Notes under the pieces: model-generated | Seen by the model: the letters and a program-made list of their open reading frames with translations, nothing else | Database searches by the model: none | What the model was told of the DNA's origin: nothing | Shown here: piece after piece, positions 1 through 25,494 of the stretch | Layout of the letters: each line of letters opens with the position of its first letter | Numbering within the stretch: position 1 is the first letter of the stretch | Program-made: the position numbers and the translations under genes | Source: a virus | Lineage: Duplodnaviria; Heunggongvirae; Uroviricota; Caudoviricetes | Direction: 5' to 3' (one strand) | Virus record (IMG/VR): IMGVR_UViG_3300045988_104440 | Location: 1 to 25,494 of that record | Length of the DNA: 25,494 nt

Positions 1-27
1 ACCAGGAACCACCTCCTTAGCCTGTGT

Positions 28-54
28 AATCTCCCTTACACGGGCTTATTTTTT
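28..54. other. att: P2-type phage attachment site core (27 bp); attP or a prophage att junction
   Basis: Reverse complement of 28..54 reads AAAAAATAAGCCCGTGTAAGGGAGATT, which matches the P2 att core as I remember it. It lies about 100 bp beyond the ogr stop, as in P2. Recalled from memory, not searched. Confidence 0.6.
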
Positions 55-117
55 ACGCGTAATTCAATGAAATAAAAGGATTTATTTCTGGTCACGTCCA
101 CACATTGACCACATCGA

Positions 118-151
118 CAAAAAAGCCCCTCGACTGAGGGGCTTTCTGTTT
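118..151. terminator. Rho-independent terminator, bidirectional, downstream of ogr
   Basis: GC-rich hairpin GCCCCTC-gact-GAGGGGC (125..142) flanked by an A-tract (118..124, a U-tract on the minus strand) and a T-rich run (143..151). The ogr stop is at 156..158. Confidence 0.6.
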
Positions 152-155
152 GTAA

Positions 156-374
156 TTACATCCACATAATTTGCTGCCCTGACGGTAACGGGTGCGGCCT
201 TACGGCGTGGACTTCTCCCGGCTTTACGATGTATCGCTGTACCGACTCATAAGTGATGAACGTGGCGCTGCAATTCACGTTCTGGCACTGGTGATAACGC
301 TCTTTTGTCGTGTCAGTGATATAGCGACTTGTACGCGCATGTGCGGCATGCTGGCATAAAGGACAATGAAACAT
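156..374 (-). CDS. ogr: Late transcription activator Ogr, zinc-finger protein (72 aa)
   Basis: The 93-aa ORF contains an internal Met that gives a 72-aa protein starting MFHCPLCQHAAHARTSRY with a C-x2-C...C-x4-C cysteine signature. A GGAAGAGG Shine-Dalgarno-like sequence lies upstream of that Met. Position next to D and att matches P2. Confidence 0.8.
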   Translation of the reverse strand: MFHCPLCQHAAHARTSRYITDTTKERYHQCQNVNCSATFITYESVQRYIVKPGEVHAVRPHPLPSGQQIMWM

Positions 375-455
375 CGCGAGCACCTCTTCCGGTTTTGTTG
401 ATGGTGCCATTTTAGTTAATTTACCCTTATAAAACAAACAGATAAATAAACCGCA
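375..455 (-). promoter_or_regulatory. Candidate ogr promoter region
   Basis: AT-rich interval between the D stop and the ogr start on the minus strand; P2 ogr has its own promoter. No confident -35/-10 assignment. Confidence 0.3.
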
Positions 456-1619
456 TCACTCATCATCTTCTGTTTCGTACTCCACATCAGAAAGCCTTAC
501 CTCAAGCTCCAAGGACGTCGTGAAGCCGCTATTATTGAGACAATGTGTCACCTTAGTGATGGTCCAGTCCTGCTCGTCTATGACGCGCTTAAAGCCTGAC
601 ACTTTAACCGGTGTTTCCGTGTAAATATCTGCCCGACCAGTAGCCAGGCTGATGGAGAACTCCGCAACACCCCGTTGCAGTTTATCCCACTTCGCCTGAG
701 CGGCGCGCATGGCCTGTGCTTTCGTGGCATATACCGTGGTCAGGGCAAAAACGTTGTCAGCCTCACCGGCCATGTATTCACCTTCGCGCGCTTCCGGTAC
801 TTTTGGCTCTTTCTTCTGCGTGACCGGTTTCGCTTTCGGGTGCTCCAGTGCGCGCAGGTGTTTCTCTTTCTTTTTGCGTTTCAGTTTTACCTTCTGCTTT
901 TGCGGCTTCGGGTCTTTGGTGTGTAACCACTTTGCCGTAACGCCGGTATAGGCTCCACGGTCAGCAATCGCAAAATGATGACGGTCGCCGTCGCTGCGGG
1001 TGATGGTGACCTGCGGGATTTTTTTACCGCTGGCCGTCACCCCCTGCCCCGCTTTGAGAAACAACAGTTTTCCCATTTTTACCGACACCTCACCGCCGTT
1101 GCGTTCAGCAAGGCGGGTCAGGAATTTCGCATCAGACTCCTGCGACTGGTCGATGTGCGGGATTTTAATTCCGGCCAGTGACGGAGCGACACTGGCCTCC
1201 AGCTTGTTACGGGAGGCTATCGCCTCAACAATCGCACCGAGTGTGGTGTCATGCCAGGAGCCTTCCCGGCGGGAATTGAGCGTCCCGCGAAAATCTGCAC
1301 TCCGGGCGCGGATGGTGACCACATCCGGTGCGCCCCGGTGTTCAACCTCATCAACGGTAAATTTCCCTTTGCATACCAGGGCAAAACCTTTCCAGCCGAT
1401 ATACACCGTCAGGACAGCGCCACGAATCGGTAGTCCGACCTGCCCGTCGGCATCGTTCAGTTCAATATCAAGCTGGTCAGCCTCAAAGCCCCGGTTATCC
1501 GTCAGGGTCATGCTCATCAGACGGTCGCTGATATTGCCGGTAATATCCCTGCTGTCGAGCATCAGCATATAATCCGGCGTCAGCGTACTGCCTGCATCAA
1601 ATGTCAGCGCATCCAGCAT
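456..1619 (-). CDS. D: Tail protein D (387 aa)
   Basis: Complete ORF, last gene of the tail operon before ogr; length equals P2 gpD. Its lysine-rich central segment (KQKVKLKRKKKEKH) is a distinctive low-complexity feature. Confidence 0.8.
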   Translation of the reverse strand: MLDALTFDAGSTLTPDYMLMLDSRDITGNISDRLMSMTLTDNRGFEADQLDIELNDADGQVGLPIRGAVLTVYIGWKGFALVCKGKFTVDEVEHRGAPDVVTIRARSADFRGTLNSRREGSWHDTTLGAIVEAIASRNKLEASVAPSLAGIKIPHIDQSQESDAKFLTRLAERNGGEVSVKMGKLLFLKAGQGVTASGKKIPQVTITRSDGDRHHFAIADRGAYTGVTAKWLHTKDPKPQKQKVKLKRKKKEKHLRALEHPKAKPVTQKKEPKVPEAREGEYMAGEADNVFALTTVYATKAQAMRAAQAKWDKLQRGVAEFSISLATGRADIYTETPVKVSGFKRVIDEQDWTITKVTHCLNNSGFTTSLELEVRLSDVEYETEDDE

Positions 1620-2098
1620 TATCCCACCCCCGTCATACCCGTGAATTTAGTCGCCATACTGCCAGCCTTACCGATGAGCGACTCCGCCTGTTTACCGATA
1701 TCGCCATAAAGCGCGGCCAGTGATTCATCAACGCGGGTGAGCGACAGCGTAAAATCAATTTTCCGGGGTGTGCCGTCTGCAAAGAAAATACTCCCTGTTT
1801 CACTCACCCTGCTGATGACATACATGCCGTAAATCATGCCGGTGCCATCCAGCAATGGCCACGCCCGACCTTCCTCTGCCATCAGCCTGAGCGTGGTCAT
1901 CGTCAGCTTGCCGCCGGTCAGTTCGGGATAAAGCACACCGGCCAGCGTGATGTTTTCCTCACCCACACCGAGAAATTGAAAGGCATCCCGTTTGCCGATA
2001 CGGGAATTTGACGGCCAGCGATAATCTGATTCACGCTGCATGGTCTGGTGTGGCAGCGTCTGGCGCATAAAAACAAACATACCTAACGCGAGCATCAT
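1619..2098 (-). CDS. U: Tail protein U (159 aa)
   Basis: ORF between T and D with a 1-nt overlap onto D; length equals P2 gpU. Confidence 0.8.
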   Translation of the reverse strand: MMLALGMFVFMRQTLPHQTMQRESDYRWPSNSRIGKRDAFQFLGVGEENITLAGVLYPELTGGKLTMTTLRLMAEEGRAWPLLDGTGMIYGMYVISRVSETGSIFFADGTPRKIDFTLSLTRVDESLAALYGDIGKQAESLIGKAGSMATKFTGMTGVG

Positions 2099-2112
2099 TT
2101 TTCGTCACCTCC

Positions 2113-4560
2113 TTAACCGTCATGCATCATGCTGGCACGGGCGCGCGCACGTTTATCCCGCTCGTATTTTTCGAGCGCATCCTGTAACTGGCGGTCAAGC
2201 GGTGTCCCCGGCGCAGTACCGCCCGTCAGGCTGATGTGATATTCGTTTTTACTCTGGTCCACATAAGAGCGGCCAGCCGGTGCCGTGACCGGCTGATAAG
2301 CCTGATAACCTGCATAAGAGCTGGTCGCCGGAATATAACCACCGCTGCCATACGTGGCGGCTTGAGTTCTGGCGGCGGTCTGGTCAAGTGTGCCTGACTC
2401 TTTGTTGATGACGCCGAGTTTTTCCAGTACCCAGTCAATACCGCCGCGCAGTTTGTTGAACGCATTAAGCGGCAGCATCAGCGCGTCAGCCAGTGCCTGT
2501 CCGAACATGACGCCCGTGTCACGGCAACGGTTCAGGGTGTCCTGGGTGGCTTTGACCGGGGCAATCAGGTTTTTAAACCACTGCCACGCGGCCTGTAACT
2601 TTTCACCCAGCCAGTCAAACACCGGCTTAAGTGGCGTGAACAGTTCCCCCACTGGCGCAAATGCTGCTTTCAGCCCTTCAACCACACCGCCAAAGAATGC
2701 GCTGACAGGCTCCCAGTATTTACGGATAAGCAACGCCCCGGCGACAATGGCGGCCAGCACAGCCACAACCGGCCAGCTAATCGCCCCGATGGCCGTCATA
2801 ACAGCACTGCCAACCGTCGTGAAGATTGCCCCCATTGCGCCTGCTGCCGCGATGATGGCATTAATGCCGGTGATAACCGGCCAGGCTACAAGACCAATTG
2901 CACCGATGATGCCAATAAGCGCCAGTGCGCCACCGACAATAAGGCCGATGGTTGACGCCAGTGATTTGTTTTTCTGGATCCAGCCGTCGAGTTTTAACAC
3001 ATACTTTGTGGCCGTCTGCGTGAGATTACGCAGTGCGCCTTCCTGCTGGTCAAACAGGTCAGTCCCCACCGCCTCATAAGCAGACTGAAACTCCTTAAAG
3101 TCACCGCCTAGGTTGTCCTGCATGATATTTACCAGCTCGGCGGTCTTCCCGTCTGAGGCTTTAAACGCAGCGGTCAGTTTGTCCAGCTTTCCGGTTGAGG
3201 CGGCAGTCATCAGCACGGCGGCGGCTGAGCTGGCCTCCTCCCCGAAAATAGTTTTCATGTATTCAGCCTGCTGGGCAGTACCGAGCCGGTTTTTCTCAAA
3301 ACTGGCCTGCATTTCTTTCAGAATGGTAAATATTGGCCGGGTGTTTCCCTTGCTGTCTGAGGTTTTCACTCCAAGCTCTTTGAGTGCATCCCATGCTTTT
3401 CCCGTCGGTGCCTGCAGGCGGCTTAACACGGCACGGCTTCCCGTCCCCGCCATTGAGCCTGTGATTTTTGCATCATGCAGCGCCCCGACCATTGCGGCGG
3501 TTTCTTCAATGCTGACACCGGCATTTTTTGCCACAGGTGCGGCATAGGTCAGCGCATCGCTCATGCCGTCAAAATCGGCGGCGGTTTTGTTCATCGTCAT
3601 GGAGAGAACATCCCCGATATGAGCGACCTTATCGTTTGAAAGCTGAAAGGCGGATTTCATCCCCATCAGCAGGGCGGCGTTTTCTTCCATCGTGCGGCGG
3701 TTCGCCAGCGCCATATTCAGCGTGACCGGCGTTGCCGCCTGAATGGCATCAACATCCCCACCCGCTTTCGCGATGATTATCTGTGCACCGGCCGCATCAT
3801 CCGCCGAGGCGGCGGTATTGTCGCCGAGCTGGCGCGCCTGTTTGCGTAGTGCGGTCATTTCGGCGGAGTCTTTTGCCACTCCGAGCACGGCCTGCAATTC
3901 TGAGTTTTTCTGCGCAAACTCATAACCGGGCATCAGCAACTTAACTCCGGCCATCGTTCCCGCCGCCGCAATCCCCACACCGGCAGCGCCTACTGAGGCC
4001 ATATTTCCGGCCAGTTCCTTTCCGGCCTGATAACGCTGTTTGACTGCGTTAAGTTTTGCCTGTTGCGCACTGACACGCGCCAGCGCGTCGCGCTGACGGT
4101 TAAGCTGTGCGGTGGTTTCACTGATACGGTTTTTCAGTCCCTGCTCATCATGTGCAAGATTGCGGGTATTAATTCCCACAGCGGCCAGTTCCCGCTGCTG
4201 GCGTTTAACGGAATCCGTCAGGCGGTTATATTTCGCCTGTAAGTCCTCCGCCGCTCGCTTTGCGGATTCCAGCACTTTCGCCTGAGCACGGGTCGGACGT
4301 TCGGTGTTTTTAAACTGTGTGGCAAGGGCTTCGGCTTCCTGCCGTGCCTTTTCAAGTGCATGACCAGTCACGGCGAGCTGCGCACTGGTCTTGCGAAATC
4401 CCTCAATACGGGATGCGTGACCGTTCAGCTCGCGCAGTGATTTTTGTGTTTCCCGGATATCCCCCGACAGCGACTTGCTCGCTGTGCGGATGGATTTAAA
4501 CGGGCGGGATGCCTGGTCAACAGCCCTGAGCAATACCTGTAATTTTACATTGTTACTCAT
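2113..4560 (-). CDS. T: Tail tape measure protein T (815 aa)
   Basis: Long ORF with an alanine/glycine-rich hydrophobic central segment and coiled-coil-like N-terminal part, directly downstream of E/E'. Length equals P2 gpT. Confidence 0.85.
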   Translation of the reverse strand: MSNNVKLQVLLRAVDQASRPFKSIRTASKSLSGDIRETQKSLRELNGHASRIEGFRKTSAQLAVTGHALEKARQEAEALATQFKNTERPTRAQAKVLESAKRAAEDLQAKYNRLTDSVKRQQRELAAVGINTRNLAHDEQGLKNRISETTAQLNRQRDALARVSAQQAKLNAVKQRYQAGKELAGNMASVGAAGVGIAAAGTMAGVKLLMPGYEFAQKNSELQAVLGVAKDSAEMTALRKQARQLGDNTAASADDAAGAQIIIAKAGGDVDAIQAATPVTLNMALANRRTMEENAALLMGMKSAFQLSNDKVAHIGDVLSMTMNKTAADFDGMSDALTYAAPVAKNAGVSIEETAAMVGALHDAKITGSMAGTGSRAVLSRLQAPTGKAWDALKELGVKTSDSKGNTRPIFTILKEMQASFEKNRLGTAQQAEYMKTIFGEEASSAAAVLMTAASTGKLDKLTAAFKASDGKTAELVNIMQDNLGGDFKEFQSAYEAVGTDLFDQQEGALRNLTQTATKYVLKLDGWIQKNKSLASTIGLIVGGALALIGIIGAIGLVAWPVITGINAIIAAAGAMGAIFTTVGSAVMTAIGAISWPVVAVLAAIVAGALLIRKYWEPVSAFFGGVVEGLKAAFAPVGELFTPLKPVFDWLGEKLQAAWQWFKNLIAPVKATQDTLNRCRDTGVMFGQALADALMLPLNAFNKLRGGIDWVLEKLGVINKESGTLDQTAARTQAATYGSGGYIPATSSYAGYQAYQPVTAPAGRSYVDQSKNEYHISLTGGTAPGTPLDRQLQDALEKYERDKRARARASMMHDG

Positions 4561-4980
4561 TCGTGTTTCCGCTTCGCCGGAGCGCCTTTTCGCGCCATGT
4601 GATGAGTTCGGTCAGGCTCATGGGATACAGTTCTGATGGCGGCCAGTGAAATATCACTGCCACATCCGCCATCAGGTCATCGACCGAGAGATTTTTCGGA
4701 AACGTCACTGCACCGAGTTCGGCGACAAAAAACCGACCACCTTACCGGCCAGCGCCACAAGGTCAGGCAGTTCCAGCGCGGCGACTTCCTGCTCGGTCAG
4801 CATCGGTGCCGTCATGCGCGGCAGCACTTTAATCAGTGCATCGACTTCGGAGTTCGCGACTGCAGCCAGACTGACACCGCGCAGCGTCCCGGCATTGGGT
4901 TTCATCAGCGTGACCTGTTCGATAACCTGCTCACCACGTTTGACCGGATTGTCCAAGGTAATGACGTTTTCTTTGTTCAT
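4553..4980 (-). CDS. E+E': E+E' fusion protein produced by a programmed -1 frameshift (about 142 aa)
   Basis: Hand translation of the -1 frame from the slippery site gives ...FFVAELGAVTFPKNLSVDDLMADVAVIFHWPPSELYPMSLTELITWREKALRRSGNTNE, stopping at TAA (4553..4555), which overlaps the T start codon (4558..4560). The total length is 143 codons. Confidence 0.65.
4705..4980 (-). CDS. E: Tail assembly chaperone E (91 aa)
   Basis: ORF between FII and T ending GFLSPNSVQ; contains the TTTTTTG slippery site near its 3' end. Confidence 0.8.
   Translation of the reverse strand: MNKENVITLDNPVKRGEQVIEQVTLMKPNAGTLRGVSLAAVANSEVDALIKVLPRMTAPMLTEQEVAALELPDLVALAGKVVGFLSPNSVQ
4726..4732 (-). other. Slippery heptamer T_TTT_TTG for the -1 frameshift in E
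   Basis: On the minus strand the E frame reads GGT TTT TTG; this is an X_XXY_YYZ heptamer at the position expected for the conserved tail-chaperone frameshift. Confidence 0.65.
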
Positions 4981-5036
4981 GGTTTTCTCACTTCTGAATC
5001 GGGGTTAACCGGTCAGCCAGGCTGACCGGATGAAAA

Positions 5037-5555
5037 TCACAGGCCGATATTGCGGCGGTGTTGCTCCAGCCGGTCGACGCCGTTCACCTTCTCAATCATG
5101 TTGATGGTGTCGATTTCGACCAGCTCCTTACCGTCCATCGTCAGCCGGAAATAGGTGCAGACCACGGAGATTTTCGACTCGGTGTCTTCTCCCTGTTTGC
5201 CCTCGCCGGTGTCGATTTCTTTCTGACGTCCACGCATGACCACCTCGACGGCCACCGTTTCGCCGGTATCGTCGCGCTGGTAAGAGCCTGCAAAACGAAT
5301 CGGTACGGCATCCACACCGGTTGCGGCGTAAAGCTCCCAGATAACCGAATCCGGGAAACCACCGAGCGACCACTCCATTGACAGCGCATCGTCATCAAGG
5401 CCGAGGTCTACCGGTGCGCTGCCGTTCATCCCCGCACCGCGATAGTTTTCGAGCTTACGGGTCAGTTTTGGCAGCGTGACGGACTTTGCAACGCCCTGAT
5501 AGCTGTAGCCGTTCAGAAAGACGTTCATTAACTTGAGTTTGCGCGGCATTGCCAT
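5037..5555 (-). CDS. FII: Tail tube protein FII (172 aa)
   Basis: ORF immediately downstream of the sheath gene; length and position equal P2 gpFII. Confidence 0.85.
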   Translation of the reverse strand: MAMPRKLKLMNVFLNGYSYQGVAKSVTLPKLTRKLENYRGAGMNGSAPVDLGLDDDALSMEWSLGGFPDSVIWELYAATGVDAVPIRFAGSYQRDDTGETVAVEVVMRGRQKEIDTGEGKQGEDTESKISVVCTYFRLTMDGKELVEIDTINMIEKVNGVDRLEQHRRNIGL

Positions 5556-5567
5556 CGGTCAGGCTCC

Positions 5568-6758
5568 TTAATTGCTATTAACCGAAGTGACCAGACTTGC
5601 CAGGTATCTGGAAGTAATACGCTGGCGCAGGGTCAGGTTTTCGAGAGGAGGCACCGGGGTATAGTCGTAGTCGATATACAGTTTTCCGGCCTTGAGGGTT
5701 TCCGCATCGTTGGATTCTTCGCTGAACCAGCAGGTCGCATCCACGATATAGCCGTTTGTTTTCAGCTCACGGAATTTGGCATTGATGCCGTCAACGATGT
5801 CGCGAATCAGCGTTGCGGTGATGGGCTTGTCCACCGCCCACATGTGCGCCTCAGCCATCGTATCGGCCAGCACCTGCGCGGTGCGGGTGTAGTTTTCAAA
5901 GAGGAACAGCGGGTCATCAGAGCAGGTACGGTTACCCCAGAAGCGGAAACCGTCACGGCGAATCAGCGTTGTGACACCTGACTCGTTCAACAGGTCAGCA
6001 TCGGTGCCGGACTCCTGCAAATCCCAGAATACAGATGCGCTGATGCCGGTAACACCGTTCACCCCGACATTGGACAGCGTTTTATGCCAGCCCTGCTCCT
6101 GGTCGATTTTAGCGCGCAGGCCCAGTGCACGGGCAGTGGCATACGCGGTGGCGGTGGTACTGGTGACCGTATCCCATGCGAGGAAATCCGGCCAGATGAC
6201 CATCAGCTCACGCTGGCTGAAATTCTGGCGGTAGGCTTTCACCTCGGAAATAGTCTTACATCCCCATGCGCTGATATACCCGAAAGCACGCAGCTTCTGA
6301 CAGACTGATGCCAGTGCAACAGCCACCTCTTTGGTATCCAGTCCCGGCACGCCGAGAATACGCGGTTTAACACCGGTTACCGACTCCGCCGCCAGCAGGG
6401 CTTTCAGTCCGGTGTACTGACCGTTTTCGTCGGTGGTGCCGATGATATTGGAAACGGTCTGCGCGAGTTTCGTTTCTTCGTCGTCGCCGGTGCCGTCTTC
6501 CACACGTACGACAACGGTGACCGGTTTTGACTGGTCGGCGATGGCCTGCAACGATGCCGCCAGCGTGCCTTTTTTACCAGCCTTTGCAATTGCGCTCTGC
6601 ACATTGGTAATCAGCACCGGTTTATTGAGGGGGAAGGTTTCCGCATCTGCATCGCTGGCCGTGCAGACCATGCCGACAATGGCCGTGGATACGGTGGAAA
6701 TGACGCGGGTGCCGTCGTTAATCTCCAGCACCTGCACGCCGTGATGATAGTCACTCAT
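5568..6758 (-). CDS. FI: Contractile tail sheath protein FI (396 aa)
   Basis: First gene of the FI-FII-E-T-U-D operon; length equals P2 gpFI. Confidence 0.85.
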   Translation of the reverse strand: MSDYHHGVQVLEINDGTRVISTVSTAIVGMVCTASDADAETFPLNKPVLITNVQSAIAKAGKKGTLAASLQAIADQSKPVTVVVRVEDGTGDDEETKLAQTVSNIIGTTDENGQYTGLKALLAAESVTGVKPRILGVPGLDTKEVAVALASVCQKLRAFGYISAWGCKTISEVKAYRQNFSQRELMVIWPDFLAWDTVTSTTATAYATARALGLRAKIDQEQGWHKTLSNVGVNGVTGISASVFWDLQESGTDADLLNESGVTTLIRRDGFRFWGNRTCSDDPLFLFENYTRTAQVLADTMAEAHMWAVDKPITATLIRDIVDGINAKFRELKTNGYIVDATCWFSEESNDAETLKAGKLYIDYDYTPVPPLENLTLRQRITSRYLASLVTSVNSN

Positions 6759-6881
6759 CCGTTTAACTCCGTGGTTAATGGGTGCAACTATTTTCTGTTG
6801 TGCAGAGCATGAGACGCTATTTGACCTGGCTGGTCAGGGGATGAAACAACAGATAAAGAAAATGCGGGCAATTCGCCCGCC

Positions 6882-6899
6882 TGTCCTGATTTGTACACA
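6882..6899 (-). promoter_or_regulatory. Ogr-type late promoter activator site (TGT-N12-ACA) of the FI operon
   Basis: Exact TGT-cctgatttgtac-ACA dyad 124..141 bp upstream of the FI start codon. The P2 late-promoter consensus TGT-N12-ACA is centred near -55. Confidence 0.45.
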
Positions 6900-7130
6900 C
6901 TCATTTTCCGACTGACTATTTAGATAGCCGAAACGCTATCAAATCTGACAGTCTGCTTTGAGCGAGGAGCGGAAGTTCGTAATTGTTCTCACCGTTAAGG
7001 GTCTAGTACTAACATTACCGTATGTTTATCAACGGGGACTACATCAGGCTAAATTCAGTGTGTCACAACCATTAACAAGATTTTCTGTAGCAATCGATAA
7101 CTACTTAAGTTAAAAATAGAAAACTAATCG

Positions 7131-7162
7131 TGTAGCTATAAATCGCTACAATAGACTCGGAG
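7131..7162 (+). promoter_or_regulatory. Candidate promoter/operator and ribosome-binding site for the cargo operon
   Basis: Perfect 6-bp inverted repeat TGTAGC (7131..7136) / GCTACA (7145..7150) flanking a TATAAAT -10-like element (7137..7143). GGAG (7159..7162) lies 6 nt before the ATG at 7169. Confidence 0.3.
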
Positions 7163-7168
7163 TTTGCA

Positions 7169-8395
7169 ATGTCAGATCAGCGTTTTATAAGTAAGATTCA
7201 GGATACTAGGGTTGATTGTTGGTCAGCTTTAGTTGAATTTAATGTTAAAGACTATCTTGGGCTTGCAGAAAAAGCTTACGTTAATAGAGGTGGTATACGA
7301 CATCAACGCGAAGCTCTTAAAACCACAACAGCGAAACGCATTCGCACTAGGCTCGTCGAGGACTTGAGGCGAGGCGCGGTAATCCCTCCTCTGGTCATTG
7401 GTATAGTCGCTGACAATGACGATTGGCAGACAATTGAAGGTATCTCAGAGTCCGAGCAAGTAAAGCAACTCCTTAAAAAATATTATGAAGAATTGTCGAT
7501 TATTGATGGGATGCAACGCACCACAGCTCTTAAAGAAGCATTAGCTTTAGATGAAAACGTAGCCGATCATGTGATTAGGGTAGAAGCCTGGATTGCGAAA
7601 GGCACAGAGAGTTTAATATATCGAATGCTTGTTTTAAACACTGGGCAGGTACCATGGAACCTGAAACAACAACTAGAGGTTGTTTATGCTCCACTTGTGA
7701 AAACTATTAGCCAAAAAGTCAACTTTCGTAGGCTTCTCTCTGCATCGGATAGACGATGGCAAGGAGGGGAGTTTAAAACATACTCGTTGATTGAGTCTTA
7801 TATAGCTTTTGGATTGCGTCGAACTGAGGTCGATACTCAAGAGAGTCTAGCCGATGAGTTTTCAAGGCTAGATATCGCAGAAGCGCTCACCAATAAAAAA
7901 TATGACCATTATTTTTATCGTGTCGTGCAAATGTTAGTTAATTTCGATATTGCGCTATCGATATATAATGAAGTGCAGAATATCGATATTGCAGACCCTT
8001 CTGAGGGTTCCGATAGTCTAGAGGTAGGAATAAAAGCCAGAAAATTAGTAAGAGGCCGAAATATTTTTGATACTCAAGCAGCGCGAGTTGGTTTTATCGT
8101 TGCTTGTGCAGTCAGCATCCTTGGCAGAGTTGGCATGGACAAGGAAGAAGAAGTCAGTGAAGAGAGATGTGCCTTACTAGAGGAATCTTGTGCTGCTCTT
8201 GTTAAAAGGATTACCGCCTTAAATAGAGAAAATTTAGAAGAATTTTTATCGCTAGATGTTTTAGCTGAAAAATTGTCCCGGAGACCGAGTTCAGCAGTTG
8301 GTAGATGGGAGCGGTCATTCTTTGAGGCTGCGTTCCGAGTATTAGTAGAAGAAAACTTTAATATACCCAACATGGAGCCATGCTGGCGGGCATAA
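7169..8395 (+). CDS. Hypothetical protein (408 aa), candidate ParB/DndB-like (DGQHR-type) protein; cargo gene 1
   Basis: Complete ORF with a GGAG ribosome-binding site. HQRE (aa 44-47) followed about 65 aa later by IIDGMQRTTAL (7504..7518 encodes DGMQR), resembling the QR...DGQ(Q/H)R signature of ParB/Srx-fold DndB/DUF262-like proteins. AT-rich, on the strand opposite to the late genes. Confidence 0.6.
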   Translation: MSDQRFISKIQDTRVDCWSALVEFNVKDYLGLAEKAYVNRGGIRHQREALKTTTAKRIRTRLVEDLRRGAVIPPLVIGIVADNDDWQTIEGISESEQVKQLLKKYYEELSIIDGMQRTTALKEALALDENVADHVIRVEAWIAKGTESLIYRMLVLNTGQVPWNLKQQLEVVYAPLVKTISQKVNFRRLLSASDRRWQGGEFKTYSLIESYIAFGLRRTEVDTQESLADEFSRLDIAEALTNKKYDHYFYRVVQMLVNFDIALSIYNEVQNIDIADPSEGSDSLEVGIKARKLVRGRNIFDTQAARVGFIVACAVSILGRVGMDKEEEVSEERCALLEESCAALVKRITALNRENLEEFLSLDVLAEKLSRRPSSAVGRWERSFFEAAFRVLVEENFNIPNMEPCWRA

Positions 8396-8396
8396 T

Positions 8397-9491
8397 ATGT
8401 CTAGAAATAAAATAGAAATGTCGACGGACATTTTTCAAAAAATACATGATTCTGCATCTGCTCAGGACTCTACGTACATAGCCGATAATGAAAAAAGATG
8501 GCTTGCTCGTAAAGATAACGAGGATTTAAACCTTATGATTAATGCAGAGGTTAACGTTCTTATTTTGGGGGCGAAGACGTTCGCCGTCTCTATTAAGAAT
8601 GGTTCTGATAACTACTTCTGTTTTAGCGGTTTAGATATCCCCGAACAACTTCCCGCCAGTCTCACTGAGATTGAGCCCACGCCTGGCATCTTTTCATGCG
8701 TTGTGTTCACCGTCAATCTCCCAGCATTAGCTACAGCGGCTAAGGCTAGAGACATTTTAGAACAGCAATACCTGGGGCAGGAAGGTTACGTCGGGCATGA
8801 ACTTAACGAGATCGCTCCACTCTTTCCAAAACTATACTTTGTTAAGGCTAACGAAAATATAAGCACTACTTTTTTAAATAATTTAGAGCGTGTAGCTGGT
8901 GCCTATATTGCTGCAGGATACGTTAGCCACCCTTTAGAGGTTAATGATAATTTAAAGTTGCGACTACTGTCTCTATTTGAAGTTGGAGCAGAAACCATAC
9001 CGTTTCGTCTACCTCTGCAGGGTCTATTATCTTATAATTGGTCATCGTTATTTTTGGATCTTTATCGATGCTTAGAGCAGTTATATACCGCGCAAAAGTT
9101 GAAAAATTTAGTCACTAAACTCCCATACAAAGGTACTTTGGCAGATCTCGCATATTTACTGGAAGATGAATTGTCATGGAGACCAAAAGAGCAGGATGCA
9201 TTAGCTAGTATACTGGCATGTTCAACTGAAAACACACGTTCGAAAATTCTATCTGCATTCAAACTCAACGTGCCCGAGTTAACCGAGTACTCGCCAAGCA
9301 AGTGCGCAAGTAATATATATAAGCTGAGGAATTCTCATGTTCATTTTCGCCCAGCAATGAAAGCAGAAAATAAACCCACCGAACAGTGGAATGAAATTTT
9401 GATAGCGATGTGTGATGCCGTTGATGACGTTTATGAAGCTCTCGGTGCTGAATTCTTAATAGATAGGTCAAACTTAGAGTCGGTCAGGTAA
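8397..9491 (+). CDS. Hypothetical protein (364 aa), unknown family; cargo gene 2
   Basis: Complete ORF starting 1 nt after the stop of cargo gene 1 (TAA-a-ATG), implying translational coupling. No motif I can assign confidently; a C-terminal R-x4-H (LRNSHVH, 9324..9344) is noted. Confidence 0.55.
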   Translation: MSRNKIEMSTDIFQKIHDSASAQDSTYIADNEKRWLARKDNEDLNLMINAEVNVLILGAKTFAVSIKNGSDNYFCFSGLDIPEQLPASLTEIEPTPGIFSCVVFTVNLPALATAAKARDILEQQYLGQEGYVGHELNEIAPLFPKLYFVKANENISTTFLNNLERVAGAYIAAGYVSHPLEVNDNLKLRLLSLFEVGAETIPFRLPLQGLLSYNWSSLFLDLYRCLEQLYTAQKLKNLVTKLPYKGTLADLAYLLEDELSWRPKEQDALASILACSTENTRSKILSAFKLNVPELTEYSPSKCASNIYKLRNSHVHFRPAMKAENKPTEQWNEILIAMCDAVDDVYEALGAEFLIDRSNLESVR

Positions 9492-9602
9492 TATGCATGA
9501 TTAAAATTGTCATGCGTAACCTAAGCTTATAATTTGTCTATCATATTCATCCTAGATAGATGACTCTATGCTCATCCCCCAGATGAATATATTACAAACC
9601 TT

Positions 9603-9625
9603 AAAAAGCCGTCCTTTAGGACGGC
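9603..9625 (-). terminator. Rho-independent terminator between the convergent cargo operon and gene G
   Basis: Hairpin GCCGTCC-ttta-GGACGGC (9608..9625) preceded on the plus strand by AAAAA (9603..9607), which is a U-tract for minus-strand transcripts. Only a weak T-run follows on the plus strand. Confidence 0.5.
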
Positions 9626-9924
9626 TGTAAACTCTATATTAAACTGGCTCTTACTTTTGCGAACACTGACTTCCACTTTTTATACAATGAAGGTCGAACA
9701 ATAAGAAAAAATCTCCGCTTATATTAACCAAAAGCATCTATTTGTTATCCACGTAATATCTTGCGCGATATAAACATACCAGCAGGTTTCTTAGCATTGA
9801 TCTGCTCCCCATTGATTAAAACAGCGTGATGTTTGCTATGTCCGTTCTTGGCACAGAGCGGACTGTCAAATTAGGCTTTACTCTGTGCCATAGATATGTA
9901 AGCTCCCACCAGAGCTCATACAAC

Positions 9925-10452
9925 TTATTGCGGCATTTCCGGCCATTCAGGATTTGTAGGATCCACACGACTGACCAGAACGCTGTAGCGTTCCCAAGCC
10001 TCCAGCCGTGTGCGCTCCTCCTCTGTTGCCATGTTCAGCCTGACAGCACGCTCTAGCGGCAAAATCACGGATTCAGCATCTGCAAGAAGTCTGGCTTTCC
10101 TGTTTTCTGCCTGCAGTTGCAATTCCTCTGCCGTATAAATTCGTTTGATCACTGTGCCATCCTTAAACATCCAGTTCCCTGAAATGTCCGCCCGTCGGTT
10201 AGCAGTAATATCCGCCACTTCAACAACACTTAATCCATCCGGTCTGATAGCTGTCACATCCTTTTCCACATAGCGGATGATATTATCTTTGTCGTACGCT
10301 ATTTTTATCGTGTCATCAGCAAAATACTTTTGTTCTTCGTACCAGTTCTTACCATCTTCTGAAAAAAACCAGACAACATCAAAATTCTTTGTCAATTGAT
10401 ATTGTTCAACCGTTTTTGGATTACCCGCCGTAATATTTTTTAAATGCTGCAT
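9925..10452 (-). CDS. G: Tail fibre assembly protein G (175 aa)
   Basis: ORF directly downstream of H with a 3-nt gap; length equals P2 gpG. Confidence 0.75.
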
Positions 10453-10455
10453 AAA

Positions 10456-12702
10456 TTATACCTGCGCCACGTTATACCATGTCCCGTTAATGTATTTCTG
10501 CACCGGTCTGTAATATACGCCACCAATGTTATCGGCAGAGTTTGAGCCGGTATCCTGAACAATAATGCCGGTATATACGCAACCTGACGGAGCCTGATGC
10601 GTCCATGTAGTACCATTATTTGCTGGTTTATATGTAGATGCACCGCCCAGTCGCATGTCTCTCACATAACGTGAATCTGACTCAGCTTTGGTGTATGCAC
10701 CAACATCTCCCGCTGATGGTTTTCGTGTTGTGGTATAGAAATCAGACCAGCCAGATTCAAAACCATAACCATCACGGGCTGACCTGTAAGATATACCGCC
10801 ATTTTTATAATTCACACGAAACTGTACAGCCGGGCAGCTACCAGCATTTATATTAAAGTGAAGAATTAATGCAGATGCTCCCCCAATCAGAGCGTTGTAT
10901 GCGCCACTGTCCCAATTCCATCCAACGGCTGTATCACCATTAACCGTATTACCTGTCTGCCGAAGTGCAAATGCACCGACATTTCTGGCATTAAGGGTAA
11001 TATCTCCAGAACCATCAAAGGCAACACCTGCTATTTTCCTCGGTGTTTCGAGTTTTGAGGCTGTTGCAGCATTTCCTGAAAGGTTGGAAATAAATGGATG
11101 TGAGCAGTAATAACCGCGCCCATTTTTAAAATCCAGAATAGCCTGTGCATTCGTGCTTTCTGTGGCAGGATTAGTTGCCCCCCACTTATATGTCGTCTGA
11201 CCGACGACATAATCCTCTGTCGGAACAATAACCGTTAGCCCTTCCTCTGCAAGAATTTGCACAGGGAAAGCTCTGGCTTCAACATAAAAAACACTACATA
11301 CATCATCATCTTTCAGGCTTGTAACAATGGAATGGATTGAACGCTCATTGGTCTGATACGTCCAGAAATAGCCTGCCGCATATGAACCGCGATCAGTCCA
11401 TCCTCCGGGCATAACCATGCCATTAAACTCGCAGTTATTCATTACATAATCGCCGTTATAACAACCAGTGGAAATAACGACGCGGGATGCCATTTCTCCT
11501 GAAAGGCTGGCAGCACGGCGAAAGATAACGGGATACCACTTCCCGGCAACGACATTTGCAGGGGCTGCAAACGAATACTTTCGCATTCCCTTTTTCTTAT
11601 CCACTTCACCTTTGCTGTAAACATTAATGTTACTCAGGAAGCGTTCTTTATCAGGAATATCCGCACCGTTCTTATCTTTCTGAAGACGTTTTTCAGCATT
11701 GTCATTGGCAGACTTCACCGCTTTTGGTGTTGCGGCCAGCGTTTCAGAATCACTGTTGGTGGCGCTACTGAGCTGGACAAGACCTTTTCGCGCTGTGGTG
11801 GCATCCTGTGCAGTGTATTTCCCGTTAGCAAGGTCATACGCTGTCTTAACCGCCTTTGGCGTTGCGGCCAGCGTTTCAGAATCGCTGTTGGTGGCACTAC
11901 TGAGCTGAACAAGGCCTTTTCGCGCGGTGGTGGCGTCCTGCGCGGTGTATTTGCCATTAGCAAGGTCATATGCTGCCTTAACCGCTTTTGGTGTTGCGGC
12001 GAGCGTTTCAGACGCGCTGCTGGTCGCACTACTGAGCTGGACAATACCTTTTCGCGCTGTGGTAGCGTCCTGTGCGGTATATTTCCCGTTAGCAAGGTCA
12101 TACGCGGCCTTTACCGCTTTCGGCGTTGCGGCCAGTGTTTCAGACGTGCTGTTGGTCGCATTGCTTAACTGAGTAAAACCTTTTGCGGTCAGCGAGGCGT
12201 CCGGGTGACGTCGTGACTGTTCATGCTCTGCAATTTTGTCATCAACGTAATCCTGCGTCGCCATCACCGTTGTGGTGTCAATGGTCAGCTCCACTGAGGC
12301 CACACTGCTGACGATGATGACCATGCGACAGGTCTGCGAACGCCCTGAGCCTTCGGCAAGAGCTGGCTTATAACTTTCGGCCATGTTCGCCACGGCAATT
12401 AATGTTCCCGCATCATCGTACAGGCCAAGCTCACGCATCCAGAAACCGCCCACCTCCGGCGGAATAACCAGCTCTGCGATAATATAATTACTGTTTCGTT
12501 TGTCCTGGCTGATTTTGTTCAGCGCATGTCGCCAGACTTCATGGATAAGCCCGGTCTGTCCGGCATCCGGGACAGGCAATTTACCACCGCCATCCCCGAC
12601 GGCCATCGTGGTAATGTTGACCTTCCGCCCTCCCGGCGCGGTTGCCGCTGCCAGCTTTGCTGCACCGGCAGTGGTGATAACGGTTCTGAATTTTGTGCTC
12701 AT
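10456..12702 (-). CDS. H: Tail fibre protein H (748 aa) with internal tandem repeats
   Basis: Long ORF after baseplate genes I/J. Contains four 44-aa repeats with the SETLAATPKAVK(A/T)AYDLANGKYTAQDATTARKG motif. Longer than the 669 aa I recall for P2 gpH. Confidence 0.85.
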   Translation of the reverse strand: MSTKFRTVITTAGAAKLAAATAPGGRKVNITTMAVGDGGGKLPVPDAGQTGLIHEVWRHALNKISQDKRNSNYIIAELVIPPEVGGFWMRELGLYDDAGTLIAVANMAESYKPALAEGSGRSQTCRMVIIVSSVASVELTIDTTTVMATQDYVDDKIAEHEQSRRHPDASLTAKGFTQLSNATNSTSETLAATPKAVKAAYDLANGKYTAQDATTARKGIVQLSSATSSASETLAATPKAVKAAYDLANGKYTAQDATTARKGLVQLSSATNSDSETLAATPKAVKTAYDLANGKYTAQDATTARKGLVQLSSATNSDSETLAATPKAVKSANDNAEKRLQKDKNGADIPDKERFLSNINVYSKGEVDKKKGMRKYSFAAPANVVAGKWYPVIFRRAASLSGEMASRVVISTGCYNGDYVMNNCEFNGMVMPGGWTDRGSYAAGYFWTYQTNERSIHSIVTSLKDDDVCSVFYVEARAFPVQILAEEGLTVIVPTEDYVVGQTTYKWGATNPATESTNAQAILDFKNGRGYYCSHPFISNLSGNAATASKLETPRKIAGVAFDGSGDITLNARNVGAFALRQTGNTVNGDTAVGWNWDSGAYNALIGGASALILHFNINAGSCPAVQFRVNYKNGGISYRSARDGYGFESGWSDFYTTTRKPSAGDVGAYTKAESDSRYVRDMRLGGASTYKPANNGTTWTHQAPSGCVYTGIIVQDTGSNSADNIGGVYYRPVQKYINGTWYNVAQV
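11713..12200 (-). repeat. In-frame 132-bp tandem repeat array (about 3.7 copies) inside H
   Basis: Units begin at 11713, 11845, 11977 and 12109, exactly 132 bp apart; the last copy is more diverged. This explains the spurious ORFs on both strands here. Confidence 0.75.
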
Positions 12703-12712
12703 TATTCCTCAC

Positions 12713-13243
12713 TTATCCGGGGTAAACCGTAATTACATCGCCGTCATAAGCCACACCACCGACGAACAGGTAGCCGGGAATGTCCCGGGTAATGTTCAGA
12801 CCAATAAGGTGGCGGCTTGCAGGTTTGGCATCAGCAATCAGCCGTTCCATTTCCTGATACATTGCCTCTGTGATACCGCTTTCCAGTACACCAATATCAA
12901 GCCGGAAGGTGCCGGGCGGGTCACTGTTTTCCCACCACTCCGTCACGTTGATGAGATAGCCGAGCGGCTCCACCACACGCCGGATTGCACCTATAGTGCC
13001 CTTATGACAGTGGATGAAATAGGCATCGCGGATAACGGCGCGTTTTGTCGCTTCCGGCCACTTTTCATCCCACCTGTCGACCGAAAACGCCCACGCCAGC
13101 CACGGCAGCAAATTTGCCGGGCAGGTGTCCGGGTTCCACAGCTCACGAATCCTGACCGGCGTTTTTTCAATTTCCGCACAGGCTTTTGCGGCGGCGACTT
13201 CAAGCGGTGATGAGCCGGTCGGCAGCAGTCGCGAATCACTCAT
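12713..13243 (-). CDS. I: Baseplate protein I (176 aa)
   Basis: Position between J and H; 8-nt overlap with J; length equals P2 gpI. Confidence 0.8.
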   Translation of the reverse strand: MSDSRLLPTGSSPLEVAAAKACAEIEKTPVRIRELWNPDTCPANLLPWLAWAFSVDRWDEKWPEATKRAVIRDAYFIHCHKGTIGAIRRVVEPLGYLINVTEWWENSDPPGTFRLDIGVLESGITEAMYQEMERLIADAKPASRHLIGLNITRDIPGYLFVGGVAYDGDVITVYPG

Positions 13244-14144
13244 CCGAGCCTCCGGTCACGACGCGGTATTCAGTACAGAAAGACGCCTGCGTACTGTTGA
13301 GCACGATGTCGGCCAGCGGAGCAGTCAGTTCGACACGCTGCACGCCTTCCACATGCAAAGCGGCATAAATGGCAGACAGACGGATGTCGCGCCCCAGCCG
13401 GTGCTGTGCCGTGATATACGCTTCCAGTTTTTTCACGGCGGCCGCGCGAATGGGTTCGCTTTCAGGACCAGGGTAAAGGTAAAGCGTGGCGTTTATCTGG
13501 TATTCAACGATGGCAGCAGACTGCACGGTCACGCGGTCGGCCACCGGTCTGACGTCCTCGCCATTAAGGGCGTTACGCACCACAGCCAGCAGGTCTTCGG
13601 ATGCGACACCGTTATTTTCACGTGACAGCACAGAGATGGTGACACAGGCCGGAGACGGACTGGTGACAGAGATATCCGCGACACGCCCGTCGGCACTGCG
13701 ACCATGATACTGATAGGCGCCCACCGACCCGGCGACGCTTAAACCTTCAAACGCCTGCTGAATACGCAGACGATAATCCGTGTCAGATTCCATCACTGCC
13801 GGTGTCGGCGGAATGGTCGAATCATCTGCCGGGGTGATAATCAGGCGCGTGGTGTTGTAATTGGCACCAATCACATCAAGGTCATTACCGGCGGCACAGG
13901 CCAGCATCACCGCCCGTGCGGCCTCATTCACACGCTGACGCCAGATAAGCTCACGATAAGCATTTTCCTCCAGCAGTTTGACGAGAGGCTCAGATTCCAG
14001 CGTCAGGGTACGGGCGACCGCCTCCTGCTGGTCTTCCGGGTAAAGGGAAATCAGTGTCGCCTTGCGTTCAGCGAGAATGGTTTCAAAGTCCAGCTCCTCG
14101 ACCACATCCGGTGCGGGTAGCTGGTTCAGGTCGATAATCGGCAT
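13236..14144 (-). CDS. J: Baseplate protein J (302 aa)
   Basis: Position after W; length equals P2 gpJ. Confidence 0.8.
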   Translation of the reverse strand: MPIIDLNQLPAPDVVEELDFETILAERKATLISLYPEDQQEAVARTLTLESEPLVKLLEENAYRELIWRQRVNEAARAVMLACAAGNDLDVIGANYNTTRLIITPADDSTIPPTPAVMESDTDYRLRIQQAFEGLSVAGSVGAYQYHGRSADGRVADISVTSPSPACVTISVLSRENNGVASEDLLAVVRNALNGEDVRPVADRVTVQSAAIVEYQINATLYLYPGPESEPIRAAAVKKLEAYITAQHRLGRDIRLSAIYAALHVEGVQRVELTAPLADIVLNSTQASFCTEYRVVTGGSDE

Positions 14145-14148
14145 GGTT

Positions 14149-14496
14149 TCAACTCACAGGGATGGTTAACGAAAGTGGCTGGCCGGTGTCGTTGTGCTGG
14201 CCGGTTAACGTGACCGTCATTCGCCCGTCAAAGCTGCGCGCCGTAGTGACGGATGACAGGGTGACGCGGGGTTCCCATTTCAGCACCGCCATGTAACAGG
14301 CGACCTTAATCTGCAACTCAAGTGCCGGGGTCTGCGGCTGGTCAATCATTGACGCCAGCAATGAGCCGTAATCACGACGCATCACCCGTGAGCCGACCGG
14401 CGTGCGCAGGATATCGCCGATACTCTGGCTGATATGCTCAAGGTCAGTGACAGTCAGGCCATCACTGCGATTCATTCCAAGATAACGCGCTGTCAT
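14149..14496 (-). CDS. W: Baseplate wedge protein W (115 aa)
   Basis: Position after V with a 4-nt overlap (ATGA); length equals P2 gpW. Confidence 0.8.
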   Translation of the reverse strand: MTARYLGMNRSDGLTVTDLEHISQSIGDILRTPVGSRVMRRDYGSLLASMIDQPQTPALELQIKVACYMAVLKWEPRVTLSSVTTARSFDGRMTVTLTGQHNDTGQPLSLTIPVS

Positions 14497-15128
14497 AGAG
14501 GACTCCCGGTTGTGCCGCCGCTGTCGCCGGGGTGTTTATGGGTATGCAGTACCTTACCGTTTGATGAGAGTTCACCGCCGGTATGTTTAATGTTGCCGCG
14601 CATCGTCCCGCCCTTCTGCACTTCCAGCGTGCCGGTAATCAGTCTGTTGGTGCAGACCACCTCCGGGGTGTCCAGGGTGATGCGGGTTGACGCTTTCACC
14701 GTGACTACCGGTACCGTGGCAGTAACAGAATCAGAAGCCGTCACGCTGGCCGTTTTAATTCCGCTTACCGTGAGTGCACTGGTTTCGGGTTCATACTCAA
14801 TCACCGCCCCGTCAGGGAAACGGATATGCAGGGCATCCGCCGACGCAGACGGCGCGGGGTTATCGCCGGAATAAATCCCCGGCAGAACAAACGCCGTGTC
14901 AAGTTCACCGCCCACGGCCAGAATCAGCACCTGCTCCCCCACGGAAGGTGCCCACCATGTGCGCGAACGCCCGGCACGACAGGTCAGCCACTGAAGCCAG
15001 TCGGTGCACATGCCGCCGGTCTGCACACGGCAGCGACCGGCGTTAAGGTCGGTTTCGACGACAAGGCCGGTGCGAATCATGTTGCGCAGTGCGCGCGCGA
15101 GTTCCTGAATATTTGCGAGAGTGTTCAT
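14493..15128 (-). CDS. V: Baseplate spike/hub protein V (211 aa)
   Basis: First gene of the V-W-J-I-H-G operon; length equals P2 gpV. Confidence 0.8.
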   Translation of the reverse strand: MNTLANIQELARALRNMIRTGLVVETDLNAGRCRVQTGGMCTDWLQWLTCRAGRSRTWWAPSVGEQVLILAVGGELDTAFVLPGIYSGDNPAPSASADALHIRFPDGAVIEYEPETSALTVSGIKTASVTASDSVTATVPVVTVKASTRITLDTPEVVCTNRLITGTLEVQKGGTMRGNIKHTGGELSSNGKVLHTHKHPGDSGGTTGSPL

Positions 15129-15194
15129 AACGGGAAGGATGCCGCCGGGTCATACCGGCGGCAATGTGACGATGAGGTGTCGGGAATGGCACAA

Positions 15195-15647
15195 CTAACG
15201 GTCGAGGTGCGCCAGAATAATCTCTTCAATCATCTGCACATCCTCACCGGTAAAGCCGAGCAGGGGACGCGCCGGATAATCAATTTTCTTACCGTCTTTC
15301 CGGGTTTCTTCCGACAGACCGAACTGATGCACACTGGCGATTTTCGGCGACTTCCCGCCGTAAAATTCCATTGATGCCTGTTCCGGGCTGGCGCGGATAT
15401 GCAAAAAACGACTGGTGATAAGTTTCGCAAACATTTTTCGCTTAACACGACCAGTCTTTTTTCTGGCGCTCTGCTGCTGGCGTGGCGCGTAGGGTGTGCC
15501 GTCCGGGGCTTTCTGAGCCATCACCCGACGCTGCTGACTCTGCCGCAGACGTTTCGCCAGTTCGGCGCTCAGTCGCCGACGCCCTGACGGTGACAGCGAT
15601 TCAGTCAGTCCGGTCAGCCGGTCTTCAAAACGCTTAAACTCATTCAT
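15195..15647 (-). CDS. S: Tail completion protein S (150 aa)
   Basis: Position after R with an 8-nt overlap; length equals P2 gpS. Confidence 0.8.
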   Translation of the reverse strand: MNEFKRFEDRLTGLTESLSPSGRRRLSAELAKRLRQSQQRRVMAQKAPDGTPYAPRQQQSARKKTGRVKRKMFAKLITSRFLHIRASPEQASMEFYGGKSPKIASVHQFGLSEETRKDGKKIDYPARPLLGFTGEDVQMIEEIILAHLDR

Positions 15648-16107
15648 CCCACTTGCTCACCAGTTCGCCATTGATATAAAGCTCCACCGGGCGGGTGACC
15701 GGCTCCGGCGGCGTGGGTTCCGGGATATTCTTCACATGCAGTGCGCCGTCCACCTCACTGACCAGCGTGCGCTCGGTCAGCATCAGGCTGATGCTGATAT
15801 CAAAGCTACTGTCATTGTTGATGTCTGCATAAAACGTGAAGCCCTTTTTCTGGCCTGCGTCGGTGGTCATGATGTCGGGCTGATTTTCCCGCAGCCACGC
15901 CAGCACCGGCACGATGAGCAGGTCAAAATCACCGGTAAAGTCGGTCACAATCACATTGAGCGTGTAACGCTTTTCGAATGACAACGACGTCGCCAGCGTG
16001 GAGGCAATACTCCCGTTATCAACGAATATCCGCAGCATCTCGGGACTGGTTTTCAGCACCGTGACGGCATCAGTCAGCGCCCTGCGCAGGCTGTCGGGTT
16101 TGAGCAT
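15640..16107 (-). CDS. R: Tail completion protein R (155 aa)
   Basis: Position after the lysis cassette; length equals P2 gpR. Confidence 0.8.
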   Translation of the reverse strand: MLKPDSLRRALTDAVTVLKTSPEMLRIFVDNGSIASTLATSLSFEKRYTLNVIVTDFTGDFDLLIVPVLAWLRENQPDIMTTDAGQKKGFTFYADINNDSSFDISISLMLTERTLVSEVDGALHVKNIPEPTPPEPVTRPVELYINGELVSKWDE

Positions 16108-16360
16108 CGTTTTCGTCCTGACAGTGTTTAATCATTTTTACCTGGCTGGCACAGCGTGCCAGCGCGTTCTCAAGCTGTCGGATATCGGCACTTAAATCGC
16201 CGTTCGTCTCCGGGTCACTGCCCGGCATCGGGCAAAGGCTCACTTTCGGGCAGGCGTTGGCGACAATCACTGGCGTCGGTGCAGGCCGGGCGCTGGTGCA
16301 ACCGGCGCACAGCATCAGGCAGGCCAGCGCCGTACCAGCGGCGAAAATCTTCGTTTTCAT
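16070..16360 (-). CDS. lysC: LysC, Rz1-like outer-membrane lipoprotein spanin (96 aa)
   Basis: N-terminus MKTKIFAAGTALACLMLCAGC has a signal peptide with a lipobox-like cysteine, followed by a proline-rich segment. The gene starts inside lysB in another frame and overlaps R. Confidence 0.65.
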   Translation of the reverse strand: MKTKIFAAGTALACLMLCAGCTSARPAPTPVIVANACPKVSLCPMPGSDPETNGDLSADIRQLENALARCASQVKMIKHCQDENDAQTRQPAQGAD

Positions 16361-16640
16361 TCAGTAACCTCGTGATGGTTTTCTCGCGCTGTGCTTCACG
16401 CTTCGCCGCGTTCTCCAGTTCCTGACGCAGTGCCACCTGCGCCAGCTCGTTTTTGTCTGCTCTGGCGAGGGCAACATGAAGCTGATTTTTCAGCATGGTG
16501 ATGGTCGTCTGCTGCCCGTTGGCGACGTTGTTCGCCCTGTCCAGCGAGGTGCGCAGGCTGGCGTTTTCATGCTTCGCCAGAAACAGACCGGCCACCGCCA
16601 GTGATAACAACACAACCAGCACAATCATCAGCTTTGACAT
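16215..16640 (-). CDS. lysB: LysB, Rz-like inner-membrane spanin (141 aa)
   Basis: N-terminal transmembrane helix (LMIVLVVLLSLAVAGLFLA) followed by a charged coiled-coil-like region. Length and position equal P2 LysB. Confidence 0.7.
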   Translation of the reverse strand: MSKLMIVLVVLLSLAVAGLFLAKHENASLRTSLDRANNVANGQQTTITMLKNQLHVALARADKNELAQVALRQELENAAKREAQREKTITRLLNENEDFRRWYGAGLPDAVRRLHQRPACTDASDCRQRLPESEPLPDAGQ

Positions 16641-17053
16641 GGTTCCCTCCCCTCAAAACGCTGACGACAGGCCGTGCGTATCAACCGGAAGAACACCGAC
16701 GCCACGAGGTAAATCAGCGCGGTAAAAATCCACCCGGCAGCGACCAGCGAGATAAACGTCGCCACCATCACCACCAGAGCCGCCGCCCGTCTGCGCCACG
16801 GCACCGGCTGCAAAAACAGCGACGCGACAATCTTCACGGCCAGCGATTCCGGCGGCAGCTCCCGCCCGTAGCGTTCCAGCACATACTCAGTGGCATACAC
16901 GCCGACACCACCGGCAACCACACAGATAACCGTCGCCAGAATCGCCCAGGCGGCGACAAAATTGACGGCCACGCTCTGCGGGTAAATCAGGGACAGTGCC
17001 AGCATCAGCGCCAGCGACACGTTCAGCATCAGTGAAAGGGATAATTTCTTCAT
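16628..17053 (-). CDS. lysA: LysA, membrane protein of the lysis cassette (141 aa)
   Basis: Several hydrophobic helices; position after K. Length equals P2 LysA. Confidence 0.65.
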   Translation of the reverse strand: MKKLSLSLMLNVSLALMLALSLIYPQSVAVNFVAAWAILATVICVVAGGVGVYATEYVLERYGRELPPESLAVKIVASLFLQPVPWRRRAAALVVMVATFISLVAAGWIFTALIYLVASVFFRLIRTACRQRFEGREPCQS

Positions 17054-17067
17054 GGTGTTTACTCCGT

Positions 17068-17565
17068 TTAAGCCGGTACGCCGCCAGCGGTACGCCAGAC
17101 GGTGACCAGTTTTTCCAGTGAATGCTCACGCTGACCGTAACCGGCACCCGGCAGGGACGCCCAGATATTGCGACAGCGTGAAATGGCGCGCTCAATGCGT
17201 CCCGCCCGGATGTCATCCAGTGCACCGCGTTCGCGGATCAACTGAATGGCAAGTCTGTCCTGTGACAACGGACTGAAATCCGGCAGGGCAAGCTGTTTGC
17301 GGTAATGCGGCCAGAACAGGTAAAGCTGCTGATAGCGACCGGAGGCCGTGGATTTTTCACCGCGACGGTTAAACACCTTCGCCGGTCGGCCATGTGCGAA
17401 CGGGTGGTCACTGTAGTCGGTGAAAATTTCCGGCTTCCCGTCCAGTCCGGTGACTATCACGTCATAGCCCCGGTTTTTCGTCAGCGGATGGTTTGCCGTC
17501 CCTTCGGACACGGCCAGCATGTCGAGAAAGGCGGCGATATTCTGATGCGTGTTAATAACCGGCAT
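17068..17565 (-). CDS. K: Endolysin K (165 aa)
   Basis: Position after holin Y with a 1-nt overlap; length equals P2 gpK. Confidence 0.8.
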   Translation of the reverse strand: MPVINTHQNIAAFLDMLAVSEGTANHPLTKNRGYDVIVTGLDGKPEIFTDYSDHPFAHGRPAKVFNRRGEKSTASGRYQQLYLFWPHYRKQLALPDFSPLSQDRLAIQLIRERGALDDIRAGRIERAISRCRNIWASLPGAGYGQREHSLEKLVTVWRTAGGVPA

Positions 17566-17846
17566 TACGGTTTCCCCCTGCCCTTAAAGCGGCGCTGAAT
17601 GGCAATCTCAATCACCTGATAACCGGCGATACCCAGCATGGAGCCGATACCGCACACCGCAGGCAGTGACAGGTCAGGAAACTGCACCAGAACAACACCG
17701 GCAACCATCGAGACAAAACCACCGAGCAACATGCGCCCGATAAACAGACGCGGGGTGATGGGTTCACCACCGGCAAGCACCTTGCCGACAACAATCAGCA
17801 CCCCAATCATGAAAAGCGACAGGACGCTTTTTTCTTCTGCTGTCAT
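17565..17846 (-). CDS. Y: Holin Y (93 aa)
   Basis: Small protein with hydrophobic helices and a basic C-terminus (RRFKGRGKP); length and position equal P2 gpY. Confidence 0.75.
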   Translation of the reverse strand: MTAEEKSVLSLFMIGVLIVVGKVLAGGEPITPRLFIGRMLLGGFVSMVAGVVLVQFPDLSLPAVCGIGSMLGIAGYQVIEIAIQRRFKGRGKP

Positions 17847-17849
17847 GCG

Positions 17850-18053
17850 TTACTCCCACAGATTGACAGTTTCAGCCACGGGCGCGGTCTGAACGTCGGG
17901 CAGTTCGACGGCGGTGCCGTGCGGCAGCACCGCGCCCAGTTCAGCCAGTCCCGGATTTGCGGCGAGCACGGTCTCAACCACGCCCTCAGTGCGCCCGTAA
18001 TACCGGACACAAATGGCGTCGAGCGTGTCGCCCTGTAGCGCAAAGGTCTTCAT
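17850..18053 (-). CDS. X: Tail protein X (67 aa)
   Basis: Internal Met of the 90-aa ORF gives a 67-aa product starting MKTFALQGDTLDAICVRYYG; position between L and Y as in P2. Confidence 0.7.
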   Translation of the reverse strand: MKTFALQGDTLDAICVRYYGRTEGVVETVLAANPGLAELGAVLPHGTAVELPDVQTAPVAETVNLWE

Positions 18054-18562
18054 CAGATTTGACTCACGATGCAGCGCGGCTTGTCCTGGATACGCGCCAC
18101 CGCCCAGCGCATATCCCGCCACAGCTCATCAATGGTGCTGTCAATGCTGTCAGCCTTCTTGTCGCCTTTCGCACTGGCATCCACGCCGCGATAACGCTCA
18201 TAAAGCGACGCGGTCGCCATCGCACACACGGCGCGCTCGTAGTAAAAAACTTTGATGCTTTCACCGTCGATATCGTCCGCCGGGACGTCCGCCAGACGCG
18301 TAAAACCGGCGGCAATTTTCTGTTCGCGGTACTCGTACAGCTCCGCATTCGTCTCCGCCATGCCTGACTTGATGGCCTCACGCAGACGGGCGGGGGCGAC
18401 GGTCTGCTCAAGGCGCATACGTTCCCGGACGCGCTTCGGGTCGATATCGGGAAAAAAGAACGTGTTTTTAATCACCGGCTCGTCGCCTGCCGGTTGCGGG
18501 ATGACCACCGTACCCTCACCGGATACAGGAGCCTCCTTTCGCGGAATAATCAGCGTCATCAT
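18053..18562 (-). CDS. L: Head completion protein L (169 aa)
   Basis: The 189-aa ORF trimmed to the Met starting MMTLIIPRKE gives 169 aa, equal to P2 gpL; position after M. Confidence 0.7.
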   Translation of the reverse strand: MMTLIIPRKEAPVSGEGTVVIPQPAGDEPVIKNTFFFPDIDPKRVRERMRLEQTVAPARLREAIKSGMAETNAELYEYREQKIAAGFTRLADVPADDIDGESIKVFYYERAVCAMATASLYERYRGVDASAKGDKKADSIDSTIDELWRDMRWAVARIQDKPRCIVSQI

Positions 18563-18660
18563 GACCACCTCTGAAAAGTCGGGCGGTGGACGCCGGTACA
18601 GTGTCAGGTGATTCACCCTCACTGACCGGCGTGCCGCCCTGGCGCGGGGCGCATTCGTTG

Positions 18661-19404
18661 TTAACTGGCTTTCTTTTTCGGGCGTCCACGTTTTGCCGAT
18701 GTCACGCTCCGGGTCTTACGCGGGGCACGGGTGGCCGCTTTGGGCTGCGGCTCCGGCTTCGGTTTCAGCTCCCGCTCCAGTCGTTCAATCTCTTTTTTGA
18801 CGCCTGCCTGACAGTCGAGCTGTGTCGCACGTTGCAGATGCGCCAGCGCACCTGCGGCATCACCAGCGTCACGCAGAAACAGACCGGTGATTTTGTGCAG
18901 CTTTGCGCGTACTTCATCAGGCATGTCAGCCGTGGCGGTCAGTTCAAGGGTCTCCGTCAGCAGGCGGGTATCCACAGACTCACCGGCAGCGTGAGCGCGC
19001 ATGGCCGCAAGCGCCACCTCCTCGGTGAACATGTACGGCGGGGTGCGGCGGTGTTTCCCCGGCATGGCCAGACCGTACTTCAGGGCATAACGGGCAATCT
19101 CCAGCGCACCGGCAATATCGCCGGTATCCAGACGCCACAGCATGACCGTCATCAGAATGTCATCCTGTGCACCTTTGCCCTGCTCCAGCACGCCGTTCAC
19201 CCACGGCAACCAGAACGGCAGCAGTTCGCGTTTTTTCGCGGCCTTCAGCTCTTTTGAATAAATCGCTTTCAGTGTGCGCTGGTCTGCGGCGAGCTTAACC
19301 AGCATCTGCTCATAGACAGTTGCATGTCGCAGCGGGGCGGCTTTCCGCTGCGCGGTCATCGCTGCCGAGACCCGCATCATGTGGCGCTGTGCGGGACTCG
19401 TCAT
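18661..19404 (-). CDS. M: Terminase small (endonuclease) subunit M (247 aa)
   Basis: Position after capsid gene N; length equals P2 gpM. Confidence 0.8.
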   Translation of the reverse strand: MTSPAQRHMMRVSAAMTAQRKAAPLRHATVYEQMLVKLAADQRTLKAIYSKELKAAKKRELLPFWLPWVNGVLEQGKGAQDDILMTVMLWRLDTGDIAGALEIARYALKYGLAMPGKHRRTPPYMFTEEVALAAMRAHAAGESVDTRLLTETLELTATADMPDEVRAKLHKITGLFLRDAGDAAGALAHLQRATQLDCQAGVKKEIERLERELKPKPEPQPKAATRAPRKTRSVTSAKRGRPKKKAS

Positions 19405-19407
19405 CGG

Positions 19408-20481
19408 TTACGCTCCCGGCTCTGCGGTCGCTTTAGCCGGTGTGGAGAAATCACCGACCTTAATTTTTTCCACCAGACAACCGGCGGCGTAGTCTTCCAC
19501 CACGTAATCAATGTTCATTGACTCGTAGTTCTCCACGCGGTCGAGTTTCGGGTTTTCCTCAATCACGCGGCGATGGCTGTCATCCATGTAGTAGATGGAC
19601 AGGTTTTCCAGCTTCGTGATGAGCATCGCATCCGCCGGGAAGTACGGGACGCGTACCGCTGGCAGGTTGCCGATGCGTTTCTGGCTGATGATGACGTCAG
19701 CGGCCAGCATCTCGCTGTTGTCCTGCTCCTTGTTAACGATGGGGAAATACTTGTCCGCCAGTAGCTGACGCCCCACAATCACCACAAGGTCAGGGTCTTC
19801 CTGATACCACGGCTCAATCAGGTTGTTGGTCGCATCCATCACCAGTGCATCGAGGCTGGCATAATCACCGCCCTTACCCACGCGGATGACCTCAGAGGTC
19901 GTGTGACCTTCCTCGTCAGTAACCTTGCTCATCACGCGCGCCGGGGCTTCATTGCGGTATTTCTGCAGCCAGCCGACCGCCACATCCTGCAGCATCGGGT
20001 GACTGCTGCGGTCAGAGGTTTCGGCACGCCTCACGCCGTTAAAACCGGCCATGATTAAATCAAGGGACTGGCGTTTGATAATGGCGTTACGGACACGGAG
20101 CTGGAAATCCTGATAACGCGCCCACAGGTCCAGCGTTTTGTAGCGGATATAAAAATCGAAGTTAATCTGGTCGCATTCGTACTTACTGGACGCCAGCTTC
20201 GAGAAGTCCTTCGGCTGACGTTCGGTGCCACCGGCGGTGTCGGTGGTGCTGGCGATGGAGCCGGTGACACCAATACCAATTTTTTCCCCTTTCATTTCGC
20301 TGACCGGCACAATGTTGATGCGGGTCAGAAAGTCAGAGGACTCCTGCATGGTGTTCATCAGGGTCTGGGTGACCGACGGTTCAACGGTGAATTTTTTCGA
20401 CACATCACCGGCGTCGATGCCGTTCAGTTCGGCAACACGGGACAGGTAGGCATTAAATTTAAAGCGGGTTTCCTGGCGCAT
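19408..20481 (-). CDS. N: Major capsid protein N (357 aa)
   Basis: Position after scaffold gene O; length equals P2 gpN. Confidence 0.85.
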   Translation of the reverse strand: MRQETRFKFNAYLSRVAELNGIDAGDVSKKFTVEPSVTQTLMNTMQESSDFLTRINIVPVSEMKGEKIGIGVTGSIASTTDTAGGTERQPKDFSKLASSKYECDQINFDFYIRYKTLDLWARYQDFQLRVRNAIIKRQSLDLIMAGFNGVRRAETSDRSSHPMLQDVAVGWLQKYRNEAPARVMSKVTDEEGHTTSEVIRVGKGGDYASLDALVMDATNNLIEPWYQEDPDLVVIVGRQLLADKYFPIVNKEQDNSEMLAADVIISQKRIGNLPAVRVPYFPADAMLITKLENLSIYYMDDSHRRVIEENPKLDRVENYESMNIDYVVEDYAAGCLVEKIKVGDFSTPAKATAEPGA

Positions 20482-20539
20482 AGTTTTTCCTGAAATTAAG
20501 GGTTAATCGTGAAGGTTTTCCCGGACTGACTGACGCCGG

Positions 20540-21394
20540 TCAGCAGTTCGTCATCAGGGCGTCACCGCCACCACCGGTGGCCTTGCTGCGGCGCTGCTGG
20601 GTCAGACTTTCGGTGTGGTCGAGACTGTTTTTCAGGCGGGTGAATGCCTGGCTGGTTTCATCCGCCCTGTCAGTCACCTCCTGCTTAAGAGCGGAAAAGG
20701 CAGTTTCCATCTCAGCGAGGCGCTGCTCAGTGGCGCTCAGTTTTTCCTGCACATGTTCAGCAACAGCGGTCACCGCTTCATGCACGTCATTCAGACGGGC
20801 GTCATCGCTGGCCTGTTTGCGGCCAAAAATGGATTTCACCTTTTCGGTCAGGGCGGTGAACACGGTTTCAGGCAGGTCTTCAAATTCCAGCTCAACAGGC
20901 GTTGCCACTGAAATCAGGTTTTCAGGGCTTAATTTGAAGCGGTTCAGGGGGTTGTGTTTTGCCGTGCGGCAGAATTCCAGGTATTCCGTGCCGAGGCTTG
21001 CCGGGTCATCGGTGACGGCCAGCCCCACCAGATAACATTTGCCGGTGTTGGCAAAGTTCGGCTGAATTTCCATTGAGGTGTAGACCTTCTGCGCGGCCTT
21101 GTTCATCGCGATAAGGTCATCGGTCGGGGTGATTTTCGCAAACAGCGCCCATTTGCCTTTCAGCGCCGAATCATCGTCAATCTTTTCGGCCTTCAGTTCG
21201 GCCACATCGCCATAACGCTTAAAAATACCGTCAGGCAGGATGCCGCGCAGATGTTCCAGGTTAATGCGGCAACCATAGACTCGCGGGTCAAAGGTTTCGG
21301 CCATATCCTGAATATCCTGCGCACTGATGACACGCCCGTCACAGGTGTCACCCTCAACGCCGATACGAAAGAATTTTGAGACTTTTTTTGCCAT
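20540..21394 (-). CDS. O: Capsid scaffolding protein O (284 aa)
   Basis: The 306-aa ORF trimmed to the Met starting MAKKVSKFF gives 284 aa, equal to P2 gpO. Divergent from P. Confidence 0.8.
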   Translation of the reverse strand: MAKKVSKFFRIGVEGDTCDGRVISAQDIQDMAETFDPRVYGCRINLEHLRGILPDGIFKRYGDVAELKAEKIDDDSALKGKWALFAKITPTDDLIAMNKAAQKVYTSMEIQPNFANTGKCYLVGLAVTDDPASLGTEYLEFCRTAKHNPLNRFKLSPENLISVATPVELEFEDLPETVFTALTEKVKSIFGRKQASDDARLNDVHEAVTAVAEHVQEKLSATEQRLAEMETAFSALKQEVTDRADETSQAFTRLKNSLDHTESLTQQRRSKATGGGGDALMTNC

Positions 21395-21567
21395 TGTCAG
21401 GAGTCCTGAATAGTGATTAGAGGAGTCACATGTCGGCATCAGTTTCCCGACGATGCGCATCTTCCGCCATCAGTCCCGGATGGCTTATCACTGACACAAC
21501 AGCACCTTAGCGAATCGCGGGGCGCGACTCAGTAGCCTTGCCGTGTATTCATCACGGCGAGGTATTC

Positions 21568-23340
21568 ATGACCATCACCACAGACACCACTCTTTTGCAC
21601 GACCCGCGTCGTCAGGCGGCGCTGCTGTACTGGCAGGGGTTTTCCGTGCCGCAGATTGCCGCCATGTTGCAGATGAAACGCCCGACGGTGCAGAGCTGGA
21701 AACAGCGCGACGGCTGGGACAGCGTTGCCCCCATCAGCCGTGTCGAAATGAGTCTGGAAGCGCGGCTGACCCAGCTCATTATCAAACCGCAGAAAACCGG
21801 CGGTGACTTCAAGGAAATTGACCTGCTCGGACGCCAGATTGAACGACTGGCACGGGTAAACCGCTACAGCCAGACCGGCAACGAGGCAGACCTTAATCCG
21901 AACGTCGCTAACCGCAACAAAGGCGGGCGTCGCAAACCGAAAAAGAATTTTTTCAGCGACGAGGCTATCGAAAAGCTGGAGCAGATTTTCTTTGAGCAGT
22001 CTTTCGACTATCAGTTGCACTGGTATCGCGCCGGGCTTGAGCACCGCATCCGCGATATCCTGAAATCCCGCCAGATTGGCGCGACGTTTTATTTTTCCCG
22101 CGAGGCGCTGCTGCGCGCCCTGAAAACAGGTCATAACCAGATTTTTCTGTCGGCCAGTAAAACGCAGGCGTATGTGTTCCGCGAATACATCATCGCCTTT
22201 GCCCGTCTGGTTGACGTTGACCTGACCGGTGACCCGATTGTCCTGGGCAATAACGGCGCAAAACTGATTTTTCTCGGCACCAACTCCAACACCGCGCAGA
22301 GCCATAACGGCGACCTGTACGTCGACGAGATTTTCTGGATCCCGAATTTTCAGGTGCTGCGTAAGGTGGCATCAGGTATGGCCTCACAGAGTCACCTGCG
22401 ATCGACCTATTTCTCCACCCCGTCCACGCTGGCGCACGACGCCTACCCGTTCTGGTCGGGTGAACTGTTCAACCGGGGACGCGCCAGCGCCGCCGAACGC
22501 GTGGAAATCGACGTCAGTCATAACGCCCTTGCCGGTGGGCTTCTCTGTGCGGACGGCCAGTGGCGGCAGATTGTCACCATTGAGGACGCCCTGAAAGGCG
22601 GCTGCACGCTGTTCGACATTGAGCAGCTCAAACGCGAAAACAGCGCCGACGATTTTAAAAACCTGTTCATGTGTGAATTTGTTGACGACAAGGCATCGGT
22701 GTTCCCGTTCGAGGAGCTGCAACGCTGCATGGTCGACACGCTGGAAGAATGGGAAGACTATGCCCCCTTTGCCGCCAATCCGTTCGGCTCCCGCCCGGTA
22801 TGGATTGGTTACGACCCGTCACACCGTGGCGACAGCGCCGGATGCGTGGTGCTGGCACCGCCGGTGGTGGCCGGTGGCAAATTCAGGATCCTTGAGCGTC
22901 ACCAGTGGAAAGGTATGGACTTTGCCACTCAGGCGGAATCCATCCGCAAACTCACTGAAAAATACAACGTCGAATACATCGGTATTGATGCCACCGGCCT
23001 CGGTGTCGGCGTGTTCCAGCTCGTGCGCTCGTTCTATCCCGCCGCGCGCGATATCCGCTACACGCCGGAAATGAAAACCGCAATGGTGCTCAAGGCAAAA
23101 GACGTTATCCGCCGTGGCTGTCTGGAATATGACGTCAGCGCCACCGACATCACCAGCTCGTTTATGGCTATCCGCAAGACCATGACCAGCAGCGGACGCA
23201 GCGCCACCTATGAGGCCAGCCGCAGCGAGGAAGCCAGCCACGCCGACCTCGCCTGGGCGACCATGCACGCCCTGTTAAATGAGCCACTCACCGCCGGTAT
23301 CAGCACTCCGCTGACATCCACCATTCTGGAGTTTTACTGA
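21568..23340 (+). CDS. P: Terminase large (ATPase) subunit P (590 aa)
   Basis: The 600-aa ORF trimmed to the Met starting MTITTDTT, which has GAGG 5 nt upstream, gives 590 aa, equal to P2 gpP. Divergent from O and followed by Q. Confidence 0.85.
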   Translation: MTITTDTTLLHDPRRQAALLYWQGFSVPQIAAMLQMKRPTVQSWKQRDGWDSVAPISRVEMSLEARLTQLIIKPQKTGGDFKEIDLLGRQIERLARVNRYSQTGNEADLNPNVANRNKGGRRKPKKNFFSDEAIEKLEQIFFEQSFDYQLHWYRAGLEHRIRDILKSRQIGATFYFSREALLRALKTGHNQIFLSASKTQAYVFREYIIAFARLVDVDLTGDPIVLGNNGAKLIFLGTNSNTAQSHNGDLYVDEIFWIPNFQVLRKVASGMASQSHLRSTYFSTPSTLAHDAYPFWSGELFNRGRASAAERVEIDVSHNALAGGLLCADGQWRQIVTIEDALKGGCTLFDIEQLKRENSADDFKNLFMCEFVDDKASVFPFEELQRCMVDTLEEWEDYAPFAANPFGSRPVWIGYDPSHRGDSAGCVVLAPPVVAGGKFRILERHQWKGMDFATQAESIRKLTEKYNVEYIGIDATGLGVGVFQLVRSFYPAARDIRYTPEMKTAMVLKAKDVIRRGCLEYDVSATDITSSFMAIRKTMTSSGRSATYEASRSEEASHADLAWATMHALLNEPLTAGISTPLTSTILEFY

Positions 23341-24374
23341 TGAGCAAGAAAAAAGGGAAAACACCGCGACCAGCGGCAAAAACAATGACCGCCAGCGCCC
23401 CGAAAATGGAGGCATTCACCTTTGGTGAGCCGGTGCCGGTACTCGATCGCCGTGACATTCTGGATTACGTCGAGTGCATCAGTAACGGCAGATGGTATGA
23501 GCCACCGGTCAGCTTTACCGGTCTGGCAAAAAGCCTGCGTGCTGCCGTGCATCACAGCTCCCCGATTTACGTCAAACGTAATATTCTGGCCTCGACATTT
23601 ATCCCGCATCCGTGGCTTTCCCAGCAGGATTTCAGCCGCTTTGTGCTGGATTTTCTGGTGTTCGGTAATGCGTTTCTGGAAAAGCGTTACAGCACCACCG
23701 GTAAGGTCATCAGACTGGAAACCTCACCGGCAAAATATACCCGCCGTGGTGTGGAAGAAGATATTTACTGGTGGGTGCCGTCCTTCAACGAGCCAACACC
23801 TTTCACGCCCGGCTCCGTGTTTCACCTGCTGGAGCCGGATATCAATCAGGAGCTGTACGGCCTGCCGGAATATCTCAGCGCCCTTAACTCTGCCTGGCTG
23901 AATGAATCAGCCACGCTGTTCCGCCGCAAGTATTACGAAAACGGCGCACATGCCGGATACATCATGTACGTCACCGATGCCGTGCAGGATCGCAACGATA
24001 TCGAAATGCTCCGCGAAAACATGGTGAAGTCGAAAGGCCGCAACAACTTTAAAAACCTGTTTCTCTATGCCCCACAGGGGAAAGCCGACGGCATTAAAAT
24101 TATCCCGCTCAGTGAAGTGGCAACGAAGGACGATTTTTTTAATATCAAAAAAGCCAGCGCCGCTGACCTGCTGGACGCGCACCGCATCCCCTTTCAGTTG
24201 ATGGGCGGCAAGCCGGAGAACGTCGGGTCGCTGGGCGATATTGAGAAAGTGGCAAAGGTCTTTGTCCGCAATGAGCTTATCCCGCTACAGGACAGGATCC
24301 GCGAGATAAACGGCTGGCTCGGCCAGGAAGTCATCCGCTTTAAAAACTACTCACTGGACACTGACAACGGCTGA
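23340..24374 (+). CDS. Q: Portal protein Q (344 aa)
   Basis: Its start overlaps the P stop (TGATG); length equals P2 gpQ. It is the last gene before cos. Confidence 0.85.
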   Translation: MSKKKGKTPRPAAKTMTASAPKMEAFTFGEPVPVLDRRDILDYVECISNGRWYEPPVSFTGLAKSLRAAVHHSSPIYVKRNILASTFIPHPWLSQQDFSRFVLDFLVFGNAFLEKRYSTTGKVIRLETSPAKYTRRGVEEDIYWWVPSFNEPTPFTPGSVFHLLEPDINQELYGLPEYLSALNSAWLNESATLFRRKYYENGAHAGYIMYVTDAVQDRNDIEMLRENMVKSKGRNNFKNLFLYAPQGKADGIKIIPLSEVATKDDFFNIKKASAADLLDAHRIPFQLMGGKPENVGSLGDIEKVAKVFVRNELIPLQDRIREINGWLGQEVIRFKNYSLDTDNG

Positions 24375-24378
24375 ACAT

Positions 24379-24401
24379 CGCCGCCTGCGGGCGGCTTTTT
24401 T
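24379..24401 (+). terminator. Rho-independent terminator after Q
   Basis: Hairpin GCCGCC-tgcgg-GGCGGC (24379..24395) followed by TTTTTT (24396..24401), 5 nt after the Q stop codon. Confidence 0.65.
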
Positions 24402-24544
24402 ACACCCCGTCATCACGCCCTCATACGCTCACCACCGCACAAAACACACCGCAGACACACCAACGGCCCCGGCGAACAATTTAAACGCCATCACGACGCG
24501 CTCAGACGCTGAAAAAATAAAATCAGCACCACCGCCAGCGCGCA

Positions 24545-24563
24545 GTGCTTTCCCCGCCTCGCC
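24545..24563. other. cos: cos cohesive-end sequence (19 nt), P2 type
   Basis: 24545..24563 is GTGCTTTCCCCGCCTCGCC, the reverse complement of GGCGAGGCGGGGAAAGCAC, which is the P2 cohesive end as I recall it. It sits about 170 bp beyond Q, as expected. Confidence 0.6.
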
Positions 24564-24893
24564 CGCCCGCTTCATGGGGCGGTTTTAATGCAGTTGCATG
24601 AGTACGTTGAATCCTCGCTAGCTGTGACGTAAAGCAATGAGGACGCATAACTTTGACACATGCAAAACCATGCACCTGATACATTCATAGTTATTACTTT
24701 GTAAAAACATAAAAAAAGGAAATCCCATGAACAAAAATCAAACTATTAATAAAAATTTTTATATCTCTTAGAACAAAAGATTTTGCTTGAACAAAGTAAA
24801 CTTCTGAGGTAGATCTTTATCGTTTAGCAAAATAATTCATGTTAAACAGCTTAAATATTTATACCATATCATTGGCAGTGATGAGGTTTTAAA

Positions 24894-25494
24894 ATGGAAC
24901 TTAAATTAAAGGATATAACCAGCTATAAGAAAGATAGCTTCACAACTCTTAATCTCTCAAAAAAAATCAATATACTTTATGGTCACAACGGTTGTGGAAA
25001 ATCAACCATATCTAATTATTTCTATAATCCAAATAACACGGACTACAAAGAATGCGAATGTCCTTTCATAGATACTTTTCGCCTATTGGTTTATAATACT
25101 AAGTTTATTGAGGATAATTTTTATAATGCAAAAGAGCAAAAAGGAGTATTCACTTTAAGTAAGGAAAATGCTGACATTGAAAAAGAATTATTGGAAAAAG
25201 AAGCTATAAGACAAGACCTACTTACAAAATACAAAGATAAAAAAAACGTTATTGAGCGTTTAATTAACGATAAAAACAATAAAGAAAATGAATATATTGA
25301 TTTAATATGGAATAAAGCAGAACCTTTTAGATCATCTGACTTAAAGAACTTGATGAAAGGTCAGTTAGGAAGCAAGAGATCATTTTATGAGCAAGTTAAA
25401 AAAGCCCCTCAAACCACTGACGTTAACATCGAGTCACTTGCTCAAGAATATAGTATTCTTTTAAAGAATAAAGATAAATTCACTGCAGATCGGA
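24894..25494 (+). CDS. P-loop ATPase (ABC/SMC-like), 5' part only; runs off the window
   Basis: ATG at 24894 with GAGG 6 nt upstream and an open frame to the window edge (200 codons). Walker A motif GHNGCGKST (24981..25007) is followed by a long charged, coiled-coil-like region. AT-rich. This ORF is not in the supplied track because it has no stop inside the window. Confidence 0.55.
   Translation, partial: MELKLKDITSYKKDSFTTLNLSKKINILYGHNGCGKSTISNYFYNPNNTDYKECECPFIDTFRLLVYNTKFIEDNFYNAKEQKGVFTLSKENADIEKELLEKEAIRQDLLTKYKDKKNVIERLINDKNNKENEYIDLIWNKAEPFRSSDLKNLMKGQLGSKRSFYEQVKKAPQTTDVNIESLAQEYSILLKNKDKFTADR

Follow-up and report, generated by a model that had tools for sequence, protein, structure and literature searches.

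The minus strand of this stretch carries a short phage tail gene, E, whose stop codon sits 145 nt upstream of the tape measure gene T. The question raised by the locus is whether some ribosomes change frame near the end of E and so make a second, longer protein. We refer to the whole stretch of DNA analysed (25,494 nt) as the window. Direct reading of the minus strand placed the slippery heptamer T_TTT_TTG where an earlier note on this DNA had put it, at 4726..4732 and seven codons ahead of the E stop; its TTG is the seventh codon before the TGA, with six sense codons intervening. The 0-frame codons across the site are GGT TTT TTG, so the heptamer is correctly phased as X_XXY_YYZ. The components of the locus are as follows.

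5037..5555, minus strand: gene FII, tail tube protein, directly upstream of E (PF04985; P2 gpFII annotation)
4705..4980, minus strand: gene E, tail assembly chaperone, 91 aa, the 0-frame product (ORF and translation)
4980 and 4707..4705, minus strand: start ATG and stop TGA of E (sequence read directly, features recomputed)
4705..4741, minus strand: 37-nt zone open in both the 0 frame (E) and the −1 frame (E′)
4726..4732, minus strand: slippery heptamer T_TTT_TTG, in phase with the codons of E (sequence read directly)
4553..4726, minus strand: E′ segment, 57 codons in the −1 frame plus TAA at 4555..4553 (translation)
join(4980..4726, 4726..4553), minus strand: fusion CDS gpE+E′, 142 aa (translation)
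2113..4560, minus strand: gene T, tape measure protein, 815 aa (ORF; PF10145; P2 gpT annotation)

The −1 frame is open from 4741 onward in the 3′ direction, so the E′ frame reaches 37 nt back into E, and the zone 4705..4741 is the only place where a shift could join the two frames. The length of about 58 codons previously given for the open −1 frame is correct if the stop is counted. Products with and without the shift have 85 N-terminal residues in common. The E′ stop had also been described as overlapping the start of T. The two ORFs do overlap by 8 nt (ATGAGTAA), with the T ATG (4560..4558) lying within the last 8 nt of the E′ frame, but the TAA begins 2 nt past that ATG and shares no bases with it. 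The gene order, FII (tube), E/E′ and T (tape measure), is the canonical order of tube, chaperone and tape measure.

The region proved to be nearly identical to phage P2, at 99% over 451 aligned nt. There are only eight substitutions, all in the 5′ part of E, and the DNA from the slip site to the T start is identical. At the protein level gpE is 98.8% and E′ 100% identical to the P2 counterparts; alignment of the fusion with P2 E+E′, a check proposed in the earlier note, revealed a difference of one residue (N29 here, S29 in P2). The P2 record AF063097 annotates gpE, gpE+E′ and, adjoining this heptamer, a misc_feature ‘site of -1 translational frameshift’. It describes gpE+E′ as an ‘essential tail protein’ that has its amino terminus in common with gpE and arises by −1 frameshift. 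According to the passages of PMC3091744 and PMC3931495 that cite Christie et al. (2002), a −1 frameshift at TTTTTTG in P2 yields a 91-aa E and a 142-aa E+E′, the fusion is made, and E′ is essential for plaque formation. Both papers also describe how this site is conserved. The P2 E′ frame extends back 37 nt into E (PMC3931495), the same span as here. The P2 gpE/gpE+E′ system (Christie, Temple, Bartlett, Goodwin 2002, J Bacteriol 184:6522; AF063097 / NC_001895) is essentially the same locus, with the same heptamer, 91-aa and 142-aa products, 37-nt overlap and ATGAGTAA junction with T; a further difference from P2, with no bearing on the frameshift, is the cargo at the Z/fun position in the host genome. 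As a side observation, 7169..9491 is a candidate for a Dazbog-like defence function. The E/E+E′ site itself has been known since Christie et al. (2002) and is ordinary for P2-type phages.

Both frames encode members of curated protein families. A full Pfam-A scan (E ≤ 0.01) was run with the 91-aa E and with the 142-aa fusion, which includes E. E matched PF10109 (Phage_TAC_7; 2.6e-12, 47 bits against a cut-off of 25), and residues 104–139 of the fusion matched PF06528 (Phage_P2_GpE; 1.2e-21, 76.3 bits against a cut-off of 23). Nothing beyond these two families was returned by the scan, and no lambda gpG/gpT family. A PDB sequence search gave no solved-structure relative at E ≤ 1, and an NCBIfam search with the fusion gave no match. 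On either side, T matched PF10145 (PhageMin_Tail, 2.4e-45) and FII matched PF04985 (Phage_tube, 2.3e-60) in Pfam.

Prophages of alpha-, beta- and gammaproteobacteria keep the arrangement at identities as low as about 40%. We compared 80 loci (the P2 record and 79 scan loci) and 78 distinct homologous contexts at about 40–100% protein identity. The slippery site is kept and the −1 frame open in 79 of the 80 loci; the exception, L058, has a T5 run together with another frame-breaking indel. Both halves were detected in 78 scan loci, and in 77 of these E′ occupies the −1 frame, with TTTTTTG or TTTTTTA lying in register within the overlap. In locus L079, whose E is too divergent for tblastn, CCT TTT TTG likewise precedes an E′ in the −1 frame. 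All 78 distinct contexts carry the T6 run unchanged, and the seventh base of the heptamer is G in 70 of them and A in the other 8. Preceding the run is GGT, AGT, GAT, TAT, AAT or CCT, so that across the 78 contexts the amino acid varies and the third-base T is constant. Codon usage in the same genes (TTT for 45% of Phe, TTR for 7% of Leu, T in 15% of third positions) predicts the heptamer jointly in about 0.5% of sequences. The heptamer is under nucleotide-level purifying selection. The earlier note had named two observations that would count against a programmed shift, homologues without the slippery site and closure of the −1 frame in close relatives; the heptamer is kept in the homologues and the frame is open in related prophages.

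The efficiency of the P2 frameshift is reportedly about 10% in the work of Christie and colleagues. A downstream stimulatory structure was not evident here, as the 86 nt that follow the heptamer have a folding energy of −27 kcal/mol (z = −0.99), and an RNAalifold consensus over 22 diverse homologues contained two pairs only (−0.16 kcal/mol). Individual hairpins fared no better. A mini-hairpin 2 nt past the heptamer (CGCCG/CGGUG) had 69% of cells paired, compared with 68.5% in shuffles, and no covariation; it reflects the AE[FL]G codons. The segment holding the hairpin CAGUG...CACUG (4659..4644), which lies 66 nt past the heptamer end (67–82), has a mean z of −1.58 across homologues, but its substitutions are not compensatory, and it is a coding by-product of the conserved V-I-F-H-W motif. 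Directly 5′ of the T run, a terminator-like hairpin (4753..4732) folds at −10.5 kcal/mol (z = −2.15). It was rejected as a family-wide element: z was +0.27 in locus L004, +1.47 in L071 and −0.32 on average over 77 homologues, and 130 of 500 shuffles scored at least as high for covariation. A Shine-Dalgarno-like AAGGTGG (4743..4737) lies 4 nt upstream of the heptamer; it is made of Lys-Val codons in Enterobacterales homologues and is absent from distant ones. At that distance it is too close to act as a −1 stimulator of the dnaX type. PMC3091744 reports no downstream stimulatory structure either. Since no stimulatory element was found, the reported efficiency must come from the heptamer alone.

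The site is very probably the E/E+E′ programmed −1 frameshift of a P2-like (Peduovirus) phage or prophage. The anatomy, the near-identity to P2, the family membership of both frames and the selection on the heptamer are all shown by the present analysis; P2 near-identity, the frameshift annotation of the P2 record and conservation among homologues support the original proposal of a conserved tail-assembly-chaperone frameshift. Most ribosomes would start at the ATG at 4980 and end at the TGA at 4707..4705, giving the 91-aa gpE, a tail assembly chaperone. A minority would slip back one base on U_UUU_UUG (4732..4726), with tRNA-Phe on UUU and tRNA-Leu on UUG. These ribosomes would re-pair in the −1 frame, translate 57 further codons and end at the TAA at 4555..4553, yielding the 142-aa gpE+E′. 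Tandem slippage of this kind predicts the junction GFL-V-AELG (...GKVVGFLVAELGAVTFPK), while the P2 GenBank join gives GFL-F-AELG.

The heptamer of lambda is G_GGA_AAG, against T_TTT_TTG here, and lambda is a siphovirus, whereas the present phage is contractile-tailed. The earlier note drew an analogy with lambda G/GT, which holds for position and mechanism and fails for sequence homology. As in lambda gpG/gpGT and other dsDNA tailed phages (Levin et al. 1993; Xu, Hendrix, Duda 2004), two overlapping ORFs lie between the gene for the major tail or tube protein and that for the tape measure, directly upstream of the latter, and are joined by a conserved slippery sequence. E/E+E′ has no detectable sequence homology to lambda gpG/gpGT in the Pfam-A scan. 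With only PF10109 and PF06528 found, and no structural relative, the site works like lambda G/GT and is not a sequence-level member of that type. In lambda the binding partner of the short product is the tape measure and that of the extension is the tube or major tail protein (PMC5009743), and the same ratio-setting logic applies there (PMC5009743, PMC3091744). By analogy with lambda gpG/gpGT, both proteins would act in tail assembly, and the slip frequency would fix the ratio in which they are needed; the common E part would bind T, the tape measure protein, and coat it, and the extension, E′, would bind the tube protein and recruit it as a subunit. Among other P2-like phages, Burkholderia KS5, KS14 and KL3 and Stenotrophomonas Smp131 have the same TTTTTTG site and gene arrangement at 49–59% protein identity and no downstream hairpin (PMC3091744). 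Smp131 and Xanthomonas prophages carry T7G or T7C (PMC3931495), in contrast to the canonical T6G here.

A different route to the fusion would be transcriptional, with RNA polymerase adding one U at T6 to give U7 mRNAs and an E+E′ with the junction GFF-V, which we consider very improbable. A run of six Ts is short for this, since bacterial RNA polymerase usually slips efficiently on runs of about 7–9 or more. The site is nevertheless a homopolymer run whose invariance polymerase slippage would equally need, the hairpin directly 5′ of it resembles a weak terminator or pause signal, and the run is T7 in the more distant P2-like phages just mentioned. What speaks for the ribosome is phasing: the run is always set as X_XXY_YYZ in the 78 contexts, and the seventh base is always a purine, keeping Leu UUR able to re-pair on UUU. 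Furthermore, the upstream hairpin is neither conserved nor covarying, and the published account is of a translational frameshift (PMC3091744, PMC3931495).

Less probable still is that E′ is an independent gene, translated from a GTG at 4708 with no recoding. The ORF listing does give a 51-aa ORF from this codon (4553..4708), and RefSeq/PGAP annotation of E. coli genomes has the equivalent as a CDS by itself, ‘GpE family phage tail protein’. The GTG is, however, present in just 3 of the 78 distinct homologues, 44 having GTA and the rest CTG, ATA, TTA, GGC and others. The anti-Shine-Dalgarno energy upstream of it (−2.3 kcal/mol) equals background (median −2.0), and the literature gives no initiation site for E′ (PMC3931495). 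E′ lacks a conserved start codon and a conserved Shine-Dalgarno sequence, and no conserved stimulatory RNA structure accompanies it. The heptamer does not vary even at synonymous positions, a constraint that a separate gene would not impose. As for an incidental T run next to an incidentally open −1 frame that has no function, the heptamer taken by itself is unremarkable: the window contains 9 copies of TTTTTTG where 6.7 ± 2.5 would be expected, in-register XXXYYYZ heptamers number 28 in its 7487 codon positions, and at 3.1% of these positions 57 or more codons can be read in the −1 frame before a stop. The combination with the 37-nt overlap, the PF06528 match at 1.2e-21 and 78/78 invariance is far beyond chance, and with the arrangement kept to about 40% identity across three proteobacterial classes, coincidence is effectively refuted.

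The frameshift may have a further role in metering T. T has a weak Shine-Dalgarno sequence, its ATG lies inside the end of E′ and the E stop is well upstream, so T might depend on shifted ribosomes. The anti-Shine-Dalgarno energy of T is −3.5 kcal/mol; FII, D and U have energies between −8 and −13, and the background has a median of −2.0. An E′/T stop-start overlap is kept in 63 of 78 distinct homologues (8 nt in 54 and 4 nt in 9), which is compatible with coupling. We consider it possible, though unlikely, that T is translated mainly by termination-reinitiation of the minority of ribosomes that have shifted into E′; if so, the amounts of T and E+E′ would be tied together.

The discovery value of this textbook-level site is small: experiments of 2002 characterised it in P2, and the P2 reference genome carries the annotation. 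For annotation it is of some practical use: RefSeq/PGAP splits the fusion into a ‘phage tail assembly protein’ and the 51-aa ‘GpE family phage tail protein’, whose CDS begins at a GTG missing from most homologues. Of 5426 complete E. coli genomes, 1749 contain a match to the region, and the mis-modelled fusion is therefore very widespread. The homologue set also serves as a clean case of purifying selection acting at the nucleotide level on a slippery heptamer.

Gene E, its −1 frame extension E′ and the tape measure gene T are arranged as follows:

4980 (ATG) to 4707..4705 (TGA), minus strand: gene E, 91 aa
4732..4726, minus strand: heptamer TTTTTTG, read GGT TTT TTG in the 0 frame
4726 (G) to 4555..4553 (TAA), minus strand: E′ after the slip, 57 sense codons
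2113..4560, minus strand: tape measure gene T, 815 aa, ATG at 4560..4558

Re-reading of the minus strand bore out the slippery site that the earlier note had claimed at 4726..4732. T_TTT_TTG is a correctly phased X_XXY_YYZ heptamer within E: a 0-frame codon begins at 4731, which gives the reading GGT TTT TTG, and the last of these codons is the 7th ahead of the E stop. Upstream, the −1 frame runs without a stop from 4741, an overlap with E of 37 nt; it then continues for 57 sense codons to the TAA, close to the roughly 58 claimed, and the recomputed E+E′ fusion is 142 aa. The proposed overlap of this TAA with the ATG of T held for the open reading frames, which share 8 nt (ATGAGTAA), and failed for the two codons, which have no bases in common. 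A 129-aa ATG-initiated ORF antisense to E (4636..5025, plus strand) exceeds E in length and was preferred over it by a naive longest-ORF picker; this is a shadow ORF, not to be called a gene.

The feature has been described before, and the P2 reference genome (AF063097) carries an annotation for it. Megablast with 4400..5150 matched 82 phage records, all P2-like (Peduovirus), with 99.9% identity at best and 98.4% to P2. On alignment, 451 nt around the site were 99% identical to P2, which has the same heptamer and the same sizes of E and E+E′, with no differences from the heptamer through the T start. In the P2 record, gpE (91 aa) is listed together with gpE+E′, a joined CDS (‘shares amino terminus with gpE; -1 frameshift; essential tail protein’); adjoining the heptamer is a misc_feature that reads ‘site of -1 translational frameshift’. 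Aligning the fusion with P2 gpE+E′, as had been suggested, revealed one differing residue (N29 in the window, S29 in P2), junction convention aside. Tandem slippage on T_TTT_TTG is expected to yield ...GFL-V-AELG, and the GenBank join (19430..19685, 19685..19857) translates as ...GFL-F-AELG. The join puts the shift one base past the heptamer G (AF063097 position 19685, or 1926 in L001, the P2 locus of our homologue set; 4725..4726 in the window), so that residue 86 of the deposited gpE+E′ is F, whereas tandem slippage gives V. Frameshifting at TTTTTTG in P2 has been described as producing the 91-aa E and 142-aa E+E′ from one common start (PMC3091744; PMC3931495), and the site is kept in Burkholderia P2-like phages at 49–59% identity (PMC3091744). 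Both papers refer to Christie et al. 2002 (J Bacteriol 184:6522) and to Xu, Hendrix and Duda 2004. According to the P2 literature, the fusion is both made and essential.

A TTTTTTG heptamer by itself is not unusual: the window contains 9, against 6.7 ± 2.5 in shuffles, 28 in-register XXXYYYZ heptamers occur among 7487 codon positions, and 3.1% of positions have 57 or more open codons in the −1 frame. It is the combination of features that makes the site real. Pfam assigns the −1 frame product to PF06528 (Phage_P2_GpE, 1.2e-21) and the 0-frame product to PF10109 (Phage_TAC_7, 2.6e-12), and the two are flanked by the tail tube gene FII (PF04985, 2.3e-60) and T (tape measure protein, PF10145, 2.4e-45). 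This combination, together with the comparative test on homologues, excludes an incidental heptamer beside an incidentally open −1 frame. A second in-register T_TTT_TTG (15402..15408, minus strand), followed by a −1 frame open for 37 codons, is probably incidental; it lies in a 150-aa ORF (15195..15647), a tail gene placed at the P2 gene S position by gene order only.

The homologue scan, with one genome per species, covered 79 loci of 36–100% identity from Enterobacterales, Burkholderiales, Sphingomonadales and others. The earlier note had raised loss of the slippery site or closure of the −1 frame in relatives; E′ lies in the −1 frame, with TTTTTTG or TTTTTTA in register in the overlap, at 77 of the 78 loci where both halves were detected. 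At the other locus scanned (L079), tblastn missed a divergent E, and there too the −1 frame after CCT TTT TTG encodes E′. The sole homologue lacking the heptamer, L058 (Enterobacter sp. EA-1, CP025776.1, ~1720..1740), has a T5 run and, further upstream in E, another frame break, and is either a decaying prophage copy or a long-read assembly with homopolymer errors. Across 78 distinct contexts the six T’s are invariant, the seventh base is a purine (G in 70, A in 8), and the preceding codon is GGT, AGT, GAT, TAT, AAT or CCT, its third-base T constant though the encoded amino acid differs. Codon usage elsewhere in the same genes (Phe TTT 45%, Leu TTR 7%, third-base T 15%) predicts the heptamer in ~0.5% of sequences if selection acted on amino acids only; its invariance is therefore direct evidence of selection on the nucleotides themselves. 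P2 identity, annotation, literature and homologue conservation thus support the claimed P2-type programmed −1 frameshift yielding E+E′.

Transcriptional slippage on the T6 run could also join the two frames, but is disfavoured: the run is short, position 7 is conserved as a purine, and the event has been published as a translational one. Also disfavoured is independent initiation of E′ at GTG 4708, where RefSeq/PGAP starts a 51-aa gene of its own, ‘GpE family phage tail protein’: only 3 of 78 homologues have this GTG (75 lack it, 44 of them with GTA instead), and the anti-SD energy upstream of it, −2.3 kcal/mol, equals background. E′ has no start of its own. The PGAP model (4553..4708, minus strand, compared with 454..609 of homologue locus L081) is free-standing rather than a frameshift fusion.

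Folding, alignment consensus and covariation identified no conserved stimulatory element around the heptamer, and the P2-like site is described as having no downstream hairpin (PMC3091744). The 86 nt downstream fold with z = −0.99, the alignment consensus structure is empty (−0.16 kcal/mol), and two small hairpins tested among homologues showed no covariation. An 8-bp hairpin (4 G-C and 4 G-U pairs) abutting the T6 run on its 5′ side (4732..4753, minus strand; −10.5 kcal/mol, z = −2.15), picked out by a terminator scan, has the same sequence in P2 and is stable in both, but is neither maintained nor covarying in more distant homologues. Within the E′ coding region, the hairpin CAGUG-AUAUUU-CACUG (4644..4659, minus strand) coincides with conserved V-I-F-H-W codons; its 32-nt segment is more stable than shuffled sequence across homologues (mean z −1.58, 53% below −1.5), with no compensatory pattern among their substitutions.

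What is observed here comprises the anatomy of the site, the protein families to which the two frames belong and selection on the heptamer; for the roles of the products, lambda gpG/gpGT (summarised in PMC5009743) offers a model by analogy. Binding of the tape measure protein would fall to E and to the shared portion of E+E′, recruitment of the tube protein to the E′ extension, and slip frequency would fix the ratio of E to E+E′. Christie and colleagues reportedly found ~10% frameshift efficiency in 2002 and are said to have included a complementation test. Translation of T might be coupled to frame-shifted ribosomes as an extra layer, because its ATG falls within the last nucleotides of the E′ frame (63 of 78 homologues have a stop/start overlap of 8 or 4 nt) and its SD is weak (−3.5 kcal/mol, where FII, D and U range from −8 to −13).

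Elsewhere in the window, between the tail sheath gene FI and the tail-fibre assembly gene G (the P2 Z/fun position), lie two plus-strand genes, 7169..8395 (408 aa) and 8397..9491 (364 aa), flanked by 6759..7168 and 9492..9924. PADLOC matched DzbA over its full length (2.8e-50) and DzbB weakly (0.0012), Pfam gave just sub-threshold GmrSD_N and DndB matches, and NCBIfam nothing. The block has ~40% GC, against ~55% in the tail genes, and, its flanks apart, megablast matched it to none of 50,697 phage records and to none of 5,426 complete E. coli genomes. The pair is a candidate for defence cargo of a Dazbog-like kind, lodged in the variable hotspot of P2, though which protein the second gene encodes is uncertain.

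The only practical point concerns annotation, as automatic pipelines commonly split E+E′ into two genes. About a third of complete E. coli genomes (1749 of 5426) contain the region, so this mis-annotation is likely very widespread.

Follow-up and report, generated by a model that had tools for sequence, protein, structure and literature searches.

The 25,494-nucleotide (nt) stretch of viral DNA analysed here (the window) carries, within a P2-like prophage, a foreign cassette of approximately 2.9 kb (6951-9863) with two genes, A and B, whose sequences assign it to a divergent subfamily of the anti-phage system Dazbog and not, as the first-pass annotation had proposed, to an undescribed system. 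With moderate confidence, we read the pair as a prophage-borne two-gene anti-phage module, presumably expressed in the lysogen, in which A would sense DNA and B would cut RNA, bringing about abortive infection. The elements of the region are the following:

5568-6758, minus strand: FI (tail sheath gene), which together with FII (tube), T, U and D makes up the left neighbours, P2 tail genes by their Pfam labels
6951-6973, no strand assigned: left cassette boundary; small repeat core resembling a hairpin, GTCTGCTTTGAGCGAGGAGCGGA
6974-7168, plus strand: upstream non-coding region that moves with the module, presumed promoter and 5′ untranslated region
7169-8395, plus strand: gene A, 408 amino acids (aa), DzbA-like
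8397-9491, plus strand: gene B, 364 aa, DzbB-like
9607-9626, no strand assigned: GC-rich hairpin with an 8-bp stem and a UUUA loop, A5 on the plus-strand side and T5 on the minus-strand side
9841-9863, no strand assigned: right cassette boundary; repeat core TCCGTTCTTGGCACAGAGCGGAC, which repeats the left one imperfectly and in inverted orientation
9925-10452, minus strand: G (tail-fibre assembly gene), which together with H, I, J, W and V makes up the right neighbours, P2 tail genes by their Pfam labels

The cassette occupies the slot between FI and G of the P2-like prophage. Both open reading frames (ORFs) exist as the first-pass annotation had described them, with the stop and start codons 1 nt apart (TAA at 8393-8395, T, ATG at 8397-8399) and on the strand opposite to the structural genes, every long flanking ORF lying on the minus strand. 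The insert is indeed AT-rich, with a GC content of 0.40-0.43 over 7001-10000 versus 0.52-0.58 to the left and 0.54-0.60 further right; the size of 2.3 kb given for it falls short of the foreign segment. The view of the FI-G interval as hypervariable was upheld by comparison across genomes: flanks of approximately 300 nt alone were matched in 1049 of 5426 complete E. coli genomes, where the interval holds other cargo (FRG-domain, RES, HNH and hypothetical proteins), and it was likewise variable in phage records, so that the A-B pair is one of many alternative inserts. The pair is self-contained accessory cargo and not a virion component, in a slot that is a recognized P2 defence hotspot, the fun locus being the second defence-enriched locus of P2 (Vassallo et al. 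2022; PMC9519451); the other P2 hotspot, studied by Rousset et al. 2022, lies between A and Q of the phage and not at FI-G. P2 fun(Z) and the other Z-region cassettes (P2-EC30/53/58; the PD systems of Vassallo et al.) share the FI-G slot and the same inverted repeat cores, but their cargo is unrelated to the A-B pair, and fun is oriented like the tail genes, whereas the A-B operon is on the opposite strand. When the cassette was searched for, as DNA and as protein, in the 5426 E. coli genomes and in 50,697 phage records, only P2 flanks were matched. Because the cassette itself was absent from these collections, the host of the prophage is probably not E. coli; the nearest species representative is Citrobacter portucalensis.

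To the left of 6951-6973 the window tracks P2, and to the right of it the Citrobacter copy of the cassette. Citrobacter L016 has the left core in three copies in front of other cassettes, and P2 has it in front of fun; its position is that of the 'right inverted repeat' in the annotation of AJ512682. The right core is also found after the cassette in Citrobacter and Enterobacter, and lies innermost in the 'left inverted repeat' of the same record (about 9840-9952 in the window). Local alignment of 6942-6973 with the reverse complement of 9841-9872 gave 25 matches in 32 positions and scored 29, compared with 15.4 ± 2.6 in shuffles (maximum 28). Flanking inverted repeats thus appear to have been described before, going by the GenBank annotation of AJ512682 and by the title of the paper of Nilsson et al. 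(2004) on the Z region.

The upstream non-coding region contains a palindrome (TGTAGC-N8-GCTACA, 7131-7150) and a GGAG at 7159-7162, 6 nt 5′ of the gene A start. It lies inside a 95.6% match to the Citrobacter chromosome, and approximately 190 nt 5′ of A are also shared with a Klebsiella lambdoid prophage, the whole matched stretch (6976-9471) being 84% identical. A promoter scan revealed no sigma-70-like consensus site on the plus strand upstream of A and no enrichment of promoter-like sites across the region (7 versus 8.1 in shuffles), a negative result that counts against the module reading; the first-pass annotation had assigned a candidate promoter to the pair. Of the terminator that was said to insulate the two genes, the hairpin itself is real (9607-9626; -15.1 kcal/mol, z = -4.5, with 0 of 200 shuffles equally stable), but it does not look like a classical plus-strand terminator. 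Because its T-run is on the minus strand and an A-run stands before the stem on the plus strand, it looks two-way, and it is probably a terminator or insulator between convergent units. The Klebsiella copy retains the hairpin with a T:A to T:G change, and there is no sequence conservation there in the spacer that separates B from it. An Rfam scan gave no match inside the cassette.

Protein A consists of an N-terminal ParB/DUF262-type domain and a conserved helical C-terminal half. It matched the PADLOC model of DzbA over its full length (E 2.8e-50; residues 6-407 on model positions 4-383 of 393). The DGxQR motif of A is invariant (I111-I-D-G-M-Q-R-T-T-A120); in ParB-fold proteins this motif touches the beta and gamma phosphates of the nucleotide (PMC12065111), and it is required for defence by the GmrSD-like HEC-06 (bioRxiv 10.1101/2024.01.29.577857). 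The C-terminal half contains further invariant residues, charged and other (E209, R217, Q224, E225, D235, D260, D301, R306, R379, E381, R382, E386, W406 and R407). Pfam searches with A found no recognizable nuclease or other toxic domain, and neither A nor B, nor any of three family profiles, had a relative among PDB sequences; no solved structure for Dazbog turned up.

GmrSD, BrxU and SspE likewise have a ParB-fold DUF262 with a DG(Q/x)QR nucleotide-binding motif, and their DUF262 senses modified DNA and licenses a nuclease. A could act like a type IV (modification-dependent) restriction enzyme, or else as a DndB/ParB-like regulator or partition factor of the prophage, with B as an accessory lacking RNase activity. 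We regard this as highly improbable, and the domain content has already largely refuted it: DUF1524 is absent from A, B and their family consensus sequences, neither protein has an HNH domain, and the putative nuclease of the pair is a separate HEPN protein. All matches of this kind stayed below the family cut-offs, including those of A to Pfam GmrSD_N (22.1 bits, cut-off 33.2) and to the DndB model (17.7 bits, cut-off 29.1), as against the DzbA match. No dnd or ssp genes were present beside the pair in the window, where its neighbours are P2 tail genes, or in the other contexts inspected, and the occurrence of the pair outside phages and in unrelated phages argues against a P2 maintenance function. 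Both a GmrSD-type type IV restriction enzyme and a DndB/Dnd/Ssp phosphorothioation system were rejected as identities on these grounds. Menshen (NsnABC) and PD-T4-2 resemble the pair in being defences built on a DUF262 protein without DUF1524; Menshen differs by its three genes, an ABC ATPase and a PIN/BECR-type effector, and neither A nor B matched the PADLOC models of the two systems at E <=1, so both were rejected as well.

Protein B is composed of a variable alpha/beta N-terminal domain (residues ~1-180) and an all-helical C-terminal domain (~185-355); the AlphaFold2 model of B has a pLDDT of 89.8. The B protein of the window matched PADLOC DzbB weakly (E 1.2e-3 over 100 residues), its N-terminal two thirds lying outside the match. 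DzbB was nevertheless matched by 34 of 35 members of the B family (best 7.5e-8) and by 34 of 46 in a second set (best 5.2e-12), always at model positions ~185-329 of 341 and collinear with B. The C-terminal family consensus matched PF18739 above its cut-off (27.4 bits versus 24.4; E 5e-6; model positions 1-121 of 136) and, below cut-offs, HEPN_RiboL-PSP, MAE_28990, Cthe2314 and DZIP3. HEPN_Apea was matched by 11 of 46 single family members and the Cas13a HEPN models weakly by the family; the B protein of the window by itself matched no Pfam HEPN model.

The motifs of B also point to a HEPN domain. An Rx4-6H HEPN motif with a polar residue after R is present (R311-N312-S-H-V-H316), in which R311 and H316 never vary and N312 seldom or never does across sets of 35 and 46 sequences, down to 20% identity. 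The invariant motifs are Y223-R224-x2-E227, W261-R-P-x-E265, in which K264 is nearly invariant only, and R311-N-x3-H316-x-R318. R224-x2-E227 mirrors R255/E258 of RnlA, and in the structural model R311 and H316 lie where a helix reaches its C-terminal end, an arrangement also seen in RnlA. Judged from sequence, the C-terminal half of B is therefore a predicted Apea-like HEPN domain and RNase; in the literature searched, no paper assigns DzbB to the HEPN proteins. The single-protein defences listed next likewise end in an Apea-like HEPN domain with R-N-x3-H: ApeA, RnlA/LsoA, AbiV, Tha and HEC-08. They act through RNA cleavage and abortive infection, and in ApeA and RnlA the HEPN domain is preceded, as in B, by a non-catalytic N-terminal domain. 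The matched HEPN family is named after ApeA, whose defence consists in cleavage of tRNA anticodon loops.

The adjacency of the two genes is obligate: in 30 of 34 species-representative genomes A lies directly 5′ of B and in the same orientation, and the four exceptions are at a contig end or are degraded copies. These pairs are spread over alpha-, beta- and gamma-proteobacteria, cyanobacteria, Flavobacteriia, Paenibacillus, Ignavibacteria and Desulfobacterales, and a search with the B profile alone retrieved 798 clusters at 50% identity. The module is mobile: besides the P2 hotspot, it occupies a lambdoid prophage and two islands, one of the pilin/IS66 and one of the prophage/restriction-modification kind. 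Toxin-antitoxin pairs often have a HEPN protein as their toxin (PMC13000451), and the tight coupling of A and B, their presence on mobile elements and the possible toxicity on deletion of one Dazbog gene would also suit an addiction module that mainly stabilizes the cassette or prophage and gives no protection from other phages. We consider this improbable: at 408 and 364 aa, A and B are large, multi-domain proteins unlike typical antitoxins, the homologous Dazbog gives measurable phage defence, and the Citrobacter copy sits amid ordinary chromosomal genes with no element to stabilize.

We therefore return to Dazbog (Millman et al. 2022; Stokar-Avihail et al. 2022), which the pair resembles in being a two-gene operon, A then B, carried on mobile elements and in defence islands, with a first protein of ~400 aa that contains DUF262 and matches DzbA over its full length and a second of ~350 aa that matches DzbB weakly and collinearly over its C-terminal third. 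One difference lies in the remaining two thirds of B, which DzbB does not cover. Six A-type proteins, from the window and five distant phyla, each scored 141-199 bits on DzbA, and five B-type proteins scored <=41 bits on DzbB. Because these scores are uniformly modest, the A-B family looks like a sister subfamily to the sequences behind the Dazbog models, a placement drawn from model scores. Standard thresholds probably miss this divergent subfamily, including the B protein of the window.

In published Dazbog a phage cytosine methylase is the trigger and the response is that of an abortive-infection system, as established for the B. mycoides system only, and its first gene encodes the DUF262 protein (Millman et al. 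2022; Stokar-Avihail et al. 2022). By analogy with this system and with the DUF262 of GmrSD, BrxU and SspE, A would most probably recognize incoming phage DNA, possibly modified, and its DGxQR site would serve as the switch by binding or hydrolysing a nucleotide. Activated B would then most probably cleave cellular RNA through its R-N-x3-H motif, as ApeA does with tRNA, and the resulting growth arrest, before the phage cycle is completed, would amount to abortive infection.

Two observations fit a harmless sensor and a toxic effector poorly. Millman et al. were unable to delete dzbB, 'possibly due to toxicity', and grouped this deletion with those of known antitoxins; DzbA alone would therefore be harmful. 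The second observation concerns the rates of evolution: mean column identity is 63% for A and 46% for B, the Cereibacter pair shares 68% and 40%, respectively, and B evolves 2-3 times faster than A, its N-terminal domain fastest. A sensor usually evolves faster than its partner, so the better conservation of A counts against its being the sensor. Within the same family the roles could thus be reversed, with B restraining a harmful A and sensing phage through its variable N-terminal domain. A would do harm, for instance, by binding or clamping DNA without control or by consuming nucleotides, by way of its ParB-fold domain and conserved C-terminal half, and the HEPN domain of B would be regulatory or a second activity. 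The failed transformation of the dzbB deletion, the fast evolution of B and the extreme conservation of A, whose many invariant charged residues in the C-terminal half would suit an enzyme with a universal substrate, all favour this arrangement. We nonetheless hold it to be rather unlikely, since A contains neither a recognizable nuclease or toxic domain nor DUF1524, the invariance of the HEPN catalytic motif of B over very large distances argues for catalysis, and the toxicity remark was tentative and concerned canonical Dazbog and not the present subfamily.

Beyond the preferred reading, in which A senses DNA and B cuts RNA, we tentatively put forward a broader and still doubtful proposal. 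The pair would represent a distinct DUF262-HEPN system, in which a ParB-fold switch reading phage DNA controls an RNase in trans and the N-terminal domain of B sets phage specificity, and a hairpin-repeat cassette exchange common to the chromosomal cassette arrays of Citrobacter and Enterobacter would load the P2 fun slot. The 2.9-kb cassette and the short inverted hairpin repeats that bound it recur together in a phage hotspot and at a plain chromosomal locus, which is direct evidence on how such hotspots are loaded. This widespread subfamily sits just under the detection thresholds of the standard defence-finder model set, so Dazbog may be under-counted in censuses of P2-like prophages. Defence by Dazbog has been demonstrated, and published discussion has been limited to the DUF262 domain of DzbA. 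If the HEPN assignment is right, DNA-sensing ParB-fold proteins would be linked to an RNase output and, should the broader proposal hold, DUF262-HEPN systems would stand beside the DUF262-DUF1524 DNases as a counterpart directed at RNA.

In the window, the late genes of the P2-like prophage are read on the minus strand, and the cassette between FI and G carries two genes on the plus strand: A, encoding a DzbA-like protein, and B, encoding a DzbB-like protein. The layout is as follows, with the Pfam labels of the flanking genes taken from an identical contig.

Left of the cassette, minus strand: Ogr, D, U, T, E/E′, FII and FI (FI at 5568-6758)
7169-8395, plus strand: gene A, 408 aa
8397-9491, plus strand: gene B, 364 aa
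Right of the cassette, minus strand: G (9925-10452), H, I, J, W, V, S, R, lysis genes and capsid genes

GC content is 0.40-0.43 in the FI-G interval versus 0.52-0.58 to its left, in agreement with the AT-rich insert between structural operons reported in the first-pass annotation; the 2.3 kb given there (7169-9491) does span the two ORFs, but the GC-poor segment extends to approximately 2.9 kb. Its description of the interval as a variable accessory slot was also confirmed, as the FI-G flanks alone, with other genes inside, were matched in 1049 of the 5426 complete E. coli genomes and in 70 phage records. The alternative cargo comprises FRG-domain, RES, HNH and hypothetical proteins; P2 itself carries fun there. 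The FI-G locus has been described as a second defence-enriched hotspot of P2-like phages (Vassallo et al. 2022, PMC9519451).

Two comparison prophages (L004 and L007), otherwise near-identical and bearing the same A-B cassette, contain, between V (spike) and S (tail completion), an extra 251-aa ORF (14810-15565 in their own coordinates, minus strand); it has no Pfam match and is missing from the window, and the V-S insertion point could represent a third variable slot, albeit a small one. Past the portal gene Q (23340-24374), where GC content is 0.36, a partial plus-strand ORF (24885-25493) runs off the right end; it contains a Walker A motif (GHNGCGKST) and aligns with the N-terminal part of PDC-S06, a candidate defence protein in PADLOC (E 5.9e-57), so the same prophage has cargo at the other P2 hotspot (old/tin position) too. 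Beside Ogr, positions 1-51 (plus strand) hold the 3′ portion of CyaR/RyeE, a small RNA (Rfam, 66.8 bits, cut by the window edge), and the left end therefore probably marks where prophage and host meet at the cyaR locus.

In profile searches, the PADLOC model for DzbA covered A along its full length (E 2.8e-50; model positions 4-383 of 393 on residues 6-407), and PHROG family 27603, of unknown function, was matched as well (2.4e-122), whereas the Pfam and NCBIfam matches of A are all sub-threshold: GmrSD_N/DUF262 (1.8e-4), DndB (2e-3) and DGQHR (0.03). Among 38 aligned homologues with identities down to 50%, conservation is striking (mean column identity 63%) and an I-I-D-G-M-Q-R-T-T-A block, which contains the ParB/DUF262-fold motif DGxQR, is invariant. 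This motif contacts the beta/gamma phosphates of the nucleotide in related proteins (PMC12065111) and is needed for defence in one of them (bioRxiv 10.1101/2024.01.29.577857). The C-terminal half of A is helical and conserved, and domain profiles detected no nuclease domain in the protein.

B alone matched no Pfam family and the PADLOC DzbB model weakly (E 1.2e-3; model positions 208-307 of 341 on residues 219-318). DzbB was matched by 34 of 35 B homologues (best 7.5e-8) and by 34 of a more distant set of 46 (best 5.2e-12), each time over the same collinear C-terminal stretch. Invariant in the B alignment are Y223-R224-x2-E227, W261-R-P-x-E265 (K264 being only nearly invariant) and Y308-x2-R311-N-x3-H316-x-R318, the last of which includes R-N-x3-H, the signature of HEPN RNases. 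Pfam HEPN_Apea was matched individually by 11 of the 46 B family members (best 7e-4) and, at a cut-off of 24.4 bits, by the consensus of the C-terminal half with 27.4 bits (E 5e-6; model positions 1-121 of 136); this consensus further matched HEPN_RiboL-PSP, MAE_28990, Cthe2314 and DZIP3, each below its cut-off. In the confident AlphaFold2 model of B (pLDDT 89.8, pTM 0.87), an alpha/beta N-terminal domain is followed by a C-terminal domain made up of helices only, and the R-N-x3-H motif sits at a helix end, as in RnlA, whose extra catalytic pair R255/E258 resembles R224/E227 of B. The assignment of the C-terminal domain to HEPN is thus well supported, by sequence profiles and motifs rather than by structure. 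The literature searched, which may miss work stating such a link, did not connect DzbB with HEPN, so the assignment may be a useful new lead.

A search with the B profile yielded 798 clusters at 50% identity. When one genome per species was scanned, an A relative lay immediately upstream of the B relative on the same strand in 30 of the 34 genomes with a B relative, which include alpha-, beta- and gamma-proteobacteria, cyanobacteria, Flavobacteriia, Paenibacillus, Ignavibacteria and Desulfobacterales; in the other four, a contig end cuts the locus or the locus is degraded. A and B form one unit. The pair occupies the P2 FI-G slot, the exact B protein being recorded in 68 blocks of the collection with the same layout at each of the eight places shown, and is also found in a Klebsiella lambdoid prophage, beside IS66 and a pilin gene in Pseudomonas mosselii, in a prophage/restriction-modification island of Cereibacter and amid housekeeping genes in Citrobacter portucalensis. 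Identity to the window for A versus B is 91% versus 77% in Klebsiella, 75% versus 47% in Pseudomonas and 68% versus 40% in Cereibacter; A evolves much more slowly than B, in which the N-terminal domain diverges fastest.

The earlier proposal of an undescribed system is not supported, because A is a clear DzbA homologue and the pair has the architecture that defines Dazbog, although the DzbB homology of B is demonstrable at the family level only. Six A-type proteins, representing the window plus five distant phyla, each scored just 141-199 bits on the DzbA model, and DzbB scores were <=41 bits for the five B-type proteins tested, a pattern most simply read as A-B being a sister subfamily to the sequences from which the models were built. 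Judged by these modest scores rather than by a tree, the pair would be a divergent addition to Dazbog. A GmrSD-like system was rejected because DUF1524 is absent, and Dnd- or Ssp-associated systems, Menshen and PD-T4-2 were also rejected.

Beyond the homology, motifs and gene linkage established for the pair, published work suggests how it may act. Dazbog is a two-gene defence system with DUF262 in the first gene that displays abortive-infection behaviour, is toxic upon expression of a phage cytosine methylase and is escaped by phages that have lost that methylation (bioRxiv 10.1101/2022.08.27.505566; review PMC10952713). In GmrSD, BrxU and SspE, DUF262 serves modified-DNA sensing, and NTP hydrolysis licenses the nuclease domain (PMC10952713; PMC12065111); the HEPN family that B matches has as its type member ApeA, a defence protein that cleaves tRNA anticodon loops. 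Combining these data, we infer every functional step of the best-supported model, in which A would sense phage DNA and then switch B, whose HEPN domain would cut RNA and arrest the cell. The main difficulty is that a dzbB deletion was not transformable, 'possibly due to toxicity' (Millman et al.), in which case DzbA would be harmful alone; this remark, taken with an unusually conserved A and a fast-evolving B, would fit reversed roles, which we nevertheless consider unlikely beside the sensor-A, RNase-B model.

The expression signals of the module were in part as first annotated. The two ORFs are indeed coupled (TAA-T-ATG) and opposite in strand to the structural genes; GGAG lies 6 nt ahead of the A start, and both N-termini are consistent with dozens of homologues. 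The candidate promoter was not recovered: a consensus scan found none on the plus strand upstream of A, promoter-like sites being no commoner than in shuffled sequence. The terminator placed at 9603..9625 is a real hairpin (9607-9626, -15.1 kcal/mol, z = -4.5), but with a T-run on the minus strand and an A-run ahead of it on the plus strand it resembles an insulator working in both directions where two transcription units converge, rather than a plain plus-strand terminator. This hairpin and approximately 190 nt upstream of A accompany the genes in an unrelated Klebsiella variicola lambdoid prophage (84% identity to window 6976-9471 over the entire matched stretch), indirect evidence that the module has its own expression signals. 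Directly upstream of the A ribosome-binding site, a palindrome, TGTAGC-N8-GCTACA (7131-7150, plus strand), is partly kept in the Klebsiella copy and could be an operator or RNA element; its fold by itself is not significant (z = -1.6). Sequence shared with P2, lying between the FI start and the cassette, contains on the minus strand a strong hairpin resembling a terminator (6864-6880; GCGGGC-GAATT-GCCCGC, then a T-run), which probably shields the FI operon promoter against read-through from the variable slot.

The entire GC-poor segment (6951-9859) is 95.6% identical to a copy in Citrobacter portucalensis A60, which is surrounded by housekeeping genes and lacks P2 tail genes for 6 kb around it. 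The boundaries of the shared sequence coincide with two cores, which recur several times between short cassettes in Citrobacter and Enterobacter.

6951-6973: left core, GTCTGCT..GAGCGAGGAGC; the window follows P2 leftward and Citrobacter rightward
9841-9863: right core, TCCGTTCTTGGCAC.GAGC; the window follows Citrobacter leftward and P2 rightward
3181-3203, 3633-3655, 4511-4574 and 7445-7467 of L016: cores in C. portucalensis
4520-4542, 7399-7461, 7938-7990 and 8931-8953 of L017: cores in Enterobacter cancerogenus

The left and right cores are imperfect inverted copies (25/32 matches; local score 29 versus 15.4 +/- 2.6 in shuffles), and each can be folded by eye into a small hairpin. A right-type core, a 16-18-nt spacer and a left-type core form a frequent arrangement in Citrobacter and Enterobacter, and the same cores separate several small chromosomal cassettes in C. 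portucalensis and E. cancerogenus. They also coincide with annotated 'inverted repeat' features of the P2-EC53 Z-region record. Together with the near-identity of the P2-slot and Citrobacter copies, the cores suggest cassette exchange at specific hairpin sites, integron-like or REP-like, which the P2 fun slot may have in common with cassette arrays on chromosomes. The A-B subfamily would probably be overlooked by routine annotation, and exchange at hairpin sites, if true, would feed the P2 fun hotspot.

What the first reader, a model, noticed from the sequence alone, without database searches (positions are those of the whole stretch)
7169..8395. Cargo protein 1 carries a ParB/DndB-like QR...DGMQR signature
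The N-terminal third contains HQRE followed about 65 residues later by IIDGMQRTTAL (DGMQR encoded at 7504..7518). This spacing and pattern resemble the ParB/sulfiredoxin-fold signature of DndB/DGQHR and DUF262 proteins, which are frequent in defence islands as DNA-modification sensors or NTP-dependent nuclease modules. Methionine replaces the usual Q/H in the motif. The C-terminal 280 residues are unassigned.
Basis: partly seen in the sequence, partly recalled or inferred. Interest (0 to 1): 0.7.

Follow-up and report, generated by a model that had tools for sequence, protein, structure and literature searches.

The report
Dazbog defence pair in P2 prophage

Summary
Q46, R47 and D-G-M-Q-R are invariant in 48 homologues.

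The protein matches the PADLOC DzbA profile over its full length (E 2.8e-50). Pfam GmrSD_N/DUF262, DndB and DGQHR hits are consistent but below threshold. A confident AF2 model finds ParB/sulfiredoxin-fold proteins and BrxU first.

The methionine is the family-wide residue at the variable x of DGxQR, not an anomaly.

The translationally coupled downstream gene (8397-9491) is a very divergent DzbB. Its invariant core is an RNxxxH motif, which suggests a HEPN-type RNase.

The roughly 2.8-kb, low-GC cassette lies between tail sheath FI and tail-fibre assembly G, the P2 fun hotspot. The Peduovirus backbone is 98% identical to E. coli prophages. The cassette is absent from 5,426 complete E. coli genomes and 50,697 phage records.

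Proposed mechanism (inferred): DzbA senses modified phage DNA through an NTP switch, DzbB executes abortive infection.

Interest is modest.

The parts
6951..7168 (+). Upstream part of the mobile cassette, presumed to hold the promoter and operator. It contains the inverted repeat TGTAGC-N8-GCTACA at 7131-7150 around a TATAAA, and GGAG at 7159-7162, 6 nt before the ATG.
   Evidence: DNA similarity to the same cassette in other contexts starts here: Klebsiella lambdoid prophages from 6976, Enterobacter cancerogenus from 7052 with a weaker piece at 6951-7038. Sequence read; inverted repeat listed. No consensus sigma-70 site on the + strand was called, so the promoter is inferred, not shown.
7169..8395 (+). 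dzbA-like gene (408 aa). N-terminal ParB/Srx-fold DUF262-type domain (about residues 1-180), followed by a DzbA-specific helical C-terminal region.
7301..7312 (+). HQRE; Q46 and R47 form the first (QR) motif of DUF262/DGQHR-type domains.
   Evidence: Q46 and R47 invariant.
7505..7519 (+). DGMQR, the DGxQR phosphate-binding motif. It follows strand 110-113, and helix 115-127 begins within it.
   Evidence: Secondary structure. Role of DGxQR in contacting the beta and gamma phosphates taken from PMC12065111.
7619..7657 (+). YRMLVLNTGQVPW, the third invariant block of the N-terminal domain.
8397..9491 (+). dzbB-like gene (364 aa). The ATG lies one base after the dzbA TAA. Fast-diverging alpha/beta N-terminal half and a helical C-terminal half with a HEPN-type motif.
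   Evidence: Gene junction. PADLOC DzbB E 1.2e-3, residues 219-318 only; 30 of 37 family members hit DzbB, best 7.5e-8. AF2 pLDDT 89.3. 795 cluster representatives in the family.
9060..9086 (+). LYRCLEQLY block of DzbB (Y223 and E227 invariant in 120 sequences).
9327..9344 (+). RNSHVH, an Rx4H (HEPN-type) motif. R311 and H316 are invariant and N312 is 96% conserved in 120 sequences, including the B. cereus DzbB.
9492..9778 (.). Downstream tail of the cassette, with an 8-bp GC-rich hairpin AGCCGTCC-TTTA-GGACGGCT at 9607-9626.
   Evidence: 86% DNA identity to the Enterobacter locus continues to 9778. Sequence. No ORF of note and no Rfam match.
5568..6758 (-). Left flank: P2 tail sheath gene FI.
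   Evidence: Pfam Phage_sheath_1 E 9.7e-34.
9925..10452 (-). Right flank: P2 tail-fibre assembly gene G.
   Evidence: Pfam Caudo_TAP E 1.5e-33.

Best explanation
ORF 7169-8395 is a DzbA. It is the ParB/sulfiredoxin-fold (DUF262-type) nucleotide-binding protein of a Dazbog-family two-gene anti-phage cassette. A P2-like (Peduovirus) prophage carries the cassette as cargo in its FI/G (fun) hotspot, transcribed opposite to the tail genes.

Proposed working, with shown and inferred steps marked:
(a) Shown: family assignment, fold, invariant QR / DGMQR / LNTGQxP motifs, and obligatory pairing with the downstream gene.
(b) Inferred from GmrSD, BrxU and SspE and from published Dazbog genetics: DzbA binds NTP through DGxQR, scans DNA, and switches state on DNA that carries a phage-type modification.
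(c) Inferred from the invariant RNxxxH motif and weak HEPN similarities: the switch releases the DzbB C-terminal HEPN-like RNase, which arrests the cell (abortive infection) and so protects the lysogen population from a superinfecting phage.
For: Identity of A:
- PADLOC DzbA E 2.8e-50 over the full length.
- BLASTP to a B. cereus DzbA (itself PADLOC 5.3e-120) gives 23% identity over residues 51-406, E 5e-20.
- DGMQR is shared with that protein.
- GmrSD_N hits in 45 of 48 homologues.

Pairing:
- One-base gap between the genes.
- An A+B pair is found in every context examined: Klebsiella lambdoid prophages, Enterobacter, Metapseudomonas and Brevundimonas chromosomes, plasmids and IMG/VR contigs.

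B as a DzbB with a HEPN core:
- 30 of 37 members hit PADLOC DzbB.
- R311 and H316 are invariant and N312 is 96% conserved in 120 sequences, including the B. cereus DzbB (PADLOC 3.8e-48).
- The recurrent weak Pfam hits are HEPN families: HEPN_Apea in 21 of 120 members (best 3.5e-4), HEPN_RiboL-PSP in 5, HEPN_MAE_28990 in 1, pEK499_p136 in 1.
- NCBIfam HepT_toxin E 0.017 for the B. cereus DzbB.
- Two members hit Cas13a weakly.

Defence role:
- The slot is the fun locus, noted as a second P2 defence hotspot (PMC9519451).
- Other E. coli Peduoviruses hold RES, HNH, FRG or HAD+NUDIX genes in the same slot.
- Cassette GC is about 0.40 against about 0.55 for the phage genes.
- Published Dazbog work reports abortive infection triggered by the phage SPR cytosine methylase, and escape mutants that lose methylation.
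Against: - Pfam, NCBIfam DUF262, DndB and DGQHR scores are all below the curated cut-offs.
- The DzbB assignment is weak for this protein itself: E 1.2e-3 over 100 residues. hhalign against B. cereus-type DzbB gives only 28% probability, E 6e-4, C-terminal 111 columns.
- The Millman et al. preprint reports that a dzbB deletion could not be transformed, 'possibly due to toxicity'. That fits DzbA being toxic on its own better than DzbB being the sole effector.
- E. coli DNA is already Dam- and Dcm-methylated (general knowledge), so the trigger here cannot be methylation as such.
- No experiment exists for this clade.
Confidence: 0.75

Rival explanations
1. Same family, opposite wiring. DzbA is both sensor and toxic effector, for example as a DNA-clamping or nicking ParB-like NTPase. 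DzbB is its restraint or regulator, like an antitoxin, and its RNxxxH motif serves RNA or nucleotide binding or a secondary activity.
Against: DzbA has no recognisable nuclease domain: no DUF1524/HNH and nothing beyond residue ~176 in Pfam. The most conserved residues of DzbB are exactly a catalytic-type HEPN dyad, which is unusual for a mere inhibitor. The failed transformation is a single negative remark in a figure legend.
Confidence: 0.2
2. A two-protein Type IV restriction system. DzbA recognises modified DNA and the complex cuts that DNA directly, as GmrSD and BrxU do. The reported toxicity with a phage methylase would then simply be self-restriction of the newly methylated host chromosome rather than programmed abortive infection.
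Against: There is no DUF1524/HNH or other DNase domain in either protein. The only catalytic-looking motif is HEPN-type, and HEPN domains are known as RNases (general knowledge). Culture collapse or arrest at high MOI was reported.
Confidence: 0.1
3. A DndB-like regulator, or a ParB-type partition or plasmid-maintenance protein of the prophage, not a defence gene.
For: Weak DndB and DGQHR hits. P2-like phages often carry partition modules at their other hotspot.
Against: There are no dnd or ssp genes, no ParA and no HTH domain nearby. The DzbA profile beats DndB by about 150 bits. The gene always travels with dzbB as a two-gene unit into unrelated chromosomal and prophage sites.
Confidence: 0.03

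Closest known systems
Dazbog (DzbA/DzbB; Millman et al. 2022; Stokar-Avihail et al. 2022/2023)
   Same: Two-gene operon. The first gene is a full-length DzbA match with DGMQR. The second gene has the same length and shares the LYRxxE...RNxxxH core with the B. cereus DzbB.
   Different: Only 23% identity to the B. cereus DzbA. DzbB is barely recognised by the PADLOC profile (16 bits, C-terminal 100 residues), and its N-terminal half is not detectably related to the B. cereus type. The host is a Dam+/Dcm+ enterobacterium and the carrier is a Peduovirus. Automated tools that need both genes would probably not call it (inference).
GmrSD / BrxU / SspE (DUF262 + DUF1524 Type IV restriction and phosphorothioate-sensing enzymes)
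   Different: No DUF1524/HNH nuclease domain. The helical C-terminus is unrelated. The effector is presumably supplied in trans by DzbB.
DndB / DGQHR-domain proteins
   Same: QR ... DGxxR pattern and spacing. Weak profile hits (Pfam DndB 2e-3, TIGR03187 0.031).
   Different: Scores are far below the cut-offs, there is no dnd operon, and the motif is DGMQR rather than DGQHR.
Menshen NsnA and PD-T4-2 (other DUF262 defence proteins without DUF1524)
   Same: A DUF262-type sensor combined with a separate effector gene.
   Different: No NsnB ABC ATPase or NsnC neighbour. No PADLOC hit to those models at E <= 0.1.
P2 fun(Z) and other cargo of the Peduovirus FI/G hotspot
   Same: Same insertion slot between tail sheath FI and tail-fibre assembly G, holding non-phage, low-GC cargo.
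   Different: Different genes. This cassette is absent from 5,426 complete E. coli genomes and 50,697 phage records.
HEPN RNase toxins (HepT, RnlA/LsoA, Apea-like HEPN, Cas13 HEPN)
   Different: No hit reaches a curated threshold. DzbB has an extra ~200-residue N-terminal domain of unknown fold family. RNase activity is untested.

Membership tests
Dazbog | First gene matches the DzbA profile over its full length | tested here: met
   PADLOC PDLC03835 E 2.8e-50, 169.8 bits, residues 6-407 against profile positions 4-383 of 393.
Dazbog | DzbA contains a DUF262/ParB-type domain with the DGxQR motif | tested here: met
Dazbog | Adjacent second gene is a DzbB | tested here: inconclusive
   The window protein scores E 1.2e-3 over residues 219-318 only. 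30 of 37 family members hit DzbB, best 7.5e-8. hhalign against B. cereus-type DzbB gives probability 28%, E 6e-4. A broad family HMM against the B. cereus type gives 18.7-25.4 bits, C-terminal only. Y223, E227, R311 and H316 are shared and invariant. Homology of the C-terminal core is likely; the N-terminal half is undetermined.
Dazbog | Conserved two-gene operon that moves as a unit | tested here: met
Dazbog | Confers phage resistance, and abortive infection is triggered by phage DNA methylase activity | not testable with these tools
   Known only for the B. mycoides system.
Pfam GmrSD_N (DUF262, PF03235) | Score at or above the gathering threshold (33.2 bits) | tested here: not met
   22.1 bits, E 1.8e-4. 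This is a divergent relative, not a curated member.
GmrSD/BrxU Type IV restriction enzymes | C-terminal DUF1524/HNH nuclease domain fused to DUF262 | tested here: not met
   No such Pfam hit at E <= 0.1. The C-terminus is helical with no nuclease match.
DndB / DGQHR | Profile score above the cut-off, and a dnd gene neighbourhood | tested here: not met
   PF14072 scores 17.7 bits against a cut-off of 29.1; TIGR03187 scores 14 against 58.85. The neighbours are phage tail genes.
ParB/sulfiredoxin fold | Predicted structure superposes on ParB-N/Srx domains, with the GxxR-type loop following a beta strand | tested here: met
HEPN superfamily (for the partner DzbB) | Rx4-6H motif conserved in a helical domain | tested here: met
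   R311-N-S-H-V-H316. R and H are invariant in 120 sequences with mean column identity 19%.
HEPN superfamily (for the partner DzbB) | Significant profile or fold match to a HEPN family | tested here: inconclusive
Menshen | NsnB ABC-ATPase and NsnC effector genes downstream of the DUF262 gene | tested here: not met
   Only one downstream gene, with no ATPase motif or hit.

The most novel reading that the evidence does not exclude
DzbB is a HEPN-type RNase. Dazbog would then be a system in which a ParB-like NTP switch reads a DNA modification and converts it into RNA degradation. This would be a first mechanistic handle on a system whose effector is listed as unknown in the papers I could search. 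In addition, Peduoviruses have captured Dazbog-type pairs independently in at least two different slots: FI/G here, and S/V in IMG/VR contigs L024 and L032. The enterobacterial clade must discriminate phage modifications from host Dam and Dcm methylation, which implies a different trigger from the Bacillus system.
Probability: 0.4. Interest if true: 0.55.

Novelty: new member of a known kind. Interest (0 to 1): 0.33.

Why it matters
The finding adds little conceptually. A DUF262-type protein in a prophage defence hotspot is expected, and the system (Dazbog) is already named.

Its value is practical:
- It is a compact cassette of about 2.8 kb in an E. coli-type phage, so it is readily testable in E. 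coli.
- Automated annotation calls both proteins hypothetical, and defence finders that need both genes may miss it.
- It points to the invariant RNxxxH of DzbB as the residue pair to mutate in order to learn how Dazbog kills or arrests cells.
- It shows that the P2 fun-locus hotspot draws on cargo circulating among Enterobacter, Klebsiella and Pantoea chromosomes and lambdoid prophages.

Tried and rejected
- Sequence search of PDB chains with profiles of both families and with the N-terminal domain alone: nothing meaningful.
- Foldseek of the DzbB model against the PDB: no hit with E <= 0.001.
- The afdb50 library was not available.
- Rfam scan of 6600-10100 at E <= 1: no RNA family. Small-ORF scan of the cassette flanks: nothing conserved or convincing.
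- The consensus promoter scan found no + strand site upstream of dzbA, and the number of sites was no higher than in shuffles.
- blastn (near and distant) of the cassette against complete E. coli genomes and tblastn against phage records: only the phage flanks match.
- Homologue search seeded with the B. cereus DzbB gave only 3 sequences, which made the profile-profile test weak.
- Considered and rejected: GmrSD-type single-chain restriction enzyme (no DUF1524), DndB (no dnd genes, weak score), Menshen and PD-T4-2 (no partners, no profile hits), ParB partition protein (no ParA or HTH).
- A domain swap in the DzbB N-terminus was considered but cannot be claimed. The matched positions are co-linear (residue 219 to profile position 208), so simple divergence is equally possible.

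Full report
**1. Observation.**
ORF 7169-8395 on the + strand is a 408-aa ATG-initiated reading frame. HQRE is residues 45-48 (nt 7301-7312). IIDGMQRTTAL starts at residue 111, with DGMQR at 113-117, encoded at nt 7505-7519.

The search returned more than 2,028 homologues. In 48 of them, spanning 50-93% identity, Q46, R47 and I111-T118 are invariant. When a 23%-identical Bacillus cereus protein, a Pantoea plasmid protein and a Lactiplantibacillus protein are added, Q46, R47, D113, G114, Q116 and R117 remain invariant. So do Y151, M153, L156, N157, G159, Q160 and P162 of a third block, YRMLVLNTGQVPW. The pattern is therefore real and under selection.

**2. What the protein is.**
- Pfam gives only sub-threshold hits: GmrSD_N/DUF262 at 22.1 bits against a cut-off of 33.2, and DndB at 17.7 against 29.1. 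NCBIfam gives a faint DGQHR hit.
- GmrSD_N recurs in 45 of 48 homologues.
- The PADLOC library gives a full-length match to DzbA: E 2.8e-50, residues 6-407 on profile positions 4-383 of 393.
- A B. cereus plasmid protein that scores 5.3e-120 on the same profile aligns with the window protein over residues 51-406 (BLASTP E 5e-20) and has the same DGMQR.
- An AF2 model built on the 48-sequence alignment is confident (pLDDT 84.6, pTM 0.83).
- In the model, DGMQR follows strand 110-113 and helix 115-127 begins within it. This is the usual position of the phosphate-binding GxxR loop of this fold.

The literature describes DzbA as the DUF262 protein of the two-gene Dazbog system. It writes the DUF262 motif as DGxQR, contacting the beta and gamma phosphates of the nucleotide (PMC12065111). 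The methionine therefore occupies the variable position and is a DzbA family trait, not an anomaly.

The C-terminal ~230 residues are helical and conserved within the family. They have no convincing match outside it. A ParB-associated DNA-binding role like that proposed for NsnA and DndB is possible but untested.

**3. The partner gene.**
The dzbA stop (TAA, 8393-8395) is followed after one base by the ATG of a 364-aa ORF, 8397-9491. It has no Pfam or NCBIfam family. Its only PADLOC hit is a weak C-terminal match to DzbB (E 1.2e-3, residues 219-318).

Thirty of 37 homologues hit DzbB, best 7.5e-8. A profile of the family finds 795 cluster representatives in 1.84 billion proteins.

An alignment of 120 members was built, including the B. 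cereus DzbB (PADLOC 3.8e-48). Only Y223, E227, R311 and H316 are invariant, and N312 is 96% conserved. The motif R-N-S-H-V-H (nt 9327-9344) has the Rx4H form of HEPN ribonucleases.

Independent weak signals point the same way:
- HEPN_Apea in 21 of 120 members (best 3.5e-4), with HEPN_RiboL-PSP, HEPN_MAE_28990 and HEPN pEK499_p136 also appearing.
- HepT_toxin for the B. cereus DzbB (E 0.017).
- Cas13a for two members.

Homology to the B. cereus-type DzbB is detectable only for the C-terminal ~110 residues (hhalign probability 28%, E 6e-4; 18.7-25.4 bits). The N-terminal half also diverges faster within the family: 46% mean identity against 55% for the C-terminal half. DzbA is evenly conserved, 61% in each half.

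**4. Context.**
The flanks are P2 genes: tail sheath FI (5568-6758, -), tube FII, tape measure, tail-fibre assembly G (9925-10452, -) and fibre H. The window's own record is a 33.5-kb metagenomic contig with a complete P2 late-gene order.

The backbone right of the cassette is 97.5-98% identical to E. coli Peduovirus phages and prophages.

The cassette lies where P2 has fun(Z). Vassallo et al. noted this as a second defence-enriched locus of P2-like phages (PMC9519451). Other E. coli Peduoviruses carry FRG-domain, RES, HNH or HAD+NUDIX genes at the same place.

The cargo is transcribed opposite to the tail genes and has GC of about 0.40 against about 0.55 for the phage genes.

At the DNA level the transferable unit runs from about 6951/7052 to 9778. 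It is 86% identical to an Enterobacter cancerogenus chromosome, and 84% identical over 6976-9471 to Klebsiella lambdoid prophages.

The same A+B pair occurs in several settings:
- two different Klebsiella lambdoid-prophage slots;
- two different Enterobacter chromosomal sites that carry an identical DzbA;
- a Metapseudomonas chromosome;
- next to thiC in Brevundimonas;
- on plasmids.

The cassette has no blastn match, even in distant mode, in 5,426 complete E. coli genomes. DzbA has no tblastn match in 50,697 phage records.

A scan of IMG/VR found 16 viral contigs with 34-55% identical relatives. Two of them, L024 and L032, are P2-like genomes. In these a distant pair (DzbA 4.7e-55, DzbB 2e-9) sits between S and V, co-oriented with the late genes. 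This is an independent capture at another slot.

**5. How it most likely works.**
Shown: family, fold, motifs, obligatory pairing, hotspot location.

Taken from the literature:
- The Dazbog of B. mycoides protects by abortive infection.
- It becomes toxic when the SPR cytosine methylase is expressed, and escape phages lose methylation.
- Loss of the DUF262 gene abolishes defence.
- In GmrSD, BrxU and SspE the DUF262 domain senses modified DNA and uses NTP hydrolysis to license a nuclease.

Inferred: DzbA is the NTP-dependent sensor of a phage DNA modification, and the HEPN-like C-terminal domain of DzbB is the effector that arrests the cell.

The main counter-evidence is a remark in the Millman et al. 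preprint that a dzbB deletion could not be transformed, 'possibly due to toxicity'. This favours a wiring in which DzbA is itself harmful and DzbB restrains it. I keep that as the chief rival (about 0.2).

A direct Type IV restriction reading is less likely. Neither protein has a DNase domain.

An unresolved point concerns the trigger. An E. coli-type host is Dam- and Dcm-methylated (general knowledge), so this clade must respond to something other than ordinary methylation.

**6. Comparison and novelty.**
The protein works like, and is a member of, the DzbA family. It is not a curated member of Pfam DUF262. It is not a GmrSD (no DUF1524), not a DndB and not a Menshen NsnA.

The system is a divergent, prophage-borne Dazbog, that is, a new member of a known kind. 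The possibly new elements are:
- the HEPN-type motif as the conserved core of DzbB, which I found in no paper of the searchable library;
- the recurrent, independent capture of Dazbog pairs by Peduoviruses.

Overall interest is modest (0.33). The most novel reading not excluded is DzbB as a HEPN RNase driven by a ParB-like modification sensor (probability about 0.4, interest about 0.55 if true).

Noticed in passing
window 24894-25494 (+), runs off the window end: Just past the portal gene Q (23340-24374), in the other P2 hotspot (the old/tin slot), an ORF starts MELKLKDITSYKK... and has a Walker A motif GHNGCGKST. It matches the PADLOC candidate defence ATPase PDC-S06 (E 5.9e-57 over the first 195 of 727 profile positions). 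The phage therefore carries candidate defence cargo in both hotspots.
   Followed up: partly
L024 5980-8267 and L032 (IMG/VR P2-like contigs of 30.5 and 31.6 kb): A distant Dazbog pair (DzbA 39% and DzbB 27% identical to the window's; PADLOC 4.7e-55 and 2e-9) lies between tail genes S and V on the same strand as the late operon. This is a different Peduovirus slot from the window's and implies independent capture.
   Followed up: partly
L011 (B. cereus plasmid NZ_CP053952.1) 1-1374 and 3869-6258: The B. cereus Dazbog pair, which scores strongly on the PADLOC DzbA and DzbB profiles, lies about 2.5 kb from a dcm cytosine-5 methyltransferase and an NgoPII-family restriction endonuclease. This is notable because Dazbog is reported to be triggered by a phage m5C methylase. 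It must tolerate the host's own m5C pattern.
   Followed up: no
window 8397 versus 8535 (start of the partner gene): The gene call on the source contig starts the second gene 46 codons later, giving 318 aa (L001 8599-9555). The N-terminal residues F13 and R34 are conserved in the family, and the ATG at 8397 abuts the dzbA stop, so the 364-aa form is preferred. Homologous loci are also called inconsistently, at 361, 373 or 377 aa.
   Followed up: partly
window 7131-7150: Inverted repeat TGTAGC-TATAAATC-GCTACA, 19-38 nt upstream of the dzbA ATG, enclosing a TATAAA. It could be an operator over the -10 region. It lies inside the DNA shared with the Enterobacter and Klebsiella copies of the cassette.
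   Followed up: no
L006 7232-8828 (Brevundimonas chromosome): In one Brevundimonas genome the dzbB-like gene is cut to 264 aa and followed directly by a DDE transposase. A sister contig has the intact 357-aa gene. This is an example of inactivation of the partner gene with dzbA left intact.
   Followed up: no
window 6864-6880 and 9607-9626: GC-rich hairpins at both edges of the cargo. The first is GCGGGCGAATTGCCCGC followed by a T-rich tail (ATTTTCTTTA) on the - strand, about 110 bp upstream of the FI start codon on the late-gene (-) strand, outside the DNA shared with other cassette copies. The second is AGCCGTCC-TTTA-GGACGGCT inside the cassette tail. They probably insulate cargo and late-operon transcription.
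   Followed up: no

Follow-up and report, generated by a model that had tools for sequence, protein, structure and literature searches.

The distal tail fibre and chaperone of a P2-like prophage form a mosaic, probably built from separately exchanged units

Domain layout of tail fibre H and chaperone G

The window, that is the whole stretch of 25,494 nucleotides that was analysed, is a P2-like (Peduovirus) prophage, and positions 9925-11700 encode the distal half of its tail fibre H, the part that recognises the receptor, together with the chaperone G. Both gene calls of the initial annotation are confirmed by Pfam: H (10456-12702, minus strand) matches PF12571 (E 1e-58) and PF03406 (E 1e-78), and G (9925-10452, minus strand) matches PF02413 (E 1.5e-33); NCBIfam returned no match for H, G or the neighbouring cargo proteins. 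On the open reading frame map, H lies in the V operon, flanked by the baseplate gene I on one side and by G on the other, with G adjoining it directly at the 3′ end (H stop codon 10456-10458, G start 10452). The order of I, J, W, H and G, all identified with Pfam, is colinear with the P2 annotation.

H starts with an N-terminal baseplate-attachment domain of the backbone type (aa 1-172, 12187-12702, minus strand like every segment of H and G; GC 0.558), of which residues 1-151 match Phage_tail_fib (PF12571, E 1.3e-58). The nucleotide identity of this domain is 98-100% to P2, Wphi, 12474III, fiAA91-ss and 9W and about 78% to P24C9, P22H1 and L-413C. The shaft that follows (aa 173-337, 11692-12186) consists of four 44-aa Phage_fiber_2 repeats, which PF03406 covers in four stretches (E 1e-78) and in which the motif ETLAATPKAVK begins at residues 188, 232, 276 and 320. 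At the DNA level the array has a 132-bp period (TRF: period 132, 3.4 copies, 11713-12160) and was also found as repeat family D1; the number of repeats implied by the end positions of the last repeat is four here, about three in fiAA91-ss and about two in P2 and Wphi.

The proximal junction (11602-11707) comprises the hinge motif KDKNGADIPDKERFLSNINVYSKGEV (aa 342-367, 11602-11679) and a change point in GC content at 11707. Beyond the hinge lies the mid module, a beta-rich globular domain of about aa 368-540 (11083-11601) that few Peduoviruses carry, and the boundary between mid and tip modules is formed by the conserved linker SGNAATASKLETPRKIAGVAFDGSGDITL (aa 542-570, 10993-11079). The tip domain (aa 572-673, 10684-10989) is a putative receptor-binding region of the Mu S′ type with a match to PDB 8ju3, and the C-terminal segment of H (last 75 aa plus stop codon, 10456-10683) co-travels with the N-domain of G. 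G itself divides into a variable, fibre-binding N-domain (aa 1-85, 10198-10452, PF02413, GC 0.365) and a conserved helical C-domain (aa 86-175 plus stop codon, 9925-10197) that is not AT-rich (GC 0.52); its residues 1-175 align end to end with the Mu chaperone Tfa U (PDB 5yvq_B, E 1.4e-82). Downstream of G, the conserved segment 9836-9924 (minus strand) is a left homology arm common to all P2-like phages and carries the hairpin GGCACAGAG...CTCTGTGCC.

Base composition of the fibre module

Over 9925-11691 (1767 bp), GC content is 0.449 by sliding-window and per-segment calculation; windows of the same length taken from the backbone (456-6758 and 12187-24374) average 0.570 (sd 0.014, minimum 0.543). 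GC is not uniform along H. A likelihood search over H and I placed the best change point at 11707, immediately beyond the final 44-aa Phage_fiber_2 repeat (GC 0.451 to the left and 0.554 to the right; LLR 14.8, the highest of 200 shuffles reaching 6.4), in agreement with the boundary at 11700 that the initial annotation had drawn. GC3 is 0.275 in H aa 541-700, 0.404 in H aa 338-540 and 0.353 in G aa 1-85, the 21 backbone genes ranging from 0.59 to 0.73. The claim that distal H and G are AT-rich holds for distal H and for the strongly AT-rich 5′ half of G (10198-10452, GC 0.365) but not for the 3′ half (9925-10197, aa 86-175), whose GC of 0.520 and GC3 of 0.516 lie near the lower edge of the backbone.

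The GC profile is alike in P2-, Mu- and P1-type alleles (distal H 0.44-0.49, G N-domain 0.36-0.38, G C-domain 0.50-0.535). Because every allele of the locus, P2's own included, drops in the same way, low GC is not a mark of recent import; it belongs to the whole pan-phage pool of fibre-tip genes, and because the alleles all look alike, neither the direction nor the timing of transfer can be read from composition. It is comparison between phages that shows the exchange. For genome scans this calls for caution, since low GC at H-G reflects a pool of genes that phages have long shared, not recent import.

With all alleles AT-rich, composition alone would also fit a locus-specific mutational or selective regime, under which G and the distal half of H diverged rapidly in place through point mutation, diversifying selection and relaxed codon usage, without exchange. 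We consider such divergence very improbable: identity drops off abruptly, from 97% to nothing over tens of bases, at 11654-11700 and again at 10510; the stretch 10510-11700 has no detectable nucleotide similarity to P2 and yet matches the fibre genes of lambdoid and P1-like phages at 76-80% identity, exact matches of 35-45 bp included; and the combinations of alleles are discordant, in a four-gamete pattern. The annotated contexts of the lambdoid and P1-like genes argue against the matches being misassembled P2 fragments.

Discordant partners along H and G

The backbone is 94-98% identical at the nucleotide level to the eight Peduoviruses compared, and the sub-modules of H and G are discordant among these phages in presence as well as in identity. 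As judged from sequence comparison, at least four units assort separately, namely the mid domain (H aa 338-540), the tip (aa 572-673), the last 50-75 or so residues of H with the N-domain of G, and the C-domain of G. H 11083-11690 matches only 9W and P22H4, whereas P2, Wphi, 12474III, fiAA91-ss, P24C9, P22H1 and L-413C lack it; the mid module, carried among phage records by these two alone, is 98.7% identical in nucleotides in 9W. At about 11082 one set of matching phages gives way to another, and the P2-type homology of 12474III stops at 11654. The tip (aa 572-673) is absent from P2 and Wphi and has 82% amino acid identity to D108 S′, 12474III H and a P1-like S, and 78% to P24C9, P22H1 and L-413C. 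For the last 75 aa of H, amino acid identity is 95-100% in 9W, P24C9, P22H1 and fiAA91-ss and 46-52% in P2, Wphi, 12474III, L-413C and D108 S. Every 50-bp window of 10200-10600 is at least 90% identical in nucleotides to P24C9, P22H1 and fiAA91-ss, identity being about 62-88% over 10600-11080, and G with the C-terminal segment of H (query positions 1-753) is found at 92-93% nucleotide identity among the E. coli genome matches sampled.

The N-domain of G falls into two allele classes, at 95-98% or 64-74% amino acid identity, which track the class of the H C-terminus, and the nucleotide identity of this half is likewise bimodal by phage (96-98% or 71-75%). H C-terminus and G N-domain belong to matching classes in all Peduoviruses compared (8/8). 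In a Mantel test, which is indicative only, given that its 13 fibre-chaperone pairs are related and its global alignments had fixed offsets, the H C-terminus correlated with the G N-domain (rho 0.56, p 2e-4), the preceding tip segment giving rho 0.14 (p 0.10), and the G C-domain likewise correlated with the H C-terminus in the same set (rho 0.69). This C-domain has 76-92% amino acid identity to that of every Peduovirus compared, of D108 U and of one P1-like Tfa, and only 47% to D108 U′ and a second P1-like Tfa class. Its coding half is finely patchy, with 10000-10050 at 82% vs 9W and 96% vs fiAA91-ss.

The full allele sits in 9W and P22H4 (97.2-97.6% nucleotide identity; 99.8% amino acid identity in 9W) and was found in three phage records and in 72 of 5,426 complete E. 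coli genomes. The exact H protein appears in the index of 41 collection blocks, and of the contigs that bear it 23 were read; a scan with the distal 386 aa of H over one genome per species gave a single match, on a 3.7-kb MAG contig, too little to bear on host distribution. As 9W and P22H4 hold the whole block in one continuous alignment, the latest event could have moved it whole between Peduoviruses. That a single cassette swap brought in the whole of 9925-11700 from one donor lineage is nevertheless improbable, as its partners differ by segment within the block. P24C9, P22H1 and fiAA91-ss share the G N-half and the H C-terminus at 95-100% but the adjacent tip at only 68-78% of amino acids; the tip is 82% identical to that of 12474III, and yet the C-terminus of 12474III H is only 52% identical; all four of these phages lack the mid domain; and the G C-half is only about 90% identical in nucleotides to 9W, with fiAA91-like patches.

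The initial annotation had seen here an exchanged receptor-binding module and a mosaic host-range cassette. Exchange is borne out, the distal half of H and G not co-clustering with the other late genes and parts of both recurring in lambdoid, P1-like, lambda-like and Mu/D108 lineages; the cassette does not, however, behave as one unit, since at least four sub-modules assort separately. The finding is correct but ordinary, because exchange of tail-fibre modules, and with it mosaicism of tip and chaperone, is a well-known phage route to a new host range; the whole allele has already been sequenced in isolated phages.

Recurrence of the mid domain, hinge and linker outside P2-like phages

The mid domain is 82% identical in amino acids (80% in nucleotides) to the P1-like pO157 Sv cassette, which is plasmid-borne and adjoins a recombinase, 76.5% identical in nucleotides to the lambdoid PM7 Stf, which adjoins J-lom at the bio locus, and 57% identical in amino acids to the lambda-like 2H10 Stf, with matches of 30-40% amino acid identity in T5-like, rV5-like and Aeromonas T4-like fibres. 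The domain circulates among lambdoid Stf proteins, P1-like S cassettes and T5-like, rV5-like and T4-like fibres.

The AF2 model of the mid domain is of moderate confidence (pLDDT 69.6). Searched against PDB folds, the model gave no match at E <= 1e-3 and only low-probability matches to beta-sandwich and jelly-roll folds; against BFVD it matched tail fibres alone, in internal parts of long ones. It is conceivable, if rather unlikely, that the mid domain (H aa ~368-540) is an autonomous second receptor- or glycan-binding module. If so, the fibre would have two specificities, one in the mid domain and one in the Mu S′-type tip, and the mid domain would be a portable host-range determinant across myovirus and siphovirus boundaries.

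Within 11599-11643 the hinge has exact matches of 45 bp with a lambdoid Stf and of 35 bp with a P1-like cassette, and it aligns to residues 99-172 of Mu S. Many unrelated tail fibres give short matches in PHROG and tblastn searches that land exactly on the linker SGNAATASKLETPRKIAGVAFDGSGDITL. Tip and chaperone are homologous to the Mu S′/U and P1-like S/U cassettes, which undergo inversion in their own phages, and the hinge lies at what we take to be the position of gix in Mu S; these likenesses would suit a programmed switch, be it an inversion of the Mu G-segment or P1 C-segment type or a diversity-generating retroelement, in place of a fixed mosaic. We give such a switch next to no credence, as significant inverted repeats are missing in and around H-G (only weak inverted matches of 18-29 nt with 76-83% complementarity), and neither a second inverted cassette nor a template/variable repeat pair was found; direct repeats of at least 35 nt amount to the shaft array and one chance pair. 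Among the window ORFs examined there was no serine invertase, recombinase or reverse transcriptase, the long ORFs examined being P2 genes or cargo.

The 45-bp island at the hinge (11599-11643), which is perfectly conserved, was also considered as a dedicated or relic crossover site resembling gix or cix and was rejected: it has no inverted partner, and the hinge 81-mer is present in only six phage records. The likeness of the hinge to Mu gix presumably extends to one half-site only, in a different reading frame.

A defence cargo next to the fibre module

At the position where P2 has fun(Z) lies a cargo island (6978-9835, plus strand) with DzbA (7169-8395), a DzbB-like gene (8397-9491) and 344 bp of non-coding DNA. 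PADLOC identifies the two genes as a Dazbog defence pair, with E 2.8e-50 for DzbA and a weak match for DzbB (E 1.2e-3). Backbone homology breaks on both flanks of the cargo, at 6965-6977 and at 9836-9840, and all Peduovirus alignments start at 9836-9841. The cargo DNA has no match among 5,426 complete E. coli genomes, and the cargo site between G and FI is not discussed in Rousset et al (2022; PMC9122126). This H-G allele is also found with Shedu, S1-peptidase, RES, Sll1717-ATPase and other cargos, and the cargo is swapped independently of the fibre module. A composite accessory zone of 6.8-11.7 kb, as had been proposed, is upheld insofar as cargo and fibre module are both exchanged, but the two are independent units, separated by a conserved, GC-normal spacer of about 360 bp (9836-10197).

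Proposed mechanism of exchange and its consequences

The locus is very probably best explained by distal units of H and G that were exchanged separately on a P2 backbone through recombination at linkers, with the H C-terminus and G kept matched. In this reading, the N-terminal domain of H docks on the baseplate and the four 44-aa repeats make the shaft; past the hinge KDKNGADIPDKERF come the beta-rich mid domain, the linker SGNAATASKL...FDGSGDITL and the Mu S′-type tip, and G acts on the last 50-75 or so residues of H. Distal units have been swapped one by one among P2-like, Mu-like, P1-like and lambdoid phages, and the positions of the breakpoints suggest that phages and prophages residing in the same cell likely exchange them by homologous recombination, with the short conserved linkers as crossover points. 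The matching constraint would be limited to the H C-terminus and G, which do co-segregate, and the outcome would be an altered receptor specificity on an otherwise invariant P2 virion. Horizontal transfer of P2 H and G among unrelated phages was reportedly described by Haggard-Ljungquist, Halling and Calendar in 1992 (reference 10 in PMC13100340).

P2 binds LPS via H, and chimeric H retargets P2 (PMC9594776). From these experiments and the homology of the tip to Mu S′, H would be expected to bind the receptor and to act in host range, and the receptor is probably a variant of the LPS core, as for P2 and Mu. According to PMC9608196 (citing North et al, 2019), the N-domain of Tfa binds the fibre tip in Mu, and the C-domain is conserved. 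The C-terminal region of the Mu fibre is where the N-domain binds, and trimerisation, starting from the C-terminus, is believed to be driven by the C-domain.

Modules of tip and chaperone set the reach of a phage or of a P2/P4-based transducing particle, and since they decide which bacteria are targeted, a breakpoint-level map is useful for engineering chimeric P2 fibres, as it separates the pieces that travel alone from those tied to the chaperone. Current understanding is unchanged by the H-G result.

Comparison with known systems

From invertible switches (Mu G segment, P1 C segment, e14 P segment) the locus differs in having neither an invertase ORF nor opposed cassettes, and from diversity-generating retroelements in having no reverse transcriptase among the examined ORFs and no template/variable repeat pair. 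To Mu and D108, whose S′ and Tfa U/U′ belong to the invertible G segment, it is related in several parts: H aa 572-673 are 82% identical to S′ in amino acids, H aa 572-746 match the S/S′ chimera of Mu (PDB 8ju3, domain i-E-value 5e-59), the hinge and the last shaft repeat align to the constant part of Mu S, and G, aligned end to end with Mu U (5yvq, E 1.4e-82), shares the two-domain Tfa logic set out in PMC9608196. Unlike Mu and D108, the locus lacks a Gin invertase, inverted repeats and a second cassette; H reaches an identity of only 41-48% to S′/S over its last 75 aa; and the S′-type tip is combined with a G C-domain nearer to U (76%) than to U′ (47%).

With P1-like S/U cassettes (E. coli O22:H8 plasmid, NZ_CP067430) and lambdoid Stf/Tfa (E. 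coli PM7 prophage at bio; phage 2H10), H shares the mid domain, at 82% amino acid identity to Sv and 57% to 2H10 Stf, as well as 76-80% nucleotide identity and the exact 35-45 bp matches at the hinge. These phages differ in wholly different virion backbones and in the other tips and chaperones that they carry on that mid domain, lambdoid Tfa having about 30-44% amino acid identity to G over short local alignments.

P2 itself has the same order V-W-J-I-H-G, followed by the cargo site and then FI, the same GC profile across the locus, an H with 98% amino acid identity over aa 1-172 and the same type of repeat, and a G that is likewise 175 aa long. In contrast, the shaft has four repeats here and an inferred two or so in P2, nucleotide similarity to P2 H is absent over the distal 410 aa, and identity to P2 is 48% in the last 75 aa of H and 68% in the N-domain of G. 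The distal part of H is said to have been recognised as common to unrelated phages by Haggard-Ljungquist, Halling and Calendar in 1992, a principle that applies here. 9W (OM475431) and P22H4 (NC_049385) carry other cargo between G and FI, and in 9W the C-half of G is about 90% identical in nucleotides, with patches nearer to fiAA91-ss; but H-G forms one continuous alignment of 97.2-97.6% nucleotide identity with both phages, the distal 407 aa of H and the N-domain of G are 99.8% and 98% identical in 9W, and the allele is the same.

Composition and context of the tail fibre genes

The late region of the window is P2-like (Peduovirus) and lies on the minus strand, as seen from the ORF map and Pfam matches, with the gene order D, U, T, E, FII, FI, [cargo], G, H, I, J, W, V, S, R, lysis genes, L, M, N, O; the plus strand carries a cargo pair between FI and G, and P and Q after O. 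It matches the gene order annotated in P2, 9W and 12474III. The tail fibre gene H (10456–12702, minus strand) encodes 748 aa (PF12571, E 1e-58; PF03406, E 1e-78) and its assembly chaperone gene G (9925–10452, minus strand) 175 aa (PF02413, E 1.5e-33). An assembly artefact was rejected because an NCBI assembly contig (GCA_012045535.1) matches the window at 99.97% identity and the identical H protein recurs in 41 indexed collection blocks, 23 contigs with it having been inspected.

The initial annotation had judged distal H and G AT-rich by eye. The computed GC of 9925–11691 is 0.449, compared with 0.570 (sd 0.014, minimum 0.543) in backbone windows of equal length, and a likelihood change-point search over H and I placed a break within H at 11707 (LLR 14.8 versus at most 6.4 in 200 shuffles), just past the end of the array of four 44-aa shaft repeats. 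GC3 is 0.59–0.73 in 21 backbone genes versus 0.404 for H aa 338–540, 0.275 for H aa 541–700 and 0.353 for G aa 1–85. The AT shift thus holds for distal H and the 5′ half of G, but not for the 3′ half of G (9925–10197, GC 0.52). The alleles of P2, Wphi, L-413C, fiAA91-ss, P24C9, D108 (S/S′ with U/U′) and a P1-like cassette share one profile, with GC 0.44–0.49 in the distal half of H, 0.36–0.38 in the G N-domain and about 0.50–0.535 in the G C-domain (D108 U′, 0.484). Since all examined alleles have it, low GC marks a shared fibre-tip gene pool. Composition is no evidence for recent arrival, and exchange of H–G is shown by comparative data only.

Discordant modules within H and G

We compared the window with eight Peduoviruses (9W, P2, Wphi, 12474III, fiAA91-ss, P24C9, P22H1 and L-413C). 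Whereas the backbone (T–FI, I–V, S–L) is 94–98% identical in nucleotides throughout, the H–G region breaks up into units with discordant partners. The H N-domain (aa 1–172) is 98–100% identical in nucleotides to 9W, P2, Wphi, 12474III and fiAA91-ss versus only ~78% to P24C9, P22H1 and L-413C. Between these two allele classes, the divergent stretch (12187–12800; comparison loci L007, L008 and L010) runs on into baseplate gene I at its 3′ end (78–82% at 12700–12800), which suggests that the baseplate-docking fibre end may co-vary with gpI. The 44-aa (132-bp) shaft repeat (11692–12186) differs in copy number between otherwise near-identical phages, with four copies, judged from last-repeat end positions, in the window, 9W and 12474III, about three in fiAA91-ss and about two in P2 and Wphi, which would alter fibre length.

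Among the Peduoviruses compared, the mid module (11083–11690) is present only in 9W (98.7% nt) and a further relative, P22H4; the other seven of the eight have no nucleotide similarity to it. Its other matches are a lambdoid side tail fibre adjoining J-lom at the bio locus (76.5% nt), a variable S cassette that neighbours a recombinase gene in a P1-like plasmid (80% nt, 82% aa) and Stf of the lambda-like phage 2H10 (57% aa); at 30–40% aa it also resembles internal stretches of fibres from T5-like, rV5-like and Aeromonas T4-like phages. An AF2 model of the mid domain (28 sequences) is beta-rich and of moderate confidence (pLDDT 69.6, pTM 0.67); it had no PDB neighbour at E ≤ 1e-3, and its BFVD neighbours are internal long-tail-fibre segments (JenK1, Vibrio phi 3, Aeromonas phiAS4 gp37, phage navn). 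A structural role or a second binding site are candidate functions.

The tip (aa 572–673) shares 82% aa with Mu/D108 S′, 12474III H and P1-like S, and 78% with P24C9, P22H1 and L-413C; P2 and Wphi lack it. The structure of a Mu S/S′ chimera (8ju3) aligns to H aa 572–746 (domain i-E-value 5e-59). The last 75 aa of H are 95–100% identical to 9W, P24C9, P22H1 and fiAA91-ss versus 46–52% to P2, Wphi, 12474III, L-413C and D108 S, and the G N-domain (aa 1–85) divides the eight phages alike (95–98% or 67–72%). Against P24C9, P22H1 and fiAA91-ss, each 50-bp window of 10200–10600 is at least 90% identical, the neighbouring tip ~62–88%. The G C-domain shares 76–92% aa among Peduoviruses, D108 U and one P1-like Tfa. 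In a Mantel test, indicative only given its small sample of 13 related fibre–chaperone pairs, the G N-domain correlated with the final 60 aa of H (rho 0.56, P = 2e-4) but not with the tip segment just before them (rho 0.14, P = 0.10).

G aligns over its full length to Mu Tfa U (5yvq_B, E 1.4e-82). In Mu, the variable Tfa N-domain attaches to the C-terminal part of the fibre, and the conserved, helical C-domain is believed to drive trimer formation starting at the C-terminus (PMC9608196, citing North et al. 2019). This explains why only the H C-terminus stays paired with G, the more proximal modules assorting freely. The proposed receptor-binding cassette is exchanged, with partners differing from those of the backbone, but not as a single unit: compared separately, the distal modules match lambdoid, P1-like and Mu/D108 fibres and do not co-cluster with the late backbone.

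Module borders and exchange

Module borders fall on short, widely conserved motifs: the hinge KDKNGADIPDKERFLSNINVYSKGEV (11602–11679), the linker SGNAATASKLETPRKIAGVAFDGSGDITL (10993–11079), the H-end/G-start junction and the 89-bp segment that follows G, with which homology to all P2-like phages sets in again (9836–9841). The hinge region 11599–11643 has exact matches of 45 bp with lambdoid Stf and 35 bp with the P1-like cassette. Homologous recombination at such islands (hinge, linker, H/G junction, post-G segment), between co-resident phages and prophages, would be the likely route of exchange. Programmed switching, an alternative, is excluded in this phage, as no invertase, significant inverted repeat, second cassette or template/variable repeat pair was found in the window.

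The adjoining cargo island and other variable sites

The AT-rich cargo island (6978–9835, plus strand) occupies the P2 fun(Z) position and holds a Dazbog-like pair (genes 7169–9491). For the 408-aa protein, PADLOC gives a DzbA match (E 2.8e-50) and Pfam weak GmrSD_N/DndB matches; for the 364-aa protein, PADLOC gives only a weak DzbB match (E 1.2e-3) and Pfam none. The island borders (6965–6977 and 9836–9840) are identical against every relative, and none of 5,426 complete E. coli genomes matched the cargo DNA, even though the prophage around it is common. Next to the same H–G allele, other contigs carry different cargos (Shedu, S1 peptidase, RES, Sll1717-type ATPase, a DUF3606 set, a 340+333-aa pair); cargo and fibre module are therefore exchanged independently. 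A conserved, GC-normal stretch (9836–10197) separates them and can act as homology arm for both. The suggested composite accessory zone is made up of these two units.

A hairpin, AGCCGTCC-TAAA-GGACGGCT followed by a T-run (9600–9625, minus strand), was read from the sequence and is absent from the consensus scan's list; it is likely the V operon terminator. It sits in cargo-specific DNA, outside the conserved post-G segment; terminators may therefore come with the individual cargo islands.

The right end (24600–25494) is also AT-rich (GC 0.28–0.30). An ORF running off it (24894–25494, plus strand) encodes the N-terminus of an AAA_13 ATPase (Walker A GHNGCGKST; PF13166, E 4e-18). The ORF sits immediately beyond Q, at P2's other variable cargo locus, and is thus probably another accessory or defence gene. 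A third variable spot, between V and S (15129–15194; comparison loci L002, 11135–11920, and L014, 2742–3497), is empty in the window and 9W, holds the 786-bp orf30 in P2 and 12474III, and a 251-aa gene in CP057876.1, an otherwise near-identical prophage. In L016 (Logan contig ERR15358167_18), 5622–5932 is joined to 5931–14247, so that window 24286–24596 (past Q) abuts 12772 (inside gene I); the contig thus lacks everything from the remainder of gene I to Q, and a SIR2/DUF87 cargo pair precedes H. It represents either a defective prophage that has suffered a deletion or a chimeric assembly.

Relation to known fibre exchange

The initial observation is confirmed and its interpretation supported with these refinements. 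The isolates 9W and P22H4 already carry this exact H–G allele, as do 72 of the 5,426 complete E. coli genomes. Distal H–G exchange is itself a known phenomenon: Haggard-Ljungquist and colleagues reportedly described in 1992 (reference 10 of PMC13100340) that distal P2 H and G are horizontally exchanged with Mu, P1 and lambda fibres. That a chimeric H retargets P2 has been shown experimentally (PMC9594776).

Follow-up and report, generated by a model that had tools for sequence, protein, structure and literature searches.

The sole long open reading frame that runs across the repeat array described here is that of gene H, which lies on the minus strand of the window (the whole stretch of DNA that was analysed, 25,494 nucleotides), a correction to the earlier reading. 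The product matches PHROG tail fibre families (best E 8e-244), and the gene shares ~98% nucleotide identity (97.9-98.0%) with the genes annotated as tail fibres in Peduovirus P22H4 and phage 9W, and 98% with the one so annotated in E. coli NCTC9088. The same 2247-bp gene is present in 17 complete E. coli chromosomes and in three phage records, which represent two distinct phages, 9W and P22H4. By Pfam, Tail_P2_I and Baseplate_J lie upstream of H and Caudo_TAP downstream, a gene order that is also that of annotated P2, Wphi and P22H4 (Table 1). The product has both marks of a P2-type gpH, namely an N-terminal attachment domain of family PF12571, whose identity is 99% or more in 80 IMG/VR relatives, and a place in the V-W-J-I-H-G late operon followed by the chaperone. 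The assignment as tail fibre gene H in an earlier reading made from the sequence only (hereafter the sequence-only reading) was thus correct: the I, J and G neighbours and the identity to the P22H4 and 9W fibre genes place it in a P2-like prophage. NCBIfam gave no family for H or for the two cargo genes.

Table 1. Gene H, its neighbours and the parts of the fibre gene, with positions in the window
Feature	Position	Strand	Basis
Gene I, baseplate/tail protein directly upstream of H	12713..13243	-	PF09684 Tail_P2_I, E 8e-56; synteny with P2 V-W-J-I-H-G
Gene H, tail fibre protein, 748 aa	10456..12702	-	ORF and translation, Pfam, PHROG
N-terminal domain, aa 1-151, conserved proximal fibre part	12250..12702	-	PF12571 Phage_tail_fib, E 1.3e-58, full profile length
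Repeat unit 1 (u1), aa 168-211, first-position unit, DASLTAKGFTQLSNATNSTSETLAATPKAVKAAYDLANGKYTAQ	12070..12201	-	PF03406 stretch
Repeat unit 2 (u2), aa 212-255, internal, most divergent	11938..12069	-	
Repeat unit 3 (u3), aa 256-299, internal	11806..11937	-	
Repeat unit 4 (u4), aa 300-343; core 11713-11805, last 13 codons (11674-11712) diverged into the distal-module junction	11674..11805	-	
Post-array segment, aa 344-362, like phage Mu fibre protein S	11617..11673	-	phmmer, aa 288-362 against Mu S residues 99-173 (5yvq, 9ki1, 8ju3)
Presumed receptor-binding region at the C-terminus (aa 572-746), Mu S/S'-like	10465..10989	-	Domain match (E 5e-59) to residues 318-486 of the Mu S/S' chimera 8ju3
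Gene G, tail fibre assembly chaperone	9925..10452	-	PF02413 Caudo_TAP, E 1.5e-33; position as P2 G

Tandem Repeats Finder reports one array (11713-12160, period 132, 3.4 copies, 87% matches, no indels, score 672) and a repeat search finds three 226-nt copies at a spacing of 132 nt that are 84-86% identical; the array is far beyond chance. In translation it comprises four in-frame 44-codon units (11674-12201, aa 168-343), each made of a 31-residue core and a 13-residue linker. The linker of u4 has diverged (SANDNAEKRLQKD), and for this reason detectable DNA repetition ends at 11713. The product contains four stretches of PF03406 (Phage_fiber_2), with a score of 259.1 bits against a gathering cut-off of 22 (E 1e-78), the best stretch spanning profile positions 1-41 of 42; a score above the cut-off and repeats of 44-residue period inside a tail fibre protein place the array in this family. 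A TPR_20 match over the repeats (18 bits, cut-off 25) lay below its cut-off and was dropped as evidence. The four in-frame 132-bp tandem repeats of the sequence-only reading are therefore real (a period of 44 codons, a single reading frame, four PF03406 stretches), as is their placement just after the N-terminal domain, since PF12571 was found at aa 1-151 and the units begin at aa 168. The interval proposed for them agrees in part: 11713 matches the end of detectable repetition, but 11713-12200 holds four cores and three linkers, with a fourth "unit" of just 92 nt.

The further description of the units as near-identical DNA repeats does not hold. Pairs among u1-u4 have 61-86% DNA identity in codon register, the longest in-register exact match between units in the window is 26 bp, and pairs differ synonymously at 8-14 codons and non-synonymously at 4-18, the low non-synonymous counts being those among the three full units, and most of the differences are synonymous; u3 and u2, with 86% DNA and 91% protein identity, differ by 13 synonymous and 4 non-synonymous codons. 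Conservation of the protein together with synonymous drift of the DNA indicates that the units are old duplicates under purifying selection and not the product of fresh duplication. Compared across alleles, the end units are positionally orthologous and the internal units are blurred. The DNA of u1 is 94-98% identical to unit 1 of other alleles, which makes it orthologous by position, and, in the comparison with other Mu-S-type alleles, u4 is 92-97% identical in DNA to their final units. The protein sequence of u2, by contrast with these end units, is unique among 100 distinct units, and divergence peaks in u2, with a mean of 10.8% at the DNA level from 49 other four-copy alleles, versus 1.5% for the N-terminal domain. 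In a comparison with another 748-aa allele (L016), 24 of 46 differences fall within units 1 and 2 (264 nt), and this clustering of differences from close relatives suggests a recombination patch in those two units. Other alleles contain exact in-register runs of up to 197 bp, which point to recent conversion or duplication in those alleles.

To compare copy number, units were counted by HMM in the proteins of relatives at 102 loci whose N-terminal domains are 72-100% identical. Copy number ranges from 1 to 5 in steps of whole 44-codon units, and it varies even where relatives share an N-terminal domain at 99% identity or more. Many IMG/VR loci are draft assemblies, so that some single counts could be assembly errors; finished phage and chromosome records span the same range, with 2-5 copies. 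Alleles with equal flanks and unequal counts include proteins of 772 aa (4 copies) and 816 aa (5 copies) and proteins of 709 aa (5 copies) and 621 aa (3 copies), and the 709-aa allele type occurs in complete E. coli genomes as genes of 2130 bp (5 copies) and 1998 bp (4 copies). One allele type other than that of the window is found with 5, 4 and 3 copies between flanks that are 98-99.8% identical. Units 2-4 of one allele (L110) match units 3-5 of another (L001) at 99-100%, and the difference between the two is consistent with a single breakpoint, in register and within gene nt 570-608, that leaves 22 mismatches over 1998 nt; the C-terminal identity for a further allele (L035) is 0.987. Differing whole-unit counts between shared flanks are the pattern expected of in-register recombination.

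The window's own allele type is different. The 748-aa type has four copies in L016, L078, P22H4 and NCTC9088, in which the units were counted, and four copies, as judged from matched length, in the 40 complete-genome matches listed. With four copies in every relative of this type that was checked there is no sign of instability, and for this allele type the array appears to behave as a fixed feature. The recombinational expansion and contraction proposed by the sequence-only reading, for which a comparison of relatives was the suggested check, therefore finds support in the family, where whole-unit variation from 1 to 5 extends to alleles with shared flanks, but none in the window's allele type, which is invariant at four in the relatives checked and whose units are not near-identical.

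These data also bear on a stronger form of the sequence-only reading, in which the array would be a fast contingency locus, expanding and contracting so frequently within a lysogen culture or phage stock that fibres of mixed length result. Copy number does differ between alleles with equal flanks, and in some relatives the units share in-register stretches of 98-197 bp without a mismatch, which would be good recombination substrates. The window, however, has no near-identical units; its longest exact in-register run, of 26 bp, is close to the shortest length that reportedly, after work of Shen and Huang in 1986, still recombines efficiently through RecA in E. coli. In addition, none of the extra units examined duplicates the adjacent unit exactly, and all relatives of the 748-aa type that were checked have four copies. 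Because the units are not near-identical and the allele type has four of them in every relative checked, rapid switching of copy number within a culture seems unlikely, and a contingency locus of this kind is considered very improbable.

That the four copies are themselves a product of repeat mis-assembly, the true number being different, is less probable still. Draft contigs of relatives do stop inside the array (L040) or 27 codons past it (L060), and a cluster of 404-aa "partial" proteins with 358 members ends 17 residues past its fifth unit. However, the four units of the window differ from one another by 14-39%, so that short reads can place them, and the gene occurs at the same length in the complete chromosomes and phage records cited above. 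The warning of the sequence-only reading about assembly collapse and spurious ORF calls thus receives some support from the two contigs that end in or near the array, but in close relatives in RefSeq a single CDS runs over the array with no spurious ORFs.

The array is followed by a distal part that resembles phage Mu protein S (Table 1); a weak match of the C-terminal region to PF12604 gp37_C (20.6 bits, cut-off 22.5) was not counted as evidence. Megablast matches to phages stop where cores 2, 3 and 4 end (gene nt 726, ~858 and 990), several of them at nt 990, the end of the u4 core. The ...TPKAVK core of the last unit leads into at least five different sequences and is also the joining point of exchangeable distal modules. 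Among the E. coli-type alleles sampled, all those with a P2-type distal module have 1-2 units and all those with a Mu-S-type module have 3-5. Matches to the gene are present in 1846 of 5426 complete E. coli genomes, where the median number of places per genome is 2 and the maximum 12, and ectopic partners are therefore common. Modularity has been demonstrated experimentally for P2: fusion of the N-terminal part of H to distal parts of P1 S/S' or phiV10 yields functional particles, and P2 fibre swaps alter host range (PMC9942202). For L-413C, a published account treats gpH as a recombinant mosaic (PMC7460101).

It is possible, though less likely than not, that in evolution the core serves mainly as a recombination adaptor, that is, as shared homology for swaps of distal modules among P2-like, Mu-like and other fibre genes, with copy number a by-product of crossover sites. 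The exact coincidence of the ends of inter-allele homology with core ends, the unrelated continuations after ...TPKAVK, the abundance of ectopic partners, the segregation of P2-type and Mu-S-type junctions by copy number and the mosaic gpH of L-413C are all in keeping with such a role, as is the fact that Mu S has one copy of the same core and then a continuation of the same kind as gene H. On the other hand, the protein sequence of every unit is under strong purifying selection, which argues for a structural role beyond DNA homology alone; a domain boundary combined with selection for viable chimeras would give the same pattern of breakpoints; and copy number also varies between alleles that share a distal module. 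The adaptor reading is compatible with the explanation preferred below.

Because Mu switches fibres by inversion, and both the distal part of H and its chaperone are like Mu S/U, programmed diversification of the fibre was also considered, either by an invertible segment of the Mu G or P1 C type or by a diversity-generating retroelement acting on H. The chance of this is negligible. Around H-G there are only inverted repeats of 18-29 nt with 76-83% complementarity, no second S'/U' set is present, and the two genes downstream of G have no recombinase-family match, one of them matching the Dazbog protein DzbA and the other having no family match. An invertible segment was rejected on this outcome of the inverted-repeat scan and ORF inspection.

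The explanation that is probably correct is that the array consists of four tandem PF03406 modules in gpH of a P2-like E. coli prophage, that the number of internal units changes by occasional in-register recombination, and that each unit adds a segment to the shaft. The array sits between the N-terminal domain, which binds the baseplate, and an exchangeable Mu-S-like distal part that is presumed to bind the receptor. Across the family, internal units change in number by whole 44-codon steps and show reshuffling and partial homogenisation; positional orthology is kept at both ends of the array, and the distal module always starts right after the last ...TPKAVK core. These patterns suggest occasional in-register homologous recombination, which may take the form of unequal crossing-over or of gene conversion and may involve a single array or two prophages in the same host, at a tempo that would be that of allele divergence and not of a fast switch. 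Each unit would lengthen the proximal shaft of the trimeric fibre by a constant segment, so that the length or reach of the fibre would depend in part on copy number.

The effect on shaft length stays an inference, since modelling and PDB searches gave no usable structure of the repeat. An AlphaFold2 monomer model of aa 149-400, built with a 26-sequence alignment, has a mean pLDDT of 42 and a pTM of 0.21 and is unusable for the repeat fold, and a PDB search by sequence and with a profile of 20 units finds the repeat only in Mu S entries; the text of the Mu cryo-EM paper speaks of "the N-terminus" of gp49 as modelled, with no residue range given there. Literature on PF03406 or the "phage tail fibre repeat" yielded no account of repeat structure or of copy-number variation, and that on repeats in gpH and on variation in fibre length provided background only. 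A further and rather doubtful proposal, prompted by the pairing of unit number with distal-module type in the E. coli-type alleles, is that copy number acts as an adaptive ruler tuned together with the distal module, the units being selected to set the reach of the fibre against the depth of the host surface (O-antigen or capsule) for each receptor class. Were it true, phages could adapt their host range by gaining or losing units, a different route from exchange of the receptor-binding tip.

Practical consequences follow in any case. Annotators and assemblers of P2-like prophages should expect 1-5 copies of a 132-bp unit in H and occasional contig breaks. The boundary after ...TPKAVK is a natural junction between proximal scaffold and distal module that may suit engineered P2/P4 or tailocin fibre fusions, and the natural 1-5 copy series, including the 5- and 4-copy alleles with the same flanks in finished genomes, provides material for tests of shaft length against adsorption and host range. 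The array itself raises no new biological question.

Comparison with known systems places the gene among its relatives. P2 gpH (669 aa) has the same N-terminal domain, the same V-W-J-I-H-G synteny and an array that starts at the same residue, 168, and the two genes are 96.8% identical in DNA over nt 1-726, a stretch that begins with the N-terminal domain and takes in the second repeat as far as the end of its core. P2 differs in having 2 units where the window gene has 4, and its last core is followed by TVMDETNKKAPLN and a distal part of its own, in place of the Mu-S-like segment. With the same N-terminal domain, H of Wphi and pro147 also has 2 units and H of P37 and PsP3 has 3. The fibre proteins of P22H4 (P2_2H4) and 9W have the same length (2247 bp, 748 aa), and P22H4, in which the units were counted, is a propagated phage with a named Peduovirus genome record, the same four repeats and the same distal part. 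Its gene and the host-range effect of P2 fibre swaps lend indirect support to a product that would be a trimeric virion fibre and determine host range. The Mu tail fibre protein S (gp49; 5yvq, 9ki1 and the S/S' chimera 8ju3) has one repeat (residues 111-154) followed by a linker of the same type, DNAxxRLxKDxNGADIP, and a homologous C-terminal domain; it differs in its N-terminal attachment region, in having a single repeat and in the switching of its distal part by inversion of the G segment, a system that the window lacks. The tailocin fibres of Pseudomonas viridiflava, unrelated in host and in fibre sequence, offer an analogy only, as contractile-tail fibres with natural length variants, which have been linked to O-antigen haplotypes and in which length modulates killing breadth (PMC13250502). 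The closest counterpart is the Pfam family itself: PF03406, the "phage tail fibre repeat", was originally recognised in lambda Stf and is present in the collagen-like fibre proteins of EHEC prophages as well; it occurs in tandem in tail fibres, as it does here, and published work regards it as a module conserved among the tail fibres of prophages (PMC3368898). The array differs from that family in nothing essential: it is a catalogued repeat of phage tail fibres, here in a P2-like gene H, and as a feature it is both ordinary and already known.

The only long ORF spanning the repeat array runs from 10456 to 12702 on the minus strand (748 aa), a correction of strand to the call made in the sequence-only reading. 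In Pfam its product matches the N-terminal tail-fibre domain PF12571 over aa 1–151, after which PF03406 (Phage_fiber_2, 'phage tail fibre repeat'; 259 bits versus a cut-off of 22) is matched in four stretches; the array does lie, as had been said, just after the N-terminal domain. Tail-fibre families are matched in PHROGs (best E 8e-244), and the neighbours, Tail_P2_I and Baseplate_J upstream and a Caudo_TAP chaperone downstream, stand in an order that agrees with V-W-J-I-H-G as annotated in P2, Wphi and P22H4. Along its entire length the gene shares 98% identity with tail fibre genes of Escherichia phage 9W, Peduovirus P22H4 and an E. coli NCTC9088 prophage. Domain matches, gene order and these relatives therefore identify a P2-like (Peduovirus) E. 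coli prophage and its tail fibre gene H, confirming the earlier assignment; the repeat is a known family in a known gene, and the same allele is carried by a propagated phage.

One strong array, at 11713–12160, comes out of Tandem Repeats Finder (period 132, 3.4 copies, 87% matches, 0 indels, score 672), and a search for gap-free repeats yields three copies of 226 nt at a 132-nt spacing with 84–86% identity; together with the 44-codon frame of the ORF, these results bear out the claim of four 132-bp units. Each unit, numbered u1–u4 in gene orientation, consists of a 31-residue core (DAxxxxKGxxQLSSATxSxSETLAATPKAVK) and a 13-residue linker (xAYDLANGKYTAQ). In u4 SANDNAEKRLQKD stands in place of the linker, which is why the DNA repetition stops at 11713; the interval first proposed (11713–12200) corresponds to four cores and three linkers. 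Spurious ORFs of the kind that had been warned of do occur mechanically inside the array, but RefSeq annotations of close relatives show a single fibre CDS without such calls.

Coordinates of the repeat units, the distal half of H and spurious ORFs in the window
Feature	Position	Strand	Remark
u1	12070-12201	-	44-codon unit
u2	11938-12069	-	44-codon unit
u3	11806-11937	-	44-codon unit
u4	11674-11805	-	44-codon unit
Distal half of H, aa 344-748	10456-11673	-	mosaic
Spurious ORF	11715-12101	-	out of frame with H
Spurious ORF	11699-11908	+	inside array
Spurious ORF	11927-12172	+	inside array

The description of the units as near-identical DNA does not hold. Pairs compared in codon register are 61–86% identical in DNA and 59–91% in protein, u2 and u3 differ synonymously at 13 codons and non-synonymously at 4, and the longest exact in-register match in the window array is 26 bp; the units are old duplicates whose protein-level similarity is maintained by selection. 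Shen and Huang reportedly found in 1986 that in E. coli RecA-dependent recombination becomes efficient only from a segment of ~26 bp upwards, and frequent slippage is therefore not expected in the window allele. The array is unlikely to act here as a fast contingency locus, given the low identity of its units, the lack of exact duplicates among adjacent units, and a copy number that is invariant within the window's own 748-aa allele type (types being named by H protein length): four units were counted in L016 and L078 (both fetched relatives), P22H4 and NCTC9088, and four copies are present too in the 40 complete-genome matches listed, as judged from matched length. In-register exact matches between units reach 197, 107 and 98 bp in the relatives L018, L073 and L014, respectively. 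Runs of this length indicate recent conversion or duplication; these arrays, being recently homogenised, should therefore recombine much more than that of the window.

That the four copies are an assembly artefact is very unlikely, as the units can be distinguished from one another and the 2247-bp gene recurs in 17 finished chromosomes and in two distinct phages, 9W and P22H4. The assembly risk raised earlier finds modest support among relatives, where one draft contig (L040) stops inside unit 3, another (L060) stops 27 codons past the array, and a 404-aa 'partial' protein cluster (358 members) ends just past the fifth unit. The H ORF of a further relative, L021, ends at 322 aa after three units, suggesting a pseudogene, a frameshift or an assembly error.

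Copy number was compared using the N-terminal domain as bait, which gave 80 IMG/VR loci (bait region at least 99% identical; 75 distinct alleles) and 23 species-representative genome loci; an HMM of the window's four units served to count the copies, and 102 of the 103 loci were scorable. One, two, three, four and five copies are present in 3, 15, 3, 49 and 10 of the 80 IMG/VR loci, and one to four copies in 7, 8, 6 and 1 of the other Enterobacteriaceae loci. Finished phage genomes have two copies (P2, Wphi, pro147), three (P37, PsP3) or four (P22H4), five-unit proteins are present in databases too, and the differences are whole 44-residue steps in every case. The proposed variability thus stands as evolutionary variation (1–5 copies over the scored loci, so that the number is not invariant across the family), but the instability it implied was overstated. 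Among the fetched loci, L032 (IMGVR_UViG_2734482789_000005) has a two-unit, 669-aa P2-type H, and L025, a second contig of the same IMG taxon, has two units as well. Enterobacterial P2-like H genes were also found in genome records titled Vagococcus sp. WN89Y (Bacillota; L090) and Chryseobacterium sp. 18061 (Bacteroidota; L095), with N-terminal domains 79% and 74% identical to that of the window; these labels are likely to reflect contaminated or mislabelled assemblies and not true hosts.

When the post-array parts were clustered at 90% identity, most distal types had one copy number and three clusters were mixed: 772 aa (4 copies) versus 816 aa (5), 709 aa (5) versus 621 aa (3), and 674 aa (1) versus 724 aa (2). 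The 709-aa type has two forms in complete E. coli genomes, of 2130 and 1998 bp, a difference of exactly 132 bp; the longer accounts for 38 of the 60 matches listed and the shorter for 19. One short form, L110 (from NZ_LR882050), has four units, of which units 2–4 are 99–100% identical to units 3–5 of the five-unit allele, with flanks 98% and 99.8% identical, and the entire difference is consistent with one in-register breakpoint at gene nt 570–608. Such a pattern is the hallmark of unequal exchange between adjacent homologous units. In the pairs compared, positional orthology across alleles holds for the first and the last unit (92–98% DNA identity), and internal units are blurred (85–95% to several partners). 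Divergence from other four-copy alleles is highest in u2 (10.8%, versus 1.5% in the N-terminal domain), whose protein sequence is unique among 100 distinct units. Units 1–2 (11938–12201, minus strand, 264 nt) hold 24 of the 46 differences from L016 and 20 of the 39 from L078, the closest alleles, a clustering that suggests a patch acquired from an unsampled allele by recombination or gene conversion.

H is a mosaic protein. Its last repeat and next 19 residues (aa 344–362, a Mu-S-like linker) align with the phage Mu tail fibre protein S (PDB sequences 5yvq, 9ki1 and 8ju3), as do its C-terminal 175 residues (aa 572–746; Mu S/S', E 5e-59 to 8ju3); the middle of the distal half, about aa 365–570, has no PDB sequence match. 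Megablast matches to the window H end at gene nt 726 for P2, at 854–870 for Wphi, PsP3, STYP1 and fiAA91-ss, and at 990 for pro147, HQ103, R18C and P2_AC1, positions that coincide with the core ends of u2, u3 and u4, and the loci examined have at least five unrelated sequences after ...TPKAVK. The core is therefore the boundary between a conserved proximal part and exchangeable distal parts, and plausibly a crossover point for module exchange. Of 5426 complete E. coli genomes, 1846 have H matches, with two places per genome as the median and 12 as the maximum, so that partners for ectopic recombination are common. Among the fetched E. coli-type alleles, the P2-type continuation (TVMDETNKKAPLN) occurs with 1–2 units only and the Mu-S-type (xAYDNAEKRLQKD) with 3–5 only, with no overlap and with total protein length uncompensated. 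The L-413C gpH has been described as a recombinant mosaic (PMC7460101), and joining the N-terminal part of P2 H with distal parts of other origin yields particles that function (PMC9942202). A role of the repeat as recombination adaptor is moderately supported and is compatible with the main explanation, a fibre repeat whose unit number changes in register. An invertible segment was rejected, as there are neither credible inverted repeats nor an alternative gene set, and no recombinase-family match was found downstream of G.

Two co-oriented genes, the second beginning 2 nt past the end of the first, occupy 7169–9491 on the plus strand (opposite to the tail genes), flanked by G and the tail sheath gene FI. 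In PADLOC the product of the first gene (408 aa) is matched by the Dazbog protein DzbA (E 2.8e-50), and there is a weak match to GmrSD_N; for that of the second (364 aa), PADLOC, Pfam and NCBIfam all gave no match. At this position P2 carries fun(Z), the near-identical NCTC9088 prophage a Shedu nuclease and P22H4 a hypothetical gene; the site is the variable cargo/defence hotspot of P2-like phages.

The array is a curated tail-fibre repeat under purifying selection that separates the attachment domain from the distal module, and its unit number changes in register on an evolutionary timescale. Each unit may form a segment of a trimeric proximal shaft, in which case their number would affect its length or reach; the number would change through homologous recombination while the phage is a prophage, either inside one array or between co-resident prophages. 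An AlphaFold2 monomer model was unusable (pLDDT 42). The PDB sequences containing the repeat are Mu S entries only, and the published Mu S model is described as taking in 'the N-terminus', with no checkable residue range. Mu S has a single copy of the window's repeat core, and a linker of the same kind comes after it. By analogy only, length variants of Pseudomonas viridiflava tailocin fibres are tied to O-antigen type and reportedly modulate killing breadth (PMC13250502).

What the first reader, a model, noticed from the sequence alone, without database searches (positions are those of the whole stretch)
24894..25494. Second AT-rich cargo locus just past cos: a Walker-A ATPase with a coiled-coil insertion
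After the Q terminator and cos, base composition drops sharply and a new plus-strand gene begins with a canonical P-loop (GHNGCGKST) followed by a long K/E-rich segment. That pattern is typical of ABC/SMC-like (AAA_13/15/21-type) ATPases found in Old, Gabija, PARIS, Septu and PrrC/RloC-like defence proteins. The position corresponds to the P2 tin/old accessory locus, the other known defence hotspot of P2-like phages. The gene is truncated by the window, so any C-terminal nuclease domain or partner gene is unseen.
Basis: partly seen in the sequence, partly recalled or inferred. Interest (0 to 1): 0.7.

Follow-up and report, generated by a model that had tools for sequence, protein, structure and literature searches.

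The report
Prophage RloC-like anticodon nuclease gene
The window ends inside the first quarter of a P2-prophage cargo gene for an RloC-type protein, a Rad50-like ATPase fused to a tRNA-cutting nuclease that probably shuts down translation in infected cells; this cargo has already been catalogued at this spot in P2-like phages.

Summary
After portal gene Q (23340-24374), its terminator and an exact P2 cos site (24545-24563), GC falls from about 0.57 to 0.30. A plus-strand ORF starts at 24894 with the Walker A motif GHNGCGKST, followed by a charged helical arm. It runs off the window after 198 codons; the last 7 bases look like Illumina adapter.

Near-identical DNA in 20 complete E. coli genomes shows the full gene. 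It encodes 739 aa and stands alone between cos and replication gene A, in the slot and orientation of P2 old/tin.

The full protein matches Pfam AAA_13 end to end (1.8e-102) and PADLOC candidate PDC-S06 (840 bits). It meets every sequence criterion published for RloC: ABC-ATPase motifs, a coiled-coil insert with an invariant CPFC zinc hook, and a C-terminal R647-x3-E651-x39-S690-H691 anticodon-nuclease triad. The predicted ATPase head is closest to Rad50 and SMC.

It is not an Old, Gabija, PARIS or Septu homologue, and it has no TOPRIM or HNH domain.

Most likely it is a self-contained, DNA-break-gated tRNA nuclease that protects the lysogen population by abortive infection.

Rousset et al. 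2022 already list this cargo as "AAA_13, RloC-like", 420 occurrences in the P2 hotspot. It is therefore known and ordinary, though I found no phage-defence test of the P2 clade.

The parts
23340..24374 (+). Portal gene Q of the P2-like prophage (context; last core gene before cos)
   Evidence: ORF; the syntenic gene is annotated 'phage portal protein' in L001 and carries Pfam Phage_portal in L003/L004.
24380..24395 (+). Intrinsic-terminator-like hairpin plus T-run after Q
   Evidence: Six G-C pairs, 4-nt loop, TTTTTT tail. This is a consensus match only.
24545..24563 (-). P2 cos: the 19-nt cohesive-end sequence
   Evidence: Exact match, 0 expected by chance. Identical to the annotated cosR of NC_001895.
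24564..24689 (.). cos-flanking segment still shared with other P2-like phages; the cargo boundary lies at its right end
   Evidence: Homology to reference P2 runs to about 24592. Homology to Salmonella phage STYP1 and Yersinia phages runs to 24689. STYP1 then carries a different cargo, a Fic/VbhT gene.
24690..24893 (+). AT-rich leader of the cargo module, with a candidate promoter (TAAACA-18-TATCAT, 24843-24872) and an RBS (GAGG, 24883-24886)
   Evidence: GC 0.31. The promoter-like site scores 9/12 and is a consensus match only. The RBS is read directly from the sequence. The segment is conserved at about 98% in the 20 E. coli genomes that carry this allele.
24894..25487 (+). First 198 codons of a 739-codon RloC-like gene: ATPase N-lobe and the outgoing coiled-coil arm
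   Evidence: Translation. 195/198 identical to P0001. Fragment hits: AAA_13 4e-18 and PDC-S06 5.9e-57.
24981..25007 (+). Walker A / P-loop codons (GHNGCGKST, aa 30-38)
   Evidence: G30, G35 and K36 are conserved in 228/229 family members and G33 in 226/229.
25161..25316 (+). Codons for the long outgoing helix (aa 90-141) of the coiled-coil insert
   Evidence: AlphaFold2 model of P0001: helix 90-141 with pLDDT about 89-93 (lower, about 69, at its first residues), paired in topology with returning helix 403-447. The segment is K/E-rich.
25488..25494 (.). Non-homologous 7-nt tail, probably Illumina adapter read-through at a contig end
   Evidence: The alignment to L001 breaks here. The last 8 nt, AGATCGGA, equal the adapter start as I recall it.

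Best explanation
The finding is the 5' quarter of a single-gene cargo in the cos-proximal (old/tin) hotspot of a P2-like prophage. The gene encodes a 739-aa RloC-family protein. Its Rad50-like ABC ATPase head is split by a coiled-coil insert of about 360 aa that carries a CPFC zinc hook. A C-terminal HEPN-type anticodon nuclease follows.

Proposed mechanism, by analogy with the characterised RloC enzymes:
1. The lysogen expresses the protein at a low level from its own AT-rich promoter.
2. In uninfected cells the zinc hook and coiled coil keep the nuclease silent.
3. Infection by another phage creates DNA ends or breaks. These bind the ATPase head, and ATP hydrolysis switches the nuclease on.
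4. The nuclease cuts tRNA anticodon loops. RloC excises the wobble nucleotide, which resists phage tRNA repair.
5. Translation stops and the infection aborts, which protects sibling lysogens and therefore the prophage.

Shown here: location, gene architecture, all sequence motifs, family membership and solo context. Inferred: expression, the trigger, tRNA cleavage and its specificity, and protection against phages.
For: Location and context
- It is a single gene between portal/cos and gpA in every near-identical copy and in a 70%-identity allele. It has the same slot and orientation as P2 old-tin.
- The left boundary of the swap is shared with a phage that carries a different cargo.

Family assignment
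- Pfam AAA_13 matches end to end: residues 16-716 against profile positions 9-712 of 713, E = 1.8e-102.
- PADLOC PDC-S06 scores 840 bits full length, and the C-terminal 457-734 hits the PrrC model at 1.5e-14.
- Proteins that JGI names 'wobble nucleotide-excising tRNase' align full length at 27-28% identity, E about 1e-52 to 1e-58, and hit the same PDC-S06 models.
- Streptococcus prophage homologues are annotated 'translation-disabling ACNase'.

Published RloC criteria (PMC2610378) all met
- Walker A, the LSEGE signature, the DDP Walker B and the TH switch histidine are present.
- C254-P-F-C257 is present.
- R647-x3-E651-x39-S690-H691 is present.
- These residues are invariant across 28 sequences down to 25% identity and 96-100% conserved in 229 full-length members.

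Structure and family size
- In the AlphaFold2 model (pLDDT 80.7), long helices 90-141 and 403-447 flank a helical insert. An ABC head and an all-helical C-terminal domain complete the fold.
- The heads and the nuclease domain are conserved among enterobacterial alleles (0.73-0.81 identity to P0001). The coiled-coil arms vary (0.34-0.49).
- The family is large and uniform: 2,920 50%-identity clusters at E <= 1e-30, with the best 150 spanning 689-787 aa.

Literature on mechanism and prior cataloguing
- In GkaRloC the nuclease is silenced by the zinc hook and activated by the DNA-dependent ATPase (PMC3458546).
- DSB inducers activate RloC in vivo (PMC3874168).
- Prophage-borne ABC-HEPN proteins were noted by Anantharaman et al. 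2013.
- Rousset et al. 2022, Table S5B, lists 'AAA_13 ... RloC-like' with 420 occurrences in the P2 hotspot. The visible 399 aa of its representative are 48% identical to P0001.
Against: - Only 198 of 739 codons are in the window. The zinc hook, the C-lobe and the nuclease domain are seen only in relatives, so this copy could be damaged downstream.
- I found no experimental test of the P2 clade. Terms for it are absent from Rousset's table of tested systems, and PADLOC lists it only as a candidate.
- It is only about 25-28% identical to proteins labelled RloC.
- Direct phage protection by RloC itself is thinly documented in the library I could search. It is listed as 'not tested' in a 2025 survey.
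- The E-to-H spacer is 33-40 residues in this family, at or just below the published 36-52 range.
- The HEPN fold of the C-terminal domain was not confirmed structurally. The single-sequence model was too poor to use.
Confidence: 0.8

Rival explanations
1. It is an OLD/Gabija/PARIS/Septu-type defence ATPase, that is, an ABC ATPase working with a TOPRIM or HNH nuclease either fused or encoded next door. These were the other options the first reader listed.
For: It has the same slot as P2 old. Weak PADLOC hits to PtuA, GajA, AriA and LmuB appear on the fragment. Retron PtuA, AriA and LmuB appear far down the fold-match lists.
Against: Most of those hits cover only the 30-45 residues around the P-loop. 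The PtuA and AriA hits reach into the coiled-coil arm but score under 26 bits, against 192 bits for PDC-S06. No TOPRIM or HNH family appears in Pfam or PADLOC on the full protein. BLASTP against P2 Old gives E = 1.1. No partner gene exists between cos and gpA. The C-terminus carries the PrrC/RloC triad instead.
Confidence: 0.01
2. It is a bona fide RloC-family nuclease whose main role is not anti-phage defence. It could be a DNA-damage stress responder that transiently throttles translation, or a selfish addiction-like module that stabilises the prophage.
For: In A. baylyi, DSB inducers alone activate RloC and cause partial, temporary tRNA loss without any phage (PMC3874168). Phage protection by RloC is rarely tested. 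Homologues also sit as solo genes in chromosomal spots outside prophages.
Against: In E. coli it occupies a locus where validated anti-phage systems are exchanged (Rousset 2022). Its neighbours in the same exchange are old/tin and Fic. The same prophage carries a Dazbog-like locus at its other hotspot. The variable coiled coil combined with conserved catalytic parts fits an arms-race sensor.
Confidence: 0.1
3. The nuclease domain is active but targets RNAs other than tRNA anticodon loops (mRNA or rRNA), or cuts tRNA without excising the wobble base, so it acts like a general HEPN RNase or like PrrC.
For: HEPN RNases have diverse substrates (PMC3710099). Identity to characterised RloC enzymes is low. 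AbaRloC and GkaRloC already differ in tRNA preference.
Against: The whole C-lobe plus nuclease region aligns with the PrrC model. The Arg/Glu/His triad and its spacing are the ACNase signature.
Confidence: 0.08
4. In this genome the gene is a dead remnant and the window end reflects a real truncation or rearrangement.
For: The window ends at codon 198. Truncated family members exist in databases (546-559 aa clusters P0042 and P0046). One complete genome shows the gene split into two CDS (H53).
Against: The 198 codons are intact and 98% identical to full-length copies. The break coincides with adapter-like sequence rather than a mobile-element end or prophage DNA.
Confidence: 0.07

Closest known systems
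RloC (wobble-nucleotide-excising anticodon nuclease; Geobacillus kaustophilus and Acinetobacter baylyi enzymes; COG4694 / Pfam PF13166 AAA_13)
   Same: It has the same three-part architecture: a Rad50-like ABC ATPase head, a coiled-coil insert with a central CxxC zinc hook, and a C-terminal R-x3-E-x(~40)-S-H nuclease triad. It is a solo gene without an RM silencer, and residue positions are offset by only about 35-46 from GkaRloC (C291, R692, E696, H737 versus C254/C257, R647, E651, H691).
   Different: It is about 25-28% identical to proteins labelled RloC. It is carried in the P2 cos-proximal hotspot. Its activity, trigger and tRNA targets are untested. I made no direct alignment to the characterised enzymes.
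'AAA_13, RloC-like' system #5 of the P2 hotspot (Rousset et al. 2022, Table S5B) = PADLOC PDC-S06 = PHROG 2801
   Same: It is the same locus and the same single-gene architecture. The visible 399 aa of Rousset's representative are 48% identical and colinear with P0001. PDC-S06 scores 840 bits and phrog_2801 scores 1195 bits.
   Different: This is a different allele. The allele here occurs in 20 of 5,426 complete E. coli genomes. These resources give a catalogue or candidate label only, and PHROGs says 'unknown function'.
PrrC (E. coli anticodon nuclease embedded in the EcoprrI type Ic RM locus)
   Same: It shares the ABC ATPase C-lobe and the ACNase domain with the Arg-Glu-His triad. The PADLOC PrrC model hits residues 457-734 at 1.5e-14.
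   Different: PrrC is about 370-400 aa with no coiled-coil or zinc-hook insert, and it is silenced by adjacent hsd genes. This protein is 739 aa with a 360-aa insert and no hsd neighbours.
P2 Old (ABC ATPase + TOPRIM; reported in a 2026 preprint as a DNA-triggered abortive tRNase)
   Same: It occupies the same genomic slot and orientation. The logic is the same: an ABC ATPase sensor gates a tRNA-cleaving effector in a single polypeptide that responds to aberrant DNA.
   Different: There is no sequence similarity beyond the P-loop. The effector is HEPN-type rather than TOPRIM, and the ATPase carries a long Rad50-like coiled coil.
Rad50 / SbcC / SMC heads
   Different: There is no Mre11/SbcD partner. 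The coiled coil is much shorter. It has an extra C-terminal nuclease domain and sits in a defence-hotspot context.

Membership tests
RloC | N-terminal ABC-ATPase Walker A (P-loop) | tested here: met
   GHNGCGKST is at aa 30-38 in the window itself. K36 is conserved in 228/229 family members.
RloC | [quoted passage not shown] | tested here: met
   L499-S-E-G-E503, FIVIDDP (D535, D536, P537) and T571-H572 are invariant in A1 and 99-100% conserved in 229 members. They are seen only in full-length relatives (98% identical over the shared part), not in the window.
RloC | Coiled-coil insert in the ATPase with a central CX2C zinc hook (Rad50-like) | tested here: met
   C254-P-F-C257 is conserved in 229/229. 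It lies near the midpoint of the insert bounded by long helices 90-141 and 403-447. Rad50 and SMC are the best fold matches. Zinc binding itself was not tested.
RloC | C-terminal ACNase triad Arg-X3-Glu-X36-52-His, with Ser often before His | tested here: met
   R647-x3-E651-x39-S690-H691 is present. R is conserved in 229/229, E in 220/229 (plus 7 Asp), H in 228/229 and S in 226/229. The spacer is mostly 36-39 residues, with a few at 33-35.
RloC | Usually not linked to a type I RM locus (internal switch instead of an external silencer) | tested here: met
   It is a solo gene in the P2 slot and in Vibrio, Serratia and Iodobacter chromosomes. No hsd genes are adjacent.
RloC | tRNA anticodon-loop cleavage with excision of the wobble nucleotide | not testable with these tools
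   This needs tRNA-seq, northern blots or an in vitro assay.
RloC | ACNase activated by a DNA-dependent ATPase and de-silenced by zinc-hook mutations | not testable with these tools
   This is a biochemical property of GkaRloC (PMC3458546).
PADLOC PDC-S06 (phage defence candidate, single gene) | Full-length match to the PDC-S06 profile HMMs | tested here: met
   PDLC04886 matches at 3.5e-253, 840.7 bits, residues 2-732 against profile positions 4-725 of 727. The fragment alone scores 192 bits. JGI-labelled RloC proteins hit the same models.
P2 cos-proximal (old/tin) hotspot cargo | Variable insert between cos/gpQ and gpA of a P2-like phage | tested here: met
   cos is at 24545-24563. gpA follows the gene in relatives. 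Other cargos (old/tin, Fic) occupy the same flanks.
PrrC | Compact protein of about 400 aa with no coiled-coil insert, embedded in a type Ic hsd locus | tested here: not met
   The protein is 739 aa with an insert of about 360 aa. There are no hsd neighbours. Only the C-lobe and nuclease region resemble PrrC.
OLD family / Gabija GajA / PARIS AriAB | TOPRIM nuclease domain fused to, or encoded beside, the ABC ATPase | tested here: not met
   No TOPRIM hit appears in Pfam or PADLOC. BLASTP against P2 Old gives E = 1.1. There is no second gene.
Septu PtuA / Lamassu LmuB | Full-length similarity plus the partner gene (PtuB HNH; LmuA/LmuC) | tested here: not met
   Hits are weak (E 1e-4 to 3e-6). 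The LmuB hits cover about 40 N-terminal residues and the PtuA hit covers residues 7-119. There are no partner genes.
Rad50/SbcC | Works with an Mre11/SbcD nuclease; long coiled coil; no C-terminal RNase domain | tested here: not met
   The similarity is structural and confined to the head. No sbcD-like neighbour is present, and an extra C-terminal triad domain is present.

The most novel reading that the evidence does not exclude
The P2 cos-proximal slot may preferentially exchange self-contained 'ABC-ATPase DNA sensor + tRNase' proteins built on unrelated nuclease folds: Old with TOPRIM and this RloC-like protein with HEPN. The P2-clade RloC-like protein would then be a real, still unvalidated anti-phage effector. 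Its fast-evolving coiled-coil arms would tune which phage DNA structures (ends, replication intermediates) trip the switch. Wobble-base excision would make it resistant to phage tRNA repair. It would give a tractable E. coli model for demonstrating RloC-mediated immunity directly, which the literature I could search has barely done.
Probability: 0.3. Interest if true: 0.45.

Novelty: already known. Interest (0 to 1): 0.22.

Why it matters
As a discovery it matters little. The protein is in RefSeq at 99% identity to the representative cluster sequence P0001. The family is Pfam AAA_13 and PADLOC PDC-S06. Rousset et al. 2022 already list an RloC-like gene as the fifth most frequent system of this P2 hotspot.

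Its practical value has three parts:
- It corrects the uninformative labels 'AAA family ATPase' (PGAP) and 'unknown function' (PHROG 2801) to a specific, testable function.
- The P2 clade appears never to have been tested for phage defence. A recent preprint reports that P2 Old, the classical occupant of the same slot, is also a DNA-triggered tRNase. A side-by-side comparison in E. coli would be cheap and informative.
- It shows that this prophage carries two defence cargos, the Dazbog-like locus and this gene.

Tried and rejected
- PDB sequence search with the full protein found nothing relevant (one E = 0.05 chance hit). No PrrC or RloC structure appeared in the fold searches.
- NCBIfam has no model for the family; only sub-threshold noise appeared.
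- P2 Old comparison showed no homology beyond the P-loop, so Old membership is rejected.
- I tried to find APECO1_4465, the prototype of Anantharaman's prophage ABC-HEPN group, in APEC O1 by guessing coordinates (810-909 kb). It was not there, and I dropped the search. Whether that group equals this family is untested.
- The literature search for 'RloC-like / AAA_13 / PF13166' returned almost only irrelevant papers, because 'AAA13' matched unrelated text. One search failed on a two-letter term. The 2026 P2/P4 hotspot preprint does not mention RloC, PrrC or AAA.
- AlphaFold of the C-terminal 155 aa as a single sequence gave pLDDT 52. That is too poor for a fold search, so the HEPN fold was not confirmed structurally.
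- The Rfam scan found no RNA family in the cos/cargo region.
- The promoter call is only a 9/12 consensus match in very AT-rich DNA and should not be trusted.

Full report
**1. What is in the sequence**

The window is a P2-like prophage read from its host junction. The 3' end of the CyaR sRNA lies at 1-51 and an Ogr-family gene at 156-437. Tail, head and terminase genes follow, ending with portal gene Q at 23340-24374.

A terminator-like hairpin sits at 24380-24395. The exact 19-nt P2 cohesive-end sequence occurs once, at 24545-24563 on the minus strand, with none in 100 shuffles. It is identical to the annotated cosR of reference P2.

GC is 0.596 across 24375-24592. It then falls to 0.306 for 24593-24893 and 0.290 for 24894-25487, against a window median of 0.557. 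The lowest-GC 600-nt stretch of the entire window begins at 24701.

An ORF starts at ATG 24894, seven bases after a GAGG. It is open to the end of the window and has no competing ORF longer than 52 aa. It encodes GHNGCGKST at residues 30-38.

**2. Why the gene stops**

The final 7 nt (GATCGGA) diverge from the near-identical relative L001, and all megablast alignments to relatives end at window 25487. The last 8 nt equal the first 8 nt of the Illumina adapter AGATCGGAAGAGC, which I quote from memory. The window therefore ends at an assembly artefact. Nothing suggests biological truncation, but the downstream three quarters of the gene cannot be seen in this genome.

**3. The full gene, from relatives**

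Megablast finds the cos-to-ORF segment at 95-98% identity in 20 complete E. coli genomes. In NZ_CP020835.1 the ORF is 2,220 nt, encoding 739 aa, and is annotated 'AAA family ATPase'. It is the only gene between portal/cos and the replication endonuclease gpA. The early operon, cox, C and int follow.

The same layout appears on metagenomic contigs carrying a 99%-identical protein, P0001. It also appears for an allele only 70% identical in DNA. The window's 198 codons are 195/198 identical to P0001.

In reference P2 this slot holds old and tin, transcribed away from cos toward A, which is the orientation of this gene. Homology to reference P2 stops at about 24592. Homology to Salmonella phage STYP1 stops at 24689, after which STYP1 carries a Fic/VbhT gene instead. 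The cargo module therefore begins at about 24690, exactly where GC collapses.

**4. What the protein is**

*Profile matches*
- Pfam AAA_13 (PF13166) matches end to end: residues 16-716 against profile positions 9-712 of 713, E = 1.8e-102.
- PADLOC's candidate PDC-S06 matches at 840 bits over the full length. The only named defence protein with a substantial hit is PrrC, over residues 457-734 at 1.5e-14.
- Hits to PtuA, LmuB, GajA and AriA are weak. Most cover only the residues around the P-loop.
- PHROGs has the family as phrog_2801, 'unknown function'. NCBIfam has nothing.
- Distant full-length homologues (27-28% identity, E about 1e-52 to 1e-58) are named 'wobble nucleotide-excising tRNase' by JGI. 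They hit the same PDC-S06 models. Streptococcus prophage homologues are annotated 'translation-disabling ACNase'.

*RloC criteria.* Davidov and Kaufmann (PMC2610378) define RloC by three features: ABC-ATPase motifs, a coiled-coil insert with a central CX2C zinc hook, and a C-terminal Arg-X3-Glu-X36-52-His triad, often with Ser before His. The relevant residues are invariant in an alignment of 28 homologues down to 25% identity:
- Walker A: G30, N32, G33, G35, K36, T38
- Zinc hook: C254-P-F-C257
- ABC signature: L499-S-E-G-E503
- Walker B: D535-D-P537
- Switch histidine: T571-H572
- Nuclease triad: R647, E651, S690-H691

The E-to-H spacer is 39 residues. Across 229 full-length members drawn from two searches, conservation is as follows:
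- both cysteines, R647 and H572: 229/229
- H691 and K36: 228/229
- E651: 220/229, with Asp in seven more

*Structure*
- The AlphaFold2 model has mean pLDDT 80.7. It shows an ABC head, a long outgoing helix (90-141), a long returning helix (403-447), a helical insert between them, and an all-helical C-terminal domain.

*Family size.* A profile search of 1.84 billion representatives finds 2,920 clusters at E <= 1e-30. The best 150 span 689-787 aa.

*Exclusions.* There is no TOPRIM or HNH domain and no similarity to P2 Old beyond the P-loop.

The gene is therefore an RloC-family ABC-ATPase/anticodon-nuclease fusion.

**5. How it most likely works**

*Established for characterised RloC enzymes*
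- GkaRloC cleaves tRNA anticodon loops and excises the wobble nucleotide.
- Its nuclease is silent until the DNA-dependent ATPase fires, and zinc-hook mutations bypass that control (PMC3458546).
- DSB inducers activate RloC in heterologous hosts and in A. baylyi, where tRNA-Glu and tRNA-Gln are hit (PMC3874168).

*Inferred for this gene*
- The lysogen expresses it from the AT-rich leader.
- DNA ends or breaks generated by a superinfecting phage switch on the ATPase and release the nuclease.
- Translation stops and the infection aborts, which benefits the clonal lysogens and therefore the prophage.

*Consistent observations*
- It is a solo gene with no silencer, both here and in Vibrio, Serratia and Iodobacter chromosomes.
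- Among enterobacterial alleles, catalytic parts are conserved (0.73-0.81 identity to P0001) while coiled-coil arms vary (0.34-0.49).
- It sits in a locus where validated defence systems are swapped.
- A 2026 preprint reports that P2 Old, the classical tenant of this slot, is itself an ABC-ATPase-gated abortive tRNase triggered by aberrant DNA. The two are analogous in logic and unrelated in nuclease fold.

*Not shown.* Expression, the trigger, the substrate, wobble excision and phage protection remain untested.

**6. Rivals**

- Old/Gabija/PARIS/Septu membership is excluded.
- A non-defence stress role cannot be excluded, because DSB inducers alone activate RloC and phage protection by RloC is thinly documented. 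I give it about 0.1.
- A different RNA substrate is possible, at about 0.08.
- A dead copy in this genome is possible, at about 0.07. The intact 198 codons and the adapter-like break argue against it.

**7. Comparison with what is known, and novelty**

The family was recognised as prophage-borne ABC-HEPN by Anantharaman et al. 2013. Rousset et al. 2022 analysed 18,150 occurrences of this P2 locus and list 'AAA_13 ... RloC-like' as system 5, with 420 occurrences. The visible 399 residues of their representative are 48% identical and colinear with P0001. Terms for it are absent from their table of tested systems. PADLOC carries it as the untested candidate PDC-S06, and a 2025 preprint mentions an E. 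coli PDC-S06 ATPase as a likely true positive.

The finding is therefore already known as a catalogued kind, and the exact protein is in RefSeq. What remains open is experimental validation of the P2 clade.

**8. Verdict**

- Identity as an RloC-family gene is near certain for the full-length relatives and very likely for this copy.
- Function as an abortive-infection tRNase is probable but inferred.
- Interest is low, at about 0.2. The most novel reading still open is that the P2 slot trades convergent DNA-sensing tRNases and that this clade could serve as the E. coli model for RloC immunity. That would be moderately interesting if true.

Noticed in passing
window 6801-11600, ORFs 7169-8395 (+) and 8397-9491 (+): This is the other AT-rich cargo locus (GC 0.42), lying between tail genes. 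The first ORF (408 aa) hits PADLOC DzbA of the Dazbog system at 2.8e-50, with weak GmrSD_N/DndB Pfam hits. The second ORF (364 aa) has no hit in PADLOC, Pfam or PHROGs. The locus is probably a Dazbog-like two-gene defence system at the P2 Z/fun position.
   Followed up: partly
window 1-51 (+) and 156-437 (-): The 3' part of the host sRNA CyaR/RyeE (Rfam RF00112, 66.8 bits) lies at the very start of the window, followed by an Ogr/Delta zinc-finger gene. The window therefore begins at the prophage-host junction next to cyaR.
   Followed up: partly
window 25487-25494: The last 8 nt, AGATCGGA, equal the start of the Illumina TruSeq adapter as I recall it, and 7 of them diverge from the near-identical relative L001. 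The source contig seems to end in untrimmed adapter.
   Followed up: yes
L016 (Salmonella phage STYP1) 4027-5133; L002 (P2) 1685-4381: The same cos-flanking sequence is followed by a Fic/VbhT AMP-transferase gene in STYP1 and by old-tin in P2. This shows cargo exchange with a left breakpoint at about window 24690.
   Followed up: partly
literature: bioRxiv 10.64898/2026.07.10.737580: A preprint reports that P2 Old is an abortive tRNase triggered by aberrant DNA or RecBCD deficiency. The classical occupant of this slot and the RloC-like protein would therefore share tRNA as a target.
   Followed up: partly
NZ_CP056036.1 (hit H53); protein clusters P0042 and P0046: In one complete genome the gene is annotated as two 'AAA family ATPase' CDS and the match is 1 nt longer, which suggests a frameshift. 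Clusters of 546-559-aa versions, with up to 1,244 member sequences, also exist. Decayed or truncated copies therefore seem common.
   Followed up: no
L007-L009 (Vibrio splendidus) 9735-10289: The Vibrio homologue (39% identity) sits in a variable island next to a weak DUF4145 protein and several unannotated genes, with an integrase nearby in one strain. This may be another defence islet.
   Followed up: no
L001 14490-14714: In the closest complete-genome relative, the prophage's TraR/DksA zinc-finger gene is annotated as a pseudogene with an internal stop. That prophage copy may be decaying.
   Followed up: no
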